In this document: positions 1-64,000 of the stretch, one piece after another
Layout of the letters: every line of letters begins with the position of its first letter
Position numbering within the stretch: position 1 is the first letter of the stretch
Assembly (NCBI GenBank): GCA_964598025.1
Contig: CAZRAU010000004.1
Coordinates: forward strand, 10,006 to 74,005
DNA length: 64,000 nt
Direction of reading: 5' to 3'
From: an uncultured bacterium
GTDB lineage: Bacteria > Arandabacterota > Arandabacteria > Arandabacterales > Arandabacteraceae
Translations under genes and position numbers: made by a program
Notes under the pieces: model-generated
What the model was told of the DNA's origin: nothing
The model's input: only the letters and a program-made list of their open reading frames with translations
Database searches by the model: none

Positions 1-527
1 ATCAAACCATAGTACTGCGCTACATCACCCTTGCTGACCGCACCGGATGTGTCCTCCCCGATCCTTTCTATCAGATCCTGGTGCTCATGGGACAGGCGTC
101 GCTTCTTCTGTTTTATCTTCGATAGCCGAGCATCCAGCTGGCCCATAGTGATGACCTTCTCCCTGTAGGCATCCAGAATTCTGTTCTCTTCCTGGTCTGT
201 GGTGGCAATGTCTCCGTCCAACCGCCCAAGCCTTCTGGCAAGAGCTGCCTGACCTTGTCTGGCTCGCCCCTTCAGCTTGTCGATCTAAGCTGCGATGAGA
301 TCCGGATTCTCAATGGCATTACAGATCGTATCCCACACGGCCTTCTCCAGGTTTGCTGCTCTCACCGACCCTGCCGGGCAGTCCTCAGGCTCGGGGAAGG
401 TCCTGTGACGGTTCCCGCACCTGTAATACAGAGTTCCACGGCATGGTGTGCCCTGGCACGGGGAATCACAAAGCCCGCACACGATCACACGTCCAAATCC
501 ATTCAGGACAGAGATAGCTGTGCGCTA
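1..527 (-). pseudogene. Remnant of a large serine recombinase C-terminus (zinc ribbon plus coiled coil) interrupted by in-frame stops
   Basis: ORF 285..488(-) contains a CGLCDSPCQG...YYRCGNRH zinc-ribbon motif typical of large serine recombinases. Reading the same frame past the TAG at about 284 continues as a coiled coil (LKGRARQGQAALARRLGRLDGD...EENRILDAYREK...). Another stop interrupts the frame upstream, and the catalytic N-terminus is absent. The gene runs off the window at position 1. Confidence 0.4.
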
Positions 528-744
528 TTATCCTGAAAGACCCTGCAATGTCATGTGCACGGGCCATGATGTTCGCGGTCGACAAGTGCGTACGCTCCAT
601 TGCGGACCTCAAGAGGCCGGAGACAAACAGGTCAAGTGGGATGGCCGGGACGCTTCGAGTGAGTATGTTGCGGCTGGCATCTATCTTGCTCGCATGACAG
701 GCGGCCACCACCCGATGACGGCAAAGATTGTCTACCTCAAGTGA
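490..744 (+). pseudogene. Orphan T9SS C-terminal sorting domain (Por_Secre_tail-like) with no cargo domain
   Basis: ORF 448..744 ends NPFRTEIAVRYY...VRGRQVRTL...VKWDGRDASSEYVAAGIYLARMTGG...KIVYLK. This matches the C-terminal domains of the three intact T9SS cargo proteins in this window. There is no upstream cargo domain, and it abuts the recombinase remnant. Confidence 0.5.
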
Positions 745-1116
745 TGACTTGGCTCCGCGAAACTTGGTAGGCAGGCTACGGGAAGACCCTTCTGGGCTTT
801 TCACTCCGGATTGGGTCATCAGGTCAGACTTGATTTGACCGGAGCATGGTCTAAGCAGCTGTCCCGAGGCTGCTTCCGACGGGTAGTGGCAGCCTTGGGG
901 GCTTTCTCGCGATCTGTTGTGCCGCAAGTCGTATTGTATCCCACAACACCGCGCTTTCAGATACCTGTCCGGGGAGCCGGCGCTCTACCTTGGGTCTCTG
1001 CAAGGACCCTATGGTTGGAACCACAACGGTAAACACATTGACAACCGCCCAGCGGTCGGTTAATTGAAGACTGTGAGCGGAGATTGCGGGTCCCTTTTGG
1101 CAGATGAAGGAGGTAC

Positions 1117-1845
1117 GTGATGAGGGCTCTTGCTTTGGTAGGGGGCATCCTGGTTGTTCTGTGGGTGGTGGGCTGCGGGGGCGACACAAGTCCGGACGGT
1201 GATGGCCATGCTCCGTATCCGGATATTCCCGGGTTAGTCGTTTTCTACAATTTCGACGGTGATCTGGAGAATTCGGTGTCGGACCTTCATCACGGGACGA
1301 CGACCAGCGAGCTCGATTATGTTCCCGATCACATTGGGACCGCGGCCTCTGCGGTGGCAGTGGCCGAGGATACGATTCGCGTCGCCGACCACGGCGACCT
1401 GGACATCACGGGATCACTCACACTTGCGGCCTGGCTCAAGCCCGATCCGTCGCCCTATGCTTTTGCGGCCGTCGTTGAAAAAGACTACTACTACTCGGGG
1501 TATTCGTTAGGGGTGGAGGGCGCTGTGTCCGCCGATACCGTGAAGGCTGTGGCCTTTCTTGTAGATGAGGGCTTCTGGTCGGATGAGGCCGTTCCTGTTG
1601 GAACGGGTGAATGGTCTCATATTGCCTTCACCTATTCAGCCGCGACCGGCGAGGGGAAATTCTATCTCAACGGAGCCCCCGCGGGTAGCCAAGTCCACCA
1701 AGTGTCCATGACCGCTTCCAGTGAGGATCTCATAATAGGCACGTCCAAGTATCGAGACAAGTATAAGGGCGCGATCGATGGGTTGGCGGTGTTTAACCGT
1801 GCGCTGACGCCGGATGAGGTTGAAGAGCTATTCATGTTTCACTAG
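1117..1845 (+). CDS. Secreted lipoprotein with a concanavalin/LamG-like domain
   Basis: Strong RBS GAAGGAGG precedes the start. The signal peptide has a VVGCGG lipobox. The body has LamG_3-like motifs (LAAWLKPD, GEWSHIAFTY, GKFYLNGAPAG, LIIGTS). Confidence 0.65.
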   Translation: MMRALALVGGILVVLWVVGCGGDTSPDGDGHAPYPDIPGLVVFYNFDGDLENSVSDLHHGTTTSELDYVPDHIGTAASAVAVAEDTIRVADHGDLDITGSLTLAAWLKPDPSPYAFAAVVEKDYYYSGYSLGVEGAVSADTVKAVAFLVDEGFWSDEAVPVGTGEWSHIAFTYSAATGEGKFYLNGAPAGSQVHQVSMTASSEDLIIGTSKYRDKYKGAIDGLAVFNRALTPDEVEELFMFH

Positions 1846-2086
1846 ACCTTGACGGATGGCCGGGTACCATGACCTGCCGAAACGAGGCGGGGATCTGCCC
1901 CAGACAGCTGTCAGATCGTGCATGCCTAGCGAAAATCGCGATCCTGGGCACGGTAACATTTTCTCTTGAGGCAACGGGCACCAGGACAGGAGTCTCCTCA
2001 GGCTTCGGCACGTGCTTGAATATCCGTCCCAGCAATCGCCGTTTCCCGCCGAAATAGGGCGGCAGGGTTTTCAGCTTGCTCCACAT
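1832..2086 (-). pseudogene. Truncated N-terminus of a D12-class N6-adenine DNA methyltransferase (Dam-like)
   Basis: KTLPPYFGGKRRLLGRIFKHVP resembles the Dam N-terminal motif (xLKWAGGKRxLL). The ORF is only 84 codons long, and its remainder is displaced by the LamG gene. It sits next to the other mobile remnants. Confidence 0.3.
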
Positions 2087-2354
2087 GTCGAATCACTCCC
2101 TTTGCGTTTTGGTCCACTCTGCCTTCCAGGTTTCGCAAAATGCGTAAATGGCGCTGTAACTTCCCGAGATAATGTGGAATCAAAGGTGGAGTATGTCATG
2201 GTATGGACGTCACGAGCCCGAGCTCAGAAGATGAACTGCGTCCATAACACCAGGACAATGGGGGCGCCGGGATGGGGCCCGGACACCGCAGAACATTCGT
2301 CGGGGATCGAACCCCGACGCTACAGAGACTGCCGCTCTCACGGGAGTGGCAGCG

Positions 2355-3260
2355 CTACGAAGCCGGTTGGGCCGGGGGAGCGGAGCGGGTGCCGGCGATG
2401 AAGATGCCGGCGCAGATGAGGCCGCAGCCTATCCAACCGCCGGTTGCCAGAGATTCGGAGAGAAACACAAAGGCGATTATGACACCGAAGACCAGCTCAG
2501 CCAGCAGCACGATGGCCGAAGTGAGCGCGCTCATGTGCTTCATGGCGGCCGTGTAGAGAATAAAAGGAATGACGCTGCAGAAGACGGCAAGGTAACCTGT
2601 GGCAAGCCAGACGTTTCTGCCTATCTCCACGCCGGAGGCCAGGCGGGGCAGGCTCGCGACGAGAAATATGGGAAGCGCCAGGATGAAGATGCTCGCCACA
2701 AACGGGACCTCCCGGAAGCTGCGCCGGCTCACAGCCATCTTGGTGATGACCACGTAGAGGGCATAGGCCAACGATGACGCCGCCACCAGAAGATCGCCGG
2801 CAAGCGTGCCGCCATACCCTACTCCCCCACTCTTGGCCTGCGTTATCAGATAGACCCCCAACATCCCTACCACCAGGGCGGCGACTGCCCTGTACCCGAT
2901 CCGCTCCTTGAGGAAAAGCAGCCCCAGGGGTGCAACCAGCACGACGCTCGCGTTTATGATGATGGCGGCCTTGGCGGCTGTGGTCTCGGTCTGGCCGCGG
3001 AACTGAAAGCCGAAGCTTGCGGCCAGCGTGATGCCGAGGAGCAGTGCATACCGGTCCCTGAGATAAGCCACCAGCAACCTGCCCTGTCCGGTAACAAGCA
3101 CCAGAGCCAGAAGCACTGCGGAGGCGACCAGAAAACGCAGTAGCACGAAGGTATAGGGGTCGACATACTTGAGCCCCACCTTGGCCACCGTGAAGGAGGA
3201 AGCCCACAGGAGGGCAGCGCTTACGGTCATCAGGACGGGAACAGCGTGGGGTTTGCTCAT
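2355..3260 (-). CDS. DMT-superfamily transporter (EamA family), 10 TM
   Basis: Two EamA-like halves of hydrophobic helices. 301 aa. Confidence 0.7.
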   Translation of the reverse strand: MSKPHAVPVLMTVSAALLWASSFTVAKVGLKYVDPYTFVLLRFLVASAVLLALVLVTGQGRLLVAYLRDRYALLLGITLAASFGFQFRGQTETTAAKAAIIINASVVLVAPLGLLFLKERIGYRAVAALVVGMLGVYLITQAKSGGVGYGGTLAGDLLVAASSLAYALYVVITKMAVSRRSFREVPFVASIFILALPIFLVASLPRLASGVEIGRNVWLATGYLAVFCSVIPFILYTAAMKHMSALTSAIVLLAELVFGVIIAFVFLSESLATGGWIGCGLICAGIFIAGTRSAPPAQPAS

Positions 3261-4327
3261 TTATATTGCCTGGGCTCCTCCTCGCCCCTCAGCACTCTGA
3301 GTGCACCCAAGGCAAGCGATTCCCGCTCGTGCTCGCCGGGATACACGAACATCTTCCCGGAGATGAAGGCGACGCGTTCCTTGATGAGGCCCACGAGATA
3401 GCTGGAGTTTGCCATGCCGCCCGTGAATATGATGGCGTCCACCTCCCCCTTCAGGGCCGAGGCCGCTCCTCCTATCTCCTTTGCGACCTGATAGGCCATG
3501 GCGCTCAGTACAAGCCTGGCACGCTCATCTCCCCGCTTCACCATCTCCTCGGCCTCAGGCAGGCTATCGGTCCCCAGATAGGCTGCCATGCCGCCTCGCT
3601 GGGTCAGCCTTGCGAACATCTCATCCTGGGTCAGGTTGCCGGAGTAGCAGAGACTTGCGAGCTGTGTGACAGGAAGACTCCCGGTACGCTGCGTGGAGAA
3701 GGGTCCCCCGTCATGGGCGTTGTTTACGTCTATCATCCTCCCCTTGCGGTGCGGGCTTACGGAAATGCCGGTCCCGAGATGGGCTACGATCACATTGATC
3801 TTGTCATAGGCGGTATCCATCTCTCGCGCGGCCCGCCTGGCCACCATCTTGGCGTTGAGCGGATGGTCCAGGCTCTTTCTGGGCAGGTCGGGATCCCCGG
3901 AGAGTCTTGCCTCCGGAATGAATTCATCCACCGATACCGGGTCCACCATGAAAGCGGGCTTCCCGATGCTCTGGGCTATGTCGAAGGCCAACAGGGGGCC
4001 CAGATTGGAGGCATGTTCCGCCTGGACGTTGCCGGCCCTGATGTCGTCGACCATGGCCCGGTCAACAAGGTACGTGCCGCTCTCGACCGGCTTAAGGGCT
4101 CCGCCCCTCCCTACCACGGCATCGAGTGAGGCAAGATCGACGTTCCTGCTGCCGAGGAAAGCACCTATGGCTTGCTCCCGGTACTCCAGTTGATCGAGCA
4201 CGTCGGCGAACCGGGCGATTTCATCATGGGGATGGGCCACGGTTTCGCTCATCACACAGGTCTCATCCTCATAGATTGCCAGTTTGGTGGTCCCGCCACC
4301 AGGGTTGATGACAAGAATACGCTTCAT
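3257..4327 (-). CDS. buk: Butyrate kinase
   Basis: Internal start MKRILVINPGGGTTKLAIYED is the classic butyrate kinase N-terminus. ASKHG family motifs run throughout. The N-terminus was trimmed from the track ORF. Confidence 0.75.
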   Translation of the reverse strand: MKRILVINPGGGTTKLAIYEDETCVMSETVAHPHDEIARFADVLDQLEYREQAIGAFLGSRNVDLASLDAVVGRGGALKPVESGTYLVDRAMVDDIRAGNVQAEHASNLGPLLAFDIAQSIGKPAFMVDPVSVDEFIPEARLSGDPDLPRKSLDHPLNAKMVARRAAREMDTAYDKINVIVAHLGTGISVSPHRKGRMIDVNNAHDGGPFSTQRTGSLPVTQLASLCYSGNLTQDEMFARLTQRGGMAAYLGTDSLPEAEEMVKRGDERARLVLSAMAYQVAKEIGGAASALKGEVDAIIFTGGMANSSYLVGLIKERVAFISGKMFVYPGEHERESLALGALRVLRGEEEPRQYK

Positions 4328-4334
4328 GGCACTC

Positions 4335-4754
4335 CTACCGCACAAGCAAGATGGAAGAGACAGCTTCAGACGTGACTTTGTCACTTATCGAACCCATGGT
4401 CTTGGATGCCGGATTGCCGCTGCCGGTTCTTCCTATGACGAGAAGATCGTAGCCCCCGCGCTTGAGTTCTTTGAGAATGGCGGGCACCACGCCTCCCGCA
4501 CGCACCAATTTCGTTCCGGCTTCGACCCCTTGCCGCTTGAGTTCCCTGGCCGTAGCCTCAAGGACCTTTTTCCAATCGTCTATGTAGCCCTCCTCGAGGT
4601 CGTCACTCAGATCGTCCTTGTACTGCTCCGGGATGGAGGCGACCGTCAGTACGGTGACTTCCGCCGACGCCGCCTTTGCAACAAGCGCGGCAGCACGGGC
4701 TGCCCGCACGGAAGGCTCTGAGCCGTCCGATGCCACCAGGATCCTACTGAACAT
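4335..4754 (-). CDS. Universal stress protein (UspA family)
   Basis: ILVASDGSEPS...LLVIGRTGSG...GSISDKVTSEA are hallmark UspA motifs. Confidence 0.75.
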   Translation of the reverse strand: MFSRILVASDGSEPSVRAARAAALVAKAASAEVTVLTVASIPEQYKDDLSDDLEEGYIDDWKKVLEATARELKRQGVEAGTKLVRAGGVVPAILKELKRGGYDLLVIGRTGSGNPASKTMGSISDKVTSEAVSSILLVR

Positions 4755-5610
4755 CTTGCTTACCCCTTTCCTCTTGCTCGCGATACTTCGCCTTGAGGTA
4801 ACGTACCTTACTCAGAATCTCTTTGCGCCCTCCGAAATAGCGATCGAGCGAAGGCCTAATCCATGAGTCTATGTGCGCCACGAGCCACCTTCGGCCCCAC
4901 CTCGGCGCGTCCGCGGACGCGGCAAAGACGCCTTCGGCGGTGTAGGTGTCCAAATCCCCTTTGAGTCCGCAGACGGGACAGACGATGGCCGGGGGTTCTA
5001 TATGGAAGAAGTCGCTTCTGCAAACGGGACAGATGCCGCTTCGCTTAAGCGCCTCCGGTGGCTCACCTGTCGCCAGGGCCCGTCCCAGGCGGCTGAGCCT
5101 CTCGGCCGTCTCCTGCCGGAGGATGACCTCCCCCGGACCCTCGGCAACCAGACTCAGACTCTCCATGATCTCAAACCCCAGCAGGCTTGCCGTGAGATTC
5201 ACGAAGGGTTCGGCGACTCCCCGCCATTTGCTGTTGCCCATCAGAGTAAGGGTGACGGCCCGCCCGGGAGCATCCTTCGGAGTCATATGGGCGTTCACAG
5301 TAAGGAGTCTATCCATCAGGCCGACCAGCGCGGCCGCGGCTGACAGAAAGTAGACCGGCGAAGCCAGCACTATATCGTCCACGGCCTGGACCCCATCGAG
5401 GAACTCATAGAGATCGTCGTCCACGGGGCACCTGCCACCTGCTTTCAAGCAACGGAAGCAGCCCTTACACGGGCCGATCTTAAGATCGGGGAGCCGCACG
5501 AAGGCCGTCCGGGCGCCCGCGTCCATTGCAGCGGCGAGGACTTGCTTGACCGAGGTCTCGCAGTTTCCCCATAAACGTGTAGAGGCTGAGACTCCAAGTA
5601 TCTTGCGCAT
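4744..5610 (-). CDS. Flavodoxin-like NAD(P)H-dependent FMN reductase or iron-sulfur flavoprotein with a C-terminal zinc ribbon
   Basis: ILGVSAS...GNC start and VLASPVYF flavodoxin-fold motifs. C-terminal CPVC...CPVC pairs. Confidence 0.5.
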   Translation of the reverse strand: MRKILGVSASTRLWGNCETSVKQVLAAAMDAGARTAFVRLPDLKIGPCKGCFRCLKAGGRCPVDDDLYEFLDGVQAVDDIVLASPVYFLSAAAALVGLMDRLLTVNAHMTPKDAPGRAVTLTLMGNSKWRGVAEPFVNLTASLLGFEIMESLSLVAEGPGEVILRQETAERLSRLGRALATGEPPEALKRSGICPVCRSDFFHIEPPAIVCPVCGLKGDLDTYTAEGVFAASADAPRWGRRWLVAHIDSWIRPSLDRYFGGRKEILSKVRYLKAKYREQEERGKQDVQ

Positions 5611-5722
5611 ATAAGGGCCGGATCCTAGCACAACTGCCAGCTTCAGTCTTCCAGATTATCGCCGCCGTGTCAACTAATCGCTGGACATAGGCCCGGCGGT
5701 AAATGAGAATACCGTGTGAGAG

Positions 5723-6520
5723 GTGGCCATGGAAGAGATCCCGATCAAGTTCGAGAACAAGGGCCTGGGCCTCTTCGGCATGATCCATCTGCCGACGAGG
5801 GAGCCGCGCTACCCGTGTATCGTCTTACTTCACGGTTACACCGGCACCAGAATGGGCGATCATTGCATCCTGGTCAAGGCTGCGCGCGAGCTTTGCCGGA
5901 GCGGCTTCGCGTGCCTGAGGTTCGATTTCAGGGGATCCGGTGAAAGCGAAGGCGAGTTCGCGGACATCACCGTGAACGGCGAGATAAGCGATGCACTTGC
6001 CGCCATCGAGTTCCTCGAGGGCTTCGGCGGCATAGACCGGGATCGCATCGGGATTCTGGGGATGAGTCTGGGGGGCTCCGTGGCCGCGTGCGTCTCCGCC
6101 CAGACCGCCGTGAAATCGCTTGCGCTCTGGTCGCCCTGGGCCTTCATCGACTACCTGGTCGAGCGGGGCGGCGAGGTCGTCAAGGATCCCTATGTATGGC
6201 TCCCCCCCAATTTCAAGGAGGCCATCCAGAAGAAGGGCCGGGTGGATCTCGGGGGGTATATACGGGGCAAACCCTTCTTCGAGAGCCTGGCGGAGGTCGA
6301 TCCCCTGAGAGAGATTGCAAAATACAGCGGCCCGGTGCTTCTTATCCATGGGAGCGAAGATCAGGTGGTCTCCCCGACAAACTCCGAGTTTCTCTACGAC
6401 AATGTGAGAGGCACGCGCCGCCTGATAATAATAGACGATGCCGACCACACCTTCAGCTCCGCGTACTGGGAGACTCAGGTGATCCAGGCCACCAGGGATT
6501 GGTTTAACGAAACCCTCTAG
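5723..6520 (+). CDS. Alpha/beta-fold hydrolase (dienelactone hydrolase / S9-like)
   Basis: GMSLGG nucleophile elbow, plus GSEDQVV and DADHTF triad residues. HGYTG oxyanion region. Confidence 0.7.
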   Translation: MAMEEIPIKFENKGLGLFGMIHLPTREPRYPCIVLLHGYTGTRMGDHCILVKAARELCRSGFACLRFDFRGSGESEGEFADITVNGEISDALAAIEFLEGFGGIDRDRIGILGMSLGGSVAACVSAQTAVKSLALWSPWAFIDYLVERGGEVVKDPYVWLPPNFKEAIQKKGRVDLGGYIRGKPFFESLAEVDPLREIAKYSGPVLLIHGSEDQVVSPTNSEFLYDNVRGTRRLIIIDDADHTFSSAYWETQVIQATRDWFNETL

Positions 6521-6712
6521 GCAGGCGGTCCGGAAATGCCCATCTGTTTCGTTGTGCTCATCTTCCGGCAGGAACCGGTCATAGCCTGCGTAGCGTCGTC
6601 ACTCCTGTGATGACGATTCGTTGCCACAGGACAGGCAACGCCATGCATACCTTGCATCCGGACGCTTTCAAGCAGCCTGATCATCAGGACGGGTATTGCG
6701 TCGACTTGCCCC

Positions 6713-8350
6713 TTACCGGTATCTCTCATAGACAGTGAATATGCCTACCTCTCCGACCTTCTGGAATTCGGTCCGGATAAAGGCCTGAAGCTCCGGAAAG
6801 TCATTGAGCCTCTCCTCCGTATCAAACCAGGCCGCCTGTTCGCGGATGAAGATGCTTACGCGGTTGCGCTTGAGGGCGACGACGATGCGTTCATCCAGGT
6901 CGGCATTGGCCTCCCGGGAGTAGGTCACACCTTCATGAAACCATAGCAGAGGCTGAGGCGACGGGACGCCGAGCAGACCATAGAGAATCGTGAAATCCGG
7001 GAATACAAAGAAGTTCTCACCGCGTTCCTTGAGATACTCATAGAGAATGACCATGTGAGCGGGCAGCACCGGGAACCCACGTATCCTCATGGGTTCCGCC
7101 CACTTAAGCCCTTCGAGTTTCTCAATGGGCACCGAGGCGCCGAAATCCGATCCTCTGAACATCTCATGCACGTCCCGGCGCATGGCCACCCGGTAACCGT
7201 CCCGGGATGCGAAGAAGAGCAAGCCGACCATGACGGCTGCGACGACCGACCTGCCCTTGGGCCGGCCGAGCCCCGTATGGCTCAGAAGCAAACCGACCGC
7301 TATGGCCAGGATAATGCCGCCGGGGGCCAGCCCATTCTCCGGCTGGTTGAGCGTGGTGTTTATGAAAACATGCTGAAAAACCACAAGGTAGATGCAGAGT
7401 GCCGCGGCAAGACGATGCCTGCGCGGCAAGACGGCTCTCCCGGCTCTTGCAGCGGACCTTATCAGAGCAACTGCGCTCACGACCAGGGCCACCCAGACCG
7501 CGATCATCATGAGAGCCGGGCCTCTCCCGCCGAAGAAGGGCCGGAGCACTCCGAACCCGGTCCGGGCAAACGCGGACAGGCGCTCTCTGCCGAGGTCCCC
7601 CGGGACTTCGAAGACATAGTGGATGAATGCACCCAGGTCCGAACCCAGCACAAGCCACAGGGCAAACCCGGCCGCCGTGGCCCCGGCGCCAAGACTGAAG
7701 ATCCCGAGATCCCTAAGGAATCTCCCTCTTTGCCCTCGCGCAGCGACGAGCATGAGCAACGGGTAAAGCAAGCCTATGAATAACCCCACATTCTGCTTGC
7801 TCAGGAATGCGAGAACGGCGAAGCAGCCTGAGGCCGCAAGACCCGAAGGCCGCCACGGGCTGCCCGGTTCTGAGACAAGGCCCCTTACCAGACCCAACAC
7901 GGCCAGAAAGACCAGGAAAAAGGCTGTCTGATCGACCCACGGTGTCCCGAAGGGCGGGTAGAACCACACCGCAGTGAGCAAGCCGGCAACAAGGGGAAGC
8001 AAGCGCAGTCGCGGGAAGAGCGTTCGCACGATGAGCATTGCGACCAGCGCAGCCGCCACATTGACGACCGCGGCCCCCACGATGTAAGCATGGTAGGTCG
8101 TGCCCAGCAGTCTGAAGAAAAAGGCGTGCAGCCAGAACGTGACCGGTCCGAATGGTGCAAGGAAATCCCTGTACGGAACCTGGCCTGTGAGCACCCGGTA
8201 GCTTCCATCAAAAACGATGGACTGATCGAATGGATAGAAACCACGGGCGCCCGCAGCAGCGGTGAGAAAATAGGCCAGTACCAGGATGCCGGCTCCTCCT
8301 ATGAGCTCGGCAATCCTCGGAACGCTGGTCGTTATCTTCTCAGGCGTCAT
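6713..8350 (-). CDS. Polytopic membrane glycosyltransferase, family 39/83-like (ArnT/PMT type)
   Basis: 545 aa with more than 10 TM helices and a C-terminal soluble domain. The overall architecture resembles undecaprenyl-phosphate-dependent transferases. Assignment is by architecture only. Confidence 0.45.
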   Translation of the reverse strand: MTPEKITTSVPRIAELIGGAGILVLAYFLTAAAGARGFYPFDQSIVFDGSYRVLTGQVPYRDFLAPFGPVTFWLHAFFFRLLGTTYHAYIVGAAVVNVAAALVAMLIVRTLFPRLRLLPLVAGLLTAVWFYPPFGTPWVDQTAFFLVFLAVLGLVRGLVSEPGSPWRPSGLAASGCFAVLAFLSKQNVGLFIGLLYPLLMLVAARGQRGRFLRDLGIFSLGAGATAAGFALWLVLGSDLGAFIHYVFEVPGDLGRERLSAFARTGFGVLRPFFGGRGPALMMIAVWVALVVSAVALIRSAARAGRAVLPRRHRLAAALCIYLVVFQHVFINTTLNQPENGLAPGGIILAIAVGLLLSHTGLGRPKGRSVVAAVMVGLLFFASRDGYRVAMRRDVHEMFRGSDFGASVPIEKLEGLKWAEPMRIRGFPVLPAHMVILYEYLKERGENFFVFPDFTILYGLLGVPSPQPLLWFHEGVTYSREANADLDERIVVALKRNRVSIFIREQAAWFDTEERLNDFPELQAFIRTEFQKVGEVGIFTVYERYR

Positions 8351-8368
8351 CCCGGCACGAAGATATCA

Positions 8369-8716
8369 TCAATCCATCACTTCCAGCAAGTAAATCAACC
8401 CGGCGTTTATGAGCACGACACCGGCAATGATCTTTACGACGTTGCCGGTATTCCGCGCCGGGCAGCACTGGTACTCCTCGACTTCCCACGAGGCGATGCC
8501 CCAGGAACAAAGGAATATGCCGCTACCAAGAAGACTGGCCCCTACGATGGTATTGGCCCGCGAATCAGGCGCTTCCGGCTGATAGTCCCCGGCTTGGTCC
8601 GGGGTGACGTCGACCGGGGGGGCGTCCCCGCCGGCAACCTGTGCATCCGCGAAAATCGAATGATCGACCCCGGCAGGCCATGCCCCCGCAGTAGACACCC
8701 CGAGGAACACAACAAG
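8369..8716 (-). CDS. Small hypothetical membrane protein (about 115 aa, 3 TM). Start uncertain, probably GTG
   Basis: Hydrophobic segments WVLVVFLGVSTAGAW, IVGASLLGSGIFLCSWGIA and VVKIIAGVVLINAGLIYLL. The 5' part of the track ORF overlaps the upstream gene. Confidence 0.2.
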   Translation of the reverse strand, partial: LVVFLGVSTAGAWPAGVDHSIFADAQVAGGDAPPVDVTPDQAGDYQPEAPDSRANTIVGASLLGSGIFLCSWGIASWEVEEYQCCPARNTGNVVKIIAGVVLINAGLIYLLEVMD

Positions 8717-8790
8717 CACCCACGGCGCCGCGTCGCAGATAAACCGCCTCCCCAAAAACCCTCCCTGCCGCCTCGGACGAGAGTCCCAGG

Positions 8791-11700
8791 CTATCTTAAG
8801 ACCACCAACTTGCTTGACCGCGCTCCGGTCCTGCCTTCGGTTCTCGCCACATATATCCCGGGAGCCACTTTCCCACCCGACCGGTCGTGGAGGTTCCAAG
8901 TTACGGCCTCGGCGCCCACCGGTTTTTCCAGCCTGGCGACCAATCTCCCGTCCACCGTGAAGATCTCGACCTCCAAGCGTTCCCGGACGCCACCGAAGCA
9001 TATGGTAACATCGCCGTGCACGGGGTTGGGATGGAGACTCAAGTCTATCCGCCGCGGCTCTGCAATGGGGGCCTCGATGCCCGCCTGGGCCGGCACGGTA
9101 CAGACGAAGGTGATATCGTCTATGTACATCCCCTCGGCAACGCCGCTGTTATCGCTTGCAAACCCGAACTTGAAGGTCAGCGTATCACCTGGGGCGGCAT
9201 CCTCAATCGCCATCTCCCACTTCACCCAGTCGGTGACGATGTTGAGGGGCGCCGGATCGGTACCCTCAAGTGCGCCGCCGCTTCCGATGAAGTCAAGCGT
9301 GTCGGGGATACCGTTCACCAGCGCTACCACATAGATCCCGTCCACGCCATAGGTCGCGAAATCGTGCCAGAACCAGAATGAGAACCGGTTGTTCTCACCG
9401 GCGATGAAATCCCGGGAGACAAGGCCTCCTCCCGAGCTCGAGGGATACTGGTGGGTGCCTTCATCGCCGAAATACCAACTCATGGAATCCGAATGACACC
9501 TGTACGATGACAGATGCCAGAAACCTCCATAGGCCCAGCTGCCTTCACCCGACTCGCAATCGTCGGCAAACGTGAGATCGCCGACGGTGAAGTATATGGT
9601 GTCCTCGAAAGCGTCACCCCTGACCGTCTCTATCTCGGCTAGGAGTCTCCCCACATAGGTCCCGGGGCATGCGCCATCGACTGTCACATGGTGCAAGGTG
9701 TAGCCGGCGCAACAGGGATTGATCGTTCCGGTCTCCGTCACCGAGTCCGCCACGGCTACATATGGGTCAAGACTGGTGAGATTGACGTGCCCGGCGTCAT
9801 AGGTAAGGCCACTGTTATAGACTTCGAGGGTGAGAAGCATCGACTCACCGGGTTCGGCCGTGAAATCACCGTCTCCTCCCGACATATCGTTTATGCCGTA
9901 TGAGACCGGCGAGAGAAGCGAAGTCGCCATCACAAACGGAATCCGCGTCTGCCACAGGCCTGCTGAAGAATCCACAAGCGAAAACTCGAGGACCGCGGAT
10001 GCTCCATTGGCAAGCGAACTGTCGAACGCCACCCGGAGCGGCGTAAGCCCCGCATTCTCGGCCCCGGCCGGCATGTCCCCGAAATAAGTCACGCTGTCGA
10101 TCACGGTGCAAGACGCATCGGTGGCACGCAGCACTCCCCAGACGCCCGAATCAGGCTCGGTGCCGCAGTTCTTTATCACGACATCAAGATCCGTGATCTC
10201 GCCGGGGTTGGCCTTGGCGTCGTCCCCGTCGAGGAGGTCGATCTCCGTGACCTCCAGCAGCACACCCTCGGTCACAACCGGTATCATACCTTGATAGTGG
10301 GAGTGGTTGGGGGCCGTCACGGTGACGAGGAATGAATCCGGGGCGGCGGTCGAGACGCTCAAGCTTATCGTGCCGGCCCCGTCGGTCCTTCCCTTCTCAT
10401 ATACATCACTGCCGTTCATCACGCAGACCAGGGCATCTTCCACGAGCCCGTCATCGTCCTCTACGATGACCGCCACGTCATCCCCGGATCCCATAACACT
10501 CGAGGGAAGGGTCACATGGAGATCGGCCGGCGTGTCCGTCCAAACCGGCATTTCGGGATCGCCCAGCAGATTGACCTGGTACTCGTTCCATCTATAGACA
10601 TTCTCGTCGCCGGCGAAACTGACGAACACGGCCTTGTGCTCCGCGAGCGATGCGCCCAGAGACAATACGTCGTTGGCGAAGACCGAGCGCGCCCATTCGT
10701 GCTGGAACTTGTCCGAATAGCCGAAACCCGGGTTTCCCGGCGAGCCCCAGCCGTAACGGCAGTTACCGATGAAAGCCACACAACCGCCGTTGGGGTTGTT
10801 CACGAAGTGCTCGGCGATGCAATCCCTGTCGATGGCCGCCGGCCAGCATCCGATCGAGTTGAGGATGAAATTCCTGGGTCCGTTGGAGAGCGTATCGGCG
10901 TCGGTGTAATAGATGGTGCCGTCACCTGCGCCCATCACATACTCATTGCAATGGCCGTCGTGGATGACGAAGTTCTGTCCCTCGGACATCGCAGCCAGCA
11001 CCGACTCCCGGGACTCGTTGCCCAGGGATTCAAAAAGCTTGAGGATCGGATCGAAGCGGGGAGGGATGAAATCCTCATCGATCCGGTTGAGTCCGATCCC
11101 CGAATCCGTGTAAGGGCTCGGCCACAGTATTTCACCCGGCATGAGCATCTTCAGGACATAGTTGTCCGGCGGGTTCTTTTCGTAGGTAAGGACTTTGTTC
11201 ACAAAAACCACGGCATCGGCCGCGTTCCGTGCTGGGGCCCGGCCTACGAACATGTCGGGGTACATATCCACATTGTCGGCGACTTCGCCGAAGGGAGCGA
11301 TCCCGTTCTCGTCCCAGGTTCCATCCAGGTCGGAGTAATAGAGATCGGCGCGGATCCTGTTCCCATTGGGGCCCATCTCGGCATCCATTGCATAGACCCG
11401 GCGGCTCGGGATAAGGTCGGTATCGCTGCCCAGCAAAATCCAGACCGTGGCCCAGGTCTGGTATGCATCGATGATGAAATTCCTGATCTTGTCCTGGGTA
11501 TCGACCCCCGTGTAATTCAGGTCTATCCATTCCAGGGTCACGCACGTCGCAGGCACACCCTTCTCGGTTTTCCACTCCACCAGGGGTTCAAAGGACGACG
11601 CCAGGGAATCGACCGTGACCACCACATACTCGTAATCACCTTCTTCAAGCATTGACGCCCCAAGGAGCGCATGCACGCCGCGGGCGGCCTTGAAGCGATC

Positions 11701-12342
11701 GATATCCTCCGGGTTTGCGACCGCACGCTTCACGGCATCTCCGAAGCGACCGGGCCTATCCGGATGTGGCCTTACCGGGCGATTGGCAGGTGAAGGCTCC
11801 AGCTCGACCCGGATCTCGATCTCGCTACAAAACGCGAGATCACCTGAGACAGGATTCCACACAAACGGAGAGACATGGAAGCTCAAGAGCCTGCTGTCAC
11901 CCATAAAGCCCTGATGAACGCCGCCTATCAGCCGCTCAGGATAGAAGCGGTCGTCAAGATAGATTTCGGGCCGTCCGGTCGCCCAACCGACCGCGCTCTC
12001 CCCCAGCACGGCGGGTGGCTGAGTGGGCACTATGTCGAAGGTGCCGTCGAGCACGGTTCGCGAGAGGTAGGAAGATTCCACACCGACCACTCGCTTGTCC
12101 CAGGGAATCGCTATATGATAAGGCTGCTGCGGCAGGCCCGGCGCTCCGATGTCGGGGAGGTAGGCCGCTCCTGGCGCACTGATGTAATCGTAACCACCCA
12201 CCTTGTGGAACATAAACTCGGCCAGGTTGTTCTCAATCACGATGGTGAGTTCGTTTGCCCCGGTCTCGTCCACGGCCGTCGCACCGCAGACTCCTACGGA
12301 GACCATGAGAAGACAAGCCAGCCACACCGCAACCTTGTTCAT
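8791..12342 (-). CDS. Peptidase C25 (gingipain-like) with a T9SS C-terminal sorting domain
   Basis: RBS AAGGAG and a signal peptide. YVVVTVDSLASSFEPLVEWKTEKG matches C25. Catalytic His is in HDGHCNEY and catalytic Cys in NSIGCW. The C-terminus LHPNPVHGDVTI...EIFTVDGRLVARL...VTWNLHDRSGGKVAPGIYVAR...KLVVLR is a Por_Secre_tail. Confidence 0.8.
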   Translation of the reverse strand: MNKVAVWLACLLMVSVGVCGATAVDETGANELTIVIENNLAEFMFHKVGGYDYISAPGAAYLPDIGAPGLPQQPYHIAIPWDKRVVGVESSYLSRTVLDGTFDIVPTQPPAVLGESAVGWATGRPEIYLDDRFYPERLIGGVHQGFMGDSRLLSFHVSPFVWNPVSGDLAFCSEIEIRVELEPSPANRPVRPHPDRPGRFGDAVKRAVANPEDIDRFKAARGVHALLGASMLEEGDYEYVVVTVDSLASSFEPLVEWKTEKGVPATCVTLEWIDLNYTGVDTQDKIRNFIIDAYQTWATVWILLGSDTDLIPSRRVYAMDAEMGPNGNRIRADLYYSDLDGTWDENGIAPFGEVADNVDMYPDMFVGRAPARNAADAVVFVNKVLTYEKNPPDNYVLKMLMPGEILWPSPYTDSGIGLNRIDEDFIPPRFDPILKLFESLGNESRESVLAAMSEGQNFVIHDGHCNEYVMGAGDGTIYYTDADTLSNGPRNFILNSIGCWPAAIDRDCIAEHFVNNPNGGCVAFIGNCRYGWGSPGNPGFGYSDKFQHEWARSVFANDVLSLGASLAEHKAVFVSFAGDENVYRWNEYQVNLLGDPEMPVWTDTPADLHVTLPSSVMGSGDDVAVIVEDDDGLVEDALVCVMNGSDVYEKGRTDGAGTISLSVSTAAPDSFLVTVTAPNHSHYQGMIPVVTEGVLLEVTEIDLLDGDDAKANPGEITDLDVVIKNCGTEPDSGVWGVLRATDASCTVIDSVTYFGDMPAGAENAGLTPLRVAFDSSLANGASAVLEFSLVDSSAGLWQTRIPFVMATSLLSPVSYGINDMSGGDGDFTAEPGESMLLTLEVYNSGLTYDAGHVNLTSLDPYVAVADSVTETGTINPCCAGYTLHHVTVDGACPGTYVGRLLAEIETVRGDAFEDTIYFTVGDLTFADDCESGEGSWAYGGFWHLSSYRCHSDSMSWYFGDEGTHQYPSSSGGGLVSRDFIAGENNRFSFWFWHDFATYGVDGIYVVALVNGIPDTLDFIGSGGALEGTDPAPLNIVTDWVKWEMAIEDAAPGDTLTFKFGFASDNSGVAEGMYIDDITFVCTVPAQAGIEAPIAEPRRIDLSLHPNPVHGDVTICFGGVRERLEVEIFTVDGRLVARLEKPVGAEAVTWNLHDRSGGKVAPGIYVARTEGRTGARSSKLVVLR

Positions 12343-12562
12343 TGTCATCTCCTTTGCCGGTTCGCTCGCCAAAGCACACTTATCCCGCTCAAGGCCAAAC
12401 ACATCGCTTTATTTTACCACAAAACGGGGATGCCAACAAGGTGCGAACTCCGCGAATAGCGTAACGTATTGCGCGCGTGCGGTCTGCTTCGGGGATAGGA
12501 ACCGGCCCCCTCCGGACTATGGCAGGACCCGCGCCGACTCCCCTCACAAAACACCCGGTGCG

Positions 12563-12605
12563 TGACCCCGGGAAATTGAATTCAATTTCCAAGATCCGAC
12601 CCCGG
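12563..12605. promoter_or_regulatory. Perfect 20-bp palindrome GGAAATTGAATTCAATTTCC flanked by GACCCCGGG repeats, in the divergent intergenic region
   Basis: Seen directly. It lies 34 nt upstream of the sulfatase-like gene start and about 220 nt upstream of the divergent C25 peptidase. A near-copy is at 37088..37137. Confidence 0.4.
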
Positions 12606-12638
12606 GCAGTTGACGGGGTGGGGCGGGGGGAGTACGAT

Positions 12639-14402
12639 ATGGGTGTGCGGACACTTCGGACGGCTTTCGCGCTTATCGGTATCGTGGTGCTGGTCGCGGC
12701 GGCGGCTTTCCTGCTGTGGCCCCGGCCTAAGGCCCCCCGCTATGTCTTCCTCATTTGCCTGGATGCGGTAAGGCCCGATCACCTCGGCTGCTACGGCTAC
12801 GCCAGGGATACCAGCCCGAGAATCGACGAGCTGGCGGCTGGAGGGGCTCTCTTTGAAGATGCGATCACCCAGGCTCCCTGGACACTGCCCTCCATTGCCA
12901 CCGTGCTTTCTTCCACCTTCCCTTGCCAGCACGGGGCCAGACGAACAGAGGGCACACGCGTCGCATACAGCGGCGTCCCTCTCAACTTCGTCGAGAGGCT
13001 GAATGCGCACGGCTTTGAAACCTCCCTGTTCACCGGAGGCCTTACGCTGAGCGGCAAGGTGCCGGCGGCCGAGCTCTCGGAGGCTGCCCTGGATTGGCTG
13101 AGGCAGCGCCTCGAGTGCAAGTGCCTGATAGTGATACATCACTATGATACGCACAGCCCATACGTGGCGAGCCGTGAGTGCATAGACCGTTTGGATCCCG
13201 GCTACCAGGGGCGTTTCAACTACAGGTTCGGCGATTTCGAAATGCTCAAGCAGGCCAGGGTGGGGAGGCTTGCGGAGGTGATCGACCTATCTCCGGAAGA
13301 GCTTGCCCACATCGAGGCCCTCTATGACTGCCAGATAATGCGAGGCGACGCATCCATCGGCATGATAGCGGATTCCCTCCGGGCCTGGGGCCGGCTCGAA
13401 GAGACGATGATCATAGTCTTCGCCGATCACGGCGAGGAGTTCCTCGAGCACGGGAGCATAGATCACGGACAGACAGTACACGAGGAGACCATAAGAGTCC
13501 CTCTCATCGTCTATTGTCCGTCACTCATAACCTCTCCGAGGCGTATCGACAAACAGGTCGGGCTTATCGACATAGGCCCGACGATCCTCGATGCGGTCGG
13601 AATCGACAAACCTTCGTATTTCGAGGGCCTTAGCCTGATGCCGATGGTGTCGGACCGCTTCGACGCCCCGGGTTTGAGAGAACGCCCTTGCGGCCTGCCC
13701 ACCAGCTGCCTGATCTCGGAGTCCATCGCCCGAAGAAGCGAGAAGAAGGCCATCAGGCGCCCGCCGTGGAAGCTGATCTACGACCCGTTCTTCGGAGCCG
13801 GCGAACTCTATAACATATCCGATGATCCCTTCGAGCATAATAACCTGATCGAGGTTCAGCCGGTCACGGCCTCTCGCCTCACGGACACGTTGCTTACCAT
13901 GCAGAGATACTATCCAGGCGGCTGGTGCATAGCGTGGCGAGATCTTGCGGGGCGCGGGGCGGTGCGAGGCACGGTCCGTGTGAGTGGAAAACTCATCGAG
14001 GCTTTGAGTCACAATTTCTTCCCGGAGATAGACCTTGAAACCGACTCGCTCGTAGTGGCCGAGGATTGGAAGGCCGTTCGCTTCACCACGAGGGCCGGTC
14101 CGGACTGGCAGGGTGTAGAGATCAGGATGGAGGATAGGGCCGACGCGGATCTCACCATCACCCTGGCGGGACGGCCGCCGGCAAGGACCGCCATCGGTCA
14201 CAGCGTCTCCCAGCCGGACTTCCCGCTGGCTTTGAATCCCTCCCAGGCTAACGTTGAGCGAGCCGATCTCCACACTCTCTTCGGCAATCCCGGAGTGGAG
14301 TGCGTCGCCTATTGGATCGACCCGGGCACTGAACCGACCGCTATTCGGAAGACCCAGGCAGAACTGCGCCAGCAGTTGAAGGCGATCGGATACATCGAGT
14401 GA
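12639..14402 (+). CDS. Membrane-anchored sulfatase-fold (alkaline phosphatase superfamily) protein, paralog 1. Thr occupies the formylglycine position
   Basis: N-terminal TM helix, then FLICLDAVRPDHLGCYGY metal-binding motif. The W-T-L-P-S-I segment replaces C-x-P-x-R. A C-terminal extension of about 170 aa follows. Confidence 0.75.
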   Translation: MGVRTLRTAFALIGIVVLVAAAAFLLWPRPKAPRYVFLICLDAVRPDHLGCYGYARDTSPRIDELAAGGALFEDAITQAPWTLPSIATVLSSTFPCQHGARRTEGTRVAYSGVPLNFVERLNAHGFETSLFTGGLTLSGKVPAAELSEAALDWLRQRLECKCLIVIHHYDTHSPYVASRECIDRLDPGYQGRFNYRFGDFEMLKQARVGRLAEVIDLSPEELAHIEALYDCQIMRGDASIGMIADSLRAWGRLEETMIIVFADHGEEFLEHGSIDHGQTVHEETIRVPLIVYCPSLITSPRRIDKQVGLIDIGPTILDAVGIDKPSYFEGLSLMPMVSDRFDAPGLRERPCGLPTSCLISESIARRSEKKAIRRPPWKLIYDPFFGAGELYNISDDPFEHNNLIEVQPVTASRLTDTLLTMQRYYPGGWCIAWRDLAGRGAVRGTVRVSGKLIEALSHNFFPEIDLETDSLVVAEDWKAVRFTTRAGPDWQGVEIRMEDRADADLTITLAGRPPARTAIGHSVSQPDFPLALNPSQANVERADLHTLFGNPGVECVAYWIDPGTEPTAIRKTQAELRQQLKAIGYIE

Positions 14403-14423
14403 CCGGCTGCCCGGCGGCATCAC

Positions 14424-15776
14424 CTACTGGACGTAACCCAGGGCCTTGAGCTTGTCCTTCTCATCCCGCGTGAGCCTCTGCGTGTTGCGGCTCACTTCGT
14501 TTCCAAGCACATCATGCCGAAGTTGGCCCACCAGGGTCTCGGCCATAGAGCTTGATCTGCCGGCATAAGCGGCATCGTCGACCAGATTGATCTTCTCATC
14601 GGGGTCGTTACCTATATCGAAAAGGAAGTACTCGTTTGTCTCGGTATGATGCACCAGTTTCATGCCGTCTTCTATGATCGAGTACTTCCCCGGCATCTCC
14701 GAGAGTATGGGGCGGTCCGCCGGGCTCCCCTTGAGGAGATCGCAGCCGTGCAGAGGTCCATCCGCCTCTATCCGGGCCGCACCGAGTACCGTGGGTACGA
14801 TGTCGGCAAGCTGGGCAAAGTCCTCCCGTATGCCGGCTTCCCGAGCCCCGCGGCGGATGATCAGAGGCACGTGAATCAGGCAGTTGTAAACATACTCGCC
14901 GTGCGCGAAATAGTAGTCGTGCTCGCCCATGCCCTCCCCATGATCGGCGGTGAGAATAATCAGCGCGTTATCGTAGAGATCCAGAGCCTTGAGCTCCGCG
15001 ACCAACCGCCCGAAATGCTCGTCGAAATACCTTATCTCCCCATCGTACTGGGCGACATAGTGGTTATAGCTCCTGATGCTGTCGACTGCCTGATATGAGG
15101 GTATGCCTCCCATACCGCTTATCGTCTCGTTGATGGCCAATTCCCTATCCCCGTCGGATCCGCCGGCAAACATGGTGTCAAAGGGCGGCCGGGGGGTGTA
15201 GGGGCCATGGGGATCCTGATAATGCACCCACAGGAAAAACTTGCTCCTGTGATGAAGTCTCAGCAGGCTTATCACTGTCTCGGTAGTCTTATCGGCAATC
15301 CTCTCAGGTATACCCCTCACCAGTTCAAGGTCGTCCATCTTGTCGTCATAGTAGTCGAAGCCCTGCTCGAAACCGCCGCCCTTTCGCAGCACGAAATTGC
15401 TTACCACCCCGATAGTCCTGTACCCCTCTTCTCGCAGCCGCTCGGCCAGCGTCGTGACGGCCAGAGGCAGGTTGTCGGCGTTGTTGAATATCTTGAGTTC
15501 GTGAGGATAGTAGCCGCTCACGATGGTGCCGCAGGAAGGTCGGGTGGCCGGCGCCTGCGCGAAGCATCGTGCGAAGAGCATGCTCTCCCCGGCGAAAGCA
15601 TCGACGCTAGGTGACGTCCTGCGGTCATAGCCATAGCAACCCAGATGATCGGGCCTGAGCGTATCGACGCTTATCAATATTATGCTGGGGCCCTTTGTGC
15701 CGAATCGACCCGCCGACCAGAGCGCGGCCAGGACCGCCACCAGTGCCAAACCCGGTATGAGGTACTTTGCTTTCAT
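14424..15776 (-). CDS. Membrane-anchored sulfatase-fold protein, paralog 2 (Thr at the formylglycine position)
   Basis: TM helix, then ILISVDTLRPDHLGCYGY and an A-T-R-P-S-C motif. The core DHGEGMGEH motif is present. Confidence 0.75.
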   Translation of the reverse strand: MKAKYLIPGLALVAVLAALWSAGRFGTKGPSIILISVDTLRPDHLGCYGYDRRTSPSVDAFAGESMLFARCFAQAPATRPSCGTIVSGYYPHELKIFNNADNLPLAVTTLAERLREEGYRTIGVVSNFVLRKGGGFEQGFDYYDDKMDDLELVRGIPERIADKTTETVISLLRLHHRSKFFLWVHYQDPHGPYTPRPPFDTMFAGGSDGDRELAINETISGMGGIPSYQAVDSIRSYNHYVAQYDGEIRYFDEHFGRLVAELKALDLYDNALIILTADHGEGMGEHDYYFAHGEYVYNCLIHVPLIIRRGAREAGIREDFAQLADIVPTVLGAARIEADGPLHGCDLLKGSPADRPILSEMPGKYSIIEDGMKLVHHTETNEYFLFDIGNDPDEKINLVDDAAYAGRSSSMAETLVGQLRHDVLGNEVSRNTQRLTRDEKDKLKALGYVQ

Positions 15777-15948
15777 TGCCGTTGCGCTTCCGTCCTCATC
15801 ATCTAAGGTAAGTACTGCAGCGCGAGGATGCAATCTGCATGTGCCGGGTCACCGAGAATGCCCATGGGCCGGCCGCCGGCGGCAAAGGTCCGCATGCGTC
15901 CACACACGCAGTCAAACCCGACAAAGCTCAAGTCCTTGATGTGTGAGT

Positions 15949-15999
15949 CAAGGTGACAGATAACCTAGTTGTGCCGGAATTAGGTTAACTGTCACCTTG
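15949..15999. terminator. Long hairpin (19-bp stem with one mismatch, 13-nt loop) 29 nt downstream of the OmpA-like gene. No U-tract
   Basis: CAAGGTGACAGATAACCTA ... TAGGTTAACTGTCACCTTG. Seen directly. Confidence 0.3.
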
Positions 16000-16027
16000 G
16001 TTCGTCGTCCTAATTGCCCTTGATTAC

Positions 16028-16696
16028 CTATCCCTTGGTCTTATCCTGGGCTATCTTCTTCAGCTTCTCATTGGCGTATATGGCAACCTCGACCCGCCGG
16101 TTAAGCGTCCTGCCCTCTTCCGTCATATTATCGGCGATTGGCTGGGACTCCCCGTAGCCCATGATCGTGAACCTCGTGGGGTCCACTCCCCCGGCTCCAA
16201 GGAAATTCGCCACCGACTGAGAGCGCAGCCGCGACAGCTCCAGATTGTACTCCTCCGTGCCTGTATCATCCGTATGCCCTTCCAGCAGAATGTTGGTGTC
16301 CGCGTATTTCTGCAGGATAGCGGCCAGGTTGGTGAGGTTGGTCTTGCTCTTGTCCTTGAGCGTGGCCTTGTTGACATCGAAGAGTATCCCCGAAGCGAAG
16401 GTGATCTTGATGCCCTCGCCGATTCGCTCCACAGTCGCACCTTCCAAATCGTCTTCGATCTCGGCCGCCTGCTTGTCCATGTAGTCGCCGATATAGGCGC
16501 CGGCGGCGCCCCCAATTGCCGCTCCCACAATCGCTCCAACCGCCGTGTTGCCGGAAGCTCTCCCGATCAGGCCGCCGACCACCGCGCCCGCACCTGCTCC
16601 CGCCGCTGCTCCCTTTTGCTGCCGGCTCCAACCTGAACAGCTGACGCTTCCGACGACAAGAATCATCACGAATGCAAGAACAACGAATCTGCGCAT
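16028..16696 (-). CDS. OmpA-family lipoprotein with an N-terminal glycine-zipper segment
   Basis: RBS GGAGGGAGGGAG and a VSCSG lipobox. Gly-zipper AAGAGAGAVVGGLIG...GAIVGAAIGGAAGAYIG. The OmpA_C motif TDDTGTEEYNLELSRLRSQSV...NRRVEV is present. Confidence 0.75.
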   Translation of the reverse strand: MRRFVVLAFVMILVVGSVSCSGWSRQQKGAAAGAGAGAVVGGLIGRASGNTAVGAIVGAAIGGAAGAYIGDYMDKQAAEIEDDLEGATVERIGEGIKITFASGILFDVNKATLKDKSKTNLTNLAAILQKYADTNILLEGHTDDTGTEEYNLELSRLRSQSVANFLGAGGVDPTRFTIMGYGESQPIADNMTEEGRTLNRRVEVAIYANEKLKKIAQDKTKG

Positions 16697-16905
16697 GACT
16701 CCCTCCCTCCGTTCTTGGTGCAATGGAGTACCTACGGGCAAGCCCGTGGTGCCCGCATTCAACCACCTTCGATTATCCAGAGAATATGACAAAACCGAGG
16801 CGAAGTGCAAATGGGAATTAAGCAGACGCGGAACTCACATGGGAACGCCTGCCGAGACGAGCTCTGATTCCGGTCAGACCCAACAGGGTCGAATGTTGGG
16901 CCCCG

Positions 16906-17411
16906 CTACCGGTATTCCTCGCCGACGGATGCCCTGGCGGCTACCGCCTCGGACTTCTCCAAACGGGTTGCTGAGGCGGTGGCCACACCCGGCCAACCCA
17001 CTGTGGTTTCGGCGAAACGATCGCTTTGGCTGGATGCTTGTTCGGCGTTTCGCCAGTATCCGGATCGCGCCAGCAGAAAGCCCGACACCACAAACGCCCC
17101 GGCCAGCACGAACCCGAAAACAGGGCCCTCCGCCCGGACGTTGACAATGTCATCGGCTTCTATGGACGCTCCAATGCAACCGAACAAGGCCAGGAATGCA
17201 CCGAGATACATGCGCCAACCGACCGAGTAGCGCTTCCCGGCAGCCCAATAGAGCGAAGCCCCTCCGGCGATGAACCATACCGCCATCGTCGCCCCCAGAT
17301 ATGTGTCGTCCCGCACATCCTGGCTGAGGTCCTGAAGCATGGCCCCCAAGCTGGCCACTCCGAATATGATCAGGATGACACTTAACACAGCAAGAGCCTT
17401 GAATCTCATGG
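16906..17411 (-). CDS. Hypothetical 4-TM membrane protein (168 aa)
   Basis: RBS GGGGAGGG 6 nt before the ATG. Four hydrophobic helices. No recognisable family. Confidence 0.4.
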
Positions 17412-17625
17412 TACCCTCCCCTTGGGGACCGAGCCCGCACCGTGGGGTGAGCATCCGCCCGCCACAGAAGACCCGGTCTCTTGTCTTAGGACAGCCGGAC
17501 CCGATTCCACCTGTTGTTCTTGATCGAATCCGCCCTAAGTAGTAGATCGTCCCGGAAAAACCTCGCCTTAGACGAAATAGCATGGAGCATTTCGGCTCTC
17601 GAACCGCGGCGACAGGACCCGCGAG

Positions 17626-17651
17626 GCAGACCACGTCGGGGGTGGAACCCC
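17626..17651. repeat. REP-like palindromic element, type I (GTCGGGGGTGGAACCCCGAC followed by GCTACG)
   Basis: 7-bp stem with a 6-nt loop. An identical copy is 104 nt downstream. Related copies are at 43304 and 62295 (inverted). Confidence 0.6.
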
Positions 17652-17729
17652 GACGCTACGTGGAAGCGGAGCGAAGGCGCTCGTGGAGCAGTGAATGTAG
17701 TGCTGAACAGCGACACAGCGCCGAGCGAA

Positions 17730-17755
17730 GCAATACCCGTCGGGGGTGGAACCCC
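17730..17755. repeat. REP-like palindromic element, type I, second direct copy
   Basis: Identical 26 nt to 17626..17651. It is embedded in a repeat block of about 150 nt that recurs inverted at 62160..62320. Confidence 0.6.
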
Positions 17756-17962
17756 GACGCTACGCGGACCCCGTCAGCCACGGGATGGGCCACGCCATGC
17801 CGAGCGGGTGGCGCGGAGGGAGGGCCTCCCGCCGCCCAGACTGGCAAGGAGGACGGTGGGAGCCCGGTACACTATCTCCCGCCCGAAATCTCCCGCACAG
17901 GCGATCAGTTCTTGCTCGGTCGGGAAGTTCTTGACCACTTCGAATTCCTCCCCACTCGGGAG

Positions 17963-18433
17963 CTTGCGCGGGCCTCAGTCAACGGCCGGAGGCGGAGAAA
18001 TCGGCTCCACCGGATAACCGCCTCTACCCCACGCGAGGTAGCCTCCCTCCAGCGCGTACACTTCCTTCCAACCCTGTTTGACAAGCTCCAGCGCCACACG
18101 GACGCTTGAGGCCTCATCCGGTCAGGTGCAGTAGACCACAACCGGCATGCCCCTGGGAACCTCTGAGATGTGGTTCTCGATATCATGAGGCGGGACCCGC
18201 ACGGCATCCGGTATCCTCGCGACCGCCAGATCCCAGGCGGCTTCACTTCGTGCGTCGACGAAAGCGATTGTCTCGCCCTTGTCCAGCCTCTCCTTGACCT
18301 GCTCCGCGGTGATCCGTGCTATTTCCACCTGAGACACCACAGGCTTCCGGCTGCACGCTCCAAGCAAAACCACGACAAGCATGAGTCCGCAAAACAGCGA
18401 CAACACATTTCGTCCTACCGGCTCTTGATGCAT
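17963..18433 (-). CDS. Rhodanese-like sulfurtransferase lipoprotein with an in-frame TGA at the catalytic position (candidate selenocysteine, otherwise a pseudogene)
   Basis: RBS GGAGGG and an LLGACS lipobox. The rhodanese fold aligns to GlpE, with TGA (18119..18121) exactly where the active-site Cys sits: VVVYCT-[TGA]-PDEASS-VRVALELVKQGWKEVYALEGGYLAW. A hairpin GCGUC-CGUGU-GGCGC lies 13 nt downstream. Confidence 0.5.
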
Positions 18434-18611
18434 ATCGCACCCTCCATCCGAACCGTGCCAATGCCGTCGGGTCTTCGCATCAGCCGGTCCACCCTTATGG
18501 GAGTGATGGCGCTGCGTACCCGGCCCGAACCTATTCGATCTCTGTGGCGGCGTCCCACGGCCGACAGCGCGATGCTCACGGACTCAAGCGTATTATGCCC
18601 GGACTGCAATG

Positions 18612-20024
18612 TCAATCGTGCCTCAGGGCCTTCACCGGATCGACACGTGCCGCCCGCCCCGCCGGATAGAGGCCGGCCAGGAGGCTGACCACTATCGAAA
18701 ACCCGACCGCACCCAGGATCAGCCAGAGCGGGAAGTAGAAGAGATTCACCGGGTCCTCGCCGGGCGGCATGAACCTTATGTTGACCACCATGTTCGCCAC
18801 TCTCGTGACCAGCCAACCCAGAATCAGTCCGAAGACGGCCCCCACGGCTCCGATAGTGGCCGCCTCCGCGAAGAAGATGGTTCTTATTTCCGCATCGCTC
18901 GCCCCGATGGCCTTCATTATTCCTATCTCGCGCGTGCGTTCGAGGATGGACATTACCATGGTGTTGACGATACCCAGGGCGGCCACGAATAGGGCAACGG
19001 TTCCGATGGCGGCAAGCACCGAGTCGACAATGATGAAACCCCGCCGTATCTCGGAGAGCTGGTCCGAGATGGACAAAACCGAGAGCCCCATATCGTCCAC
19101 AAGGACGGCCCTGACACTCTCCATGTCCGTCATGTCCTTTACACGGACATAGATCGAGCTGTACATACCTTCACCACCACCCTCCCCGAGAAGATCCCAC
19201 ACACTGGAGAAGCCCAATCTCGGGATGCTGTCGGCGGCCTCTATGGGGACAAAGATGCCTCCATGAAATCCCTGCCCGTGGAAATTGGTGGACTGTTTGA
19301 GGATTCCGGTGATCTTGAACTCCCCGGCAGCTTCCCGAAATGCCCCACCCCCGGGCATCAACCTCGCGAGGGCGCTCATCGGACTTCCGGAGAGATCCAT
19401 CACAGCCGTTACGACACTCACCGTCCCACCGATCACCGAGCCCGGTTCCACAAGCTCCATATGGGAAGCCGAGTCTTCAGGGGCTGCCTGGGCCTCCGCC
19501 CCGGGGTCGACCACGGACAGTCCCATGTCCTCAAGGGTTTCCATCCGAATGACCGCAGCGCGGTCGCCATCGCCGGCAAAATACTCGCCGTACTCAAGGT
19601 CTTTGAAAGGTCTGTACCTGCCCATGGAAGCCGGGAGGCCCCGGAGCGTGGTTCTGGTCTCATGCCCGTCCATCTCCAGGCGTACCGGGAAACTTATCTC
19701 CGGAAAGGCCATGTCAACACCGGGAATCCCGCGGATCGCAATCACGGTTGAATCGGTCAGAGGCGTGAGCGGCTTCCGCATAAGATCGGCGATGTCATCA
19801 GGGTCGTTGATCTCTTCGACATCAGCGGCCGTTACAAAGAGGCTTGTGAACAGATCGCTGTCTCTGAACGCTTCTGTTATGTTCTTCTGCATACCCGTGC
19901 CGAAGGACACCATCGAGGTCAGCGCTCCGATGCCTACAACGACCCCCAGCACCGTAAGCACGGTCCTCAGCCTGGTGCGAAGCAGATTCTCCAGCCCCAG
20001 CTTGATCATGTCCGGAGAGGTCAT
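18612..20024 (-). CDS. ABC transporter permease, FtsX family (MacB/LolC-E-like, with a large periplasmic domain)
   Basis: N-terminal TM helix, periplasmic domain of about 250 aa, C-terminal FtsX 3-TM bundle. Overlaps the ATPase gene by 4 nt. Confidence 0.8.
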   Translation of the reverse strand: MTSPDMIKLGLENLLRTRLRTVLTVLGVVVGIGALTSMVSFGTGMQKNITEAFRDSDLFTSLFVTAADVEEINDPDDIADLMRKPLTPLTDSTVIAIRGIPGVDMAFPEISFPVRLEMDGHETRTTLRGLPASMGRYRPFKDLEYGEYFAGDGDRAAVIRMETLEDMGLSVVDPGAEAQAAPEDSASHMELVEPGSVIGGTVSVVTAVMDLSGSPMSALARLMPGGGAFREAAGEFKITGILKQSTNFHGQGFHGGIFVPIEAADSIPRLGFSSVWDLLGEGGGEGMYSSIYVRVKDMTDMESVRAVLVDDMGLSVLSISDQLSEIRRGFIIVDSVLAAIGTVALFVAALGIVNTMVMSILERTREIGIMKAIGASDAEIRTIFFAEAATIGAVGAVFGLILGWLVTRVANMVVNIRFMPPGEDPVNLFYFPLWLILGAVGFSIVVSLLAGLYPAGRAARVDPVKALRHD

Positions 20025-20716
20025 TGGCTTGCCCCTCCCCCCGAGCGTTCCACTATGCGGCCGTCAAGCAGGCGAATCATGCTGTCGGAGACCGTCCGCG
20101 CGACACCCTCCTCGTGCGTGACCAGCAGCACCGTGAGACCCCGCTCCCGGTTCAGGTCGCAGACGATTCTCATGATCTCATCGGCAGTGCCGCTGTCGAG
20201 ATTGCCTGTAGGCTCGTCCAGAAGCAGCAGATCCGGCTCGTTCGCCAGCGCCCGGGCTATGGCGACACGTTGGGCCTCGCCTCCTGACAGCTCGGCGGGT
20301 TTGTGATTCATTCTGTCCGCAAGACCCACCTCTTCAAGCAGCGCGGCAGCCCGCTGCTTCCTCTCCCCTCTCGGGAACCGCCCGAAGGTCAGAGCCAGAA
20401 TGACGTTCTCGATTGCCGTCCTGTGGCCGATGAGATTGAAAGACTGAAACAGCATACCCACAGAGCGGCGGCGGTGACCGGCAAGTTCCGCGCGCTTCAT
20501 AGCAGCCAGATCGGCTTCCCGGAAGAGGATGTGTCCGGAAGACGGCGTATCGAGGCCCCCTATGAGATTCAGAAGCGTGGATTTGCCCGATCCCGACCTG
20601 CCGACGATGGAAACGAACTGACCTTCATCCACCTCGAAGGTGATATCCCGGAGAGCGGGGATCTCGATGTCGCCCTTCGAGTAAGTCTTGGATAGTCCCT
20701 TAACCCTTAGCATCAA
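20021..20716 (-). CDS. ABC transporter ATP-binding protein (LolD/MacB-type)
   Basis: Walker A GRSGSGKST, signature LSGGEAQRVAIARAL, Walker B LLLLDEPT and H-loop. Confidence 0.85.
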   Translation of the reverse strand: MMLRVKGLSKTYSKGDIEIPALRDITFEVDEGQFVSIVGRSGSGKSTLLNLIGGLDTPSSGHILFREADLAAMKRAELAGHRRRSVGMLFQSFNLIGHRTAIENVILALTFGRFPRGERKQRAAALLEEVGLADRMNHKPAELSGGEAQRVAIARALANEPDLLLLDEPTGNLDSGTADEIMRIVCDLNRERGLTVLLVTHEEGVARTVSDSMIRLLDGRIVERSGGGASQ

Positions 20717-20881
20717 ATACCAGCTCCTGAAGGCCCTGCCGATTCAGGCACCACCTCCACACCCGGAGGCGCCCCGGACAACCGTTCCGTGCCGGCCCAA
20801 CAAACAGACCCGGATACAAGCGGGCAGGTCCGGCACCGGCCATTCCGACATGCAGGCATGCAAGCCTGACACCGCTTCCGG

Positions 20882-22777
20882 TTAGTCACGCACGCGGTAC
20901 GCTCTGACCGTGTTGCCCGTGAAACCGGGAATCACCAGGAGACCGGTCTCCTGTATGAAAGCCAGGTCGGCGCAGTTCTGCTCGGGCCCTGTCACGTCCA
21001 GCAGCTTCACCTTCTCACCGGCGGGGCTTACCCTGTAGACTCGGCCTTCCCAGTGAGACACTATGTAGTTGCCCTGCTTGTCCGATGCGATCCCGTCTAT
21101 GATGCCGGGGCCCATGCGCGCGATCGTGGATACTTCCCGGGTCGCAAGGTCCACGGCTTTAAGGCTCTGATCTCCGTTGTTACCTACAAGCAGATTCCCC
21201 CCGGACACATGCAGGCCGTTGGGCTGGGAGATAGCTTCCCCTTCGAGCCAGACCCCAAGGCCTCCATCCTCCAACCGGAGTATAGCGCCGCCGCGCGAAT
21301 CCGAAACGTATATGTTCCCGGCCCCGTCGGCGGCCGCATCATTGAGAAAGCCCTGACCTGCGGCAGCATGCCTTGCCACTATCTCCCCGGTACCGGTATC
21401 GATCTCGGCAAGGCCGTTTCGCTCGACGACGAAGAGCCTGTCGCCCGAAATCGCCATGCCCGTGGGATTCGCCAGACCTGTCGCCCACGTAAGATCGAGG
21501 ATTTCCCCGTCAGGCGAGACCTTGGAGACATACTGCTGTCCTTCACCCTCGCTTGGGTCATACGCGTCGTAGTTGGACACATAGAGCACGCCGGCGGCCG
21601 TATCATATGCGATGGACTCGGGCACCTTGAATTGCTTGCCGGTTTCCCACACCTTGCTCACACCCGCGCCCTCGAAGACGGCGGTAGCGTCCCTGCACAT
21701 GAATCCCCACCCACCAAAAGATTCCACCACCACGAGCAGAAGTTCATTCTCGCCCTTGTGGAGAGGCAGGTACACAGCATCATTGAGACCCACGATGCCC
21801 AAGAACGAAGGGTCTCTTCCCCTGTACGAGCTGTTGCCGGAAAACAACATGGTGCCGTTGATGAAGATGCCGACCCAGTCGCTGTAGCCGAACCGGATCT
21901 CTCTGGTTTTGTCGGCATCCGAGGTGAGGACAGCCCGGGCCAGAATGGACTCCGGCTCCCTGCTGGTTCTGCCCATCAGGCGCGCAACGTTTACAAGCCC
22001 GCTGGGTTGGGCGGCGGCCTGCCGCCACTCGAGTGGGCCGAGATCCTCGCCGAGCGGATAAGTGTCGAGATCGAGCTCCGAGATTCTGAACGAGCGTGAG
22101 ACTTCCCAATCGAGAATGGTGCCGGGTGCGGTCTCCGGCGGAAGTGGGGGGGTGAATTCAAGCTCATCGGTAAGGTGATATGCGAATCCGGAGAAAAAGG
22201 CCGATCCGTCCATAGGGCCGGAAACTCCGATGCTGCCCTTTGACGTACCGTGTTCGAGACGGTCGATGACAAGCACAGGTTCGGCGGCGTCCCCCAGGAA
22301 GACCCTGGCCTGGCCGCCCAGCACCTCGATCTTCATGTGGACCCATTCGCCCGGGTTGATTTCGGCGGCAGAGGTGTAGCCGTTCCCGTTGAAGAGCTGC
22401 CAGCAGGATATGCCGTTGAAGACCGGCGCATACTGAACCGCATCGGAATAGAGCCCGGCCCTATGCGGACGGACATAGCACTCCTCATAATCCCCGGCAC
22501 TCTGCATCCGAAACCTGATCCCCGGATAGGAGCGTTTCCCCGTAACGGCGATGTCCACCTCGATCACGCCGTTGTCGAACTCCACGTCGTCCAGATGGGC
22601 CATACCCATCAGGGCGTCCCTTCCCATGTATTCAAACACCCTGGCGTTGGACTTCGTCCACCGGTCTGAGTCGAAATCCACTGTCTCCGCCCTGCATTCC
22701 AGAGCCGGCGAGGCAGTGAGAGCGAACACTACGAGAGCGACCGCGCAAACGATCTGTTTCGCACTGCATCGCGGCAT
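20882..22777 (-). CDS. Secreted two-domain protein: DUF1080 (3-keto-disaccharide hydrolase-like, ConA fold) plus SMP-30/NHL-type beta-propeller
   Basis: RBS GGGGAGG and a signal peptide. The N-terminal domain has the FEYMGRDALMGMAHL...GIRFR pattern. The C-terminal half has repeated beta-propeller blades (GLANPTGMAISGDRLFVVE, NGLHVSGGNLLVGN). Confidence 0.55.
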   Translation of the reverse strand: MPRCSAKQIVCAVALVVFALTASPALECRAETVDFDSDRWTKSNARVFEYMGRDALMGMAHLDDVEFDNGVIEVDIAVTGKRSYPGIRFRMQSAGDYEECYVRPHRAGLYSDAVQYAPVFNGISCWQLFNGNGYTSAAEINPGEWVHMKIEVLGGQARVFLGDAAEPVLVIDRLEHGTSKGSIGVSGPMDGSAFFSGFAYHLTDELEFTPPLPPETAPGTILDWEVSRSFRISELDLDTYPLGEDLGPLEWRQAAAQPSGLVNVARLMGRTSREPESILARAVLTSDADKTREIRFGYSDWVGIFINGTMLFSGNSSYRGRDPSFLGIVGLNDAVYLPLHKGENELLLVVVESFGGWGFMCRDATAVFEGAGVSKVWETGKQFKVPESIAYDTAAGVLYVSNYDAYDPSEGEGQQYVSKVSPDGEILDLTWATGLANPTGMAISGDRLFVVERNGLAEIDTGTGEIVARHAAAGQGFLNDAAADGAGNIYVSDSRGGAILRLEDGGLGVWLEGEAISQPNGLHVSGGNLLVGNNGDQSLKAVDLATREVSTIARMGPGIIDGIASDKQGNYIVSHWEGRVYRVSPAGEKVKLLDVTGPEQNCADLAFIQETGLLVIPGFTGNTVRAYRVRD

Positions 22778-22853
22778 CGTGATAACCTCCCCAGGGGTCA
22801 AACCGCATCCAGTTGCCGTCCGGACCCTGATACGCTCCGGATGAGGGAGTGCC

Positions 22854-24161
22854 TCACGGCGCTTCAAGCACCCTGCCGCTCTCCGTCCTCCCCAAGCGAA
22901 GCAGCAGGGCGAAGACAAGTGCGACGACCCCCAAGCCGGCAAACATCAGCATGCTGTAACTATACTCTCCCGTAGCTTCCCTCAACCACCCGTTAAGATA
23001 AGGGAACGACATAAGACCTATGTTCTGTATCAGGGTCATAAGCCCGAACGCCGTTCCTATCCGCCCTCGCTCCACGATAAGCGGGACGGCGGGCCAGAGG
23101 GCTGCGGGTACCAGGACGAAGGCCGCCCCCAGAAGCATCATGGGCCCCATCGGGGCCATATCGCTGAATCCCAGAGATAGGAAACACGGTATCATCAGCA
23201 GACATCCCAGTACCATTATGGTTGCCCGCTTGCCTATGCGGTCCACGAGGGCGCCGGCTAAGGGGGCAAAGATCATCGACGCGAAGACTACGATGGAGGT
23301 CGTCCCCGGGGCAGTGGAGAACATGTGCCTGAAGTTGGCAAAGGCACTCGCAAGAAAGCCTCCCTCGGTTGCCGCTGCAAGCGGCAGTCCCCATTTCTCA
23401 TGGAAGAAGTTGGTTGAGAGAGCGGTGAAGGGAAAGATCGCCGAATAGAAGCAGAGACATACCAGGGTGAGATGCCAGTAGGAGACCTTGAACCGGAAGA
23501 CCTGCCCCCAGTTTATCCTATCGGCTGCGCCCTCCTCGCGGAGGCTGAGCACCGGCTCGGCATACCTGTCCATGACTATATAGATAAGGTTGATAAGCGC
23601 GCTGACTCCGCAGAAACCTGCAGCAACCCACAGCGCCCCGACCGGGCCCAACGCCTCGGCAATCAGGGTCTCGGTGTTGAATGAGAAGAGAGTGCCCAGA
23701 CGGAAGATGGTCAGGCTGGCCCCGAAAGCGAAGGCAAGCTCCTTGCCCCTGAACCACCTGGCCAGTATGGCGCTCTGGGTCACGATGAGAGCCTCCGAGC
23801 CCGCTCCAAAGATGAAACGGCCGGCCAGCATGGTCCGGGCCCCGGGGGCCGCCGCGACCACAATAGCTCCAAACGTGAGCACACCCGAGAAGAGGATGCT
23901 TGACTTCCTTGTCCCTATCCGGTCCACAAGCCACCCCGCCACCAGCAGGGTACATATCGCTCCCCAGCTATAGAGCGAATACATAAGCCCGATCTGGGAC
24001 TGGCCTATGCCCATCGATTTCATCAGATAGTCTTCGATTGCACCGACGCTATCATAGGCGAAGTAGCTGCCGAACACCATGAACGTGGCGACCAGCAACA
24101 CCGTGAAACGGTAGGGTCGTTTTGAAGGATGAAACAAAGGCAGTTCCTGGTGGACCGACAT
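22854..24161 (-). CDS. MFS transporter (12 TM)
   Basis: WLVDRIGTRKS motif and duplicated 6-TM halves. Confidence 0.75.
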   Translation of the reverse strand: MSVHQELPLFHPSKRPYRFTVLLVATFMVFGSYFAYDSVGAIEDYLMKSMGIGQSQIGLMYSLYSWGAICTLLVAGWLVDRIGTRKSSILFSGVLTFGAIVVAAAPGARTMLAGRFIFGAGSEALIVTQSAILARWFRGKELAFAFGASLTIFRLGTLFSFNTETLIAEALGPVGALWVAAGFCGVSALINLIYIVMDRYAEPVLSLREEGAADRINWGQVFRFKVSYWHLTLVCLCFYSAIFPFTALSTNFFHEKWGLPLAAATEGGFLASAFANFRHMFSTAPGTTSIVVFASMIFAPLAGALVDRIGKRATIMVLGCLLMIPCFLSLGFSDMAPMGPMMLLGAAFVLVPAALWPAVPLIVERGRIGTAFGLMTLIQNIGLMSFPYLNGWLREATGEYSYSMLMFAGLGVVALVFALLLRLGRTESGRVLEAP

Positions 24162-24265
24162 GTTCCTCTTCTTCCAGGGGTACTATCTCAGCGAACCAAA
24201 ACGACGCCGCCAATGACTCCGAAGAACGATCATGATTGCAACAGATATCGACGGCCCGGTCAACC

Positions 24266-24811
24266 CTAATCCTCGAAACCCAGGTTTGCCGGCTCGGCAG
24301 GCATGTCCTTGATCTTCTTCTTCAAGTCGGTGACTTCGACATCCTTGCCCACCTCTTCGAAGGCGAAGTCATCGGCCCAGGCGGCACCCTTGCCTGCAAG
24401 AAGCAGCCCGAAGGATATATTGATGCTGTTGTCGGGAACGTCGAGGACCACCTCGTACTCTTCCCAGCCGATGGAGCCCCTGATAGGTCTGTCCTGCATG
24501 TTGTCGAAGGCCAGGATCGCGCCGCCCGGCCCCTCCACGCGCATCCAGAGCCCGGCCCAGGTCTGCACGTCCTCGGCCTTGAGGTAACCGGTCATTCTGA
24601 GGCGCTTGCCGTGGTACTTGTCGGCTTTGAATACCTGCATAAGGGTCCCGAACCCCGTGGGTTGCTCGGTCTTGCAGGTTATGAAACCGCTGGCCTTGCC
24701 GCTATGGTGTTCGGTCCGGTCGATGCGCACTTCGTACTCCTTGGGCGCCGACCCTGAGGCAAACCACCCTGAAGGAAACTGTTGTAAGGAAGGTGTCTGT
24801 TCGGAGTCCAT
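24266..24811 (-). CDS. Hypothetical protein (about 181 aa), unknown family
   Basis: ORF with an internal Met start. No recognisable motifs. The 5' extension in the track is unlikely to be real. Confidence 0.35.
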   Translation of the reverse strand: MDSEQTPSLQQFPSGWFASGSAPKEYEVRIDRTEHHSGKASGFITCKTEQPTGFGTLMQVFKADKYHGKRLRMTGYLKAEDVQTWAGLWMRVEGPGGAILAFDNMQDRPIRGSIGWEEYEVVLDVPDNSINISFGLLLAGKGAAWADDFAFEEVGKDVEVTDLKKKIKDMPAEPANLGFED

Positions 24812-25012
24812 ACCGGATGCCCCCTTTCGTCTGCGTACATGCTTCGCTCGGAACTTGATTGCTTGAAGATAACCCCTGGAAAGATCGATTTCAAACCCCT
24901 TGTAGCCGATTGACCCGCATTCACACTCTTCCGTATCCCGAGAAGCCGATTGACCCGACTGGCCCCAGGCTATATCCTTGGTTCTTCGGGATCGTGGTTC
25001 GCGGGAGCACAC

Positions 25013-25753
25013 ATGGCGAAGGGCGACACCTTGAACAAAGCAAGCCGTCGGCCGGTCTGGCTGCGCGAGCTTATGATCTTCGCAGCCATTGTTGTGGCAA
25101 CGACGGCCGTCTTCTGGGCCACCGATCTGGACATCAGGTTTTCACGGCTCTTCTACATGCCGGACCATCCCAGCGGCCCCTGGCCCCTTTATGAGAATAC
25201 GCTCTGGAGAATGCTCTATGAATCGGACACCTATCTTACGCTGACCCTCGCCGCAATAGCGGCGGTGACTATCCTCATAGGCATCCTGAAGCCCGACCGC
25301 AGACAGCTGGTCCGGTACGGCCTGTTCGTCCTGCTGAGCGGCCTCATCGGGGCAGGGCTGCTCACTAACATGGTTTTCAAGGAGTACTGGGGCCACCCAC
25401 GGCCGGACAGTGTGACCGAGTTTGGGGGCGGCCTCGCCTACCTCCCACCGCTGGTCAAGGGGAGCACCGGGAATGGAGAGTCCTTCCCGTCCGGCCATGT
25501 CTCGATCGCTTTCTCTTTCATCGCCATCTGGTTCATCCTGAGACGCACGCGGCCCAGGGCCGCAGCCGCAACCATGATCGCCGTGCTCGCTTTGGGAGGC
25601 CTTGAGGGCGCGGGAAGGATCGTAAGGGGACGCCATTTCCTGTCCGACGTCCTCTGGGGCGCCTACATTCCCTATCTGGTCTGTTTTCTATTGTATTACT
25701 TCGTCTTCAAGCTCCATACCCCACCGGCGCCGACAGCTACGCCACAGCGGTAG
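25013..25753 (+). CDS. PAP2-family membrane phosphatase
   Basis: Motifs KEYWGHPRP, PSGH and GRHFLSDV (KxxxxxxRP / PSGH / SRxxxxxHxxxD). Confidence 0.7.
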   Translation: MAKGDTLNKASRRPVWLRELMIFAAIVVATTAVFWATDLDIRFSRLFYMPDHPSGPWPLYENTLWRMLYESDTYLTLTLAAIAAVTILIGILKPDRRQLVRYGLFVLLSGLIGAGLLTNMVFKEYWGHPRPDSVTEFGGGLAYLPPLVKGSTGNGESFPSGHVSIAFSFIAIWFILRRTRPRAAAATMIAVLALGGLEGAGRIVRGRHFLSDVLWGAYIPYLVCFLLYYFVFKLHTPPAPTATPQR

Positions 25754-25981
25754 AGGGCCTGCGGATAGTCCGGACTATACATCCATCAGATGCCCTGATG
25801 TCCGGCGCAATAGCATCGCCTGAACTCAAGAGGGCAATACCTTCCAGGTGCTTCATGGCTGAACTTCTCTCTTGGGCGTATATGCCTTCGTAGGGCTTTC
25901 TCGGATCAAACAAGGGATCGGGTTGCTTCCGCTTCAACCCGGATGCTACCCCGGATTTTGCGCACTGCCAACAGCAATGGA

Positions 25982-27118
25982 CTAAAGCACCATCTTGCCT
26001 TTATCCATTACCAGCGTGGGTTTTCCCCCGGCGCCCCTTATTTCGACCGTCGGGTTTCTTATCAGGCCGTCCAGGTGTATGAGGGCCTTGGCGTCCTCGT
26101 CGTAGTTGGACCCGATAGCTATGTGGCAAGTCCTGAATACCTTCTCATCCTCGAGCATGTTGCCCACGATCCGGGCTTTCTCATTGAGCCCGATCCCGAG
26201 CTCCCCGAGGTTCCGGACGTTTTCCAGATAACCCGGAAGGTCCCGCTTGGCCACCTTGCCTTCGGCGGCGAACTTGCGTGTCGATTTCCGTGCCCTTTCG
26301 AGCGTGGCCTTCAGCTGCCGGGCTTCACTCCCACCCAGGATCTCCGTCACAAGATTGCGCCTGACCTTGATCCTTATGGGCTCCTTAATCAGTATGACTC
26401 CCTTGTCCGACGAGATACAGCCGTCATAAACCAGCGTACCTTCACCGCTTCCCAGCTCCGGTGAGATGTACATCTCGCCGGCCGGCAAGTTGCCGCCGGT
26501 CCCGGGCTTGGAGAAATTGCCGTCATCGGTGAAGGCCTTCCGTCCCCGGAGACCGATCACGAGATCGGTTCCCAGATCCGAGGTGATCCGTGCCGTGCGT
26601 GCCTTGTCAAATGCCTTCTTGAGCTTGGCCGAGACCTTGCGGAGCGCCCCGTAATCGACCGGCACGGTCCTCTGAAACATGTTCACCGTGACCGAGGGAG
26701 ACCAGAAGGACCTGGTCTTCTTGCTTCCCAACAGGTAGTGGAAGATATGATCATAGGTCTTCTTGCCGTACCGGTACTTCTTCTCCATGCCGAAACGATC
26801 CTTACCGAGCTTCGCATGACTCACGGAAACAGCGATCTCAGGCTCGGCTCTGAGGGCATGGATAACCGAGTCATTCGCAAAATCAAGCTGAGACTTCACC
26901 GGCTGGAAGAGAAGCGTGGGCAGAGCCCCGGCTTCCACAGCGGCGTCGTAAAGGGCTTCCGATATGAGCCGTACTTCAGGATTGGGGTTCGTGATAATAA
27001 GAAAGCGCTCACCTCTTCTAGCCTTCAGGACCTCGCCCACGGCGACTCGCGCGGCATTGGTAAGCCTGGGTGAGATCCGTTCGATATCACTGAATCTCAC
27101 TGGGTTCCTGCTTGCCAT
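25982..27118 (-). CDS. Aminopeptidase, peptidase family M29 (AmpS/PepS-like)
   Basis: GGNLPAGEMYISP and CHIAIGSNYDE...IHLDGLI match the M29 thermophilic metalloprotease pattern. Confidence 0.65.
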   Translation of the reverse strand: MASRNPVRFSDIERISPRLTNAARVAVGEVLKARRGERFLIITNPNPEVRLISEALYDAAVEAGALPTLLFQPVKSQLDFANDSVIHALRAEPEIAVSVSHAKLGKDRFGMEKKYRYGKKTYDHIFHYLLGSKKTRSFWSPSVTVNMFQRTVPVDYGALRKVSAKLKKAFDKARTARITSDLGTDLVIGLRGRKAFTDDGNFSKPGTGGNLPAGEMYISPELGSGEGTLVYDGCISSDKGVILIKEPIRIKVRRNLVTEILGGSEARQLKATLERARKSTRKFAAEGKVAKRDLPGYLENVRNLGELGIGLNEKARIVGNMLEDEKVFRTCHIAIGSNYDEDAKALIHLDGLIRNPTVEIRGAGGKPTLVMDKGKMVL

Positions 27119-27293
27119 CGAAGACCCTCCTTCCCGCTTGGGGTGTCACCTTGTTTCAGGTGTCCGTCGAGAAACCACTCCATTCTATTTAATACTTCCC
27201 GAACCGCTAGTCCAGAGCTGGTGGAATCTCCCGCGTTGCTCTATGGCCTCAAGGCTTTTGACATTGGGCGGCGGCTTTGCTAATTTCTCTTTG

Positions 27294-29495
27294 ATGGGTA
27301 AGTGGATAGGCATAGTCGCGCTTGCGCTGGCAGTGATCGTGGTCGTGCTCGTCCTTGGGCGAGGACCGGCGCGATATAACGTACTCCTGATCAGCATCGA
27401 CACGCTCAGACCCGACCACCTGGGATGCTACGGCTACGAGCACATAAGAACCCCCAATATCGACGGGCTGGCCGAGGAGGGGTTCCTGTTTCTCGATGTT
27501 TCCGCCACTGTTCCCCTCACCCTGCCGTCGCATACGTCGCTGCTGACCGGGCTCCTGCCCATTACAAGCGGAGTGCGCGACAACGGTGCGTTCGTGCTCT
27601 CCGATCAATTCACGACCCTGGCGGAAGTGCTTTCCGAGCAGGAATACTCCACCGGGGCTTTTGTGGCGACATTCGTGCTGGACTCCCGTTTCGGTCTGGA
27701 TCAGGGTTTTGAGGTTTACAACGACGACATGGGGTCCCAGGATAAGAAGAGCGCCTTTCAGTGGCCGGAGCGACGGGCGGATGCCGTGAACGACACGGCA
27801 CTCAACTGGTTCGCGGGGGTTCAGGAACCTTTCTTTGCCTTCGTGCATTATTATGACCCCCACGATCCCTACTCGCCCCCCCAGCCCTTTGCCGACGCCT
27901 ACACCGGGAACCTCTATGACGGCGAGATTGCATACACCGACTCCATGCTGGGTGAACTCCTGAAGGCTCTCAAAGCGAATGACCTCTATGACAACACGCT
28001 TATAGTGCTGGTTTCGGACCACGGCGAGGGCCTTGACGAGCACAATGAGGCGGGGCATGGTGTCCTTGTTTACCAGAGTACGATCAAGGTGGTCCTCATG
28101 GTCAAGCTGCCGAAAGCCTACGCTCTGGGCGGCGACCTGAAGCCGCCAGCCAAGATAGACTACCCCGTGCAGCTCATAGACGTATTCCCGACAGTGCTCG
28201 AACTCGTGGATGTCAGGCCGGATCACAATGTCGACGGTGTGAGCCTGGTTCCGGTGCTCAGAGGGGATCGGATAGACCCGAGGATGCTCTATTTCGAAAG
28301 CATGTATCCCTACTTCTACTTCAGGTGGAGTCCGTTGAGAGGTGTGCGCCACAACAACTGGAAGTACATCCTCGCTCCCGAAGAGGAGCTTTACGACATC
28401 GCCCAGGACCCCGGAGAGCTCAATAATCTAGCATCCGCCCAGCCTGAACGGGTCGGCGAGATGAGAGCCAATCTGATGGTGATGGCCGCACGGGAGACCG
28501 AGGCGCTTGAGTCAGCGCGGACCTCAATGTCCCAGGAGGATGTGCACAAGCTCATGGCTCTGGGGTACCTGGCCGGGGGGCGTCCCAATCTGCCTGAGCA
28601 CATCGAACCCGCGGGGCGGGACCCGAAGTACATGATCGGAGATCTCAATACGTATCTGTGGAGCGGGCGGAAGGCTTTCGACAACGGCGATTTCGACAGG
28701 GCCGCGGGTCTATTCGGGCAAATGGTACTGCTCGATCCGGGCAACCCGCAGGCCCATGTCCATCTGGCCAAAGCCCTGCTGGAAATGGGAGAAACCGACA
28801 TAGCCCAGGCCCAGTTCAGGAAGGCGATCGAGATAGATTCCACTCACAGCAGTGCTTTCTTCCCCATGGCCAACATCATGCGACAGCAAGGCAATCTGGA
28901 CAGGGCGCTCTTCTATCTCCGGCTGGGATCAAGCCTATCAGTGGAAACCCCCGATGTTCTCTCCAGCATGGGGGCCATCTTTGTCGAAAAGGGAGAACCC
29001 GACAGCGCCATCCAGGTATTGGAAAAGGCACTTGAACTGGACCCCAAAGACCCCATGGCCCTCCAGAACATGGGCCAGGCTTACATTTACAAGAACGAGC
29101 CGGAGAAGGCCATGCGGTGGTTCCGCGCGACGCTCGAGGTCCAGCCGCAGAATGTGAAGGCGTTGGGAAGCATCGCGCGGGTATTCATCGAGCGAGGGCA
29201 GCCCGACAGCACGATCTATTACTTCGAGCGCGCACGCGAGGCCGGTGCGGCCGATGCCACGATCCTGGCCAATTTGGGGAGTGCCTATCGCCAGAAGGGC
29301 ATGGCCGCCGAGGCCGGGGAAGCCTTCGAGTCGGCACTTCAGTATGAGCCCGACAATACAATGGCCCTGTTCGGACTCGCAGCGGTCCGGGCCCAGGAGG
29401 GCAAGACCGAGGAGTCGATAGCTCTTCTCGAACGGATTCTAGAGATCGATCCGGATTTCCAGCCTGCGTTACGGGCCCTCCAGGCCCTCAGATAG
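27294..29495 (+). CDS. Membrane-anchored sulfatase-fold protein (paralog 3, Thr at the formylglycine position) fused to a C-terminal TPR-repeat domain
   Basis: TM helix, then LLISIDTLRPDHLGCYGY and an L-T-L-P-S-H motif. The DHGEGLDEH motif is present. The C-terminal half of about 300 aa is TPR repeats (AHVHLAKALLEMGE..., ALQNMGQAYIY...). Confidence 0.75.
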   Translation: MGKWIGIVALALAVIVVVLVLGRGPARYNVLLISIDTLRPDHLGCYGYEHIRTPNIDGLAEEGFLFLDVSATVPLTLPSHTSLLTGLLPITSGVRDNGAFVLSDQFTTLAEVLSEQEYSTGAFVATFVLDSRFGLDQGFEVYNDDMGSQDKKSAFQWPERRADAVNDTALNWFAGVQEPFFAFVHYYDPHDPYSPPQPFADAYTGNLYDGEIAYTDSMLGELLKALKANDLYDNTLIVLVSDHGEGLDEHNEAGHGVLVYQSTIKVVLMVKLPKAYALGGDLKPPAKIDYPVQLIDVFPTVLELVDVRPDHNVDGVSLVPVLRGDRIDPRMLYFESMYPYFYFRWSPLRGVRHNNWKYILAPEEELYDIAQDPGELNNLASAQPERVGEMRANLMVMAARETEALESARTSMSQEDVHKLMALGYLAGGRPNLPEHIEPAGRDPKYMIGDLNTYLWSGRKAFDNGDFDRAAGLFGQMVLLDPGNPQAHVHLAKALLEMGETDIAQAQFRKAIEIDSTHSSAFFPMANIMRQQGNLDRALFYLRLGSSLSVETPDVLSSMGAIFVEKGEPDSAIQVLEKALELDPKDPMALQNMGQAYIYKNEPEKAMRWFRATLEVQPQNVKALGSIARVFIERGQPDSTIYYFERAREAGAADATILANLGSAYRQKGMAAEAGEAFESALQYEPDNTMALFGLAAVRAQEGKTEESIALLERILEIDPDFQPALRALQALR

Positions 29496-29565
29496 CGGCG
29501 CAATACCCGCCCCGAGACCCAAGAGCTCTCCAGACGCACCGACGTCGGGGGCCCCTGCGGCCGGA

Positions 29566-30414
29566 TCAGGCGAAGAGCCTTAGAAGCTGCTCTATGGTGG
29601 CCGCTTTGCCGCCAATACCGGCTTCTGCCCTCCGGACCTCTTCTTCCAGCCTGTCGCCCAGAGTCTGTTTGGTTATCTGGTAGAGGACGCCCGTATAGAC
29701 CGGGGCAGTGGAGTATGCAAGCTCAAGCGCCTTGAGCTTGTCCGTCCGGTCATGACCTTCCGGAAGCGGGGCGAACTGCCCGGCTGCTTCTTTGTAGTCG
29801 AAAGCGGGGAATGTCTGGCAACGTGATATGACATGGACTATGGACATCCCCGGGTGTCTCACCGCCTCGACGAGGATGCCGGTGAGCCCGTCGATATCGA
29901 TACCGCTTCTCGCCACAAAGGAGATGTCGTATGCAAGGAATATCGGAATGGCCGAAATCGCGTCTTCATAGACGCCGTACGGGGTGGTCTTGGTGGCGTG
30001 CCCGTGAGGCGTGGTCGGCGAGGCCTGCCCTTTGGTCAAACCATAGATCCTGTTGTCGATCATGACGTAGGTCAGGTTGACATTCTTCCGGGCTGCGTGG
30101 CTTATATGCCCGCCGCCTATACCCAGGCCGTCCCCGTCTCCTCCGACTGCCAGAACTGTCAGATCGGGCCTGGCGGCTTTTGCCCCGAGCGCGGTGGGAA
30201 GCGCCCGGCCGTGGGTCCCGTGCAGAGAGTAGGTATTGAGATAGTGGGACAGCCGCCCGGAACACCCAATTCCCGACACGGTTATCACCTCGTGGGGCCG
30301 GATCTCAAGATCGGCCAGAGCCCTCTTCACGGCATTGAGCACCGCATAGTTGCCGCACCCGGCGCACCACACCGGCTTCGGCTTGCCTTTATACTCTTCT
30401 AATCTCTTCTGCAT
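29566..30414 (-). CDS. 2-oxoacid:ferredoxin oxidoreductase beta subunit (TPP-binding), KorB-like
   Basis: WCAGCGNY and GIGCSG motifs. The GDGDGLGIGGGH thiamine-PP motif is present. Confidence 0.8.
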   Translation of the reverse strand: MQKRLEEYKGKPKPVWCAGCGNYAVLNAVKRALADLEIRPHEVITVSGIGCSGRLSHYLNTYSLHGTHGRALPTALGAKAARPDLTVLAVGGDGDGLGIGGGHISHAARKNVNLTYVMIDNRIYGLTKGQASPTTPHGHATKTTPYGVYEDAISAIPIFLAYDISFVARSGIDIDGLTGILVEAVRHPGMSIVHVISRCQTFPAFDYKEAAGQFAPLPEGHDRTDKLKALELAYSTAPVYTGVLYQITKQTLGDRLEEEVRRAEAGIGGKAATIEQLLRLFA

Positions 30415-32224
30415 CGATGATGCTTGCCACCCTCTCCACAGCCGCGAGGATCTCCTGCGGCGTTATGGGAACCCCTTCACACTTGTGGACCTCGATCGGC
30501 CTGACGCCGAACCGGCCTTTCACGAAGTGCGCAAACTGGCCCGTATAGTTCTCCTCGACCACGATCACCTGGCTGAGCTCGGACAGGAAATGCTCGATTC
30601 TGCGATCCGGAAGCGGAGAGACCACCTTCGGATGGAGGTGCCGGACCGGGATGCCCTTCTCCTCCGCCAGATACCGCGCCTCACGAATCGCGCCCTCGGT
30701 GGAGCCCCACCCGATGATGCCTATCTTCGCCCCGTCCGGCCCATAGTACTCGGGCGGATTCTTCTCCAGAGCCAGGGACAGGGCACGGAGCTTCTTGAAG
30801 CGTTTACGCATCATCTTGGCATGGTTCTCCGGGCTGTAGTCAGGCCAACCGAACTCGGTGTGCTCCAAACCTGTTGCCAGATATTGGCCCCCAGGCGTGC
30901 CGGGCCGTGTGATGGGCGAGACCCCATCGGAGGTGTCCATGAAACGCTTGTACTCCTCGAGGTCCCTTGCTGCGGGCTCTATCCTGTCCGCAATCTGTAT
31001 GCGTGCGGGATCGGGCACAACGATCTTCTCACACGGCACCGAGGCATCCACGCTGCTCATTCCGGAGAGATCGGGCACGCGGACCGTCGCCTTCCGGTAT
31101 CCGATCGACTGATCGCTGAGCAGGATCACCGGCATCTGATAGCGCTCCGCTATGTTAAAGGCCCTTATGGTCTGGTAGAAGCAGTCCTGGACCCCGCTGG
31201 GCGCCAGGATCGCCCTCGGCGACTCCCCGGCGGTTCCGTAAATGGCAAACTTGAGATCGCTTTGTTCGGTCTTTGTGGGAAGCCCCGTCGACGGGCCGCC
31301 TCGCTGCACGTTCACTATCACCAGCGGCAGCTCCAGCATAGAGGCAAGATTAAGCTGCTCACCCATCAGCTGCAACCCCGGCCCGGACGTCGGCGTCATG
31401 GCCTTGGCCCCGGAGAACGAGGCGCCGATACAGGCAGATATCGATGCTATCTCATCCTCCATTTGGATCGCCCGGCCTCCCACCCTGGGCATGAGCTTCG
31501 TCATGGTCTCGAAGATCGGAGTGGCGGGAGTTATGGGATAGCCTGCCACAAAACGGCACCCCGCTGCCAGGGCGCCCAGGGCGATCGCTTCGTTGCCGGA
31601 CATCATCATGTACCGGGCCTTATCCGGTGAGCTGGTGCCCAGACGAACCGGGCAATCCAAACCGGCTGCGGCCCCAGCCTCGTATCCCGCCGCGAGCGCC
31701 CTCAGGTTGACATCCATCACGGCGCTGCCCTTGGAGCCGAACCGATCATGCAGGAGCTGCTCTAAGGTCTTCCGTTCTATGCCAAAGAGATGGCCGAGGA
31801 CACCGAGGGCCACCACATTCTTGCCTCGCTTGCCCCCCGCCGACTCCGCCGCTATTCGGTCCATCGGGATAGGAAACAACCGCCCTTGTGGGAGGCTCTC
31901 GATACTCACGCGATCCGGATCGTAGACGACGCAACCTCCCGGCCGGAGGTACTGGATCGACCGTTCATACGCCCTCTGATCGAACAGTACAAGGAAGTCG
32001 GCGGCCCCACCCATCGAATAGATAGTCCAATCCCGGATGCGGATCTGTATCATCGAATAGCCGCCACGCACTTCTGCGGGATATGTGATATAGGTGAAGA
32101 CGTGGTACTCGGTGCGGGCGGCAGCCTGGGCGAAGAGCTCTCCGCAGCTTATCACCCCCTCCCCTCCCTCACCACCTATCCGGATCACGAAATCGACGTC
32201 GGACCTGAACTCAGTTCCTTCCAT
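30389..32224 (-). CDS. 2-oxoacid:ferredoxin oxidoreductase alpha subunit with an N-terminal gamma domain, KorA-like
   Basis: Gamma-domain start VIRIGGEGGEGV. The alpha domain has GYPITPATPI and transketolase-like regions. Confidence 0.8.
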   Translation of the reverse strand: MEGTEFRSDVDFVIRIGGEGGEGVISCGELFAQAAARTEYHVFTYITYPAEVRGGYSMIQIRIRDWTIYSMGGAADFLVLFDQRAYERSIQYLRPGGCVVYDPDRVSIESLPQGRLFPIPMDRIAAESAGGKRGKNVVALGVLGHLFGIERKTLEQLLHDRFGSKGSAVMDVNLRALAAGYEAGAAAGLDCPVRLGTSSPDKARYMMMSGNEAIALGALAAGCRFVAGYPITPATPIFETMTKLMPRVGGRAIQMEDEIASISACIGASFSGAKAMTPTSGPGLQLMGEQLNLASMLELPLVIVNVQRGGPSTGLPTKTEQSDLKFAIYGTAGESPRAILAPSGVQDCFYQTIRAFNIAERYQMPVILLSDQSIGYRKATVRVPDLSGMSSVDASVPCEKIVVPDPARIQIADRIEPAARDLEEYKRFMDTSDGVSPITRPGTPGGQYLATGLEHTEFGWPDYSPENHAKMMRKRFKKLRALSLALEKNPPEYYGPDGAKIGIIGWGSTEGAIREARYLAEEKGIPVRHLHPKVVSPLPDRRIEHFLSELSQVIVVEENYTGQFAHFVKGRFGVRPIEVHKCEGVPITPQEILAAVERVASIIDAEEIRRV

Positions 32225-32444
32225 GTCCCTTCACCTGTCGAGGAGTCCTTACATAAGCCCTAATAGAACACTTCCCGCAGCCGAGTCAATAGCAATAATC
32301 ACAAGCCCCAAACGTCCTCAACTCCGGCCTCATCTTGAACGATAACTAGAATAGAGCCCGAAGGAGTGAAGGCCCCATTTATCTCCGGACGGCAATGTCG
32401 AAGCCCTGCCGGCGCCTGGCCCGGTCGGAGGGACGCCCGCCCTG

Positions 32445-34259
32445 ATGGGGTCGGGACCACAAGAGAGACAGCAAGAACCAGTAATGACCAGGGCCACAGT
32501 AGAATCGAACATCAAGGACCGGGCCGCAGTCTCGTCCTCCAGGCAAGAGCTCATAGAGATCCAGAAGACCATCGTGGAGGACCTCAGGCGCGAGATTCGG
32601 GCCTCCGTCGGGGGGCAGACCAAGGAATACCAGACATACCTGCAGGAATACAATCGGCAGTTCAGGCATTACGAAAGGCGCTCGAGCATGGAGGAGATGC
32701 TCGACAGCCTTAGACGCGCCGACATTATCTATAATGGTGATTACCACACCATGGCCCAGGCCCAGCGGATCCCGCTCAGAATTCTTCGGCGCCTGGTACA
32801 TCTCCGTCCCAGGATAACCCTTGCCGTCGAGGTTGTTCGCATAGATCATCAGCATCACCTCGACCGATATCTGGCCGGGGACATCTCGGAGGCCGAGTAC
32901 CTTAAGGCGGTAAACTACGATACGACCTGGGGGTTCCCCTGGGCGCAGTACCGGGAGCTGCTTCTCTTCGCCGGGAGGCACAAGATCAGAGTCCTGGGGA
33001 TCAACAGCCAACCCAAGGGAGGCAGGTGGACACTCAAGAAGCGCGACCGGGCCGCCGCCCGGGTGATCGCGAAGGAACTGCTGGAGAGACCGGAGAGACT
33101 TGTCTACGTCTTCGACGGGGATCTCCATGTCGCCCCACCACACCTGCCTCGAGCGGTTGATGCCCTTCTATCGGAATTCAACGAGAGTCTGAGAAGTGTC
33201 GTCATCTACCAGAACAACGAGAGCATATACTGGGAGCTCGCCAGGCACCGCCTCGAGCAGGAGACCGACGTGGTGCTCATCGCCGAGGATCGTTTCTGTG
33301 TGATGAGCACCCCTCCGATAATCAAGTTTCAGTCATATCTGAACTGGATCGACAAGACCAGAGAGCTGGCATCGCCCTCACTTCGCGGCTGGCAGGGAGA
33401 CATCTTCGGGGACGAAGCCCTGTATAACCAGGTACTTCAGATGGTCCACATCATATCCCAGTTCCTCGAGATCGAGGCAGATGGTCTGGAAGACTTCATC
33501 GTCCACTCCCCGGCCGACCTGGATTTCCTCCACCACCTGAGGGCCGACAAGCGGCTCTCGCATGTGGAGGTCGACGCCATTGCCGCGCACATAAAGACAA
33601 ACGAGTCCTACTTCATCGATAAGGGCAATATCATCTATATCGCAAACCTGTCCGTCAACCATGCCGCGGAGGAGGCAACTCACTTCATCCACAGGGTCAC
33701 CGCAGGCCCCAAGAGACCCGATCTTACCCAGGTTGAAGACTTCTATTGCCGCGTGATGAGAGAGGCACTGGGGTTTTTCGGTTCAAAGATCATAAACCAC
33801 AAACGCCCATGCTACACTCTGGACGACTTCAAGTACGTCAAGCGGAAGTACCCGTCCCTGCCGCCGGACAGGATCCGAGAGCTCCGGGCGATCGGCAGAT
33901 ATGCCGCGCTGCATAAGCGCCGTGAAAGAGCATTCCTCTCAAGCGGCAAGCCATGGAGGTTGCACGGTTCCCTGTACGAGCTGCCCCTGCCTGTACACCT
34001 CGGCGTGACGCATGCCCTCGGCTACATGCTTGGAGAACGGTTGTTCGGGAGCATGCTGGAGGGTTTGATCGGAAAGACCGCCATTCGCCGGCTTTTTCAC
34101 ATGAATTTCTCCGATCTCGGCCAGGCTTACACCACCTACCTGGACTTGATATCAACGCAGCCCGGCGGCAACAGCTGCCTGAGCGCTCTGCAGGGCCGGC
34201 CTGAGCATGCGGCTTCGGCTCCTTCTCGAAACCTGCAGAAAGACACCAGTACGGTTTGA
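32445..34259 (+). CDS. ChaN/Tiki-superfamily (TraB/GumN-like) N-terminal domain plus an uncharacterised C-terminal domain of about 320 aa
   Basis: The segment IIYNGDYHTMAQAQRIPLRILRRL...AVEVV...HKIRVLGIN...LVYVFDGDLHV fits a ChaN-like domain. The start site is uncertain (M1 or M14). Confidence 0.45.
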   Translation: MGSGPQERQQEPVMTRATVESNIKDRAAVSSSRQELIEIQKTIVEDLRREIRASVGGQTKEYQTYLQEYNRQFRHYERRSSMEEMLDSLRRADIIYNGDYHTMAQAQRIPLRILRRLVHLRPRITLAVEVVRIDHQHHLDRYLAGDISEAEYLKAVNYDTTWGFPWAQYRELLLFAGRHKIRVLGINSQPKGGRWTLKKRDRAAARVIAKELLERPERLVYVFDGDLHVAPPHLPRAVDALLSEFNESLRSVVIYQNNESIYWELARHRLEQETDVVLIAEDRFCVMSTPPIIKFQSYLNWIDKTRELASPSLRGWQGDIFGDEALYNQVLQMVHIISQFLEIEADGLEDFIVHSPADLDFLHHLRADKRLSHVEVDAIAAHIKTNESYFIDKGNIIYIANLSVNHAAEEATHFIHRVTAGPKRPDLTQVEDFYCRVMREALGFFGSKIINHKRPCYTLDDFKYVKRKYPSLPPDRIRELRAIGRYAALHKRRERAFLSSGKPWRLHGSLYELPLPVHLGVTHALGYMLGERLFGSMLEGLIGKTAIRRLFHMNFSDLGQAYTTYLDLISTQPGGNSCLSALQGRPEHAASAPSRNLQKDTSTV

Positions 34260-34336
34260 TTTTCGCTTCAGGAATGATTAGCGTATAAGCCGGTAGCCGG
34301 GGATGACTATTGGTGTCGTGGTGATCGGGGTCTCCT

Positions 34337-35467
34337 TTGGAACTGATAGAGAAGATACTGATCATTGATGATGACCAGGCCCTTCAGGAATCCTGCAGGC
34401 AGGTCTTCGCGGGGAATAACTACAAGGTTGAGTCGGCTCTCGACGGTATCTCGGGGCTTGCAATGCACCGAGACATCCAGCCGGACCTCGTTCTTGTCGA
34501 TCTCTGCATGCCCGGCATCGGCGGCCTTGAGGTCCTCGAGAAACTCAAGTCGCATGATCCCGACTACGTAGCCATTGTGATCACAGGCTATGGGACCATA
34601 ACATCGGCTGTGGAAGCCATGAAGCGCGGGGCATACGACTTTCTCCCCAAGCCATTCACCCCGAACCAACTGAGATTCATAGTGCAAAGAGGCCTGGAAC
34701 GGCGAAGCTACATCAAGGAAACGGCCCGTCTCAGGCGTGAGAAGCAGCTGATGAGGGACAACTTCGTCTCGATGGTGTCTCACGAACTCCGCGCGCCGCT
34801 TGCAGCCGTCCAGCAACGGCTCATGCTGGTTACCGGCGGGTATACGGGCGAGATCCCTGACGCCGTCCGAGCCTCCATCCTGGGCACACAGAAGCGAATA
34901 ACTGCACTGATATCCCTGATAGGCGACTGGCTGAACCTGTCCAGAATAGAAGCCCGCGAGACTGTGAAGCCCGAGGACCCGGTTGATGTGAAAAGCATCG
35001 TCGCCGGGATCGCGGAGACGCTCGGCCCGCTGGCCACGGAGAGGAACATCACTCTGGAGATCAGTGCACCGGATTCCTTACGGCCGGTCCTCGGCAACCG
35101 CGATACGCTCGAGATGCTCTTCAGCAATCTGATAGACAATGGGATCAAGTACACCCATGATGGAGGGAGAGTCTCGATAAGGTCGGCGGAGGAAAACGGG
35201 AGCATCGTAGTCACGGTCGAAGACAACGGTGTGGGCATACCTCGAGACCAGCTTCCGCTCATCTTCGAGCAGTTCTACCGGGTGAAGGGCGAGAGACCGA
35301 CGGAAGGCAGCGGCCTCGGGTTGTCCATAGCCAGAAAGATCGCGGAGTTACACTCCGGGTCGATAACGGTGGAATCCGAAGTCGGGAAGGGGACGGTTTT
35401 CACCGTTCGCCTACCCGCATGCGAGCTGGAGCGAGAGGCGCCACAGAAGCGAGGCAGACAAACATGA
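34337..35467 (+). CDS. Hybrid sensor kinase with no sensor domain: N-terminal receiver (REC) + HisKA + HATPase_c
   Basis: TTG start. REC domain (IIDDD, LVLVDLCMPG, KPF). H-box SHELRAPL, N-box NLIDNGIKYT, G-boxes DNGVGI and GSGLGLSIA. Confidence 0.8.
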   Translation: MELIEKILIIDDDQALQESCRQVFAGNNYKVESALDGISGLAMHRDIQPDLVLVDLCMPGIGGLEVLEKLKSHDPDYVAIVITGYGTITSAVEAMKRGAYDFLPKPFTPNQLRFIVQRGLERRSYIKETARLRREKQLMRDNFVSMVSHELRAPLAAVQQRLMLVTGGYTGEIPDAVRASILGTQKRITALISLIGDWLNLSRIEARETVKPEDPVDVKSIVAGIAETLGPLATERNITLEISAPDSLRPVLGNRDTLEMLFSNLIDNGIKYTHDGGRVSIRSAEENGSIVVTVEDNGVGIPRDQLPLIFEQFYRVKGERPTEGSGLGLSIARKIAELHSGSITVESEVGKGTVFTVRLPACELEREAPQKRGRQT

Positions 35468-37083
35468 GGGTGTTGGTTCTGAATTGCGGCAGCTCCTCCG
35501 TCAAGTTCCGGCTGTTTCGGATGGAGGATGAGCAATTGCTGGCCAGCGGAATCGCCGAGCGCATAGGCTCGCCGGAAGCAGCGCTTGTATACCGGGTCCC
35601 GGGACGGGACGGCCACAGGCAGAAGGTCCGGGCCGACGACCATAAACAGGCAATCAACCTGGTTCTCGATCAGCTGAGTGATCCGGATCATGGGGTGGTC
35701 AAGGACATTCACGAGATCGACGCAATCGGGCACCGCGTTGTCCACGGGGGTGAGACCTTCACCGAGCCGGTACTCATAAACGAGGCCGTGCTTTCGAAGA
35801 TAAAGGAGTGCCGGCGCTTCGCGCCTTTGCACAACCCGCCCAACATAAGCGGGATCGAAGCTTCACTGTTTCTCATTCCTTTTGCCAGGCAGGTGGCCGT
35901 TTTTGACACTGCCTTCCACCAGTCGATGAAGCCCGAGGCGTTCGTCTACGCCCTGCCATATGAATGGTACGACAAGCGGCGGATCCGTCGCTATGGTTTC
36001 CACGGCACCTCTCACCACTATGTCTCGCTCAAAGCCGCACAAGTGCTGGGGAAACCCATTGAGGACCTCAGGATCATAACCTGTCATCTGGGCAACGGGG
36101 CCAGCGTGTGCGCGGTCAAGGGGGGCAAGTCGGTCGACACGAGCATGGGTTTCACACCGGTTGAAGGCTTGGTGATGGGGACCCGCTGCGGCGACGTCGA
36201 TGTCTCCGTGCCCCTTCACGTCATGGAGGAGGACGGGCTGGCGCCTGCCCAGATAGATGACATTCTCAACAAGAGGAGCGGACTCTTCGGTATTACCGGC
36301 GGAGACAACGATCTTCGTACGATCGAGGACAAGGCCGCCTCGGGAAGCCACCGCCACCGGCTGGCCCTGGCGATATTCACCCGGAAAGTCAAGAAGTACA
36401 TAGGGGCCTACGCTGCAATACTCGGAGGCATCGACTGTCTGGTCTTCACCGCAGGCATAGGTGAGAACTCACCTACGGTCCGGCGCATGGTCTGCGAGGG
36501 CCTCGAATTCCTCGGTATTAGGATCGACGAGGCTGCCAACGGCGAGAGCCGTGAGCAGATAGGACGGGGTGAAGCCGCGGTCCTGGTTATTCCCACCGAT
36601 GAAGAGCTGGCAATCGCCGAGGAAGTGGCATCCGTTCTGGGTGAAGAGGGCAAGACCGATGAGCCCGTCGAGACACCCGCCGCCGACATCCGCACGAAGA
36701 GAATCCTTGCCATCGACGACGATCCCGACATCCATGAATATCTGGCTGCCGTTCTCGGGCAGGCCGGTTACGCCTGTTTTCATGCCAACACGATGAGGCA
36801 GGGCATCAAGATGGTCTCCGAGGTCCGACCCGATCTCATAATCCTCGATGTGATGATGGAAGACATATCCGCGGGGTTTCGCTTCGCCAAAGAGGTCCGA
36901 TCCGCCGAGGCCGGCGGCACGGCGAAGCCCGTTCCTATCCTCATGGTCAGCGGAGTGGAGCAGGTCACCGATCTGACCTTCCACGACCGCGTCGGGACCG
37001 GCACCATGCCGGTGGATGGCTTCCTCGAAAAACCGGTGGAGCCTGACGTTCTGCTGAAAAAGGTAAGCGAAATGATCGGGTAG
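35464..37083 (+). CDS. ackA: Acetate kinase fused to a C-terminal response-regulator receiver domain
   Basis: MRVLVLNCGSSSVKF, HRVVHGG, HNPPN, VFDTAFHQS, YGFHGTSH, CHLGNGAS, DTSMGFTP and AGIGENS form the complete AckA motif set. A linker follows, then a REC domain (AIDDDPD, LIILDVMM, MVSG, FLEKP). The start overlaps the previous stop (ATGA). Confidence 0.8.
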   Translation: MRVLVLNCGSSSVKFRLFRMEDEQLLASGIAERIGSPEAALVYRVPGRDGHRQKVRADDHKQAINLVLDQLSDPDHGVVKDIHEIDAIGHRVVHGGETFTEPVLINEAVLSKIKECRRFAPLHNPPNISGIEASLFLIPFARQVAVFDTAFHQSMKPEAFVYALPYEWYDKRRIRRYGFHGTSHHYVSLKAAQVLGKPIEDLRIITCHLGNGASVCAVKGGKSVDTSMGFTPVEGLVMGTRCGDVDVSVPLHVMEEDGLAPAQIDDILNKRSGLFGITGGDNDLRTIEDKAASGSHRHRLALAIFTRKVKKYIGAYAAILGGIDCLVFTAGIGENSPTVRRMVCEGLEFLGIRIDEAANGESREQIGRGEAAVLVIPTDEELAIAEEVASVLGEEGKTDEPVETPAADIRTKRILAIDDDPDIHEYLAAVLGQAGYACFHANTMRQGIKMVSEVRPDLIILDVMMEDISAGFRFAKEVRSAEAGGTAKPVPILMVSGVEQVTDLTFHDRVGTGTMPVDGFLEKPVEPDVLLKKVSEMIG

Positions 37084-37087
37084 AAGG

Positions 37088-37137
37088 CCGGGGTCAGATC
37101 TTGAAAGTTGAATTCAATTCTCAATATCCGACCCCGG
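37088..37137. promoter_or_regulatory. Palindromic element: inverted repeat CCGGGGTCAGAT / ATCCGACCCCGG around AGTTGAATTCAATTC. Paralog of the 12563..12605 motif
   Basis: Seen directly. It starts 4 nt after the AckA-REC stop. 36 of 40 nt are shared with the motif at 12572..12605. Confidence 0.4.
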
Positions 37138-37549
37138 CTATGTCAGGTGATGCCGCACCCGGTCAGACACGTTGTCGACGATCCAAGCAGGTCGCCGACG
37201 GATCCCAAGTCCAGGCCAGCGACATCACCATTAACGGCACAGTTGCCGATGCCTGCTCTCGCCGTGCCGGCAGCGAGCGCGCCCTCTCGCGGGCGCACCG
37301 CCATCCACATATCAATACAGAGAAAAGGGGGATCTCGCCGTAGTCACGCTCATTGTGCCCAGCCTCCGTCCGGGGGAAGCCGGATGCCGCATAACAACCT
37401 TTGCCGATACACAGGCCGGTTTCCGGCTTCCGATTGGACTATAGCCACGAACGGCAAACCTGCCAAGGGGCTGAAGACATACAAAGGACTACAATCGAGA
37501 GACTGCGCGTGGTAGGATAGGTCCAATCACAAGATATGGAGGGGAGATC

Positions 37550-38095
37550 ATGAACGAGCAACCGGTGCTCGAGACGGAGCGCCTGATTCTCAGACCTTTT
37601 GACGCATCCGATGCCGGTGACGTGCAGCGCCTGGCAGGTGAGCGGGAGATCGCCGACACCACGCTCAATATCCCCCATCCTTACGAGGATGGTATGGCTG
37701 AGGAATGGATTGCCACTCACAAACCCGGGTTCGAAGCGGGGCAGCTCTGCAATTTCGCTGTCACCCTCCGCGACTCAGGGGACCTCATAGGGGCCATCGG
37801 CCTCGTGATTGCGCGCAGATTCGACCATGCGGAACTCGGTTACTGGATAGGGAAGCCTTACTGGAGCAAGGGTTTCTGCACCGAGGCCGGGCGCGCGGTC
37901 ATGGAGTACGGCTTCACGCACCTGGGTCTTAACCGCATACACGCATCACATCTGGCGAGAAATCCGGCATCCGGCCGTGTGATGCGCAAGCTCGGCATGA
38001 GCCAAGAGGGAGTTCGTCGCGGGCATGCCAAGAAATGGGACAAGTATGAAGACCTGATTATCTTCGGCATCCTTAAGGCAGACTGGGAGGAATGA
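37550..38095 (+). CDS. GNAT N-acetyltransferase (RimJ/RimL-like)
   Basis: ERLILRP N-terminus, acetyl-CoA binding region IGAIGLV...GYWIGKPYWSKGFCTEA, and a GGAGG-like RBS. Confidence 0.75.
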   Translation: MNEQPVLETERLILRPFDASDAGDVQRLAGEREIADTTLNIPHPYEDGMAEEWIATHKPGFEAGQLCNFAVTLRDSGDLIGAIGLVIARRFDHAELGYWIGKPYWSKGFCTEAGRAVMEYGFTHLGLNRIHASHLARNPASGRVMRKLGMSQEGVRRGHAKKWDKYEDLIIFGILKADWEE

Positions 38096-38133
38096 CGTAG
38101 TCTCGCCATCCAAGCATCAACTCATTCTCGCCG

Positions 38134-39930
38134 TCACTGGATGTAACCTAGCGCTCGCAGGTCTTTCCTGGTATCTTCTTCCAGCACCGAAGGCACCTCC
38201 GCTCCATACTCATTCTCGCAGTGCCAGATCAGACAGTATGGTGGGGCCGGCCTCGAGGCCGGCCCCGCAGACGAGCCGGCTTTCACGCGTCGAGCAGTCC
38301 TTGCGAACGGCATTTCCAGAGGATGCTTAAGCGACTCGCCGAGATAGGTCCTATCCGGTACGGGTTTGCCGTCCATGCTCACATGAAAAGTGACAGGGAC
38401 CCCCACCGGTATCTCGGCCTTGAAAGCCAGCACAACAGGCTTCGCAGTCCTCAGGCCGCGTATCTCGAGTGCAGAATGCTGTTCCGTTATCGAAGCGACG
38501 TCATGCGATTCCACGATACGCTGCCGGTCATCGAGGAGCTTGTACATATAGATCTTGCCTATCCCACAACGCCGGCGGACAACGGCGCTGAGATCGAAGG
38601 TATGCGACGTTTCCCCGCCTGCCATCTCGACATACCATGTCTCAGACATTGCGAACATGCTCTTGAACAACATGGATTCGAGCAGGGCTTGAGAATCCTG
38701 ATTCTCACCGGCAAGATTGTTCATTTCGCCGGGATCCTGCTCAAGGTTCAGGAGAAGCTCCTTCTCATCGGCTACATCATATATGATTTTCCACTGATGA
38801 GTGGTCAGCGACTTCCTCTCACCGCCCCGTCGTAATCCCTCAGAGTATGCAACTTCAGGCGGGAACATGCCGCCCCCAACCGCAGCGCCCGGCCCCTCCC
38901 CCGTGAGCCACGGCAACAGGCTCCTACCTTCAAATCTGCCGTCGACGTCGACATCCAGAAGATCGAGAATCGTGGGCATTACGTCCACAAGACGTGCTTG
39001 CCCGGACGGGCGCGCACCCTCGGGGAGCACACCCGGGAGAGAGAAGATAAGCGGGACCTTGATGACCTCTTTGAAGAGGGTATGGCCATGGCCGTATCCC
39101 TTGTGTTCGAAGAACTCTTCCCCGTGATCACTCAGGAACACAATCAGGGTCTTATCCTTCAGACCAAGTTCCTCGAGGCCTTGAAGCAGATCGCCGATTG
39201 CCTCATCGGTAAATGCTATTTCACCATCGTACAGGGCCCTTATGTGGTCCCAGTCGGCGGCCGTCTGCTCACCCTCGTTCCTGAAAAGATCTTCTTTCAT
39301 CTCGAGGTACTTGTCACGGTCAAAGGACCTTCCAATCCTCCCCTCATAGTCAGGATCGAAGATCGTATCGTACGGCGCCGGGGGTGAATACGCAAGATGG
39401 GGATCGAAGTAGTGAACAAACATGAAGAAGGGTTCACGCTTATGGAGAACGATCCACTCGAGGGCATCCCTTGTCACTTCGCCGGCAATCCTCTTCACTG
39501 CCGGTGGAGGGGCATCGTAGTGGTCGAACCCCCGGTCCACACCGAATTCGGGGCTCAGAACCGACACGTTGACTATGCCGCATGTCAGGTATCCATTATC
39601 CGAGAGTATATCGGCAAGTGTCGGGAATGTGCTTCGGAGCCGGTTCATATTGATGCCGGCGCCGTGCTGTGTCGGATAGAGTGATGTCAGCACACTCGCA
39701 AATGATGGAAGAGTCCACGGGCACTGGCTGATGGTGTTCTCAAGCAAGACCCCCTGGCCGGCAAGCCGGTCGATGTTGGGGCTTGTGTTTCGCATGTAGC
39801 CGTAACATCCGAGATGATCCGGCCTCAGCGTATCCACGCCGATAAGCAATACGTTGGTTGGCCCGTTATCCCGGCCGCATGCGAGAACAAGCAGACATGC
39901 GGCCATGAGGCACCGGTTGACCGCTTTCAT
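38134..39930 (-). CDS. Membrane-anchored sulfatase-fold protein, paralog 4 (Thr at the formylglycine position) with a C-terminal extension of about 200 aa
   Basis: TM/lipobox, then LLIGVDTLRPDHLGCYGY and a W-T-L-P-S-F motif. The DHGEEFFEH motif is present. Confidence 0.75.
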   Translation of the reverse strand: MKAVNRCLMAACLLVLACGRDNGPTNVLLIGVDTLRPDHLGCYGYMRNTSPNIDRLAGQGVLLENTISQCPWTLPSFASVLTSLYPTQHGAGINMNRLRSTFPTLADILSDNGYLTCGIVNVSVLSPEFGVDRGFDHYDAPPPAVKRIAGEVTRDALEWIVLHKREPFFMFVHYFDPHLAYSPPAPYDTIFDPDYEGRIGRSFDRDKYLEMKEDLFRNEGEQTAADWDHIRALYDGEIAFTDEAIGDLLQGLEELGLKDKTLIVFLSDHGEEFFEHKGYGHGHTLFKEVIKVPLIFSLPGVLPEGARPSGQARLVDVMPTILDLLDVDVDGRFEGRSLLPWLTGEGPGAAVGGGMFPPEVAYSEGLRRGGERKSLTTHQWKIIYDVADEKELLLNLEQDPGEMNNLAGENQDSQALLESMLFKSMFAMSETWYVEMAGGETSHTFDLSAVVRRRCGIGKIYMYKLLDDRQRIVESHDVASITEQHSALEIRGLRTAKPVVLAFKAEIPVGVPVTFHVSMDGKPVPDRTYLGESLKHPLEMPFARTARRVKAGSSAGPASRPAPPYCLIWHCENEYGAEVPSVLEEDTRKDLRALGYIQ

Positions 39931-40034
39931 TGCGTGCCCCTTCTGCAGTGCAGTCCGCCGCCATACATCGTGCTGTTCCGGGTGCCTGGAAATACCAGGT
40001 AAACAGATTCCGGATCTCCACCCAAGGCTAAGTC

Positions 40035-40346
40035 TTGGCATTTGTCCTGTCAACCGCGAACCGGTTCCTGCGTGACCATGGCGAGGGTTTCGACGATCAT
40101 GGCGGCTTCGGACACGGCCACAGCCTTTACGATGAGCTGACTACGGCTCCTCTGATGCTCTCACTTCCCGGAGTGCTTCCGCTGAATGCGAGACCGGCAC
40201 GACAGGTGCGGCGCATCGAGGTGGCTCCGGAGAAGGCGGATGGTCTTGACCCGCCTGAGCAGATGCTGTTCACGACCCTCTTCGGAACATCTCAAACCTG
40301 GTATGTGAGACCGGCCTTTGCGCCGAACCGCACAGGTCCGGGCTGA
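40035..40346 (+). pseudogene. Inverted, internally deleted fragment of a sulfatase-fold gene (partial duplicate of paralog 4)
   Basis: DHGEGFDDHGGFGHGHSLYDELTTAPLMLSLPGVLPLNARPARQ aligns to DHGEEFFEHKGYGHGHTLFKEVIKVPLIFSLPGVLPEGARPSGQ of the neighbouring gene. The tail EQMLFTTLFGTSQTWYV aligns to ESMLFKSMFAMSETWYV. The N-terminal catalytic half is missing. Confidence 0.5.
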
Positions 40347-40404
40347 AGACAAGCGAGGGGCGAGGTCTTTCAATACTCAACAGAAAGCGGGAGGACACAT
40401 GGCC

Positions 40405-43203
40405 TTATCTGATCAGAACGATCTTGCTGGTCCGGGTCCCCCCGGCCGAGGCCAGTCTGCAGAAATAGACACCCGGCGGGCTCCGGCGTCCGATCAGATC
40501 TCTTCCATTCCAGGTAGCGCTGTGCCGGCCGGGGGTTCCGGCATCATCCACGAGTGTCGCCACCTTCCTTCCCAAGGGTGAGAACACCTCCAGCGTGACG
40601 GGTCCCGCCCGGGCGATGGTATATGGAATCGTGGTGCCGGTGGAGAAAGGATTAGGCCGGTTCAGACCCAGCTCTACCTGCCGTGCCCCACCATCGTCCC
40701 GGCCGTTGCCCACCGGCCGCCAACCGCCGACCTCGAGGCTTGATGCCCGGTGAGGAGCGTGTTCCATCTTGATCAACAGAAGGTGTGCAGCCTCGTCATA
40801 GAAGTAACCCTCTCCCCCGGCCATGAGGGCGCTCTCCGTGGGGCTCGCAAGCAGGGTGAGAGAGTCCCGGCGGACCCAGCCGGGAGGGCACCCCGCGAGA
40901 TGGACCATGGTGAGAATCGTCCTGGCTTCGGGGATGCCGGAGAAGCCGCCTTCGGCGCCGCCGATATCCAGATAGAGTGTTGTATCGGTATTGCCGTAGA
41001 GCACTTCCTGGGCGAACAAGGTTGTGGCATACTTCCCCGTTTCATAATCACGGCTGAGGCCGTCATCTTCATAAAGCCTGAAGGTCTCCCGCCGGCTGTC
41101 GTCCGGTGGATAGACATGCAGAATCAGCGTATCCAGGGGCGTCTCGTCGACATAGTCCATCACCGGTTGCATCGGCAGTAGCGCGCCGGCGCGAACGAAC
41201 ACCGGAATACGGTCGAGTGGTGCGTCCGCCATTATGCTCTCAGGGCCCGCGTAAAGACTGTCCGTCCAGAAATCCACCCAGTGCCCTCGAGGCAGATAGA
41301 CCTCCCTGGCCGTAATCCCCGCCTCGATTACAGGGGCCACCAGGATGTCGGGCCCAAACAGGAAGGCATCGGAAAGGTCTGCGAGACTTGGGTCGTCAGG
41401 ATCGTGAAAGAAGAGCGGACGAGCAATCGGCATGCCGGTCGTGTGATTCTCCCAGGCGAGCGAGTAGATGTAGGGCATCAGCCTGTAGCGAAGCCGTATG
41501 AATTCGACGGCTATCTCCTCGGCTTCTATCCCATGCGCCCAGGGTTCCGTCCCCTGATTGTCACCACCGTGGGCCCGCATCACCGGGTTGAAGGCCCCGA
41601 ATTGCATCCAGCGGGCATAGAGTTCGGGAGACGTCCATCCGGTGAACCCGCCGAGATCGGAGCTGTGGTAGCTTAATCCGGACAGTGACATATTGAGCAT
41701 TATCGGGACCTGGACGGCAAGCCCCCCGAAACTCCGGGATACATCTCCCGACCAGGTGAAGACCCCATAGCGTTGTATTCCGGCGTAACCCGACCTTGTG
41801 AGATTGAAAACGCGCTCGCCGGGCCGGTCGGCTGAGAAGCCATCGAATATGGTTTTCGCCCACAATAGGTTATACACATTGTGGACCTCTTCGGCGCTGC
41901 CGGCATAATGGTCCATGTCCCAGGGGTGGCGCTCCGGCTCGCCGAGATCGGTCCAGAAACCCGCGACCCCACCGCTGAGAAGTCCCTTATCGCGATCCCA
42001 GAGCCATATGCGGGCATCCGGATTGGTGACATCTAGAAGCACCGCGTCGCAGCCACACGACCACCAGCCGTCGAGTATATATGCTTCATCCAGCCAGTTC
42101 CGGCCGACAAGGTCTCTGTGCCCCGTGGTGAGATCGTGGTAGTACCTCGAATACTCATTGAAATAAGGCTGGTTGATAAGAACGGTCTTGAAACCGAGGT
42201 CGAGGAAGTCCGCGACCATACCCGGTGGATTGGGAAAGGCCTGGACGTCCCATGCAAGATCCCCCATGTTTTCGAACCAGTAGAGGTCGAGGACAACGGC
42301 ATCGGCGGGAATCCCCCGGGCCCGCATCGTCCTTACCATGGTCTCGGCTTCCCCACGGGTCCTGTATCCGTATTTCGATTGAAGATACCCTAACGCCCAC
42401 TTCGGCGGCATGGGCTGTCTGCCTGTGAGCCACGTGTACCTCTCCAGTTGGCCTGGAACCGTCGGGGCGGCAAGCAGGAAGTAGGAAAGCCCGTTTGCAC
42501 TCTGCTCGTAGAAGAACAGCCCGTTATCCGTCCGGCCCAGATCAAAGCCGCCGGGCAGGGACGTGTCGAAATAGAGGGCATACCCTCGTGAAGTCGCCAG
42601 AAACGGCACGTTTATTTTCATGGTTTCCACCGGACCACCGTACCCATAGACCTGAGTGTTATACATCCAGAAGCTGTGGCCCCTCAGATCGATTCCGATG
42701 CCTCGCTCACCGGTCCCATACAGATGAAGGTCGTACGGAAGCACAAAGCGCGCTCTGGACAGGCCGCCCAGACCCTCCAGACCCCCGCCGTCGGGCTCGG
42801 CCAGGAGTTCCCAACCCACAGCATCGAAATAGGAAACGCGGAGAGGACGCTTGTCCATATGGATGACGATCTCAGAAGTCAGCACTTCAAGTGCGGTATC
42901 GGTGTCGCGGACTTCGAACTCAACGCCGGGATCAGGGTGCCTGACGACGACAAACCCCGTATCGGGCGCCGGTGACCCGAGCGGCATGAAATCGAGCCTC
43001 ACGACATCCGGGGCATAGAAGGTCAACAGCACGGTGTCGCCTCCCGCCACAACCCTGACCCCCGCCGGCATGACCTCGTGCCCTGAGTAGTCGCCGACCT
43101 GACCGAGGCATGCGGCGGATACCGATATGCAGATGATGAATACGGCAGCCGCCAGAAGAGCGGCCTCTGAACGCCTCGCGTCACCATGTATCCGATTCGC
43201 CAT
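40405..43203 (-). CDS. Glycoside hydrolase family 31 (alpha-glucosidase/xylosidase-like) with a T9SS C-terminal sorting domain
   Basis: Signal peptide. The GH31 catalytic region AGFWTDLGEP aligns to WxDMNE. The C-terminus PVTLEVFSPLGRKVATL...ATWNGRDLIGRRSPPGVYFCRL...KIVLIR is a Por_Secre_tail. Confidence 0.8.
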   Translation of the reverse strand: MANRIHGDARRSEAALLAAAVFIICISVSAACLGQVGDYSGHEVMPAGVRVVAGGDTVLLTFYAPDVVRLDFMPLGSPAPDTGFVVVRHPDPGVEFEVRDTDTALEVLTSEIVIHMDKRPLRVSYFDAVGWELLAEPDGGGLEGLGGLSRARFVLPYDLHLYGTGERGIGIDLRGHSFWMYNTQVYGYGGPVETMKINVPFLATSRGYALYFDTSLPGGFDLGRTDNGLFFYEQSANGLSYFLLAAPTVPGQLERYTWLTGRQPMPPKWALGYLQSKYGYRTRGEAETMVRTMRARGIPADAVVLDLYWFENMGDLAWDVQAFPNPPGMVADFLDLGFKTVLINQPYFNEYSRYYHDLTTGHRDLVGRNWLDEAYILDGWWSCGCDAVLLDVTNPDARIWLWDRDKGLLSGGVAGFWTDLGEPERHPWDMDHYAGSAEEVHNVYNLLWAKTIFDGFSADRPGERVFNLTRSGYAGIQRYGVFTWSGDVSRSFGGLAVQVPIMLNMSLSGLSYHSSDLGGFTGWTSPELYARWMQFGAFNPVMRAHGGDNQGTEPWAHGIEAEEIAVEFIRLRYRLMPYIYSLAWENHTTGMPIARPLFFHDPDDPSLADLSDAFLFGPDILVAPVIEAGITAREVYLPRGHWVDFWTDSLYAGPESIMADAPLDRIPVFVRAGALLPMQPVMDYVDETPLDTLILHVYPPDDSRRETFRLYEDDGLSRDYETGKYATTLFAQEVLYGNTDTTLYLDIGGAEGGFSGIPEARTILTMVHLAGCPPGWVRRDSLTLLASPTESALMAGGEGYFYDEAAHLLLIKMEHAPHRASSLEVGGWRPVGNGRDDGGARQVELGLNRPNPFSTGTTIPYTIARAGPVTLEVFSPLGRKVATLVDDAGTPGRHSATWNGRDLIGRRSPPGVYFCRLASAGGTRTSKIVLIR

Positions 43204-43303
43204 CGCCCTCATCCATCCGCATTCCAGCCTGAATGCAGCCAAGCCATCCTCTCATTTAAGATAACATATGGCGGCCTGGGCTTAAAGCGGTGAACCCTAC
43301 GCT

Positions 43304-43323
43304 GTCGGGCATGGAAACCCGAC
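43304..43323. repeat. REP-like palindromic element, type I variant (GTCGGGCATGGAAACCCGAC)
   Basis: 6-bp stem with an 8-nt loop, preceded by CTACGCT. Related to the elements at 17626, 17730 and 62295. Confidence 0.5.
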
Positions 43324-43337
43324 GTTACACAGACGGG

Positions 43338-43368
43338 AGAGGGCCGTGTCCGCGATTCCGGCACCTCT
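43338..43368. repeat. REP-like element, type II (AGAGGGCCGTGTCCGCGATTCCGGCACCTCT), copy 1
   Basis: Direct repeat. A second copy lies 135 nt downstream. It forms an imperfect hairpin AGAGG-GCCG/CGGC-CCTCT. Confidence 0.5.
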
Positions 43369-43472
43369 GCCCAGGCCGGTCAGGAACGGTCGCATACAAG
43401 GCATGCCGAGGGGTGAGGAGCGAGGCGTATGTTTGCATACGCCGCGGCGAGGAGGGCCGAGCATAACACAGT

Positions 43473-43503
43473 AGAGGGCCGTGTCCGCGATTCCGGCACC
43501 TCT
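43473..43503. repeat. REP-like element, type II, copy 2
   Basis: 31 of 31 nt identical to 43338..43368. A perfect 8-bp hairpin GGCGTATG-TTTG-CATACGCC (43424..43443) lies between the two copies. Confidence 0.5.
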
Positions 43504-43514
43504 ACCCGGGCCTG

Positions 43515-44486
43515 TCAGCCTCGAAAGTCCAGCGTATCCGTAGCCAGATACCTGAACGGCCGTTCGGAGTCAGCCCGGCTGCTCGTATAGCACGCACTGC
43601 AAGTGTTGTTCCGGGTGAAGTTCTCCATCAGGTCGGCCCTGGTCTTATAGGCGGTCATGATCAGCCCGCATGGCGATAGCGTGCCGTCGGGGTTCACCAC
43701 GAGAAAACGGTCGCCGGCCCGGCAATCGGGAATACCTCCATTCTCGAAGAACTCCACTATGTTCCTGAGCACATAATCTGAGGTCCGAATGTTCTTGTTG
43801 GTTCGCTTCAGAGCAATGGTCTCATCCACAAGCTCGCGAAGCTCGGCTACATCGTCCTTTGAGAGGAGCAGTTCCTCCTCGCCGGTTCTCATCGTGGTAT
43901 ATGTGCTGAAATTGACCCGGACCCCCCACTCCCTGCCGAGATCCGCGAACTTCTTCATATCCCTGAAATTGAGTTTCTGGAGGACACAGCTTATATTGAT
44001 GGCCTTGTCCCCATCTGCTTCCAGTGCCTCGACCAGCGATTCTATCCGTTTGAAGAGGCCGGGCAGCTTCCTGAACTCATCATGCCGCTCGTCCGGAAAG
44101 TCAAGAGATATGGAGAAACGATCGACACCCAATTGTCTGAACCTGTCATAACGCTCTTTGGTGAGAAGCCAGCCGTTGGTGGTCATGGCAACATACGGGG
44201 CGCCGCCCGGGACCGCCAAGGCCGAGACCACGTCCTCCACGTCCTTTCGAAGGAGCGGTTCGCCTCCCGAAACAAGGATAGCCAACGGCTTAATCTCCCG
44301 GCATATCTCGCCGAGTCGCTCGGGACTTGCCTGCTCTTCCTCTTCTATGGGAACACCCAGATGGCAATGGCGGCAGCGGGCGTTGCACCTTCGCGTGATC
44401 TCGAAGGATGTACATAGCGGCCCCCTGAAAAGCAACGATCTGAGTCCGCGACCGAGGAGTGCAATGGAGCGCGATGTCGATATCAT
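43515..44486 (-). CDS. Radical SAM enzyme with a partial SPASM/twitch C-terminal domain
   Basis: CNARCRHCH (Cx3Cx2C) motif, SGGEPLL glycine-rich SAM motif, and C-terminal cysteines (IPDC...SPCG...TCSAC). It begins just after the NtrC-type gene ends. The 5' extension of the track ORF overlaps the regulator and was trimmed. Confidence 0.7.
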   Translation of the reverse strand: MISTSRSIALLGRGLRSLLFRGPLCTSFEITRRCNARCRHCHLGVPIEEEEQASPERLGEICREIKPLAILVSGGEPLLRKDVEDVVSALAVPGGAPYVAMTTNGWLLTKERYDRFRQLGVDRFSISLDFPDERHDEFRKLPGLFKRIESLVEALEADGDKAINISCVLQKLNFRDMKKFADLGREWGVRVNFSTYTTMRTGEEELLLSKDDVAELRELVDETIALKRTNKNIRTSDYVLRNIVEFFENGGIPDCRAGDRFLVVNPDGTLSPCGLIMTAYKTRADLMENFTRNNTCSACYTSSRADSERPFRYLATDTLDFRG

Positions 44487-44502
44487 CCGATTGGAGTCCT
44501 TT

Positions 44503-45864
44503 CTAACCGGTTTCCCCCAGTAACCGCTCGAGCTCCTCCGGAGGTATGCCCAGTTCTTCTGCGGCAACGTCTCTGCGGTGGTCGAAGTGCTCGATAGTCT
44601 TCAGCACGTGCTCTCTGATGACTTCACTAAGCTTGCGGGGCGTGAACCCCAACTCAACCGGGGCCTCTTCCCGCCGTATGATTTCCTGAATGTGAAGCGG
44701 CAGGGCTTCAGCGGTGACCGTATCACCCTCCGTGTTCGCGACGGCTCCGGCGATTATAGCTCTGAGCTCCTGCACGTTGGTCGGGAAGCTGTAACCCTTC
44801 AGAGAATCTATGAAGTCGTCCGAGAAGCCCCGGACCTCCCTTCCCACCCGCCGGCTCTCTTCCTTGATAAGCGCGTCCGCGAGCAGCGGGAGATCTCCCC
44901 CCCTGTCCCTCAGAGGCGGCATCCTTATGGAATTCACCATCAGGTGATAGAGAAGATCCCGGGAGAACTTGTCCTTGTACTCCAGGCTAGTCAGATCATG
45001 AGTGGAGGCCACAACCATCCTGACATCGGCCTTTCTGATCTGTGTGGAGTTCTCTCTGTAGTATTCCCCGGTCTCCAAGAACCGCTTGAGGCGCACCTGC
45101 ATGGGTTTCGAGAGGCAATCGATATGATTGAGAAACAACGTCCCATAGTTGGCCTCCTCCAGAAGACCCGGTTGCTCTTCCCTCGATCCGCTCCACGTCT
45201 TGTCCTGTCCGAAGAGAAAGGCCGGAAGACTCTCCGGGTCCTGGCTGTCCACTTCCGCAGCCACAAAGGGCTTGTCCAGGCGTGGGCTGGCTTGATGTAT
45301 GGCCCTGGCAAGCGCCTCCTTGCCCGTTCCACTCTCCCCCCAAATGAAGATTATTAGATCGCTCGAGGCGAGCTTTTCGGCCTGATGGAAGAGACGGATC
45401 ATACCATTGTCTTGAGTCGTGAAGTGGTCGAATGCGTCTTCGTGTTCGAGGTCCTTGCGGGTCAGCTGCTCGGGCAAGGTCTCAATCGTACGGTGCAGCA
45501 AGCTATGCTCCATCGCGTTGTTGAGAACTCCCAGGAGCCTGTCTTCGTCGGCAGGTTTTATGAGGTAGTCGAAGGCGCCCAGTTTCATGGCTTTGACCGC
45601 AAGATCCACATCACTGACGCCGGTCAATACCACCACAGGCGTATCCACTCCCTTCATCCGCAAGTCCTGCATGATATCCATCCCGCTGACATTCGGCATG
45701 TCCATGTCCAGCAAGAGAACATCGAAGGTCTCTTCCTCCATCAGGTCCGCGACATTCCGGGAGTCGTTGACAACGCTGGTTTCAAACAATCCGGTCTGCA
45801 TCAGGAAGACCATCAGGTAGTTGGTCACGGCTGGATCGTCGTCCCCGATAAGGATCTTCTTCAT
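44503..45864 (-). CDS. Sigma-54-dependent response regulator (NtrC family: REC + AAA+ sigma-54 activator + Fis-type HTH)
   Basis: REC domain (LIGDDD, DVLLLDMDMP). GESGTGKE Walker A motif, a GAFTGA-region equivalent and a C-terminal HTH. Overlaps the kinase gene by 4 nt. Confidence 0.85.
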   Translation of the reverse strand: MKKILIGDDDPAVTNYLMVFLMQTGLFETSVVNDSRNVADLMEEETFDVLLLDMDMPNVSGMDIMQDLRMKGVDTPVVVLTGVSDVDLAVKAMKLGAFDYLIKPADEDRLLGVLNNAMEHSLLHRTIETLPEQLTRKDLEHEDAFDHFTTQDNGMIRLFHQAEKLASSDLIIFIWGESGTGKEALARAIHQASPRLDKPFVAAEVDSQDPESLPAFLFGQDKTWSGSREEQPGLLEEANYGTLFLNHIDCLSKPMQVRLKRFLETGEYYRENSTQIRKADVRMVVASTHDLTSLEYKDKFSRDLLYHLMVNSIRMPPLRDRGGDLPLLADALIKEESRRVGREVRGFSDDFIDSLKGYSFPTNVQELRAIIAGAVANTEGDTVTAEALPLHIQEIIRREEAPVELGFTPRKLSEVIREHVLKTIEHFDHRRDVAAEELGIPPEELERLLGETG

Positions 45865-47852
45865 CGGTTTTCCTCCCCGGCCGGCTCCGGGTCCTTCCCT
45901 GCAGGGATCTTAATGGTGAACTTCGTTCCGACACCGATCTCACTGCCCACCAGGATACTGCCTTTGTGTTCTTCGATGATCCTATAGGCTATGGCCAGCC
46001 CCAGGCCCGTACCGCCCTTTGCGCGCTTCGTTGTGAAGAAGGGGTCGAAGATCTGCCTCAAGGTCTTCTCACTCATGCCGTACCCGTTGTCCTCCACTTC
46101 CACGACCACATGGCCATCCTCGCTCCGAGTTCGGATATAGACGGACCCTTTCTTGTCATCCGGCATGGCCTGCCCCGCATTGACAATGAGGTTTATGAGC
46201 ACTTGCTCGATCTTCTGGGTGTTTCCGACAAAGGTGGGCAGATTCCTGGTAAGATCGAGTTTGATGTCCGCGCGTTTGTGGACTTCATTGTGGACCAGTC
46301 TGGCGCTCGCTTCAACCAGCGTATTGATATCCACCTTGTCGACAAGCAGCCCCTCATCCTTACGGGCAAATGAGCGCAGCCCTTCGACAATCGCCTTTAT
46401 GCGCTCGGACCCATGGGCCATGTCCGAGACCAGGGTCATGATGTGCTTTCTGAAGAAGTCGTAATTGAGTCTGGCGATCATAAGATCGGCATGCCGCCCG
46501 TAATAGTCGTCGATGATGGGCAGCATGTCCTCCAGGGCCTGCTTTACTATCTTTATGTTGCCGCGTATGAACTGGTTCGGATTGTTGATTTCATGGCCTA
46601 TGCCGCTCACCAGCTGGCCCAGGGATGCGAGCTTGTCGGCCTGTTGCAGCTGTTGCTCGTAGGTCTTCTCCAAGGTGACATCCCGGTAGAATTCCAGAAT
46701 GCCGTCAACTTCGTGTTCCTTGTTGTAGACAGGGAGCGCATGCACCTGGAAGTACTTGTCATCTTGCCTCATGGAAAGCGTCAGAGGCGTCTTGTCGCTC
46801 AGGATCCGCGCAAGGCGGCAATCCTCGCAAGGCCTTTCACGCCCGAAGATACTATGATAGCAGTGGCCGCCCGCTTCGATACCCTCTCGGTTGGTCATGA
46901 CGATCCGCCGGTTCTTGTCTATGAGCACAACCTCATCTGGAATCGCCTTGAACATGGTCTCGAGCCGGCCCCTCGCCTCCTCCCAGCTGTCGCTCACCCG
47001 GTCGAGATAGGAATTCACGACACCGAGCTTGTCGCGTTGTTCTTCCAACTCCTTGGTCTTACCTGCTATCTCGCGTTCGAGGTTCTCCAGCCGACGGTTA
47101 AACTCGGCTTCCTCCTCCTGCTTGAGCGCAAGCCTGTCCTTGAACTCCTTCCGCTCCAAGGCGAAACTCAGCGCCCGTCCTATCTCCTTGAGCATCTTCT
47201 GCTCTTCGGGCAGCAGCCCGTGCTCCTCGTTGAGGTATCCGACGCGGATTTCACCCTTCTGTCTGCCTCCGACGACAAGCCCCACGAAGATATAATCTTC
47301 CGATGACGGTTTCTGGCCGTATTCCTTCTCCTCGTAGACCGAGTAGACCACTACCTCCTCGGGATAGAGCATACCCTGGCTGAGATACCTCGGCAGTTCG
47401 GTGAAGAAAGAATCAATGGAGGGCGATACCTCAATCCACTCCATGACTCTGTATAGGCAGGCCAGCTCCTTGATTCGCTCCTCCTTGTCGGACACGGAGC
47501 GTCTGGCCAAACCTTCCAGCTTCTGCCCGAAAAACAGGAAGACTTCGCCGTGCTCCGTCGTCGGGAGGTAGCTGCCCTTAAGTGGAATCGAACGCGAGAC
47601 CTCGCCGCAGGGAGAGAAAACCGTGATAGCCCTGCTCCTGGCCCGGGCCAGTGCCATGGCCGACCGGAAATTCTGTAACGATGTGCCGGTGACCAGGTCT
47701 TTCATCTTCGGCTTGCGGCCCCGCCACCCGCCGGGGAGGCAGTCCTTACCGAAGAGGTCGCTGGCATGGAGCACCCTTTCGGCGCCGTCCAACACCAACA
47801 AGTAGTCGAAACTACCCTCCATGAAGTCATAGAGATCAGAGAGTTTGATCAA
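45861..47852 (-). CDS. Cytoplasmic sensor histidine kinase (coiled coil, PAS-like domain with a Cys cluster, HisKA, HATPase_c)
   Basis: H-box GHEINNP, N-box LINLIVNAGQAMPD, G-boxes DNGYGM and GTGLGL. The PAS-like region has HCYH...RPCEDC. No TM helices. Confidence 0.8.
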   Translation of the reverse strand: MIKLSDLYDFMEGSFDYLLVLDGAERVLHASDLFGKDCLPGGWRGRKPKMKDLVTGTSLQNFRSAMALARARSRAITVFSPCGEVSRSIPLKGSYLPTTEHGEVFLFFGQKLEGLARRSVSDKEERIKELACLYRVMEWIEVSPSIDSFFTELPRYLSQGMLYPEEVVVYSVYEEKEYGQKPSSEDYIFVGLVVGGRQKGEIRVGYLNEEHGLLPEEQKMLKEIGRALSFALERKEFKDRLALKQEEEAEFNRRLENLEREIAGKTKELEEQRDKLGVVNSYLDRVSDSWEEARGRLETMFKAIPDEVVLIDKNRRIVMTNREGIEAGGHCYHSIFGRERPCEDCRLARILSDKTPLTLSMRQDDKYFQVHALPVYNKEHEVDGILEFYRDVTLEKTYEQQLQQADKLASLGQLVSGIGHEINNPNQFIRGNIKIVKQALEDMLPIIDDYYGRHADLMIARLNYDFFRKHIMTLVSDMAHGSERIKAIVEGLRSFARKDEGLLVDKVDINTLVEASARLVHNEVHKRADIKLDLTRNLPTFVGNTQKIEQVLINLIVNAGQAMPDDKKGSVYIRTRSEDGHVVVEVEDNGYGMSEKTLRQIFDPFFTTKRAKGGTGLGLAIAYRIIEEHKGSILVGSEIGVGTKFTIKIPAGKDPEPAGEENR

Positions 47853-48021
47853 ACCTACAGCTCCTCTCGATTGCCGGTCCTGACACTCCGGCCCACTCCA
47901 TCGGTCCCCACAGGAGCGGGGACGCTACGAATCGAGAACTCGGGTTACGCCCTGTAGCATCGGCTCTCCGCAGCCGACGTTGGGAGCGCCGAACACGGAA
48001 GGCCGGCGCCGCAAAGGTCTT

Positions 48022-51000
48022 TCAGGCGCGAACCCTGAATCTCTCGGTTCCCACTTCCCTGATTTCCTTCTTGTATTTCTCCCCGTGGGTCAAGGGGGGT
48101 TGAATAGACACGGCCTTGGCTCTCACCGCAGTAGCAACCAATCGCTCCGGATATGCAGACGTACGGGACTCGCCGGTATTCCAGTAGTAGCAGGAGAGCG
48201 ACCCAAGATTCTTCCCGACGAGGCGTTTCAGATCGGCAGTCAGGTCCGCAGGTGTATCCATGCCGAACTCGCGCGCAAGCCCCTGGAGAACCTCTCTTCC
48301 GGACACGGTCGCGGGCGGCTCCACGGCCCGTGAGAACCCGACAAGCCTTCCCTCGAAGTTGCACCTGGTCCCCTCGGTTTCAAGGTATGTCGATCCGGGC
48401 AGGACAACATCGGCATATTCCGTGGTCTCGGTGTTCGTCCAATCCATCGCGGCCAGGAATTCCACGTTTTCGAACCATGCGCCGGTCCGTCCCCAGGCCA
48501 TAGGGTCTTCTCCGATTACAAGTGCAGCCCTGAGTCCCCCGCTATGCAAAAGGTCCCTCAGCTCCCCGTGACGCGACGCACCGGCAAGCCCCCTCGCGCT
48601 CACAACTCTGCCTGCGGCAAAAGCCGGATCGGCCCCCATTATCTCGAGTGCAGCACTGTTGGCATTGATACGCGGGAGGAGAAGTTCGGCCGTGACCCCC
48701 GTGGCCCGCAGGAGCACAACCAAATTCGCCAGTGTCTCCATGTCATCCGCGGCCCTGTCCTGGGGCCTGTCGGGACTATGGACAATGACCACTCTCCGCG
48801 CTTCCTTTATGAACCCGGCAGTCTTGCGGATGTCCGCAGCTTCGATCCCGGACAGCTCGGCGCCGTCTGCGACACAGAGATTCATGCTGCCGAGGAACTC
48901 ATCCGAACCCGGGATGCCCTCAAGGGCCGCCGATGTGAAATGGCCTTCATCCAGCAGGGCCTTTATCACCGAGTTCCAGAGAATCGCCGCCGTGCCCCGC
49001 ATTGGGTCCATCGCAACAGCCGATATCAGGCGGTCGATCTTCCCAAGGGCGGAGTTCGCGACAATCAGCCGGGCCCCCTCCTTGGTCCGCTGTATGACAT
49101 CGACAGCCAGCACCTGGTGGTCGGCTTCCAGCGAAGTGTTATTGCATATGATCAGATCGGCTTTTGCGATGGAAGACCTGTCGGCAGTGGAGGCAGTGTA
49201 CCCCAGCGATCTGTCAAGCGCTCCTGCTTCCTTGTCCGTCCCGAGAATAGAGAGTGATCCCACATTGCTCGTGCCCAAGCCTTCCCGGGCAATCCTGCCG
49301 GCCAGATAGAGTTCCTCATTGGTGAGATCGGGCGACACGAAGACCGCCACCTTGTCGGGGCCATGCGCTTCGGCGACCCGTCTCATCTCGGATACGATGA
49401 GCTTCTGGGCATCACAAAGATCGGCCTTTTGCCGCTCACTTCCTCGCCGTATCACAGCGTCCCTTATGCGCTGCCGCTTGACGAAGAGCTCGTATCCGAA
49501 CCTTCCGTAGCGGCAGAGGTAGTCCCCCGGGATGCCGGACGGCCCGATGTAGTAGCGTCCTTCACCGAACCTCTTCACCGTGACCGGGCAGGCCAACGAG
49601 CAGAAGCCGCAATGGGAAGCCGCATCATCCGTACGAAGCGGCGCCCGCCCCGGGAAAGGATACTTGACGGTCAGAGCCCCTGTCGGGCAGGAGTCCACGC
49701 AGTTGCCGCAACTGGTACAGCTGGTTTCCACAAGCGGATCATTGAGGGCCGGTCTCATTTCGGTCCTGAAACCTCTACCTATGAGCCCAAGGGCCGGAAT
49801 CGCCAGCTGCCTCGCACATGTCCTTATGCACCTGGTACAGAGGATGCACTTGTTGGGATCATAGATTATATACGGGTGACGATCGTCCACCTTGTGCTTG
49901 CGGACATATCCTTTGTAGCGTTCCATGTCGACGCCGTATTCCTCGGCGTAGAGCCGGAGTTCGCAATCATCGAATCTCAAGCACCCGCATGAGAGACACC
50001 GGTCGCACTCGTGTGCATTGTCTTCGAAGTCAAGCCCGGTCGCCACCTCCCGGAAACTCCCCCTTCGCTCTTCCACATCGATCATGTTGACTTCGTGGCG
50101 AGGGCTTTCCTGTACGTGCCCGAGGTCCGCCCTGCCCGGTTTGCCCCAGAAGTCCTTCCGCACCACGAAGGCCTTGATCGCCAGTTCTTCCCCCGTGATT
50201 CGGGAATGTATGGCACGCGCGGCCCGCCGGCCGTCTCTTATGGCATCTATGGCCACCGTGGGGCCGTCGTTGACGGCATCGCCGCCGGCAAAGAGGCCGT
50301 CTACGTTGGTTCTCATGGTCTCTTCATCGACTGTGAAGGTACTCCACTTCGTGCGGCCGACGTCCTCACCGCCCGCCGAGGTAAGCCCCTTGAGCACCGG
50401 GTTCTGCCCGATCGCGGCGACCGCAAGGTCACAGGGAAGATCGTATTCGGATCCCTCCATCGGTATGGGCCGACGGCGTCCGGATTCGTCCGGCTCGCCC
50501 AGTTTCATCCGTATGCACCGAAGCGCCTTGAGTCTCCCCTTGTCGGCGACTATCCCCACAGGAGCGACCAGCTCGGTGATCTCAATCCCCTCGTCAAGAC
50601 AGTCTTCGATCTCCATCTCGTCGGCGGGCATCTCGGCCTTGGTTCGCCGGTAGAGTACTATCACTTTGTCGGCCCCGAGCCGCCAGGATGTGCGGGCAAC
50701 GTCCATGGCGGTGTTGCCCCCACCTACGACCACAACCGTACCCGACACAGGCTCCGGATTGTCCACTTTCTCACGCAGAAAATCCACGCCGGATACCACG
50801 CCTTCGGTCTCGAATTCACCCTCGACCCGCATCGGCTTCCCCGCCCATGCTCCCGTGGCGATAAAGACCGCATCATGTCGCTTGAGGAGATCGTCGAGAG
50901 TAACATCTTCCCCAACTCTGACGTTGTACTTGATCTCGGCGCCGGTCCTGCAGATGAAATCCACCTCGGCGTCTATCACATCATCCGGAAGCCTGTAGGT

Positions 51001-51723
51001 CGGAATACCATAACGGAGCATCCCACCGGACCTCTCCTGGGCCTCGTAGAGAACCACCTTGTGGCCCTTCAGTCCCAGGAACCAGGCCGCCGTGAGTCCG
51101 GCCGGGCCGGCCCCGGCTATTCCCACCGTCTTGCCCGACGGCGGATCGCACTCCGGCGCTCCGTCGTAGGTTCCAGGCGCATCGGTGACGAAGCGCTTGA
51201 CCGCATTGATGCCGACCGGCTTATCCACCTCGCCCCGCCTGCACACCACCTCGCACTTGCGAACACAAACCCTTCCGCATATGGCCGGCAGGGGATTGGT
51301 CTCCCTTATGAGATCGACCGCTTTCCTGTACTGCCCCATGGCCGAGAGAGCGACATAGCCCTGCGCATCGACGCCGGCAGGGCAACCCTCACGGCAGGGA
51401 GCGACGCAGTCCGCATAGTGGTTGGACAGCAGGAGCTCCAGCGCCGTCTTACGGGCGGCAATGACACGGGCATTCCGGGTCTCCACTTCCATGCCTGGAG
51501 CGATCCTGGTCGCGCAAGCCGGGACAAGATTCCAACGACCCTTGACTTCCACCACACAAAGGAAACACGAACCGTAGGGCTCTAGATCCGGGGAATAACA
51601 GAGCGTGGGTATGTGGTCGAGATCACGCTCTCTCACCACTTCAAGGATGGTCTTTCCCGGGTCGGCTTCAATCTCTTTGCCGTTGATCGTGATCTTGATC
51701 TTATCTGTGGTTTCGCTTTTCAT
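48022..51723 (-). CDS. NuoG/HydA-like large subunit with an inserted GltD-like FAD/NAD(P)H domain and a molybdopterin-oxidoreductase-fold C-terminus (StnA / NfnA-like subunit of a Bfu-family bifurcating enzyme)
   Basis: N-terminal 2Fe-2S domain (KITINGKEIEADPGKTILEV, CxxC...C). GltD-like dinucleotide fold GIAGAGPAGLTAAWFL...YEAQERSGGMLRYGIP. 4Fe-4S CxxCxxC motifs. The C-terminus has a NuoG-like DVVLPGSTYLETEGTRCNFEGR. The start overlaps the NuoF-like gene (ATGA). Confidence 0.6.
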   Translation of the reverse strand: MKSETTDKIKITINGKEIEADPGKTILEVVRERDLDHIPTLCYSPDLEPYGSCFLCVVEVKGRWNLVPACATRIAPGMEVETRNARVIAARKTALELLLSNHYADCVAPCREGCPAGVDAQGYVALSAMGQYRKAVDLIRETNPLPAICGRVCVRKCEVVCRRGEVDKPVGINAVKRFVTDAPGTYDGAPECDPPSGKTVGIAGAGPAGLTAAWFLGLKGHKVVLYEAQERSGGMLRYGIPTYRLPDDVIDAEVDFICRTGAEIKYNVRVGEDVTLDDLLKRHDAVFIATGAWAGKPMRVEGEFETEGVVSGVDFLREKVDNPEPVSGTVVVVGGGNTAMDVARTSWRLGADKVIVLYRRTKAEMPADEMEIEDCLDEGIEITELVAPVGIVADKGRLKALRCIRMKLGEPDESGRRRPIPMEGSEYDLPCDLAVAAIGQNPVLKGLTSAGGEDVGRTKWSTFTVDEETMRTNVDGLFAGGDAVNDGPTVAIDAIRDGRRAARAIHSRITGEELAIKAFVVRKDFWGKPGRADLGHVQESPRHEVNMIDVEERRGSFREVATGLDFEDNAHECDRCLSCGCLRFDDCELRLYAEEYGVDMERYKGYVRKHKVDDRHPYIIYDPNKCILCTRCIRTCARQLAIPALGLIGRGFRTEMRPALNDPLVETSCTSCGNCVDSCPTGALTVKYPFPGRAPLRTDDAASHCGFCSLACPVTVKRFGEGRYYIGPSGIPGDYLCRYGRFGYELFVKRQRIRDAVIRRGSERQKADLCDAQKLIVSEMRRVAEAHGPDKVAVFVSPDLTNEELYLAGRIAREGLGTSNVGSLSILGTDKEAGALDRSLGYTASTADRSSIAKADLIICNNTSLEADHQVLAVDVIQRTKEGARLIVANSALGKIDRLISAVAMDPMRGTAAILWNSVIKALLDEGHFTSAALEGIPGSDEFLGSMNLCVADGAELSGIEAADIRKTAGFIKEARRVVIVHSPDRPQDRAADDMETLANLVVLLRATGVTAELLLPRINANSAALEIMGADPAFAAGRVVSARGLAGASRHGELRDLLHSGGLRAALVIGEDPMAWGRTGAWFENVEFLAAMDWTNTETTEYADVVLPGSTYLETEGTRCNFEGRLVGFSRAVEPPATVSGREVLQGLAREFGMDTPADLTADLKRLVGKNLGSLSCYYWNTGESRTSAYPERLVATAVRAKAVSIQPPLTHGEKYKKEIREVGTERFRVRA

Positions 51724-53498
51724 TTGGTATAGATCGCCTCGAATCTGCAGCTTGCGATGCACTGGCCGCACCTAACACACTTCTCGTTGTCGATGACGTG
51801 CACCTGCTTGGGTTCGCCTGTTATCGCCTCTACCGAACACTTCTTGGCACAGAGCGTACAGCCCGTGCATTTCGCCGGATCGATATGAAAGTCCACCAGT
51901 GCGGTGCACGCCCCGGCCGGACAGCGCTTGTCGTTTATGTGTGCGTCGTACTCGTCGCGATAGTACTTGATCGTGGTGATAGCCGGGTTCGGCGCGCTCT
52001 GGCCCAGACCGCAGAGGCTCGCTTCCCGGATCCGGTTTCCCAGTTCCGTGATCTTCTCGGTATCCCCCGGCTCTCCCTCCCCCTTGGTTATCCTGGTAAG
52101 CATCTCCAGCATCCGGCGCGTGCCTACCCGGCAGAAGGTGCACTTGCCGCAGGACTCGTTCTGGGTGAAATCCAGAAAGAACCTGGCGATCTCCACCATG
52201 CAGGCGGTATCGTCCAGCACCACAAGGCCTCCCGATCCCATGATCGCCCCTGTCGCCGGAATCGACTCGAAATCGACGGGCGTATGGTCCAGGGCGGCGG
52301 GGATACAGCCGCCGGAGGGCCCCCCCATCTGGACGGCTTTGAACTCCCTGCCGTCCTTGATGCCCCCACCGATTTCAAACACCAGATCGTGGATGGTCGT
52401 GCCCATAGGCACCTCCGCCAGGCCGCCGCGCAGCACCTTACCGGCGAGCGCGAAGACCTTGGTCCCCTTGCTCTTCTCCGTCCCGTAAGCGGCAAACGCC
52501 TCAGCGCCGTTGGATATGATCCAGGGGACGTTGGCATAGGTTTCCACATTGTTATTGTTGGTGGGCTTGGCCCATAGTCCCTTCTCCGCAGGGAAGGGGG
52601 GTCTTATCCGCGGCATGCCGCGCTGTCCTTCGATAGAGGCAAATAGCGCCGTTTCCTCACCGCAGACAAAGGCGCCGGCGCCTTGCTTTATCTTTACATC
52701 GAAGTCGAAACCCGAACCCAGAATGTCCCGGCCCAGATAGCCCTTCTGTCTCGCCGCCTCAATGGCAAGCATGAGCCGCCGTATGGCCAGAGGGTATTCT
52801 GCGCGGCAATAGATGTAACCCGCGGCAGCCCCTATGGCCCTCGCGCAGATGATCATGCCTTCAAGGACGGCATGGGGATCGCCCTCCAGTACCGAGCGGT
52901 CCATAAAGGCACCCGGATCGCCCTCGTCGGCGTTACATACGACGTACTTGACGTCGCTGGCTTGCCCGGCGGCGAAAGACCATTTGAGCCCGGTCGGAAA
53001 ACCGGCTCCTCCCCTGCCCCTGAGCCCCGAGTCCTTGACCACCTGGATAATGGCTTCCGGGGTCATTCCGGCCAGCGCCTTGCGAAGGGCCTCGTAACCT
53101 CCGGCAGCCTCGTATTCCTCCAGTGATTCCGGATCTATGGAGCCGCAGTTTCTAAGAACGATGCGCTTCTGGAGCGTGAGATACCGGGCCTCACTCCCGC
53201 CGGAGGCACCGTCCTCATCAAGCCTGTAAACCACATGATCGTCAAGTACCTTGCCGCCGGCTACATGCCGCTCGAATATCTCTTCGGCGAGCTCCGGCGT
53301 CACCTCACCGTAGATGGTGCGGGTTCCATTGTCCCTCACCTCGACCAGAGGCTCCCTGTAGCACATGCCGATACAACCGGTACGGCTGAGCCGGAAACTC
53401 TCCGGGTGCTCGGCGAGGATTTCGCTCAACCTGTCGTAAGCAGCCTGCGCTCCTGCCGAAAGACCGCACGTGCCCATTCCAACGATTACTTTCTTCAT
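51720..53498 (-). CDS. NuoF/HydB-like NADH-binding flavoprotein subunit (N-terminal thioredoxin-like 2Fe-2S, FMN/NADH site, C-terminal 2x[4Fe-4S])
   Basis: MKKVIVGMGTCGLSAG, GRGGAGFPTGLKW, a NuoF-type 4Fe-4S motif region, and a C-terminal ferredoxin with CTGCTLCAKKC and CVRCGQCIASC. Confidence 0.8.
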   Translation of the reverse strand: MKKVIVGMGTCGLSAGAQAAYDRLSEILAEHPESFRLSRTGCIGMCYREPLVEVRDNGTRTIYGEVTPELAEEIFERHVAGGKVLDDHVVYRLDEDGASGGSEARYLTLQKRIVLRNCGSIDPESLEEYEAAGGYEALRKALAGMTPEAIIQVVKDSGLRGRGGAGFPTGLKWSFAAGQASDVKYVVCNADEGDPGAFMDRSVLEGDPHAVLEGMIICARAIGAAAGYIYCRAEYPLAIRRLMLAIEAARQKGYLGRDILGSGFDFDVKIKQGAGAFVCGEETALFASIEGQRGMPRIRPPFPAEKGLWAKPTNNNNVETYANVPWIISNGAEAFAAYGTEKSKGTKVFALAGKVLRGGLAEVPMGTTIHDLVFEIGGGIKDGREFKAVQMGGPSGGCIPAALDHTPVDFESIPATGAIMGSGGLVVLDDTACMVEIARFFLDFTQNESCGKCTFCRVGTRRMLEMLTRITKGEGEPGDTEKITELGNRIREASLCGLGQSAPNPAITTIKYYRDEYDAHINDKRCPAGACTALVDFHIDPAKCTGCTLCAKKCSVEAITGEPKQVHVIDNEKCVRCGQCIASCRFEAIYTK

Positions 53499-53581
53499 AC
53501 TCCGCTTTCCAGGTCTCGCATTCACTCAGTCACGACCCGATCTCAAACCACTGCATCCCGGATGCGGCCCGCCCATGTCGG

Positions 53582-54100
53582 TCACCCCCCATCCAAGCAT
53601 GCGCCCTTGGCTTCCTTGTGCCGGGCCGTTTGCTCCTGCCGCCTGTAACCCTTGAGCACCTTACGTACCGAAGCAGGCGTGAGGCGGCCATGGGTCTCGT
53701 CATCCACCATCATGACCGGCGCAAGCGAGCAACATCCCAGACATGCCACCGTGTTCAGGGTGAAAAGACCGTCTTCGGTCGTGTCGCCGACCTCTATGCC
53801 CAACTCATCCTGAATAGCCTCGGTGATCCTCTTGGCCCCGGAGACGTGGCAGGCGGTACCTTCACAGACCCGGACCAGATGCTTGCCCATCGGCTGCAAT
53901 CTGAACTGGCTGTAAAAGGTTATCACGCCGAAAACATCGGATTCAGGTATTCCGGTCACGCTGGAGATGTAGCTGATGGCCCTTCTGGGGATGTAACCGA
54001 AGTGATCCTGTGCCGATTGGAGCAAGGGGATCAGCTCCCCCGGAGCCCCATCGTAGCGCCACAGTCTGTAGGTGAACTTATCTTCCTGTCTTGCCGCCAT
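53582..54100 (-). CDS. NuoE/HydC-like 2Fe-2S subunit
   Basis: VCEGTACHVSG and VACLGCCSLAP cysteine motifs. 172 aa. Confidence 0.8.
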   Translation of the reverse strand: MAARQEDKFTYRLWRYDGAPGELIPLLQSAQDHFGYIPRRAISYISSVTGIPESDVFGVITFYSQFRLQPMGKHLVRVCEGTACHVSGAKRITEAIQDELGIEVGDTTEDGLFTLNTVACLGCCSLAPVMMVDDETHGRLTPASVRKVLKGYRRQEQTARHKEAKGACLDGG

Positions 54101-54204
54101 TTTCCCTCTCGGCGATATCCGGTTTCCGCGCCCCCTTCATAATTCCGGCTGCGCCGGGCCGTCCCGCCACGCAGCCTTTCGAGGGCCGTCTGTATGAAGC
54201 AACC

Positions 54205-55197
54205 TCAATCCTCAACCAGTTTGATGATCGTGGCCTCACGTACCCTGCGCACGCCGTCGATCTCGTTGAGTTTTTCAAGGATGGTCGATTTGCGCCCGAC
54301 GCCTTCACTGGTAATCATGCCCACCAGTTTCTTGCCCTCTTCGATAACGTCGCAGAATATGACATCGTTTATGAAGAAGACGGTTGTAAATATCTGCTGA
54401 ATGGCGTTGGGATCGATGTCGACAATGATATAGCTCATCGTACCCGGCTGCATTGCCGACTTGACCTGGGCCGGCTGCTTCATGGCTTGCGCGTATATCT
54501 TCACGAACTCGTCCACGTCGCGGTCGAGCTTCGGCCGCTCGACGGGCGACATCGAAGCGATCTCGACGCCCTCCATCTTGCGGATCTTTTCGAAAACAGT
54601 CTTGACCTCCTCTTCTGAGGAGCCCTGGGCCAGGACGATGATGTCGAAATCCCCCCTCACCGCTTCGCACTTCTGAACGCCTTCCATCTTGTGGAGTTCG
54701 TTGAAGATCTCCATGCTCCTGGCCGGATCGGTGATTCTGATGGTCAGGTAGGCACTGACCGATTCTCTCAACCCGGTATCCGCAGCCTCATCTTCCGCCG
54801 CCACCAACTCCTTTGTAGAGCCGGGGGAAAGCTCTTCCAGCGCCTCCACGAGGTCAGGAATCTCGAACGGCTTGTCTAGATACCCCGTGTTGTGCTCGGA
54901 CAACGCCGTCATCTTCAGCGATTCGTCGCCGAAGCCCGTGATCACAAGCACCGGCAGGTCCGGATACTGGACCTTGATCACTTTGAGTATCTTCAAACCG
55001 TCTATGTCCGGCATGAAGATGTCTGTAACCAGGTAATCATAGGTAATGCCCTTGCCGCGGGCCTGGTTCAGTTCGTGAATCGCTGAAATGCCGTCGGGAC
55101 AGGCCACCGCTGTGTAGCCCTCTTGCGTGAGTCCAACCGTGAGATTCCGCCGAATCTCAGCCTCATCGTCGATAATAAGAACGCGGCCTTTCAACAC
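54205..55197 (-). CDS. Atypical response regulator: REC + two tandem Lrp/AsnC-type (RAM/ACT-like) ligand-binding domains, with no DNA-binding domain
   Basis: REC domain (LIIDDE, YLVTDIFMPD, VITGFGD, LDKPF). Two repeats of about 75 aa fit the AsnC_trans_reg pattern (YLTIRITDP...VRGDFDIIVLAQG...GVEIAS and YIIVDIDPN...FCDVIEEG...GVRRV). Confidence 0.55.
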   Translation of the reverse strand: MLKGRVLIIDDEAEIRRNLTVGLTQEGYTAVACPDGISAIHELNQARGKGITYDYLVTDIFMPDIDGLKILKVIKVQYPDLPVLVITGFGDESLKMTALSEHNTGYLDKPFEIPDLVEALEELSPGSTKELVAAEDEAADTGLRESVSAYLTIRITDPARSMEIFNELHKMEGVQKCEAVRGDFDIIVLAQGSSEEEVKTVFEKIRKMEGVEIASMSPVERPKLDRDVDEFVKIYAQAMKQPAQVKSAMQPGTMSYIIVDIDPNAIQQIFTTVFFINDVIFCDVIEEGKKLVGMITSEGVGRKSTILEKLNEIDGVRRVREATIIKLVED

Positions 55198-55492
55198 AGA
55201 CCTCCTATTGAACTGAAGACCATAAGATACGGGGCAAGCAACCGCCTTACCCCGTCTTGAGGTTATCTATACACCTCTAGCATAATCTCCCATAGAACGA
55301 TAGCCCCCAGCCCCCCACTTGTCAAACGATTTCCAGGCGCGTATTACCCATCCCAGGGCCCTCCGGGGCGGCCTGACCGGCAGATATCTTTTCGATACCC
55401 GGCTTGTGAAAAGACTTGTCTTTAGGGCGCAGGCCTGGTAGGAAGTACAGTGATCCTTGCCGGATTTACGGCATAGCGGAAAGTGACGCCAT

Positions 55493-56959
55493 ATGAATAG
55501 ACGAGAATTCAACAAGATTGCCGGCGCGTTCGGAGGCCTGCTGATCGCAAAACCCTGGCAGGTCTTGGCCAGGACGGGCTCCGGGACGTATGATATCTCT
55601 TATATCTGGCATTCCGACCTGGAAGCCGCCCTGGATTACATGGAGCAGGTCGGGCAGGTTCTCGGCCCGGACGTGCGGCGACGCCTCAGGATCGTGCGTG
55701 GGGGGGCGGGCAACTACGGAGTGATCTTCGACTGTGACGTGCGCGCGCCCTCTGAGGCTGAGGTCACCGCACGGGAACACTCCGGGCCGCTCGAGGAAAT
55801 CGGTCTGGAGCCGGCGGCTGTAATCGAGGACACCGGTTATGAAGAGCTCTATAACATCGTCTATGGGAAGGGCCCGAATCTCGCGGCGCACAAAAGCAAT
55901 TTCGAGACCGTGTCATCCCGGCTCGGTCCCAATGTCAAGAAACGGCTGGTCATAGAGGAGACACCTGACAGGCAGTATGCGCTGGTCTACAAGTGCTACG
56001 GCGACCGCAGGTCCATTCTGGATGTCGCCAAACGTCATGAGGAGGGCCTCAAGGGAACCGGTATCTCGGTCAGCTTCATCCGTGAGAACAATAACGACGT
56101 AGTCTTCGGCGAATCGTCGTTTATCGATGAAGCCATGAACGAAGAGGAACCGACCACCCGGACCATCGCGCGTATAGAATCGGACCTGGAGCAGGAGATC
56201 CAGCATTACATCGGCAGCCTCCGCAGGGAAGGCGTTATTCCTTGGGACGAACAGACCTCCTGGTCGGTCTACGATTTCACGAGTAACACCAAGCTCGTGA
56301 CAATCAATGAGGATGTCCCTCGCCAGGCTGCAAGCATGATAAAACCCTTTGTCGCGCTCGCCTTCCTTCACAAGACCAGATACGGCTCGTTGATTTACGG
56401 CCCGAAGAGCAAGTCCCTGATGCAACGGATGATCCAGCATAGCGACAACAGCGCCACCAACGCCTTGATCGATTCCTTGAATGGGCCGAGGGCCGTTCAA
56501 CGGGTCCTCACCGAGAATTACCCCGGGATATTCCGCGAGACCAGGATTGTTGAAAAGATACCCTACGGAGGAAGGACCTACCGCAACCAGGCCTCCGCCC
56601 ACGATTATAGCAGGTTCCTATACGCCCTTTGGAACGACCGGCTGCCCCTCGCCAAGGAACTGAGAAGACTCATGGCACTGCCCAACCGGGACAGGCTCTA
56701 TGACGGGGTGCCGAACATACCCATCGGGACGCTGGTCTACCACAAGACCGGAACCACCTCTTGCCTGTGCGGTGACTTCGGGATCCTGGCCCCCAAGGAC
56801 AAGAACGGAAAACGGTATCCCTATACCGTGGTGGCGATCGTGGAAAAGGCAAACCGAACCAAGAGCCTGAGCCGATGGATAGACTCACGCGGCAATATCA
56901 TCCGAAAGGTATCAGGCATGGTCTACGACGCTCTGAAAACCAAGTACTGCCTGGCATAG
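55493..56959 (+). CDS. Tat-signal secreted protein: two N-terminal repeats of about 90 aa (SPOR-like, tentative) plus a class-A beta-lactamase / DD-peptidase-fold domain
   Basis: Twin-arginine motif NRREFNK. An internal duplication (LGPDVRRRLRIVRG...YGVIFDC and LGPNVKKRLVIEE...YALVYKC). The C-terminal domain has SMIK (SxxK), SDN and KTG motifs. Confidence 0.5.
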   Translation: MNRREFNKIAGAFGGLLIAKPWQVLARTGSGTYDISYIWHSDLEAALDYMEQVGQVLGPDVRRRLRIVRGGAGNYGVIFDCDVRAPSEAEVTAREHSGPLEEIGLEPAAVIEDTGYEELYNIVYGKGPNLAAHKSNFETVSSRLGPNVKKRLVIEETPDRQYALVYKCYGDRRSILDVAKRHEEGLKGTGISVSFIRENNNDVVFGESSFIDEAMNEEEPTTRTIARIESDLEQEIQHYIGSLRREGVIPWDEQTSWSVYDFTSNTKLVTINEDVPRQAASMIKPFVALAFLHKTRYGSLIYGPKSKSLMQRMIQHSDNSATNALIDSLNGPRAVQRVLTENYPGIFRETRIVEKIPYGGRTYRNQASAHDYSRFLYALWNDRLPLAKELRRLMALPNRDRLYDGVPNIPIGTLVYHKTGTTSCLCGDFGILAPKDKNGKRYPYTVVAIVEKANRTKSLSRWIDSRGNIIRKVSGMVYDALKTKYCLA

Positions 56960-57103
56960 CACAGGCCCCTCCGGCCTCAATTGGCTTGACAGTCCATGCC
57001 CCGGCGTGATAACCGTTGCTTGGTCGCCGTAGGCCTGGGGTCTGACATGCTTGCCGGCAGAACGATCCCGGGCTCAGCGTGCCGGACAACAGGGAGGCAA
57101 AGC

Positions 57104-57808
57104 GTGAAGTCAACATGCCTTTTCTTGCTCATCCTGGCCGTGGCGTCAACCGGCGCAACGGCCCAATCGGGATTCACCGGACGGCCGATCACCACCAACG
57201 CCTTCGGGCAGACGGGTTACACGCTCCACAAGAACGAGTTCGCTATCGGGCTGGGGCCCATAGCGTTCGGGATCGCGGAGAACGTCCAGCTCGAGACCAA
57301 CTTGCTCCTCTGGGCGTTCCAGGTGTATAACATCGATGCCAAGGCGTCCCTGATGAAGAACGACGATCGAGCCCTCGCCATCGGGCTTAGTGCTTACAGA
57401 CTTGCCCTCGATCTTAAGGACTCGGACGGCGGGAACGACTTCGGGTTCACGGCCCTGGCCCCCTATGCGTCTTTCAGTACGCGTCTGAGTGAAAGCACTA
57501 TGGCCCACATTGGCGGGCAGTATGCTCACTGGACGGCCGAGGACGACAATACCGATATCGATGACGCAGAAGCCACCGGCTCGGCAAGCGGGACCAGCTT
57601 TTTCGCCGGCATAGAGCACAATCTGAGCAATCGTACCAAGGTGCTTCTGGACGGCGGCTACGACGCCACATTCGAAGGCGCCCGGATAAGCGGCGCCTTT
57701 CTCTTTGGCTGGCAGCAATTCCGCTTGAAGTTGGGCTTGAGCTACTTCACGGCCGGGGATGGTTTCACGTTTCCCTTGATCGGTCTCTGGTGGCGTTTCG
57801 AGGCATAA
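57104..57808 (+). CDS. Probable outer-membrane beta-barrel protein (234 aa), GTG start
   Basis: RBS GGGAGG 7 nt upstream of the GTG, a signal peptide, alternating amphipathic strands, and a C-terminal WWRFEA. Confidence 0.35.
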   Translation: MKSTCLFLLILAVASTGATAQSGFTGRPITTNAFGQTGYTLHKNEFAIGLGPIAFGIAENVQLETNLLLWAFQVYNIDAKASLMKNDDRALAIGLSAYRLALDLKDSDGGNDFGFTALAPYASFSTRLSESTMAHIGGQYAHWTAEDDNTDIDDAEATGSASGTSFFAGIEHNLSNRTKVLLDGGYDATFEGARISGAFLFGWQQFRLKLGLSYFTAGDGFTFPLIGLWWRFEA

Positions 57809-57961
57809 GCGAGCCGGGCAGGGCAGGAGACCGAGGTTGGCGTGGGCGGCCGTATCATCATGGTCGCAGGGGCGCGGCTTGATTAACCGTTTACCTGACC
57901 CGTGCTTTCTGGTATAATACAGTATAGACATAGCCGGAATACGAAGATCGGTGTGAGTGAT

Positions 57962-59809
57962 ATGCTATCCAAGATTGCTTTCTATGTCGGGGTCGCCTGT
58001 CTGGCTATGGTTCTCTTTTCCGGGGCCACCGCGGCTACTCTCAAGATCCACTGCCTGGATGTCGGCCAGGGTGATTGCACGCTGATAGTCTCCCCCACAG
58101 GCGGTACTTTTCTCTTCGATGCCGGCGAGAACGGCAAGGGTAACCAGGTCGTCGTACCTTATCTGCAGAGCTGCAGCTTCCAGGCACTCGACTATATCGG
58201 AGCCTCACACTATCACTCGGACCATATAGGCGGCATAGACGAAGTCGTCAGCCAACTCGGGATCGATTCGGTGCGGATCGCCGTCCTGGACCGCGGCTGG
58301 TCGTATACGACCCCGACTTACGATGATTACGCCGCCGCCGTGGCCGCCAAGCGGACCACCATAACCGACGGCCAGGTCATAGACCTGGGCGGCGGGGTCA
58401 CAATCAAGTGTCTGGCCGTAAACGGCAATGGCGTGCTTTCTCCACCCTTTGATGACACCTATGATGAAAACGATCTATGCGTAGCCCTGCTTGTCAGCTA
58501 CCTCGATTTCGACTTCTTCGTGGCCGGCGACCTGCCGGGAGTCAATAGCTCTTTGTACCACGATATCGAGACATCGGTTGCCTTCGAGGCCGGGGCTGTC
58601 GAGGTGTACCAGGTCGACCACCACGGCAGCAGCAGCAGTTCCAATGCCGCTCTCGTGTCCGCGCTGTTGCCACAGGTGTCCATCATATCTGTAGGTGACG
58701 GGAATTCCTACGGCCATCCACACCAACCCACAATAGACCGGCTGGTTGCCTACGGCAGCTATATCTACCAGACCGAAACGGGGTCGGGGGGAACGATTCC
58801 CACAGGGTGCGGCGAGGTGGTCAACGACAACATAGTGATAGAGGTCGATTCCTCTTACTACAGTGTTAACGTAACGGATATCTATGAGCTCCGTGATGAC
58901 GCAATACCGATAAGCGATGTGAACGAAGACGACACCTACGGTGAGCCGACCCTGTTGGGTCAGGTGGTAAGCATAAGGGGTATAGCTACGGTCGCCACGG
59001 GGACTTTCTCGGCAGCGGACAACGACATCTTCTTGCAGGATGCTACAGGCGGCGTGAACGTATTCAGATCGGGCAACATGACGCCTGCCGTATCGGTGGG
59101 GGACAGCCTCAAGGTCACGGGGTTGGTGGATGTCTATGCGGGCCTTACCCGAATCACGAGCCCGAATATCAATATCGAGGCCGTGGGGATGGAGGCACCC
59201 GATCCGATCCTTGTAACCACAGACGCCATAGATAGCGACGGCGAGTCATACGAGGGCTCGCTCGTCAAGATCACCCGATGCGCCATCACAGGCGGCACGT
59301 GGCCGGCCGAAGGCTCGAACGGGACCCTGACCATAGACGACGGCAGCGGTGGGTGTACGCTCTTCATAGACAAAGACACCGACATAGACGGAACCACCCA
59401 ACCTGACACCACATTCGACCTGGTCGGCATCGCGAGCCAGTACGATCCATCCTGGCCTTACCATGCAGGGCACAGGATTGTGCCACGCTCCACCGCTGAC
59501 CTGGGTCCCTTCGCCGGCGTGATCCCCCAACTGGTCCATGCGACGGCCATCGTGAGCGTGCTCCCGAACCCGACGCGCAAGCAGCTGCGTATGGCCTTTG
59601 CCGAGGAGATCGCCGAGAGCCACAAGCGCCTCACGCTCTATGACACCGCCGGACGAAAGCTGGGTGAGACCTTCTCAGGTCCCGGCACCAAGACCATCGA
59701 GATCGACCTCAAGACTCTTTGCGGATATGAGATCCCTTGCGGCATCTATTTCGCCACCGTCACTACCCCCGAGCACAGGGCAACCGTGAAGATCGTGGTC
59801 ACCCGGTAG
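57962..59809 (+). CDS. Secreted metallo-beta-lactamase-fold (ComEC/Rec2-like) hydrolase with an OB-fold-like region and a T9SS C-terminal domain. Possible extracellular nuclease
   Basis: Signal peptide. Metal-binding motifs HCLDVGQGDC...SHYHSDHIGG...VDHHGS. A mid-region similar to OB-folds of extracellular nucleases. C-terminus VLPNPTRKQLRMAF...LTLYDTAGRKL...GIYFATV...KIVVTR. Confidence 0.6.
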   Translation: MLSKIAFYVGVACLAMVLFSGATAATLKIHCLDVGQGDCTLIVSPTGGTFLFDAGENGKGNQVVVPYLQSCSFQALDYIGASHYHSDHIGGIDEVVSQLGIDSVRIAVLDRGWSYTTPTYDDYAAAVAAKRTTITDGQVIDLGGGVTIKCLAVNGNGVLSPPFDDTYDENDLCVALLVSYLDFDFFVAGDLPGVNSSLYHDIETSVAFEAGAVEVYQVDHHGSSSSSNAALVSALLPQVSIISVGDGNSYGHPHQPTIDRLVAYGSYIYQTETGSGGTIPTGCGEVVNDNIVIEVDSSYYSVNVTDIYELRDDAIPISDVNEDDTYGEPTLLGQVVSIRGIATVATGTFSAADNDIFLQDATGGVNVFRSGNMTPAVSVGDSLKVTGLVDVYAGLTRITSPNINIEAVGMEAPDPILVTTDAIDSDGESYEGSLVKITRCAITGGTWPAEGSNGTLTIDDGSGGCTLFIDKDTDIDGTTQPDTTFDLVGIASQYDPSWPYHAGHRIVPRSTADLGPFAGVIPQLVHATAIVSVLPNPTRKQLRMAFAEEIAESHKRLTLYDTAGRKLGETFSGPGTKTIEIDLKTLCGYEIPCGIYFATVTTPEHRATVKIVVTR

Positions 59810-60084
59810 GGTCTTCGCCGGACGTTCCCGCCGACCGGGAGTCCCCACAGTCTTCCCCAAAACGGCGAAATCCCCCTGTCCCACTTAGAAATCACCGTAA
59901 TCCATTGAAGCCAGATCAGTGCGAGAAGCAGAAATCACTTTTCGGGGAAACTCCTGAGGTTTTGACCCCTTGACAACTGCGACTTTTCGGGTAATCTATC
60001 AAGTACAGCGTCGATTCCCCCTGTTTGGCTGGTGTATCTCTTTGCGCGTTTCTCCGACTCGTTCCCCTGAGGAGGTTGCAAAGC

Positions 60085-62013
60085 ATGCATGCGGCACGAA
60101 TAAGCAGTCTGGTCTTAGTCGTTCTTATGCTCAAGGCCCTCACTGCTGCCGGAGCTGAAATCCATCAGGCCGTCATCGACGGGAACGTGGAGCGCGTGGC
60201 CGAGCTCCTCAAGGCCGATCCGGGTCTGGCCATGGTACCGGATGAGAACGACCGGTTCAGCAGCCTGCCCCTTCACCTGGCGGCAATACACGGGCATGTC
60301 GATATCGCCGAGCTCCTGCTGAGGGCGGGGGCCGACGTAGACTGCGGCGACAGCGATGAGAGCACTCCCCTCCACAATGCGGGCCTCAATCGGCATCCCG
60401 AGATGCTGGCGTTTCTCCTTGAAAACGGGGCCGACGTCAATCGCCGGGACAGAAACGGAGCATATTCGTTGAGCTTCGCCGCTTCAGGAGGCGACAGCAC
60501 CTGCGTCCGGATGGTTCTGGATGCCGGGGCGGATCTCAACTACTGGCACCCCCAGGGCTTCACCCTGCTCCACTTCGCCTGCTCCCGCAACCTCTACGAC
60601 CTGTTCGACAGACTCATCGCACATGGTGTGGACATAAATGCCGCTACCCAAACCGGGACAGCCCCACTGCACTGGGCCGCCCTTCGTGCGGACGCCGCGA
60701 TGCTCAATGCGATGCTCGATGCCGGGGCAGATCCCTCGCCGGCCGATGAGCACGGCCAGACACCACTAATGGGCGTGAGCTTCGGGGGCAACATCGAAGC
60801 TGCCCGAGTCCTGCTTTCCCGGGGTGCCGATCCCAATGCCGCCGACGAGAACGGTTACACTCCGCTTCACGCCGCCTGCCGCGGAGCAGGCGCGGAGTAC
60901 GTTAAGCTTCTTCTTGACTCCGGTGGCGACGCCAATATGGCGAATCAACGCGGCCAGACAGCTCTTTCCATTGCCGTCGAGGCCGGCGACCCGGATGTCG
61001 TCGAAGCCCTTCTCGTAGCAGGAGCCGATACGAATGTGGCGGAGGCCAACTTCGGATGGTGCCCGCTCCACACGGCCGCGACTCAGGGCTACTCAGATGT
61101 GGCCCGGTGCCTGCTCGAGCACGGAGCACGCGTAAGCTGCGAGGCCAAGGACCGCTCTACGCCGCTCGATCTGGCGGTGCGCTACGGAAACCGGACGGTA
61201 GCAGATGTCTTGCTGGCGCGGGGCGCGGCCGGTTCCACCTCAGGCATTGACGCGCCCACGCTTGCCGGCCAGGGGGATTGCGCCGTGGGAGAAGCGGTTG
61301 TCTGGTACCTCAATCACAGCGGGTGGGCCGTGAAGACACGTGACCACTTCCTCATTTTTGATTACTTCAACCCGGGCCGCGCACCCGAAGAGCCCGGCCT
61401 GTGCAATGGGTGCATCGAGCCTTCAGAAATCGCCGGGGAGCATGTGACGGTGTTCGTGACCCACGAGCACGGAGACCATTATGACCCGGCAATCTTCGAA
61501 TGGCAGGAGACCCTCCCGAACGTCACTTATGTGCTCGGCTGCCCGATCCAGGAGGAATATCCCCACATCTTTATGGAGGGCCGGCAAGAACGCGAAATAG
61601 ACGGGATGAAAGTCACCACCATAGAATCCAACGATACGGGCGTGGGTTACCTTATCGAGGTCGATGGCCTGGTGATATTCCATGCCGGGGATCATGCCAA
61701 CCGTCACCAGGATTTCTCTGGTCCTTTCAAGGCCGAGATAGCCTATCTTGAGCAAAAGAGCGTGAGGCCGGACATAGCCTTCATGCCCATATCCGGCTGC
61801 GGTTTCGGCGATCAGGTTGCCGTCAAGATGGGGGTCTATCATGCCCTGGATGCGCTGAAGCCTCTGGTATTCCTGCCCATGCATGCAGGCGGCGGGGAGT
61901 TCCGCTATCACGAGTTCATAACCGACGCCAAACAGGAGTTCCCTGATATAGAAATGCGCGCTCCAAAAGCCAGCGGCGACCACTTCCGCTACCGCGACGG
62001 CGGCATAAGCTGA
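60085..62013 (+). CDS. Secreted ankyrin-repeat protein (about 11 repeats) fused to a C-terminal MBL-fold domain
   Basis: RBS GAGGAGG and a signal peptide. Repeated TPLHxAxxxGH modules. The MBL domain has motifs THEHGDHYD and HAGDH. Confidence 0.7.
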   Translation: MHAARISSLVLVVLMLKALTAAGAEIHQAVIDGNVERVAELLKADPGLAMVPDENDRFSSLPLHLAAIHGHVDIAELLLRAGADVDCGDSDESTPLHNAGLNRHPEMLAFLLENGADVNRRDRNGAYSLSFAASGGDSTCVRMVLDAGADLNYWHPQGFTLLHFACSRNLYDLFDRLIAHGVDINAATQTGTAPLHWAALRADAAMLNAMLDAGADPSPADEHGQTPLMGVSFGGNIEAARVLLSRGADPNAADENGYTPLHAACRGAGAEYVKLLLDSGGDANMANQRGQTALSIAVEAGDPDVVEALLVAGADTNVAEANFGWCPLHTAATQGYSDVARCLLEHGARVSCEAKDRSTPLDLAVRYGNRTVADVLLARGAAGSTSGIDAPTLAGQGDCAVGEAVVWYLNHSGWAVKTRDHFLIFDYFNPGRAPEEPGLCNGCIEPSEIAGEHVTVFVTHEHGDHYDPAIFEWQETLPNVTYVLGCPIQEEYPHIFMEGRQEREIDGMKVTTIESNDTGVGYLIEVDGLVIFHAGDHANRHQDFSGPFKAEIAYLEQKSVRPDIAFMPISGCGFGDQVAVKMGVYHALDALKPLVFLPMHAGGGEFRYHEFITDAKQEFPDIEMRAPKASGDHFRYRDGGIS

Positions 62014-62294
62014 CAGGGAAAGCGACGGGCACTTAACGGTAACGTATTTCGAGGCCCGCCTATGTATGGCTGAAACGGCGGTATGGCGACCCCACGTTCC
62101 AGGCCCACGTATCGGCGGGCCCCCATCTATTCAATATTCCTCCCCATAGCGTTGTCACTCTTGTGGCGACGGGTGGCTGCTGCGCTCACCGCTCGCTCGC
62201 TGTTCAGCACGACATTCACTGCTCCGCGCGCGGTTTCGCTCCGCCCCATTGGCCTAGCGCAGCCACTCCTGTGGCAACGAATCGTCGGTATAAC

Positions 62295-62314
62295 GTCGGG
62301 GTTCCACCCCCGAC
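62295..62314. repeat. REP-like palindromic element, type I, inverted orientation (GTCGGGGTTCCACCCCCGAC)
   Basis: Exact reverse complement of the 17626 and 17730 elements. The surrounding stretch of about 150 nt (62160..62320) also matches 17600..17740 in inverted orientation (GGAGCAGTGAATGT.GTGCTGAACAGCGA). Confidence 0.55.
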
Positions 62315-62420
62315 GACCCGTCGTGGCAGAAGTCACGATGCTACTTCGTGGATATCGGCAGGGAACTCCAGGACGTGACCATCACCCGCACCAACCAAAG
62401 CGACCTTTGACGGCCTGGAC

Positions 62421-63290
62421 TCAGAAGATTGTCTTAAGGTGGTTGTACTTCGCCTCCAACTTGGTGGCATCCGGGAGGTTCCGCTTGTACCCATAGAGTG
62501 CCTGTTCCCAGGATCCATACATGGGATTCGGAAGGATGATCCACTTTCTACCCCAGTAATCCGAGTACCGTCCGGCTGCCTCGACGCGTTTCTCCAGAGG
62601 GAGTTCGCCAAGGTATGCGAAATCGTTGTAGTCATCTCCGATGAGAAGGAGCACCCGGTGCCCCGCTGCCACATAGGCTCTTCTCGAGGTCTTGTCGGAA
62701 GTCCACCCCTCCATCTCTCCCCTGCTCAACACGTTTTCGGCGGTGACCGCAGGCCCGAACCGGTCTCGCAGGTTCCGGACAGTGGGCCCCTCGATGGCAT
62801 TGTCCCTGTTGGTCACGAAGAAGACCGCGACTCCGTTATCAAGAGCGTACTGAACGAACTCTATAGCCCCGGGGACGGCGCCGGCACGCGCCTGCTGCGT
62901 CCAGGCATACCACAGGGGCTTATTGTATTCCGCGGTCTCCCGGATCAGCATGGCTTCAAAGGGAGAATTATCCAGAACGGTCTCGTCCACATCCAGAATC
63001 ACGGCCGGCGGCAGGCTTCCGTAATCCCCGGTCTGCTCCAATGCGGCGGTCCAATTAGGATTCGACATCCCCTCATCGAGATTCCGCTCTGCCAGCCGGT
63101 AGATCTGCCGACATGCGAACTCATACTCTGCCGATGCCTGTACCCAGAGCACCGCGTTCAGAAGCTCGTGAGTCTCACGCGCTGTTTGCTCAGGGATGGT
63201 TGCGGCCTGGCGACCCGCACATCCGGCAAAAAGGGCCGCAGAAAGCATGACAGTTATTACCACAGTTATCCAACGATTGCGTAAGACCAT
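62421..63290 (-). CDS. Lipoprotein acid phosphatase, HAD superfamily class B / e(P4) 5'-nucleotidase family
   Basis: LFAGCAG lipobox. ILDVDETVLDNSPF (DxDxT). C-terminal HAD motifs VFFVTNRD and GDDYNDF. Confidence 0.7.
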   Translation of the reverse strand: MVLRNRWITVVITVMLSAALFAGCAGRQAATIPEQTARETHELLNAVLWVQASAEYEFACRQIYRLAERNLDEGMSNPNWTAALEQTGDYGSLPPAVILDVDETVLDNSPFEAMLIRETAEYNKPLWYAWTQQARAGAVPGAIEFVQYALDNGVAVFFVTNRDNAIEGPTVRNLRDRFGPAVTAENVLSRGEMEGWTSDKTSRRAYVAAGHRVLLLIGDDYNDFAYLGELPLEKRVEAAGRYSDYWGRKWIILPNPMYGSWEQALYGYKRNLPDATKLEAKYNHLKTIF

Positions 63291-63599
63291 GCGTCGACCT
63301 CCCTCGTTAGCATTCGCATAGAGATTGCCACGTCTCGCGGCACCCCGCAATGGAAAAGGATGGCCTGCTCGGGGATATCCGCGAGATCGATATGGTGTAT
63401 TCCATTGTGCTCACCCCATCACCATGACTTTGCCCGAATTCCGAGCAAGCGTCAATGGAGAGCCCCCATACGCGGTATCAGTGGTGCAATCTCGGTTTTG
63501 TGGAGCGGGTCGATTCCGACAGGAAACGACTTATGGAGGTTCTTTCCCGGGCAAGCGGCATCTTCACCGCTAATACAACTTCACCGATCTCCCAGTAGG

Positions 63600-64000
63600 C
63601 TAGTTCAGGAGCTTACGCGTATCGCCAGGGGATTGGGCTTCCGACAGGCGACGGTCATCTCCAGGAAGCGGGTAGCGGGCCAACACATCCCGTTTCCGTG
63701 AAGATGATCGGACAAACTCGGTGATGACGAGAATCCATACAAACAGCAGAAGAAACAGCCAAATGTACTCGTTGACTGGTGCCAATCGCTCCAGAGCATC
63801 TGCAGCGAAGCCTTCCAAGAGTTCCCCAAGGGCAACAAGCGTTCCCCCTATGCCCACCAGACAGAACAAAGCTACCCGCCTCCAATCTGTCGGTCTGCCA
63901 CCAGAAATCCGGCCTTGATTGGCATCAACAACGATCTCACCAACGGTTCCTTCATACTTGTATCCTATAACCCAGAACGGTGTGTATACCCGAGATACAT
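63600..64000 (-). CDS. C-terminal part of a hypothetical membrane protein. The gene continues beyond the window end
   Basis: An open frame with no stop runs from the window edge to 63600. It has two hydrophobic helices (LFCLVGIGGTLVALG, YIWLFLLLFVWILVI). Confidence 0.3.
   Translation of the reverse strand, partial: VSRVYTPFWVIGYKYEGTVGEIVVDANQGRISGGRPTDWRRVALFCLVGIGGTLVALGELLEGFAADALERLAPVNEYIWLFLLLFVWILVITEFVRSSSRKRDVLARYPLPGDDRRLSEAQSPGDTRKLLN

What the first reader, a model, noticed from the sequence alone, without database searches (positions are those of the whole stretch)
17963..18433. Rhodanese lipoprotein with TGA exactly at the catalytic residue plus a downstream hairpin: candidate selenoprotein
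The gene has a strong RBS and a lipobox. It encodes a complete single-domain rhodanese that is interrupted by one in-frame TGA at 18119..18121. Aligned to GlpE-type rhodaneses, the TGA falls precisely on the catalytic Cys position: a U-plus-six-residue loop, then a 13-residue helix, then the EGGYLAW motif. The adjacent Cys would be two residues out of register. A hairpin GCGUC-CGUGU-GGCGC, extendable by CUC.A/U.GAG, starts 13 nt after the UGA and has G and U in its apical loop, as bacterial SECIS elements do. Rhodanese-related sulfurtransferases are a known, rare bacterial selenoprotein family. The gene sits directly downstream of the FtsX/ABC-ATPase pair on the same strand, so it may be co-transcribed.
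Basis: partly seen in the sequence, partly recalled or inferred. Interest (0 to 1): 0.65.

Follow-up and report, generated by a model that had tools for sequence, protein, structure and literature searches.

The report
Selenocysteine rhodanese lipoprotein with SECIS hairpin
This small gene for a membrane-anchored rhodanese enzyme almost certainly reads its internal TGA "stop" as the rare amino acid selenocysteine, guided by a conserved RNA hairpin; it is a real but already-described kind of selenoprotein that gene callers routinely cut in half.

Summary
Four distinct orthologs (72-79% identity), one distant homolog and 120 of 120 metagenomic pattern matches carry TGA at the same codon, followed by a conserved in-frame C-terminal half. 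108 of the 150 best 50%-identity cluster representatives are called as truncated at exactly this site. Full-length relatives mostly have Cys there (YCT-C-PxEAS). A 5-6 bp hairpin starts 15 nt after the UGA and is conserved in 110 distinct sequences. It shows compensatory changes at synonymous positions and an invariant loop G, and two Cys-codon homologs lack it. TGA is an ordinary stop for 17 of 33 window genes, so the recoding is site-specific. The best family match is NCBIfam NF041203, "rhodanese-related (seleno)protein", the CxU form listed in selenoproteome reviews, but the score (103.6 bits) is below the 115-bit cut-off. Two points remain open: no Sec machinery is visible in the window, and sequence alignments are split on whether U104 or the invariant C102 is the canonical catalytic residue. 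Verdict: a genuine new member of a known selenoprotein kind.

The parts
17975..18433 (-). Complete selenoprotein CDS: 152 codons including U104, plus the terminal TGA stop (17977..17975)
   Evidence: Translation. Orthologs end at the same codon 153 with TGA or TAA, and window-versus-ortholog identity falls to about 0.3 after it.
18441..18445 (-). Shine-Dalgarno GGAGG, 7 nt before the ATG
   Evidence: Read directly from the sequence.
18353..18433 (-). Lipoprotein signal peptide (residues 1-27) ending in lipobox L-G-A-C27 (18364..18353)
   Evidence: Sequence motif. LLGAC is invariant in 5 orthologs. Distant TGA-truncated homologs also carry an N-terminal hydrophobic segment followed by Cys. No dedicated predictor was run.
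18029..18310 (-). Rhodanese domain (residues 42-135), spanning the TGA
   Evidence: Pfam PF00581, E=7.5e-14, 52.5 bits against a cut-off of 22.2. A Cys-homolog model matches solved rhodaneses at TM 0.74-0.82.
18122..18130 (-). C102-T103-U104 (TGC ACC TGA): the CxU active-site motif; Sec codon at 18124..18122
   Evidence: TGA sits at this codon in all orthologs and in 120/120 metagenome matches. Cys is at this position in 12 of 22 full-length relatives.
18090..18106 (-). SECIS core hairpin AGCGUC-CGUGU-GGCGCU (6 bp including one U.G; 5-nt loop at 18100..18096)
   Evidence: Conserved in 110 distinct sequences. 89.5% of cells are paired, against 21-57% for slid controls. Pair 27-39 is CG93/GC6/UA6/GU3/UG1. 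Loop G32 is invariant. The hairpin is absent in two Cys-codon homologs.
18086..18110 (-). Possible lower-stem extension (CUC 18110-18108 with GAG 18088-18086) around the core hairpin
   Evidence: MFE fold of the window sequence. It is not conserved in register across the family, so it is weak.
18612..20716 (-). Upstream same-strand MacB/Lol-type ABC pair (FtsX+MacB_PCD permease 18612..20024; ABC ATPase 20021..20716); context only
   Evidence: Pfam. The same order is seen in close orthologs L001-L003 and L009 but not in the distant homolog L010.

Best explanation
The gene encodes a secreted, lipid-anchored, single-domain rhodanese in which UGA codon 104 is translated as selenocysteine. Shown: the UGA, the downstream reading frame and an RNA hairpin 15 nt after the UGA are all conserved across a very large family, and the hairpin is maintained by compensatory substitutions. 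Inferred from the established bacterial mechanism: SelB carrying Sec-tRNA(Sec) binds this hairpin (a bacterial SECIS) on the translating mRNA and delivers Sec to the ribosome when the UGA is in the A site. Without that delivery, translation stops and releases a 103-residue fragment. The product carries a C102-x-U104 motif at the junction between the central beta-strand and the active-site helix. The most likely chemistry, which is inferred, is that Sec is the nucleophile that accepts or transfers sulfane sulfur (or selenium), or attacks a disulfide or persulfide. The invariant Cys two residues upstream would then act as resolving residue through a selenenylsulfide. The lipoprotein signal implies the protein works outside the cytoplasm, at a membrane surface.
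For: - Conserved TGA: it is at the same codon in 4 distinct orthologs from independent JGI, ENA and Logan assemblies and in a named MAG. All have 48 conserved in-frame codons and the same terminal stop. The roughly 42%-identical homolog L010 shows the same.
- Selection: substitutions downstream of the TGA are concentrated at third codon positions (for example 11/16, 15/22 and 16/21), and conservation collapses after the real stop.
- Family size: in the exhaustive HMMER search, 108 of the 150 best 50%-identity cluster representatives end in [YF]-C-x, exactly at this site.
- Cys homologs: full-length relatives read YCT-C-PxEAS.
- Hairpin: RNAalifold finds only this structure. There is covariation at synonymous positions, 0 of 500 shuffles reach the score, and the loop G is invariant. 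The hairpin is missing in TGC/TGT homologs (+3.0 and +2.3 against a median of -9.2 kcal/mol).
- Normal stop use: TGA ends 17 of 33 Pfam-supported ORFs in the window and ends this gene itself.
- Known family: the best NCBIfam hit is NF041203 'rhodanese-related (seleno)protein', E=5.6e-30. Reviews list a CxU rhodanese selenoprotein (PMC13188914, PMC9312934).
Against: - No selA, selB or selD and no tRNA of any kind are in the 64-kb window. The rest of the genome could not be reached.
- No other selenoprotein candidate in the window gives independent evidence for Sec decoding.
- In the single window sequence the hairpin is no more stable than shuffled sequence and contains a U.G pair.
- There is no Rfam match.
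- The NF041203 score is below the curated cut-off.
- The chemistry (nucleophile, resolving Cys, substrate) is inference only.
Confidence: 0.9

Rival explanations
1. SECIS-guided recoding of this UGA inserts cysteine (or another amino acid) rather than selenocysteine, for example through a tRNA(Sec)-like tRNA(Cys) with a UCA anticodon and a SelB paralog, as proposed for some Deltaproteobacteria and Nitrospirae.
For: Such selC* tRNA(Cys)/SelB* systems are described in PMC5389517. No Sec machinery could be checked for this genome. Cys is the natural alternative at this position.
Against: That system has been found only in genomes that also carry a complete Sec apparatus. It is rare and there is no sign of it here. 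The closest curated family is annotated as a selenoprotein. A plain TGC codon would give Cys without any special machinery, as many relatives show.
Confidence: 0.04
2. The TGA is a true stop: a truncated pseudogene, a sequencing or assembly error, or a deliberately short 103-residue product followed by a non-coding remnant.
For: Gene callers in every database call the 103-residue fragment. There is no Sec machinery in the window.
Against: The same TGA appears in independent assemblies and in 120/120 family members. The downstream 48 codons are under purifying selection and complete the rhodanese domain. Half a rhodanese domain would not fold. The hairpin shows covariation.
Confidence: 0.02
3. 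UGA is reassigned genome-wide (to Trp or Gly, as in code 4 or code 25 organisms), so this is an ordinary sense codon.
For: None beyond the in-frame TGA itself.
Against: TGA is the commonest stop among 33 Pfam-supported ORFs in the window (17 TGA, 13 TAG, 3 TAA). The gene's own terminal stop is TGA, and conservation ends there. Homologs align Cys, not Trp or Gly, at the site.
Confidence: 0.005
4. The conserved hairpin is only a by-product of coding for the conserved peptide S-A-R-V-A and has no RNA function; read-through happens by another route.
For: The hairpin lies entirely in coding sequence for a conserved helix. Most stem positions never vary.
Against: The varying pair (columns 27-39) links two third-codon positions that change together: AGC/GCG to AGU/GCA or GCG/GCC, with 15 double changes and 1 broken pair in 110 sequences. 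The stem survives amino-acid replacements (R to S, V to L/M). Cys-codon homologs have more variable residues here and no hairpin.
Confidence: 0.03

Closest known systems
NCBIfam NF041203 'rhodanese_LYCAU', rhodanese-related (seleno)protein. [quoted passage not shown]
   Same: Single rhodanese domain with Sec two residues after an invariant Cys (C-x-U). It is by far the best HMM hit (E=5.6e-30), covering profile positions 11-125 of 126.
   Different: The score of 103.6 bits is below the 115-bit equivalog cut-off. The motif is VYC-T-U rather than LYC-A-U. The window protein has an N-terminal lipoprotein signal that lies outside the aligned part of the model. Seven other YCTU members, including VTT/DedA and protease fusions, also fall below the cut-off at 74-110 bits.
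GlpE/PspE-type single-domain thiosulfate sulfurtransferases (E. coli; PDB 1GMX, 2JTQ)
   Same: Same fold and size. The spacing from the U position to the GG..W motif (25 residues) equals the spacing from the catalytic Cys in canonical rhodaneses (direct count). PspE is likewise extracytoplasmic (from established knowledge).
   Different: GlpE NCBIfam scores only 40.7 bits against a cut-off of 102. The loop is acidic (P-D-E-A-S-S) rather than the usual neutral or basic anion-binding loop. There is an extra invariant Cys at -2. In the AF2 model of a Cys homolog the helix starts right after the U-equivalent.
Bacterial SECIS elements (E. coli fdhF type; bSECISearch consensus)
   Same: A stem-loop in the coding sequence shortly after the UGA, with its loop starting 21 nt after the UGA and a conserved G near the start of the apical loop. 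The consensus ranges quoted are from my recollection of Zhang & Gladyshev 2005 and were not re-read here.
   Different: The conserved stem is very short and GC-rich (4-6 bp) and has no conserved bulged U. There is no Rfam model match.
TsoB rhodanese/DsbD-fusion selenoprotein (NF045694) and the other Sec-rhodanese forms (UxxS, UxxG) listed in PMC13188914
   Same: Rhodanese domain with Sec in the active-site region.
   Different: The match is only weak (19.6 bits against a cut-off of 805), and the Sec motif and architecture are different.

Membership tests
Bacterial selenoprotein gene (UGA-Sec with SECIS) | In-frame UGA conserved at the same codon in orthologs, with the downstream frame conserved as protein | tested here: met
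   all orthologs and 120/120 family hits. Third-position bias downstream of the TGA.
Bacterial selenoprotein gene (UGA-Sec with SECIS) | Homologs with Cys aligned to the UGA position | tested here: met
   Cys in 12 of 22 full-length relatives (YCT-C-P.E). The others have S, D, T, G or L.
Bacterial selenoprotein gene (UGA-Sec with SECIS) | Stem-loop immediately downstream of the UGA, at SECIS distance, supported by conservation or covariation | tested here: met
   89.5% of cells paired, covariation 0.119 against 0.050 for shuffles (0/500), invariant loop G; absent in the Cys-codon forms.
Bacterial selenoprotein gene (UGA-Sec with SECIS) | selA, selB, selC (tRNA-Sec) and selD present in the same genome | not testable with these tools
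   None in the 64-kb window. The source contig and genome are not retrievable.
Bacterial selenoprotein gene (UGA-Sec with SECIS) | UGA is not a general sense codon in the organism | tested here: met
   TGA terminates 17 of 33 Pfam-supported ORFs.
NCBIfam NF041203 rhodanese_LYCAU (equivalog) | Whole-protein score at or above the curated cut-off (115 bits) | tested here: not met
   103.6 bits with U replaced by C, 96.7 bits with X. It is still the best hit, about 60 bits ahead of the next.
NCBIfam NF041203 rhodanese_LYCAU (equivalog) | C-x-U motif in the rhodanese active-site region | tested here: met
   C102-T103-U104. The CxU motif is listed for this family in PMC13188914.
Rhodanese domain (Pfam PF00581) | Score above the gathering threshold over the full domain | tested here: met
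   52.5 bits against 22.2, profile positions 1-99 of 102.
Rhodanese domain (Pfam PF00581) | Rhodanese alpha/beta fold | tested here: met
   Tested on the Cys homolog P0087, not on the window protein itself: pLDDT 95.8, Foldseek TM 0.74-0.82 to solved rhodaneses.
Catalytically canonical rhodanese sulfurtransferase (GlpE-like) | Catalytic Cys/Sec as the first residue of a 6-residue active-site loop after the central strand | tested here: inconclusive
   U104 aligns ungapped with the catalytic Cys of 6mxv, 3iwh and 1yt8-d2. C102 aligns with it, with a 2-residue gap, in 3tp9, 6pfz and 6mxv-d1. The AF2 model has the helix starting right after the U-equivalent.
Catalytically canonical rhodanese sulfurtransferase (GlpE-like) | GlpE equivalog score (NF001195, cut-off 102 bits) | tested here: not met
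   40.7 bits.
Bacterial lipoprotein | Signal peptide with a lipobox [LVI][ASTVIG][GAS]C | tested here: met
   Motif read from the sequence: R8 in the n-region, a hydrophobic core, then L24-G25-A26-C27. It is invariant in the orthologs. No SignalP-type predictor was available, and processing was not tested.

The most novel reading that the evidence does not exclude
The 'YCT-U-PxEA(S/T)S' proteins may form a very large, mostly unannotated selenoprotein clade distinct from the curated NF041203 equivalog, since every member tested falls below its cut-off. In this reading they are not classical sulfurtransferases but C-x-U selenol/thiol redox modules. Three observations point that way: Sec sits at the N-cap of the active-site helix, the loop is acidic, and the module is recruited to several extracytoplasmic or membrane contexts (the lipoprotein here, DedA/VTT fusions, trypsin-like protease fusions). 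The window gene would then be the lipoprotein representative of an uncharacterised envelope redox or sulfur/selenium-trafficking system, possibly linked to the adjacent MacB/Lol-type ABC transporter.
Probability: 0.25. Interest if true: 0.5.

Novelty: new member of a known kind. Interest (0 to 1): 0.33.

Why it matters
For annotation, this gene and most of its relatives in public databases are called as about 103-residue fragments: 108 of the 150 best cluster representatives end at the UGA. That means a widespread selenoprotein family is systematically mis-annotated, and selenium use is under-counted in sediment and soil bacteria. For biology, it adds an extracytoplasmic, lipid-anchored form to the CxU Sec-rhodaneses, whose substrate and role are unknown. 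It also provides a clean, covariation-supported minimal SECIS (a 4-6 bp GC stem with an NGNNU loop) that could improve SECIS detection. It does not change what is known about how Sec is decoded.

Tried and rejected
I used a profile of the N-terminal fragments instead.
- The genome-contig scan with a 12-sequence alignment had no searchable stretch. A 5-sequence alignment found one unclassified MAG, so taxonomy stays unresolved. T9SS and peptidase C25 genes hint at the FCB group.
- A crude six-frame scan for TGA-split ORFs was uninformative in this 59% GC window. Restricting it to unannotated stretches found nothing credible.
- Pfam annotation of 38 window ORFs found no SelA, SelB or SelD. The FdhA/NuoG-like fusion is uninterrupted, so it gives no second selenoprotein.
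- ARAGORN found no tRNA in the window and no tRNA-Sec in 60 family loci.
- Rfam gave nothing at either the gathering or the E<=10 threshold.
- Attempts to reach the 75-kb source contig through genes near the window ends returned only short contigs or no exact match.
- Single-sequence fold statistics do not support the hairpin. I rejected them as a criterion in favour of covariation.
- The promoter scan found nothing between the FtsX gene and the rhodanese gene, so co-transcription is neither supported nor excluded.
- Sequence and profile alignments could not decide between C102 and U104 as the canonical catalytic residue. The fold-search tools give no residue-level superposition.

Full report
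**1. What is in the sequence.**
The feature is a minus-strand gene.
- ATG is at 18433..18431, preceded by GGAGG at 18445..18441 with a 7-nt spacer.
- Translation gives 103 codons, a TGA at 18124..18122, 48 more in-frame codons, and a terminal TGA at 17977..17975.
Its 3' boundary overshoots the stop by 12 nt.
- The N-terminus has a charged n-region (R8), a hydrophobic core, and a lipobox L24-G25-A26-C27.
- With U replaced by C, Pfam places one Rhodanese domain (PF00581, E=7.5e-14) over residues 42-135, straddling the TGA.
- Upstream on the same strand are a MacB_PCD+FtsX permease (18612..20024) and an ABC ATPase (20021..20716).

**2. The TGA is conserved, not an accident.**
- The indexed homology search returned only five proteins, all 102-103 residues long and covering 68% of the query.
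- Their DNA, from independent JGI, ENA, NCBI and Logan assemblies, shows four distinct orthologs at 72-79% identity. Each has TGA at the same codon, 48 conserved in-frame codons, and a stop (TGA or TAA) at the same final codon.
- The only named genome with a close relative has the same arrangement. It is an unclassified MAG, JALGWN010000022.1, isolate Meg22_46_Bin_89.
- Downstream of the TGA, differences fall mainly at third codon positions (for example 2/3/11, 2/5/15 and 1/4/16 by codon position against the window).
- After the real stop, identity between the window and its orthologs drops to about 0.3.
- A lipoprotein homolog at about 42% identity (L010) also reads ...IVAYCT-TGA-PHEASSARVVRELIEHGWKDVHALAGGFDAW....

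**3. It belongs to a very large TGA-containing family.**
- I ran an exhaustive HMMER search with a profile of the N-terminal fragments. It found 1048 cluster representatives (50% identity clusters) at E<=1e-3.
- Of the best 150, 108 end in [Y/F]-C-x at their own C-terminus, and 100 of those end in 'YCT'. Gene callers have truncated them exactly at the window's TGA site.
- Full-length relatives most often carry Cys at that position (12 of 22), for example P0124 VVVYCT-C-PNEASSVVAAV. The rest have S, D, T, G or L. The Cys two residues upstream is nearly invariant.
All 120 are rhodanese genes. 114 show the complete downstream P-x-E-A...GG..W half in frame. The other six are cut by contig ends or, in one case (L048), frameshifted.
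- Architectures include standalone forms of about 110 residues, lipoproteins, VTT/DedA-rhodanese fusions and trypsin-like protease-TM-rhodanese fusions.

**4. The hairpin is a real, selected RNA structure.**
- In the window alone, AGCGUC-CGUGU-GGCGCU (18106..18090) is no more stable than shuffled sequence: z = -0.08 over 71 nt and z = -1.29 over 29 nt.
- The comparative picture is different. In an ungapped alignment of 110 distinct sequences (A4, UGA at columns 7-9), RNAalifold predicts only this hairpin.
- For the 6-bp stem (columns 25-30 with 36-41), 89.5% of cells are standard pairs. When the partner is slid by 1-3 columns, the figure is 21-57%.
- The covariation score is 0.119, against 0.050 ± 0.006 in shuffles (0 of 500 reach it).
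- The informative pair is 27-39, which links two third-codon positions. It is CG in 93 sequences, GC in 6, UA in 6, GU/UG in 4, and unpaired in 1.
- Loop position 2 (G32) is invariant and loop position 5 is U in at least 90%.
- The stem survives amino-acid replacements such as R to S and V to L/M.
- In two Cys-codon homologs (TGC in L134, TGT in L135) the equivalent columns pair at only 3 of 6 and 2 of 6 positions. Forced into the same structure they give +3.0 and +2.3 kcal/mol. The 110 TGA forms have a median of -9.2, and the window gives -6.5.
- The loop begins 21 nt after the UGA, which fits what I recall of the bacterial SECIS consensus.

**5. Alternatives.**
- Genome-wide UGA reassignment is excluded. 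TGA is the most frequent stop among 33 Pfam-supported ORFs in the window (17 TGA, 13 TAG, 3 TAA), and it terminates this gene.
- Pseudogene and sequencing error are excluded by sections 2-3.
- A SECIS-guided Cys insertion system (selC* tRNA-Cys with SelB*) has been described (PMC5389517). It cannot be excluded without the genome, but it is rare and was found only alongside a complete Sec apparatus.

**6. What could not be shown.**
- The window holds no tRNA and no Rfam family.
- Among 38 annotated ORFs there is no SelA, SelB or SelD.
- No further TGA-split gene was found.
- The FdhA/NuoG-like 1249-residue fusion at 48022..51771 is uninterrupted.
- The 75-kb source contig and the rest of the genome were not retrievable.
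- The existence of Sec machinery in this organism is therefore inferred, not shown.

**7. Comparison with what is known.**
- Rhodanese-related sulfurtransferases have been listed as bacterial selenoproteins since the Sargasso Sea analysis (PMC1088965) and the Olavius symbiont analysis (PMC1976440).
- Recent reviews list a form with a CxU motif, tied to NCBIfam NF041203 (PMC13188914, PMC9312934).
- Scanning NCBIfam gives NF041203 'rhodanese_LYCAU, rhodanese-related (seleno)protein' as by far the best hit (E=5.6e-30, profile positions 11-125 of 126). However, the score is 103.6 bits, below the curated 115-bit equivalog cut-off.
- Seven other YCTU members score 74-110 bits, also below the cut-off.
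- GlpE scores 40.7 bits against a cut-off of 102.
- The window protein is therefore a close relative of a curated Sec-rhodanese family and shares its defining CxU motif. By NCBI's own threshold it is not a strict member.

**8. Is the Sec 'exactly' at the catalytic position?**
- The spacing from U104 to the GG..W motif is 25 residues, the same as from the catalytic Cys in canonical rhodaneses.
- Pairwise alignments to 6mxv, 3iwh and 1yt8 domain 2 put their catalytic Cys on U104 without gaps.
- Profile alignments to 3tp9, 6pfz and 6mxv domain 1 instead match the invariant C102 and delete 'T-U'.
- An AlphaFold model of the Cys-form homolog P0087 is confident (pLDDT 95.8). It shows the central strand ending at Y66, a C67-T68-C69 turn, and the helix starting at residue 70.
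- The U-equivalent is therefore modelled at the N-cap of the active-site helix, with the invariant Cys at the strand end. The fold itself is a standard rhodanese domain (TM 0.74-0.82 to solved structures).
- My reading is that Sec is the reactive residue of a C-x-U pair in the active site. Whether the geometry matches the classical 6-residue cradle loop is unresolved.
- The conserved acidic loop (P-x-E) is unusual for an anion-binding sulfurtransferase.

**9. Context.**
- The ABC-FtsX-rhodanese order is shared by the close orthologs but not by the distant lipoprotein homolog L010. It may therefore reflect relatedness only.
- The 178-nt gap before the gene has no predicted promoter or terminator. 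A terminator-like hairpin lies about 215 nt downstream of the stop, at 17759..17738.
- The window otherwise encodes four sulfatases, a GH31 glycosidase, a C25 peptidase, a T9SS-tailed protein and fermentative or redox enzymes. This suggests an anaerobic polymer-degrading bacterium, possibly of the FCB group.

**10. Verdict.**
This is a genuine selenoprotein gene of a described kind: a CxU Sec-rhodanese, here in a lipoprotein form. It is mis-called as a fragment in the databases. Confidence in Sec decoding is about 0.9, limited by the missing machinery check. Interest is moderate to low for a specialist. The main value lies in annotation, the evident size and diversity of the family, and a well-supported minimal SECIS.

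Noticed in passing
Database-wide: Most members of this rhodanese family in public protein collections are called as fragments ending at the UGA: 108 of the 150 best 50%-identity cluster representatives. The family seems far more common in soil and sediment metagenomes than 'rare' suggests.
   Followed up: partly
L018, L021, L023 (VTT/DedA fusions); L013, L031 (protease fusions): The same TGA-containing rhodanese module occurs as the C-terminal domain of DedA/VTT membrane proteins, and of secreted trypsin-like (HtrA-type) proteases followed by a TM segment.
   Followed up: partly
L048, around 12499-12527 (minus strand): One family member keeps the YCT-TGA-PNEASS start but then loses the rhodanese frame (…PRVALILRTKATFASARGPRH…). 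This is probably a frameshifted pseudogene or an assembly error.
   Followed up: no
L021 10186-10261; L051 4104-4179; L094 3365-3440: In one subgroup (the PGEATSA... forms) a tRNA-Asn(GTT) gene lies about 150-250 nt downstream of the Sec-rhodanese gene.
   Followed up: no
window 35419..37083 (+): A full-length acetate kinase (Pfam E=1e-147) is fused to a C-terminal response-regulator receiver domain. It sits directly after a hybrid receiver/histidine-kinase gene at 34337..35467.
   Followed up: no
window 48022..54100 (-): A NuoE-like ORF (about 53.6-54.1 kb), a NuoF-like ORF (51720..53525) and a 1249-residue fusion lie together. The fusion combines 2Fe-2S, GltD-like FAD/NAD, Nqo3-type 4Fe-4S and molybdopterin-oxidoreductase domains (48022..51771). 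It looks like an electron-bifurcating formate-dehydrogenase-type or NuoG-type complex. The ORF is uninterrupted, so there is no Sec codon.
   Followed up: partly
window 12477..15833, 26964..29495, 38134..40053, 43515..44567: There are four sulfatase genes, one fused to a long TPR region, plus a radical-SAM gene that could be an anaerobic sulfatase-maturating enzyme, next to a GH31 glycosidase (40405..43242). This suggests degradation of sulfated polysaccharides.
   Followed up: no
window 8791..12402 (-) and 57902..59809 (+): A 1203-residue C25 (gingipain-type) peptidase and a metallo-beta-lactamase-fold protein with a Por_Secre_tail (T9SS sorting domain) point to an FCB-group-like organism. 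The only named relative is an unclassified 'MAG: bacterium'.
   Followed up: no
window 17738..17759 (-): A terminator-like GC-rich hairpin (CGTCGGGG-TTCCAC-CCCCGACG followed by a weak T-tract) lies about 215 nt downstream of the rhodanese stop, ahead of the next minus-strand ORF (16906..17634, no Pfam match).
   Followed up: no
window 3257..4384 (-): A 375-residue ORF matches only the C-terminal half of the acetate/butyrate kinase profile (residues 177-330 against profile 181-338, E=3e-18). It may be a divergent ASKHA-family kinase, or its start may be mis-set.
   Followed up: no

What the first reader, a model, noticed from the sequence alone, without database searches (positions are those of the whole stretch)
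34337..37083. Acetate kinase fused to a receiver domain, translationally coupled to a sensor-less REC-histidine kinase
A full-length AckA with every catalytic motif intact carries a C-terminal CheY-like receiver domain with intact D-D-D-S/T-K residues. Its start codon overlaps (ATGA) the stop of a hybrid REC-HisKA-HATPase kinase that has no sensor domain. Acetyl phosphate, the product of AckA, is a known small-molecule phosphodonor for receiver domains. This fusion would either put acetyl-P synthesis under phosphorelay control or make a self-priming acetyl-P/REC signalling node. I do not recognise this architecture as a described system. Butyrate kinase, KorAB and a bifurcating NfnABC-like complex in the same window place it in a fermentative acyl-phosphate setting.
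Basis: partly seen in the sequence, partly recalled or inferred. Interest (0 to 1): 0.75.

Follow-up and report, generated by a model that had tools for sequence, protein, structure and literature searches.

The report
Acetate kinase fused to a phospho-receiver
An uncultured anaerobic bacterium has welded a two-component "receiver" switch onto acetate kinase and encodes its partner histidine kinase just upstream. This suggests that the enzyme handling acetyl phosphate is itself controlled by phosphorylation signalling, an arrangement I could not find described anywhere.

Summary
Window 35464-37083(+) encodes a 539-aa protein with a complete acetate kinase domain (Pfam 9e-148) and a C-terminal receiver domain (REC, 2.7e-16). 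All AckA catalytic residues and the receiver D-D-D-S/T-K set are present. Its ATG overlaps (ATGA) the stop of a 376-aa REC-HisKA-HATPase kinase.

It is not an artefact. Twenty protein clusters from independent metagenomes (63-100% identity) share the fusion and form one clade. Both domains are under purifying selection; the 22-residue linker is not.

New context: the closest unfused relatives (7 loci) carry a conserved operon, [PAS or Cache sensor kinase] - REC-HK - ackA - single REC - REC-REC - malic enzyme or oxaloacetate decarboxylase. The fusion therefore arose by joining adjacent ackA and REC genes. The same kinase cassette flanks hydrogenase or formate-dehydrogenase-like genes in other phyla.

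The fusion is very rare: one 50%-identity cluster among 1.84 billion representatives. Seven literature searches found no description.

Best reading: a response regulator whose output domain is acetate kinase, phosphorylated by the co-transcribed kinase. Self-phosphorylation by acetyl phosphate is a live rival. REC fusions to metabolic enzymes are a known class, so this is a new variant of a known kind. The mechanism is inferred, not shown.

The parts
34337..35467 (+). REC-HisKA-HATPase histidine kinase gene (376 aa, TTG start); no sensor domain other than its N-terminal receiver
   Evidence: ORF; Pfam. Orthologues at 50-74% identity lie next to ackA in 8 other loci.
34355..34678 (+). Receiver (input) domain of the kinase, NtrC-type; phospho-acceptor D55 (34499-34501)
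   Evidence: Pfam Response_reg 7e-27. D11, D12, D55, T83 and K105 are invariant in A2. It is 47-49% identical to the REC of the NtrC-like regulators in L089/L090.
34754..35419 (+). HisKA dimerisation/phospho-acceptor domain (H149 at 34781-34783) and HATPase_c catalytic domain
   Evidence: Pfam HisKA 6.4e-07 and HATPase_c 1.9e-31. The H, N, G1, F and G2 boxes are invariant. The H-box reads HELR(A/S)PL.
35464..35467 (+). ATGA overlap: the kinase stop (TGA) overlaps the AckA-REC start (ATG)
   Evidence: Sequence. The same 4-nt overlap is seen in L006, L008 and L089; L091 overlaps by one base.
35464..37083 (+). AckA-REC fusion gene (539 aa)
   Evidence: Twenty fused homologue clusters, P0001-P0020.
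35470..36621 (+). Acetate kinase domain, catalytic residues intact
   Evidence: Pfam 9e-148; TIGR00016 502 bits. phmmer E = 4.8e-139 (467 bits) to T. maritima AckA 2iir. Invariant residues.
36634..36699 (+). Variable acidic/Pro/Thr-rich linker (res 391-412)
   Evidence: Mean pairwise identity 0.30, against 0.75 for AckA and 0.65 for REC; dN/dS about 0.5-1.5. AF2 pLDDT below 50 at residues 396-407.
36703..37065 (+). C-terminal receiver domain; phospho-acceptor D462 (36847-36849); signature LDVMMEDISAGFRF
   Evidence: Pfam 2.7e-16. D418, D419, D462, S/T496 and K523 are conserved. It is orthologous to the free 130-140-aa REC that follows ackA in L009, L010, L089, L090 and L091.
37086..37229 (+). 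Conserved structured 3' region: a long hairpin (37086-37139, terminator-like) plus a second stem (37146-37229)
   Evidence: About 90% identical to L092 just after the stop codon. RNA fold z = -5.95. No Rfam hit. Whether it belongs to the module is tentative.

Best explanation
The two genes form a minimal two-component module whose output is an enzyme. AckA-REC is a response regulator with acetate kinase as its effector domain. The co-translated REC-HisKA-HATPase kinase autophosphorylates on H149 and transfers the phosphoryl group to D462 of the tethered receiver. The phosphorylated receiver, attached by a flexible linker of about 22 residues to the last helix of AckA, then changes AckA activity. 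This puts the acetyl-P + ADP <-> acetate + ATP step under post-translational signalling control. The kinase itself is gated through its own N-terminal, NtrC-type receiver (D55) by an upstream phosphodonor, either a sensor kinase as in sister operons or possibly acetyl-P.

Shown: the domain architecture, intact catalytic and phospho-acceptor residues, purifying selection on both domains, a single origin by fusion of adjacent ackA and REC genes, and conserved linkage to the orthologous kinase.

Inferred: phosphotransfer from the kinase to D462, and any effect on AckA activity, including its sign.
For: 1. Domains and residues are intact.
2. Twenty fused clusters form one clade nested within unfused AckAs.
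3. Both domains are constrained: dN/dS is about 0.06-0.17 for AckA and 0.11-0.17 for REC, but about 0.5-1.5 for the linker.
4. The kinase is directly upstream in the window, L001, L006, L008 and L092, with otherwise different flanks. By matching contig lengths, kinase orthologues share contigs with 8 fused clusters.
5. Seven unfused sister loci keep REC-HK - ackA - REC - REC-REC. In L091 and L089 the ackA stop overlaps the REC start. The free REC carries the same MMEDISAGFRF signature at 45-55% identity.
6. In Actinobacteria and Planctomycetota the orthologous kinase (about 50% identity) is flanked by a related single-domain REC with no ackA: after the kinase in L173, before it in L172. This supports REC as the kinase's partner.
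7. Apart from AckA, the 2-gene module has no DNA-binding or other output domain.
8. REC fusions that place metabolic enzymes under signalling control are a recognised class (PMC5847659).
Against: - No biochemical data exist.
- Two basal fused loci (L004/P0020 and L005/P0019) have no kinase next to the gene.
- The REC is C-terminal, whereas most characterised enzymatic response regulators have it at the N-terminus.
- The long unconstrained linker and modest AF2 confidence (pTM 0.60) give no evidence for a fixed REC-AckA interface.
- The sister operons contain up to five receivers, so who phosphorylates whom is not determined.
- dS is saturated (above 1), so the dN/dS values are rough.
Confidence: 0.55

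Rival explanations
1. Self-priming acetyl-P sensor, with AckA as the input rather than the output. Acetyl phosphate bound or made in the AckA active site phosphorylates the tethered receiver directly. REC~P then either feeds back on AckA (acetyl-P homeostasis) or passes phosphate back to the kinase's His149 and its N-terminal receiver. AckA would then be the metabolic 'sensor domain' that the kinase lacks.
For: - Acetyl-P is an established small-molecule phosphodonor for receivers (established knowledge; Lukat et al. 1992, Wolfe 2010, cited from memory).
- The kinase has no conventional sensor.
- The receiver active site is complete, with a small T+1 residue (G/A/S497) that leaves it accessible.
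- The H-box HELR(A/S)PL lacks the T/N of the HisKA phosphatase motif. The kinase may therefore be a poor phosphatase, so REC~P formed from acetyl-P would persist.
- A direct AckA-response regulator interaction that modulates acetyl-P use has been hypothesised for S. pneumoniae CiaR (PMC4295557).
Against: - In sister operons, real sensor kinases (PAS, Cache/HAMP) sit directly upstream of the REC-HK, often overlapping it. A conventional input therefore exists.
- The same kinase-REC cassette works next to hydrogenase or FDH-like genes without any AckA.
- The kinase keeps a fully conserved ATP-binding domain.
Confidence: 0.2
2. The receiver acts as a tether or phosphate sink. It docks AckA onto the kinase complex, for example for local ATP regeneration from acetyl-P, or it drains phosphoryl groups from the relay. 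It does not change AckA catalysis.
For: - The linker is long and unconstrained, and no interface is predicted.
- Single-domain receivers commonly act as sinks or adaptors (established knowledge: CheY2, DivK, CpdR).
- The sister operons are multi-receiver.
Against: - A sink or adaptor has no need for covalent attachment to AckA.
- The fusion has been kept across a clade down to 63% identity, with strong constraint on both domains.
- ackA sits between the kinase and the REC in all 7 unfused loci, which argues for a specific functional link.
Confidence: 0.12
3. Neutral or accidental gene fusion, or a sequencing or assembly artefact: read-through of overlapping ackA and REC genes with no regulatory meaning.
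For: In the nearest unfused relatives the ackA stop overlaps the REC start (L091, L089). A single indel would fuse them.
Against: - The fused form recurs in 20 clusters from JGI, ENA, Logan and NCBI assemblies, with conserved length (539-550 aa).
- It is monophyletic.
- All receiver active-site residues are invariant, and REC dN/dS is about 0.11-0.17.
Confidence: 0.05

Closest known systems
Response regulators with enzymatic output domains (CheB REC-methylesterase, PleD/WspR REC-GGDEF, RpfG REC-HD-GYP, PorX REC-PglZ), and the rarer 'REC + standard metabolic enzyme' fusions noted by Galperin
   Same: A phosphorylatable CheY-like receiver is covalently linked to a catalytic domain, and a cognate histidine kinase is encoded alongside. 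[quoted passage not shown]
   Different: - The output here is acetate kinase, a central fermentation enzyme whose substrate/product, acetyl-P, is itself a receiver phosphodonor.
- The receiver is C-terminal, on a flexible linker.
- I found no report or family model for this combination.
Canonical acetate kinase AckA (M. thermophila 1G99, T. maritima 2IIR)
   Same: Residues 1-393 align end to end with 2iir (phmmer E = 4.8e-139, 467 bits). All catalytic residues are conserved.
   Different: The canonical enzymes are about 400 aa with no signalling domain. None of the 19 solved AckA/propionate kinase sequences covers the extra 150 residues.
Acetyl-phosphate as a global signal to two-component systems (E. 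coli Pta-AckA pathway; S. pneumoniae AckA-CiaRH)
   Same: Both link AckA and acetyl-P levels to receiver phosphorylation. Marx et al. 2015 hypothesised a direct AckA-CiaR interaction (PMC4295557).
   Different: There the link is diffusible or hypothetical and the proteins are separate. Here the enzyme and a receiver are one polypeptide, with a dedicated kinase in the same operon.
Receiver-gated histidine kinases in multi-step relays (REC-HisKA-HATPase family, 360-385 aa)
   Same: The window kinase belongs to a large family. Members at about 50% identity occur in Actinobacteria and Planctomycetota, embedded in Cache-HK/(NtrC)/REC/REC-HK/(REC) cassettes.
   Different: In those phyla the cassette precedes hydrogenase or formate-dehydrogenase-like operons. 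Only in this uncultured lineage is ackA inserted between the kinase and the REC, and only in one sub-clade is it fused.

Membership tests
Acetate/propionate kinase (Pfam PF00871, NCBIfam TIGR00016) | Profile match above the curated cutoff over the full domain | tested here: met
   PF00871 492.5 bits against a cutoff of 22, profile positions 2-392 of 392. TIGR00016 502 bits against 293.4.
Acetate/propionate kinase (Pfam PF00871, NCBIfam TIGR00016) | Catalytic residues N7, R91, H180, R241, E384 (M. thermophila numbering), plus D148, H123, H208 | tested here: met
   N7, R91, H123, D148, H180, H208, R241 and E380/E381 are present in the window and invariant in 20 homologues.
Acetate/propionate kinase (Pfam PF00871, NCBIfam TIGR00016) | Acetate (versus propionate) specificity and kinase activity | not testable with these tools
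   The equivalog models for specific acetate or propionate kinases all score below their cutoffs. Only subfamily-level assignment is possible.
CheY-like receiver domain (PF00072) | Profile match above cutoff | tested here: met
   60.1 bits against a cutoff of 30.2, residues 414-534, profile positions 1-110 of 111.
CheY-like receiver domain (PF00072) | Acidic pair, phospho-acceptor Asp, Thr/Ser, Lys | tested here: met
   D418, D419, D462 and K523 are invariant; position 496 is S or T in all 20 sequences.
CheY-like receiver domain (PF00072) | (beta-alpha)5 fold | tested here: inconclusive
   The AF2 model gives b1-a1-b2-a2-b3-a3-b4-[irregular 497-518]-b5-a5. Helix alpha4 is not predicted, but the alignment is shallow and pLDDT there is 56-75.
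Response regulator with enzymatic output | Cognate histidine kinase encoded adjacently | tested here: met
   The kinase is directly upstream in 5 of 7 fused loci with DNA (window, L001, L006, L008, L092) and in 7 of 7 unfused sister loci. It is absent next to L004 and L005.
Response regulator with enzymatic output | Phosphorylation of the receiver changes the activity of the output domain | not testable with these tools
   Requires biochemistry.
HisKA-type histidine kinase | H-box His plus N, G1, F and G2 boxes | tested here: met
   H149, N268, D296/G298/G300, F310/F313 and G324/G326/G328 are invariant in 9 orthologues.
HisKA-type histidine kinase | Phosphatase motif H-E/D-x-x-T/N | tested here: not met
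   The H-box is HELR(A/S)PL; position H+4 is Ala in the window (A153) and Ala or Ser in orthologues. The motif definition is recalled from the literature (Willett & Kirby 2012), not tested here.
His-Asp-His-Asp phosphorelay (Hpt or Spo0B-type) | An Hpt or Spo0B-like phosphotransfer protein or domain | tested here: not met
   No Hpt domain was found in either protein, or in the sister-operon proteins listed with Pfam hits.

The most novel reading that the evidence does not exclude
AckA serves as the sensory input of a two-component system. The enzyme converts the cell's acetate/ATP/acetyl-P status into phosphorylation of its own tethered receiver. That receiver then exchanges phosphate with the sensor-less kinase and the kinase's N-terminal receiver. 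This would be a covalent 'metabolic-flux sensor', with an enzyme's product acting as the phosphodonor for its own regulatory domain.
Probability: 0.2. Interest if true: 0.85.

Novelty: new variant of a known kind. Interest (0 to 1): 0.6.

Why it matters
Acetyl phosphate has long been debated as a physiological phosphodonor that couples central metabolism to two-component signalling. Evidence for a dedicated physical link between AckA and receiver proteins has so far been indirect.

Here nature provides a 'Rosetta-stone' fusion, together with a conserved kinase-ackA-receiver operon in the sister lineage. This argues that AckA and a specific receiver work together.

The fusion gives a simple two-protein system in which three things can be tested directly:
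- kinase-to-receiver transfer;
- acetyl-P autophosphorylation in cis;
- the effect of Asp phosphorylation on a substrate-level-phosphorylation enzyme.

It also shows post-translational, rather than transcriptional, two-component control of a fermentation end-step in an uncultured anaerobe.

Tried and rejected
1. **Assembly or frameshift artefact.** Rejected: 20 independent fused clusters, one clade, constrained REC.

2. **Independent AckA-REC fusions elsewhere.** I ran an exhaustive phmmer of residues 320-539 (AckA C-terminus + linker + REC) against 1.84 billion representatives. Only the P0016 cluster spans both parts. Seven long candidate hits that I checked (P0325, P0356, P0363, P0357, P0242, P0257, P0348) are hybrid kinases, PilZ or GGDEF proteins. 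A scan of 241 million metagenome records added only one more fused locus, L092. The GTDB species representatives contain only unfused versions.

3. **Related single-domain RECs in other phyla.** Those in Myxococcota, Acidobacteriota and Desulfarculaceae lie near kinases but never near ackA.

4. **The window's second kinase/NtrC pair (44503-47852).** I tested it as the missing upstream sensor. It is only 31-35% identical to the Cache-HK/NtrC or PAS-HK of sister operons, and only in generic regions. Not supported.

5. **REC-REC or MaeB orthologues in the window.** None found.

6. **AF2 model of the fusion.** Quality is mediocre (pLDDT 74.6, pTM 0.60), and the tool gives no contact or PAE output, so no REC-AckA interface could be assessed. 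I did not run fold searches, because the domain identities were already unambiguous.

7. **Promoter and terminator consensus scan.** Uninformative.

8. **Taxonomy.** NCBI labels the relatives only as 'bacterium', and a literature search for the MAG name found nothing. T9SS-type sorting domains and a C25 peptidase hint at an FCB-group lineage. This is unproven.

9. **Literature.** Seven full-text searches found no description of the fusion. The Galperin 2006 census could not be opened.
Full report
**1. The observation**

Two co-directional ORFs occupy 34337-37083 on the + strand.

The first (34337-35467, TTG start, 376 aa) has three domains:
- Response_reg, residues 7-114;
- HisKA, residues 140-206;
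- HATPase_c, residues 254-361.

Nothing else is present. An in-frame TGA at 34322 excludes a longer N-terminus.

The second ORF has its conserved ATG at 35464 (MRVLVLNCGSSS..., the N-terminus of all homologues) and ends at 37083, giving 539 aa. It contains:
- Acetate_kinase, residues 3-386 (9e-148; TIGR00016 502 bits against a cutoff of 293);
- Response_reg, residues 414-534 (2.7e-16, 60 bits against a cutoff of 30).

The junction reads AAACATGAGGG, so the ATG overlaps the kinase's TGA.

**2. It is a real, selected fusion of single origin**

A search of 5.8 billion clustered proteins returned 20 clusters with both Pfam domains. They are 539-550 aa long and 63-100% identical, and come from JGI, ENA, Logan and NCBI assemblies.

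In their alignment (A1):
- the AckA catalytic residues are invariant (N7, R91, H123, D148, H180, H208, R241, E380/381);
- the receiver residues are invariant (D418, D419, D462, K523), and position 496 is always S or T;
- residues 391-412 are a variable linker rich in acidic residues, Pro and Thr.

| Region | Mean pairwise identity | dN/dS against six homologues |
|---|---|---|
| AckA | 0.75 | about 0.06-0.17 |
| Linker | 0.30 | about 0.5-1.5 |
| REC | 0.65 | about 0.11-0.17 |

dS is saturated, so these ratios are rough.

A neighbour-joining tree of the AckA domains places all 20 fused proteins in one clade nested among about 400-aa AckAs. No bootstrap was run.

AF2 on the 20-sequence alignment gives a disordered linker (pLDDT below 50 at residues 396-407) and pTM 0.60. 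It provides no evidence for a fixed inter-domain pose. The receiver's alpha4 is not predicted as a helix, but confidence there is low.

**3. How rare it is**

I searched residues 320-539 (conserved AckA C-terminus + linker + REC) with phmmer against 1.84 billion 50%-identity representatives. Any AckA+REC protein should out-score REC-only or AckA-only proteins in this search.

- Only one representative (P0016, the same clade) spans both parts.
- Seven long candidate hits that I checked are hybrid kinases, PilZ-REC or REC-GGDEF proteins.
- A pattern scan of 241 million metagenome records added one more fused locus, L092.
- The 185,579 GTDB species representatives contain only unfused relatives.

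**4. Where it came from: the main new finding**

The closest unfused AckAs are 61-71% identical. They lie in a conserved operon seen in seven distinct loci: L009=L093, L010=L095, a JGI contig without DNA, L089, L090, L091 and L094. The gene order is:

1. a PAS sensor kinase, or a Cache_3-Cache_2/HAMP sensor kinase plus an NtrC-type regulator plus a 123-aa REC (this upstream sensor block was seen in four of the seven loci);
2. REC-HisKA-HATPase (359-379 aa);
3. ackA (400-415 aa);
4. a single-domain REC (130-142 aa);
5. a REC-REC protein (260-269 aa);
6. a MaeB-type malic enzyme with a PTA_PTB domain, or in L091 oxaloacetate decarboxylase.

Lactate/malate dehydrogenase-like genes and LarA sometimes follow.

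The free REC shares the signature LDVMMEDISAGFRF...PVDxFLEKPVEP with the fused one and is 45-55% identical. In L091 and L089 the ackA stop overlaps the REC start, so a small indel suffices to fuse them.

The REC-HK is orthologous throughout (50-74% identity), with all catalytic residues invariant.

Among fused loci, the kinase is immediately upstream in the window, L001, L006, L008 and L092, although other neighbours differ. Kinase orthologues share contig lengths with eight fused clusters; this is an inference from matching lengths. The two most basal fused members, L004 and L005, have no adjacent kinase.

The window itself has no REC-REC or MaeB gene. The clade has therefore reduced the operon to a two-gene core.

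**5. Wider cassette**

Kinases about 50% identical occur in Actinobacteria and Planctomycetota. In the two loci I examined, L172 and L173, they sit in a cassette of Cache-HK - (NtrC) - REC - REC-HK - (REC133). Next come NiFe-hydrogenase subunit genes and, in L173, a molybdopterin formate-dehydrogenase-like gene. There is no ackA.

Their single-domain RECs are 27-40% identical to the AckA-linked REC and to REC-REC. Related RECs in Myxococcota, Acidobacteriota and Desulfarculaceae lie near kinases but never near ackA.

So a pre-existing multi-receiver relay that accompanies anaerobic energy-metabolism operons captured ackA in one uncultured lineage. In one sub-clade it then fused ackA to its receiver.

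**6. Mechanism**

Established knowledge: receivers are phosphorylated on the conserved Asp by cognate kinases, and many also by acetyl-P. REC phosphorylation controls attached enzymatic domains in CheB, PleD, RpfG and PorX.

The two-gene module has no output domain other than AckA. ackA sits between the kinase and its receiver in every unfused locus, and the fusion is conserved under selection. From these three facts I infer the following:
- AckA-REC is a response regulator whose effector is acetate kinase.
- It is phosphorylated at D462 by the translationally coupled kinase.
- That kinase is in turn gated through its own NtrC-type receiver (D55).

The sign of the effect on AckA, and whether it acts on catalysis, domain closure or dimerisation, is unknown. 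Confidence in this mechanism is about 0.55. The architecture and evolutionary origin are essentially certain.

The main rival, at about 0.2, is that acetyl-P generated or bound by AckA phosphorylates the tethered receiver in cis, making AckA the sensor. Points in its favour:
- the kinase has no sensor domain;
- the H-box HELR(A/S)PL lacks the T/N of the HisKA phosphatase motif (motif recalled from the literature);
- the T+1 residue is small.

Points against it:
- bona fide sensor kinases lie upstream in sister operons;
- the same cassette operates without AckA elsewhere.

The two models are not exclusive. Sink/scaffold and neutral-fusion readings are less likely (see Rival explanations).

A contextual inference: sCache_3-type sensors include the CitA/DcuS carboxylate sensors (from my own knowledge). 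The sister operons encode malic enzyme or oxaloacetate decarboxylase. The ancestral system may therefore couple organic-acid sensing to the pyruvate-to-acetate ATP-yielding branch. This was not tested.

**7. Comparison with the known**

The protein is a member of the acetate/propionate kinase family and of the CheY-like receiver family; the defining features were tested and met. Functionally it belongs with response regulators that have enzymatic outputs.

[quoted passage not shown] The kind is therefore known.

I found nothing describing AckA as the output:
- seven full-text searches returned no description;
- no NCBIfam model is specific to it;
- JGI annotates it simply as 'acetate kinase';
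- none of the 19 solved AckA/propionate kinase sequences covers the extra region.

The closest functional precedent is the hypothesis of a direct AckA-CiaR interaction that modulates acetyl-P-dependent phosphorylation in S. pneumoniae (PMC4295557).

**8. Verdict**

The feature is real, conserved and very rare. It is a new variant of a known kind, with an unusually suggestive pairing: an enzyme whose substrate is a receiver phosphodonor, fused to a receiver.

Interest is 0.6. The case is notable and directly testable, but the general principle of REC fused to a metabolic enzyme is not new, and the mechanism remains inferred.

Noticed in passing
window 37086-37229 (+), compared with L092 2011-2170: The ~160 nt just after the AckA-REC stop are about 90% identical between the window and L092, more than the adjacent coding DNA. 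They fold into a long hairpin (a perfect 49-nt palindrome followed by T6 in L092) plus a second long stem (z = -5.95). There is no Rfam hit and the sequence is unique in the window. It could be a terminator plus a structured 3' UTR or small RNA.
   Followed up: partly
window 54205-55197 (-): A 330-aa protein combines an N-terminal receiver with an AsnC_trans_reg (Lrp/AsnC ligand-binding) domain. This is another unusual REC fusion in the same genome.
   Followed up: no
L008 5794-7930: Directly downstream of a fused AckA-REC lie an acetyl-CoA hydrolase/transferase gene and a REC-GCV_H fusion (receiver + glycine-cleavage H-protein/lipoyl-carrier fold, 261 aa). Its REC is 42% identical to the receiver of the REC-HK.
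   Followed up: partly
proteins P0063-P0117 (AckA homologues of 464-515 aa): A separate group of acetate kinases carries a conserved, roughly 60-aa, helix-rich C-terminal extension (motif ETAKLVLLWAxNPKA...GRxV..V..EL.RL.L). The three I scanned (P0063, P0065, P0080) have no Pfam match there. Two relatives carry a precomputed PF01498 (transposase HTH) label. Function unknown.
   Followed up: partly
L172 3636-11064 and L173 1671-13125: In an actinobacterial and a planctomycete MAG, the orthologous REC-HK sits in a Cache-HK/(NtrC)/REC/REC-HK/(REC) cassette. This lies immediately upstream of NiFe-hydrogenase genes, Fer4_22/FAD-NAD oxidoreductase genes and, in L173, a molybdopterin formate-dehydrogenase-like gene. 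It suggests a widespread, uncharacterised relay attached to anaerobic redox operons.
   Followed up: partly
window 32445-34259 (+); also L005 3704-4693: A 604-aa protein with a ChaN/Tiki-type Cofac_haem_bdg domain (only in residues 85-188) lies just upstream of the kinase. An ECF sigma - zf-HC2 anti-sigma - YbjQ trio recurs near fused AckA-REC genes in L001, L004 and L005, followed in L005 by a ChaN-like gene. The meaning of this synteny is unknown; the two ChaN-like proteins share only 28% identity.
   Followed up: no
window 48022-53525 (-): A 1249-aa protein fuses 2Fe-2S, GltD-like flavoprotein, NuoG/HoxU-like FeS and molybdopterin-oxidoreductase modules. It lies next to a 601-aa NuoF-like subunit with a C-terminal 2x[4Fe-4S] domain. 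This is an unusually large, possibly electron-bifurcating NAD(P)H/formate-type complex.
   Followed up: no
window-wide: Several sulfatases (12477-14402, 14424-15833, 26964-29495 with TPR repeats, 38134-40053), a GH31 glycosidase (40405-43242) and a C25 gingipain-like peptidase (8791-12402) point to a polysaccharide- and protein-degrading fermenter. FlgD_ig/Por_Secre_tail sorting domains in related contigs add to this picture, which may indicate an FCB-group lineage. No tRNA or Rfam family was found in 64 kb.
   Followed up: no

What the first reader, a model, noticed from the sequence alone, without database searches (positions are those of the whole stretch)
48022..55197. StnABC/NfnABC-like flavin-based electron-bifurcating complex with an unusual REC + 2xRAM regulator upstream
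The genes run NuoE-like, NuoF-like, then a 1234-aa NuoG-like subunit that has an inserted GltD-type NAD(P)H/FAD domain and a cofactor-less molybdopterin-fold C-terminus. This is the architecture of the NADH-dependent ferredoxin:NADP oxidoreductases of the Bfu family (Sporomusa-type Nfn/StnABC). Immediately upstream on the same strand is a response regulator whose output is two tandem Lrp/AsnC-type ligand-binding (RAM) domains rather than a DNA-binding domain. Lrp/AsnC RAM domains in general bind small effector molecules; an amino-acid or metabolite ligand here is only my guess. That would make it a phosphorylation- and ligand-integrating regulator of an energy-conserving redox module.
Basis: partly seen in the sequence, partly recalled or inferred. 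Interest (0 to 1): 0.55.

Follow-up and report, generated by a model that had tools for sequence, protein, structure and literature searches.

The report
Bifurcating transhydrogenase with dedicated signal-receiving partner
The genes encode an ordinary member of a known electron-bifurcating NADH/NADPH/ferredoxin enzyme family, but its first gene is an undescribed phosphorylation-receiver protein with two ligand-sensor domains that always travels with the enzyme and in some bacteria is fused to one of its subunits, so it probably controls the enzyme directly.

Summary
Window 48022..54100 (minus strand) encodes NfnC, NfnB and NfnA of a Bfu-type NfnABC/StnABC transhydrogenase. All three subunits match the three solved Nfn/Stn complexes best and over their full length. 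The Mo/W ligand Cys/Sec-His is absent.

The upstream gene (54205..55194) encodes a receiver domain with an intact phospho-acceptor set, followed by two tandem RAM-type βαββαβ domains and no DNA-binding domain. Pfam detects only the first RAM domain in this protein. The second is shown by profile-profile comparison (99.3%, E 1.7e-20) and by a confident AlphaFold model.

New findings:
- In 68 of 69 loci from many uncultured phyla, the 2×RAM gene sits directly upstream of the NuoE-like gene.
- Versions without a receiver domain keep that position.
- In several lineages the same 2×RAM module is fused to the N-terminus of the NuoE-like subunit (100%, E 1e-42).
- A Cys-rich PAS histidine kinase and a GAFTGA-less NtrC-like regulator follow in 29 of 40 loci.

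Best reading: the enzyme is a known kind. The REC–2×RAM protein is an undescribed regulatory partner or subunit acting on NfnC. Its mechanism and ligand are inferred, not shown.

The parts
55297..55325 (-). Sigma-70-type promoter-like site (TTGACA-17-TATCGT), about 100-130 nt upstream of the REC-2xRAM start
   Evidence: Best promoter match in the region, 10 of 12 positions. A TTGAC(A/T) box at a similar distance recurs upstream of REC-2xRAM orthologues in 46 of 64 loci. No sigma-54 -24/-12 element with 2 or fewer mismatches lies upstream.
54205..55194 (-). REC-2xRAM protein gene (329 aa from TTG 55194; the ORF extends to GTG 55197)
   Evidence: ORF. P0001 (329 aa) is 100% identical over the queried C-terminal part. 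Pfam domains. AlphaFold2 pLDDT 91.6, pTM 0.87.
54832..55194 (-). Receiver (REC) domain, aa 1-121, with D9, D10, D58, T86 and K108
   Evidence: PF00072 E 2.6e-24. Key residues are present. D58 is kept in 31 of 40 diverse family representatives.
54538..54759 (-). RAM repeat 1 (aa 146-219), βαββαβ, with the 'CEAVRGDFD' motif
   Evidence: PF01037 at 30.4 bits against a cutoff of 25. Secondary structure. C176, G181 and D184 are among the best-conserved family positions.
54223..54441 (-). RAM repeat 2 (aa 252-324), βαββαβ, diverged
   Evidence: Not detected by Pfam alone. hhalign to repeat 1 gives 99.3%, E 1.7e-20. AlphaFold2 models. G314 is invariant and C281 is kept in 35 of 40.
53582..54100 (-). 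NfnC/StnA (NuoE-like, [2Fe-2S] thioredoxin-like subunit)
   Evidence: PF01257 E 1.8e-52. Best PDB matches are 9n5u_C NfnC, 9bov_C and 8oh5_A.
51720..53525 (-). NfnB/StnB (NuoF-like FMN/NAD(H) subunit with an N-terminal thioredoxin-like extension and a C-terminal 2x[4Fe-4S] extension); likely start ATG 53498
   Evidence: Pfam. Full-length matches to 8oh5_B (E 2.9e-252), 9bov_B and 9n5u_B.
48022..51723 (-). NfnA/StnC large subunit (1233 aa)
   Evidence: Pfam domain order. Matches 9bov_A over residues 25-1173 (E 1e-232) and 8oh5_C.
50188..51408 (-). GltD/NfnL-type insert of NfnA (2x[4Fe-4S] + FAD + NADPH site)
   Evidence: Fer4_20 and Pyr_redox_2. Matches NfnI large subunit 5jca_L and GltD 6s6s_G. 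The motifs GAGPAG, GGGNTA and YRR are read directly from the translation.
48253..49620 (-). Cofactor-less molybdopterin-fold (FdhF-like) C-terminal domain of NfnA
   Evidence: PF00384 E 4.4e-17. The Cys/Sec-His ligand position is replaced by 'GTDK' in the alignment to FdsA 6tg9_A.
45861..47852 (-). Histidine kinase with no obvious membrane-spanning segment on reading the translation (PAS_4, HisKA, HATPase_c), with invariant C331-x10-C342-x2-C345 in the PAS domain
   Evidence: Pfam. The Cys motif is invariant in all 29 aligned orthologues. Found downstream of NfnA in 29 of 40 loci with enough sequence.
44503..45864 (-). NtrC-family response regulator (REC + AAA+ + lid) lacking GAFTGA and, here, the Walker B Asp-Glu pair
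   Evidence: Pfam. GAFTGA is replaced by 'TWSGSR' or 'DWSGxRE' in every aligned orthologue. Walker B reads 'LNHID' in the window.

Best explanation
**The enzyme.** The three structural genes encode a Bfu-type NfnABC/StnABC transhydrogenase. By homology it reversibly couples NADPH oxidation to the simultaneous reduction of NAD+ and ferredoxin.

**The first gene.** It encodes a dedicated regulatory partner of that enzyme.
- Its two RAM domains form an intramolecular 'dimeric α+β barrel', the equivalent of an Lrp/AsnC RAM dimer.
- This barrel most likely docks on, or next to, the NuoE-like subunit NfnC.
- In this lineage the module has an N-terminal receiver domain. Phosphorylation would therefore switch the module's effect on the enzyme. 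The likely kinase is the co-located Cys-rich PAS histidine kinase.
- A small-molecule effector may bind at the conserved GD.D RAM site.

**The NtrC-like regulator.** The kinase's other partner would be this GAFTGA-less regulator. It would handle transcription, probably from the sigma-70-type promoter.

**Shown:** enzyme family; domain architecture; near-invariant gene linkage; existence of 2×RAM-NfnC fusions; intact phospho-acceptor residues.

**Inferred:** physical contact with NfnC; the direction of the effect; the kinase-receiver pairing; any ligand.
For: **Enzyme family**
- All three subunits match the three solved Nfn/Stn complexes best.
- The Mo ligand is lost.

**Architecture**
- Pfam, hhalign of the two repeats and AlphaFold2 models.
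- Foldseek matches to two-domain α+β barrels (HemQ, Cld, NirDL; TMq 0.53-0.64) and to Lrp/AsnC proteins.

**Linkage**
- A NuoE homologue lies next downstream in 68 of 69 loci, NuoF in 62 of 63 and NfnA in 53 of 54.
- The loci come from Eisenbacteria, Krumholzibacteriota, Fermentibacteria, Latescibacterota, Planctomycetota, Acidobacteriota, Elusimicrobiota and others.
- Linkage persists at 23-30% identity (L004, L006, L007).
- It persists in proteins called without a receiver domain (P0157, P0179, P0134). P0179 has 185 nt of upstream sequence, so it is not truncated; P0157 and P0134 start within about 40 nt of a contig end.

**Rosetta-stone fusions**
- P0233 has 2×RAM fused to a complete NuoE-like domain.
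- It is encoded identically on two independent contigs and followed by NuoF and a GltD/Mo large subunit.
- Eight more fusion clusters exist, down to 31% identity, in MAGs labelled Myxococcota and Bacteriovoracaceae among others.
- hhalign of the REC-linked 2×RAM profile against the fusion N-termini gives 100%, E 1e-42 over 167 columns.

**Other**
- The module is acidic (pI about 5) and has no DNA-binding domain.
- The two fusion loci with enough flanking sequence (L091, L093) have no kinase or NtrC-like gene next to them, so the two-component genes appear to travel with the receiver domain.
Against: - No direct evidence of binding or of any effect on activity.
- The S. ovata and C. saccharolyticus enzymes purify and work as three subunits (PMC7483475, PMC11829005). 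In S. ovata the stn genes have no such neighbour.
- The spacer between REC-2×RAM and NuoE is typically about 100 nt, looser than between true subunits.
- 9 of 40 diverse family representatives lack the phospho-acceptor Asp.
- The kinase/NtrC-like pair is not adjacent in 11 of 40 loci.
- One distant member (L005) sits in front of complex-I/group-4-hydrogenase-like membrane genes instead.
- RAM domains descend from transcription-factor modules.
- The ligand is unknown, and repeat 2 lacks the GD.D motif.
Confidence: 0.5

Rival explanations
1. REC-2×RAM acts in gene regulation, not on the enzyme. It could be a connector or phosphate sink in the kinase/NtrC-like pathway. Or it could hetero-oligomerise through its RAM domains with a full-length Lrp/AsnC regulator, or with the NtrC-like protein, to set nfn operon transcription.
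For: - RAM is the effector and oligomerisation domain of Lrp/AsnC transcription factors.
- Stand-alone RAM proteins form hetero-octamers with full-length family members (PMC2995911, read).
- A kinase and an NtrC-like regulator are co-located in 29 of 40 loci.
- The gene is first in the operon behind a conserved promoter.
Against: - The same module is fused to the NuoE-like enzyme subunit in several lineages.
- Forms without a receiver domain, and fused forms, keep the NuoE linkage without adjacent two-component genes.
- Linkage to nuoE (68 of 69) is much tighter than to the kinase (29 of 40).
- No Lrp/AsnC HTH protein was seen among the window genes scanned, though not all ORFs were scanned.
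Confidence: 0.2
2. The 2×RAM module is a NapD-like maturation or assembly chaperone for the Fe-S-rich complex, or for its molybdoenzyme-like large subunit.
For: - Pfam NapD scores 28.0 bits, exactly at its cutoff, on repeat 1. JGI annotation calls several homologues 'NapD'.
- The partner enzyme carries a molybdopterin-fold domain.
- Tight operon linkage.
Against: - NapD is a single domain that binds the twin-arginine signal peptide of NapA. None of the N-termini of NfnA, NfnB or NfnC has a twin-arginine motif (translations).
- The Mo domain is cofactor-less.
- PF01037 scores higher than NapD, and the RAM-type GD.D motif is conserved.
- A phosphorylation-controlled chaperone, or one permanently fused to a subunit, is unusual.
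Confidence: 0.1
3. The two-domain barrel binds a redox-active or tetrapyrrole-type cofactor (or uses its two conserved cysteines) and acts as a redox sensor. This can be combined with the main explanation.
For: - The best Foldseek matches are heme or siroheme enzymes built from two ferredoxin-like domains: coproheme decarboxylase 9mhq, NirDL 4ch7 (TMq 0.64) and chlorite dismutase.
- One Cys is conserved at the equivalent position of each repeat (C176 in 34 of 40, C281 in 35 of 40).
Against: - The matches are weak (E about 1e-4, rmsd 5-9 Å, 9-13% identity) and reflect a shared fold that also includes RAM dimers.
- The cysteines are replaced only by V, I, L, A or T, as expected for a buried position rather than a ligand.
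- No conserved His was seen among the best-conserved positions.
Confidence: 0.1

Closest known systems
Caldicellulosiruptor saccharolyticus NfnABC (PDB 9BOV/9BP5) and Sporomusa ovata StnABC (PDB 8OH5/8OH9), Bfu family
   Same: - Same three subunits in the same gene order (NuoE-like, NuoF-like, large subunit).
- Same domain order in the large subunit: 2Fe-2S N-terminus, GltD/NfnL insert, NuoG Fe-S part, cofactor-less FdhF-like C-terminus.
- Full-length best matches.
- Mo ligand lost.
   Different: - Those enzymes purify as three subunits. The S. ovata genes lie between metVF and pabAB with no regulator (PMC7483475).
- Here, and in at least 65 other species-level genomes, a REC-2×RAM gene precedes the operon, and a kinase plus an NtrC-like regulator usually follow.
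- The hosts are uncultured Eisenbacteria, Krumholzibacteriota, Fermentibacteria, Planctomycetota and the like, not Firmicutes.
PDB 9N5U/9N5V Nfn complex (chains deposited as NfnA/B/C); I take it to be the archaeal Nfn-Bfu of PMC12018979, whose text I did not read
   Same: Homologous A, B and C subunits (E 4e-178, 1.6e-245 and 2.6e-52).
   Different: 9n5u_A is shorter (963 aa), and the match covers only query residues 21-759. The window protein has the full bacterial-type C-terminus.
Lrp/AsnC RAM domains and stand-alone RAM proteins (e.g. P. horikoshii DM1, S. tokodaii STS042)
   Same: - βαββαβ fold, and a PF01037 match above threshold for repeat 1.
- A conserved G-D-x-D hairpin. I recall this motif as part of the effector site in Lrp/AsnC proteins; this was not tested.
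- Dimeric α+β barrel geometry.
   Different: - No HTH domain.
- Two RAM units in one chain rather than a homodimer.
- An N-terminal receiver domain, or fusion to NuoE.
- Genomic partner is a redox enzyme rather than amino-acid metabolism genes.
- The physiological role of stand-alone RAM proteins is itself unclear (PMC2995911).
Thaumarchaeal REC-NitrOD1 response regulators (Galperin et al. 2018, PMC5847659)
   Same: [quoted passage not shown] It is uncharacterised.
   Different: - Archaeal and lineage-specific.
- No reported link to Bfu enzymes in the passage read.
- Homology to the present family was not tested.
Regulatory small subunit of acetohydroxyacid synthase (IlvH/IlvN-type, tandem ACT-like domains). 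This is an analogy for how it may work, not a family assignment.
   Same: A tandem ferredoxin-like ligand-binding module that binds a catalytic partner and transmits small-molecule control. It gives a weak fold match (6vz8_F, E 4.9e-3).
   Different: No sequence relationship was shown. It has no receiver domain and regulates a different enzyme.
NapD (Tat-signal chaperone of periplasmic nitrate reductase)
   Same: Single βαββαβ fold. The Pfam match sits exactly at the cutoff.
   Different: No Tat signal peptide and no napA. The present protein has two domains, carries the RAM signature, and is linked or fused to NuoE.

Membership tests
Nfn-Bfu / StnABC transhydrogenase | Three adjacent genes: NuoE-like, NuoF-like and a large NuoG-like subunit | tested here: met
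   ORFs and Pfam. The same order is found in 53 of 54 related loci.
Nfn-Bfu / StnABC transhydrogenase | Large subunit with an N-terminal 2Fe-2S domain, an inserted GltD/NfnL-type FAD/NADPH domain with two [4Fe-4S] sites, a NuoG-type Fe-S part and an FdhF-like C-terminal domain | tested here: met
   Pfam order is Fer2_4, Fer4_20, Pyr_redox_2, Fer4_Nqo3, Molybdopterin. Colinear with 9bov_A over residues 25-1173. The motifs GAGPAG, GGGNTA and YRR are read.
Nfn-Bfu / StnABC transhydrogenase | FdhF-like domain is catalytically dead (no Cys/Sec-His metal ligand) | tested here: met
   The window's 'ILGTDKEAG' aligns to 'RVCHSPTGY' of FdsA 6tg9_A. StnC and Csac NfnA also have a gap or non-Cys residue there.
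Nfn-Bfu / StnABC transhydrogenase | BfuB-type NuoF with an N-terminal thioredoxin-like extension and a C-terminal 2x[4Fe-4S] ferredoxin extension | tested here: met
   Two Fer4 domains at aa 547-599 and a weak 2Fe-2S_thioredx match at aa 15-85. End-to-end match to StnB 8oh5_B, residues 12-598 against 2-581.
Nfn-Bfu / StnABC transhydrogenase | Closer to characterised Nfn/Stn subunits than to Fdh, Hyd or complex I homologues | tested here: met
   779, 735 and 598 bits for the Nfn/Stn large subunits, against 204 bits for FdsA and about 142 bits for HydA. No tree was built.
Nfn-Bfu / StnABC transhydrogenase | NADPH-dependent, NAD+-coupled ferredoxin reduction; tetramer of heterotrimers | not testable with these tools
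   Biochemistry and structure are needed.
Two-component response regulator (receiver domain) | CheY-like fold with acidic pair, phospho-acceptor Asp, Thr/Ser and Lys | tested here: met
   PF00072 E 2.6e-24. D9, D10, D58, T86 and K108 are present. Foldseek matches to receiver domains have rmsd 1.3-2 Å.
Two-component response regulator (receiver domain) | Phosphorylated by a cognate histidine kinase | not testable with these tools
   A kinase is co-located in 29 of 40 loci, but the pairing is untested.
Lrp/AsnC RAM domain (PF01037) | Profile match above the curated threshold | tested here: met
   Repeat 1 scores 30.4 bits against a cutoff of 25. Repeat 2 fails on its own but is homologous to repeat 1 by hhalign (99.3%). 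Relatives show two PF01037 matches.
Lrp/AsnC RAM domain (PF01037) | βαββαβ fold pairing into a dimeric α+β barrel | tested here: met
   AlphaFold2 secondary structure and pTM of 0.84-0.87. Foldseek matches to two-domain barrels and to Lrp/AsnC proteins.
Lrp/AsnC transcription factor (full-length) | N-terminal winged-helix DNA-binding domain | tested here: not met
   No HTH family was found in Pfam or NCBIfam. The N-terminus is a receiver domain. The protein is acidic.
Lrp/AsnC RAM domain (PF01037) | Binds an amino acid or other small effector | not testable with these tools
   Only conservation of G181 and D184 in repeat 1 is seen.
NapD chaperone | Single-domain protein partnered with a Tat-exported NapA | tested here: not met
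   The protein has two domains plus REC. There is no napA and no twin-arginine N-terminus in the neighbouring proteins.
Sigma-54 enhancer-binding protein (for the downstream regulator 44503..45864) | GAFTGA sigma-54 contact loop and Walker B Asp-Glu in the AAA+ domain | tested here: not met
   'TWSGSR' replaces GAFTGA in the window and all aligned orthologues. Walker B reads 'LNHID'. The AAA+ fold itself is present (PF00158, E 2.8e-37).

The most novel reading that the evidence does not exclude
REC-2×RAM is a fourth, dissociable regulatory subunit of a Bfu-type bifurcating enzyme. It would bind the mobile NuoE-like subunit and gate the bifurcating core in response to phosphorylation by a redox-sensing kinase and to a metabolite bound by the RAM barrel. 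That would be the first case of two-component signalling acting directly on an electron-bifurcating enzyme. The 2×RAM-NfnC fusions would be the hard-wired, phosphorylation-independent version.
Probability: 0.35. Interest if true: 0.8.

Novelty: new variant of a known kind. Interest (0 to 1): 0.6.

Why it matters
Bfu-type bifurcating enzymes balance the NADH, NADPH and ferredoxin pools of anaerobes. The Bfu, Stn and NfnABC papers I searched describe them only as unregulated three-subunit machines.

A conserved partner gene that is sometimes fused to a subunit and carries sensor domains would point to protein-level control of electron bifurcation. It would be widespread in abundant but uncultured phyla: Fermentibacteria, Krumholzibacteriota, Eisenbacteria, Planctomycetota and Acidobacteriota.

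It would also give a concrete physiological role and a binding partner to a tandem RAM module. RAM domains outside transcription factors have no established function.

The hypothesis can be tested directly with recombinant proteins.

Tried and rejected
**Ideas tested and rejected**
- **Sigma-54 promoter upstream of the operon.** No TGGCAC-N5-TTGC match with 2 or fewer mismatches lies in 55198..55492, and the window-wide count is below the shuffle mean. The 'sigma-54' regulator also lacks GAFTGA.
- **Regulatory RNA.** This covered the 5' leader, the 104-nt REC-2×RAM/NuoE spacer and the NfnA/kinase spacer. Rfam gives only one sub-threshold chance match. Folding z-scores are -0.29 and -1.27. Spacers in other loci contain GC-rich hairpins but share no sequence.
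- **Link to the radical SAM gene at 43515..44567 (AhbD/NirJ/MoaA-like).** It scores far below all family cutoffs and has no homologue in any related locus.
- **Heme or metal binding by the barrel.** Only fold-level matches were found, and the conserved cysteines are replaced by hydrophobic residues.

**Searches that could not be run as planned**
A narrower alignment, A3, worked.
- The full-length model search was dominated by receiver domains, so a C-terminal-only model was made.

**Literature**
- Searches for a receiver+RAM regulator, or for a regulator of Bfu enzymes, found only the REC-NitrOD1 remark.

Full report
**1. What is at the coordinates**

Four minus-strand ORFs occupy 48022..55197 exactly as described.

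- Pfam assigns 53582..54100 to 2Fe-2S_thioredx (NuoE-like).
- It assigns 51720..53525 to Complex1_51K and NADH_4Fe-4S, plus a C-terminal pair of Fer4 domains and a weak N-terminal thioredoxin-like match.
- It assigns 48022..51771 to Fer2_4, Fer4_20, Pyr_redox_2, Fer4_Nqo3 and Molybdopterin, in that order.
- The likely starts are ATG 51723 for the large subunit (ATGA overlap with the preceding stop; 1233 aa) and ATG 53498 for the NuoF-like protein.
- The upstream ORF (54205..55194/55197) has a receiver domain (E 2.6e-24) and an AsnC_trans_reg match above threshold at aa 163-214. It also has a NapD match at threshold and no DNA-binding family.

**2. The enzyme is an NfnABC/StnABC of the Bfu family**

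- The large subunit matches C. saccharolyticus NfnA (9bov_A, E 1e-232, residues 25-1173), S. ovata StnC (8oh5_C, E 1.5e-219) and 9n5u_A, deposited as NfnA (E 4e-178). Genuine formate dehydrogenases reach only E 2.6e-59 and HydA about 1e-40.
- The NuoF-like protein matches StnB, NfnB (Csac) and 9n5u_B end to end (E 1e-245 to 1e-252).
- The NuoE-like protein matches 9n5u_C (NfnC), 9bov_C and StnA best.
- Where R. capsulatus FdsA has 'ARVCHSPTGYGL', with the Mo-ligand Cys and the catalytic His, the window has 'SILGTDKEAGAL'. StnC and Csac NfnA are likewise degenerate there.
- This fits the published descriptions. StnC is a fusion of a Fe-hydrogenase-like 2Fe-2S N-terminus, a GltD domain and a NuoG part with a catalytically inactive FdhF-like domain (PMC10482914). 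Csac NfnA has an incomplete pterin site (PMC11829005).
- The FAD motif (GAGPAG) and the NADPH motifs (GGGNTA, YRR) can be read in the translation.
- The window also encodes a 2-oxoacid:ferredoxin oxidoreductase (29566..32224) and acetate kinase. A ferredoxin-linked fermentative metabolism is therefore plausible.
- This part of the finding is a new member of a known kind.

**3. The upstream protein is REC + two RAM domains**

- On the window sequence alone, Pfam does not detect the second repeat (NapD, E 0.12).
- A family search with the C-terminal 206 aa found 651 close homologues, and the 120 listed are almost all about 328 aa.
- Among 1.84 billion representatives it found 117 clusters at 50% identity. 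Most are 310-345 aa; some are 160-220 aa and lack the receiver domain.
- Profiles of repeat 1 and repeat 2 built from 26 diverse members align at 99.3% probability (E 1.7e-20, 73 columns).
- AlphaFold2 gives a confident model (pLDDT 91.6, pTM 0.87). It has a receiver domain at aa 1-121, a disordered linker, βαββαβ at 146-219, a helix at 225-239 and βαββαβ at 252-324.
- A C-terminal-only model gives the same result (pLDDT 90.1).
- Foldseek places the two-domain module with proteins built from two ferredoxin-like halves: coproheme decarboxylase, chlorite dismutase and siroheme decarboxylase NirDL (TMq 0.53-0.64). It also matches Lrp/AsnC proteins. I read this as an intramolecular equivalent of a RAM dimer, not as evidence for heme binding.
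- The receiver domain has D9, D10, D58, T86 and K108. The phospho-acceptor is retained in 31 of 40 diverse representatives.
- The module is acidic (pI about 5).

**4. The link to the enzyme is not chance**

- A scan of one genome per species returned 65 loci with a full-length homologue.
- By record title, these come from Eisenbacteria, Krumholzibacteriota, Fermentibacteria/Aegiribacteria, Latescibacterota, Planctomycetota (Phycisphaerae, Brocadiia), Acidobacteriota, Elusimicrobiales and others.
- I combined these with the contexts fetched individually. A NuoE homologue is the next gene in 68 of 69 loci with enough downstream sequence, NuoF follows in 62 of 63, and NfnA in 53 of 54.
- The linkage holds for members only 23-30% identical in the RAM part (L004, L006, L007).
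- It also holds for proteins called without a receiver domain. P0179 is clearly complete; P0157 and P0134 start close to a contig end.
- The one exception is L005, where a distant member precedes NuoL/NuoH/NuoB-like membrane genes.

**5. Fusion evidence**

- P0233 (342 aa) has the 2×RAM module at aa 12-175 and a complete NuoE-like domain at aa 198-332 (PF01257, E 1e-47).
- The identical protein is encoded on two independent contigs. In both it is followed by NuoF and the large subunit; in L091 this is complete (1210 aa, GltD and Molybdopterin domains), in L092 it is cut by the contig end. There is no separate NuoE gene.
- A search with P0233 found eight further full-length fusion clusters, down to 31% identity. 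They include HUU02535.1 (Myxococcota MAG), MCK5073222.1 (Bacteriovoracaceae MAG) and a protein on a 2.4-Mb contig, whose locus again continues with NuoF and a 1204-aa large subunit.
- The fusion N-termini align to the REC-linked 2×RAM profile at 100% probability (E 1e-42, 167 columns, both repeats).
- A module that is fused to a subunit in some lineages, and encoded immediately upstream of it elsewhere, most likely works in physical contact with that subunit.

**6. The rest of the cassette**

- Downstream of NfnA lie a histidine kinase (45861..47852) and an NtrC-family response regulator (44503..45864).
- They occur downstream in 29 of 40 loci with enough sequence. In two of those they are on the convergent strand.
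- The kinase has no obvious membrane-spanning segment on reading its translation. Its PAS domain carries C-x10-C-x2-C, invariant in all 29 aligned orthologues. This suggests, but does not show, a metal or redox site.
- In the NtrC-like protein, 'TWSGSR' or 'DWSGxRE' replaces GAFTGA in every aligned orthologue. The window copy has lost the Walker B Asp-Glu.
- Consistent with that, there is no sigma-54 promoter upstream. There is a sigma-70-type TTGACA-17-TATCGT site, and its -35 box recurs in 46 of 64 orthologous upstream regions.
- The two fusion loci with enough flanking sequence (L091, L093) have no two-component genes next to them. The two-component genes therefore appear to accompany the receiver domain.

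**7. Interpretation**

- The best-supported model is that 2×RAM is a regulatory module of the NfnC subunit.
- In this lineage it is a separate protein whose action is switched by receiver phosphorylation, probably by the adjacent kinase, and possibly by a small effector at the conserved GD.D site of repeat 1.
- NfnC/StnA is the subunit whose thioredoxin-like domain is proposed to move and gate electron flow to ferredoxin (PMC10482914). It is therefore a sensible target, but this step is inference.
- Rivals are a purely transcriptional or adaptor role, a NapD-like assembly role, and a cofactor-based redox sensor.
- The fusions, the receiver-less forms, the tighter linkage to nuoE than to the kinase, and the acidic, HTH-less protein all argue against the first rival.
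- The absence of Tat signals and the dead Mo domain argue against the second.
- Weak fold scores and hydrophobic replacements of the conserved cysteines argue against the third.

**8. Novelty and limits**

- The papers on Stn, NfnABC and the Bfu family do not mention a regulator or a fourth subunit in the passages searched.
- The native S. ovata and C. saccharolyticus enzymes have three subunits.
- The nearest published precedent for the architecture is a remark that the thaumarchaeal REC-NitrOD1 output may be a variant of PF01037 (PMC5847659).
- NCBIfam has no specific model. Public annotations call the protein 'response regulator', 'CheY-like' or 'NapD', and call the fusions simply 'NuoE'.
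- The library searched does not cover subscription journals, so prior description cannot be excluded.
- Not established: binding, the effect on activity, the ligand, the kinase pairing, and what fraction of all Nfn-Bfu loci carry the module.

Noticed in passing
window 35419..37083 (+), with 34337..35467 (+) just upstream: Acetate kinase (PF00871, E 1e-147) is fused in one continuous ORF to a C-terminal receiver domain with an apparently complete phospho-acceptor set. A REC-HisKA-HATPase hybrid kinase precedes it. Acetate kinase makes acetyl phosphate, which can phosphorylate receiver domains, so this may be a second case here of a receiver domain attached to a central metabolic enzyme.
   Followed up: partly
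window 44503..45864 (-): The NtrC-family regulator has 'TWSGSR' in place of the GAFTGA sigma-54 contact loop, in this copy and all aligned orthologues. In this copy the Walker B Asp-Glu is replaced by Asn-His. It probably acts without sigma-54 or ATP hydrolysis.
   Followed up: partly
window 45861..47852 (-), aa 331-345: The kinase's PAS domain has three cysteines (C-x10-C-x2-C) that are invariant in all 29 aligned orthologues. This is a candidate metal, Fe-S or thiol redox-sensing site.
   Followed up: partly
L005:196-5645: A distant REC-2×RAM family member (about 25% identity) sits directly upstream of NuoL-like, NuoH-like and NuoB-like genes (group-4 hydrogenase or complex-I-like membrane module) instead of nfnCBA. 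The family may serve other ferredoxin-linked complexes as well.
   Followed up: no
L014, L015, L016, L017, L018, L020-L023, L025, L028, L031, L033, L036, L037, L041, L043, L070, L071, L074 (about 1.2-1.4 kb upstream of the REC-2×RAM gene): In loci mostly labelled Fermentibacteria or Aegiribacteria, a separate GltD/NfnL-like gene lies directly upstream of REC-2×RAM. It is about 40% identical to the GltD insert of NfnA.
   Followed up: no
L001, L003, L019, L024, L026, L027, L029, L032, L035, L067 (70 nt upstream of the -35 box); window about 55326..55395: Loci of Krumholzibacteriota type share a conserved element, 'CAGATATAGCGAAAWTAT', abutting the TTGACA -35 box of the operon promoter. It may be a regulator binding site. 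The window has only a loosely similar 'AAGATATCT' further upstream.
   Followed up: partly
window 54101..54204 and the equivalent spacers in related loci: The spacer between REC-2×RAM and NuoE (median about 100 nt) often holds a strong GC-rich hairpin, for example in L017, L028, L043, L054 and L058. There is no conserved sequence, and in the window the folding is no better than shuffled controls.
   Followed up: yes
window 43515..44567 (-): A radical SAM gene overlaps the end of the NtrC-like gene by 65 nt. Its best NCBIfam matches (MoaA, AhbD, NirJ) are all far below cutoff. It has no homologue in any related locus, so it is not part of the cassette.
   Followed up: yes
window 29566..32224 (-): A two-gene 2-oxoacid:ferredoxin oxidoreductase (POR/POR_N/PFOR_II fusion plus a TPP-binding subunit). 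It is a likely source of the reduced ferredoxin that the Nfn complex would use.
   Followed up: no
window 8791..15833, 26964..29495, 38134..43242, 57902..62013: Many secreted-type degradative proteins are encoded here. They include four sulfatases (one fused to TPR repeats), a C25 peptidase, a large 945-aa ORF at 40405..43242 that I took for a glycoside hydrolase with a secretion tail by reading the translation (no domain scan), a metallo-β-lactamase-fold protein with a weak Por_Secre_tail match just under its cutoff, and an ankyrin-repeat protein fused to a Lactamase_B_3 domain.
   Followed up: no
window 47979..48012 (-): A sub-threshold Rfam match to CRISPR-DR29 (23 bits against a gathering score of 39, E 0.45) lies in the NfnA/kinase spacer. 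There is no repeat array, so I take it as a chance hairpin.
   Followed up: yes
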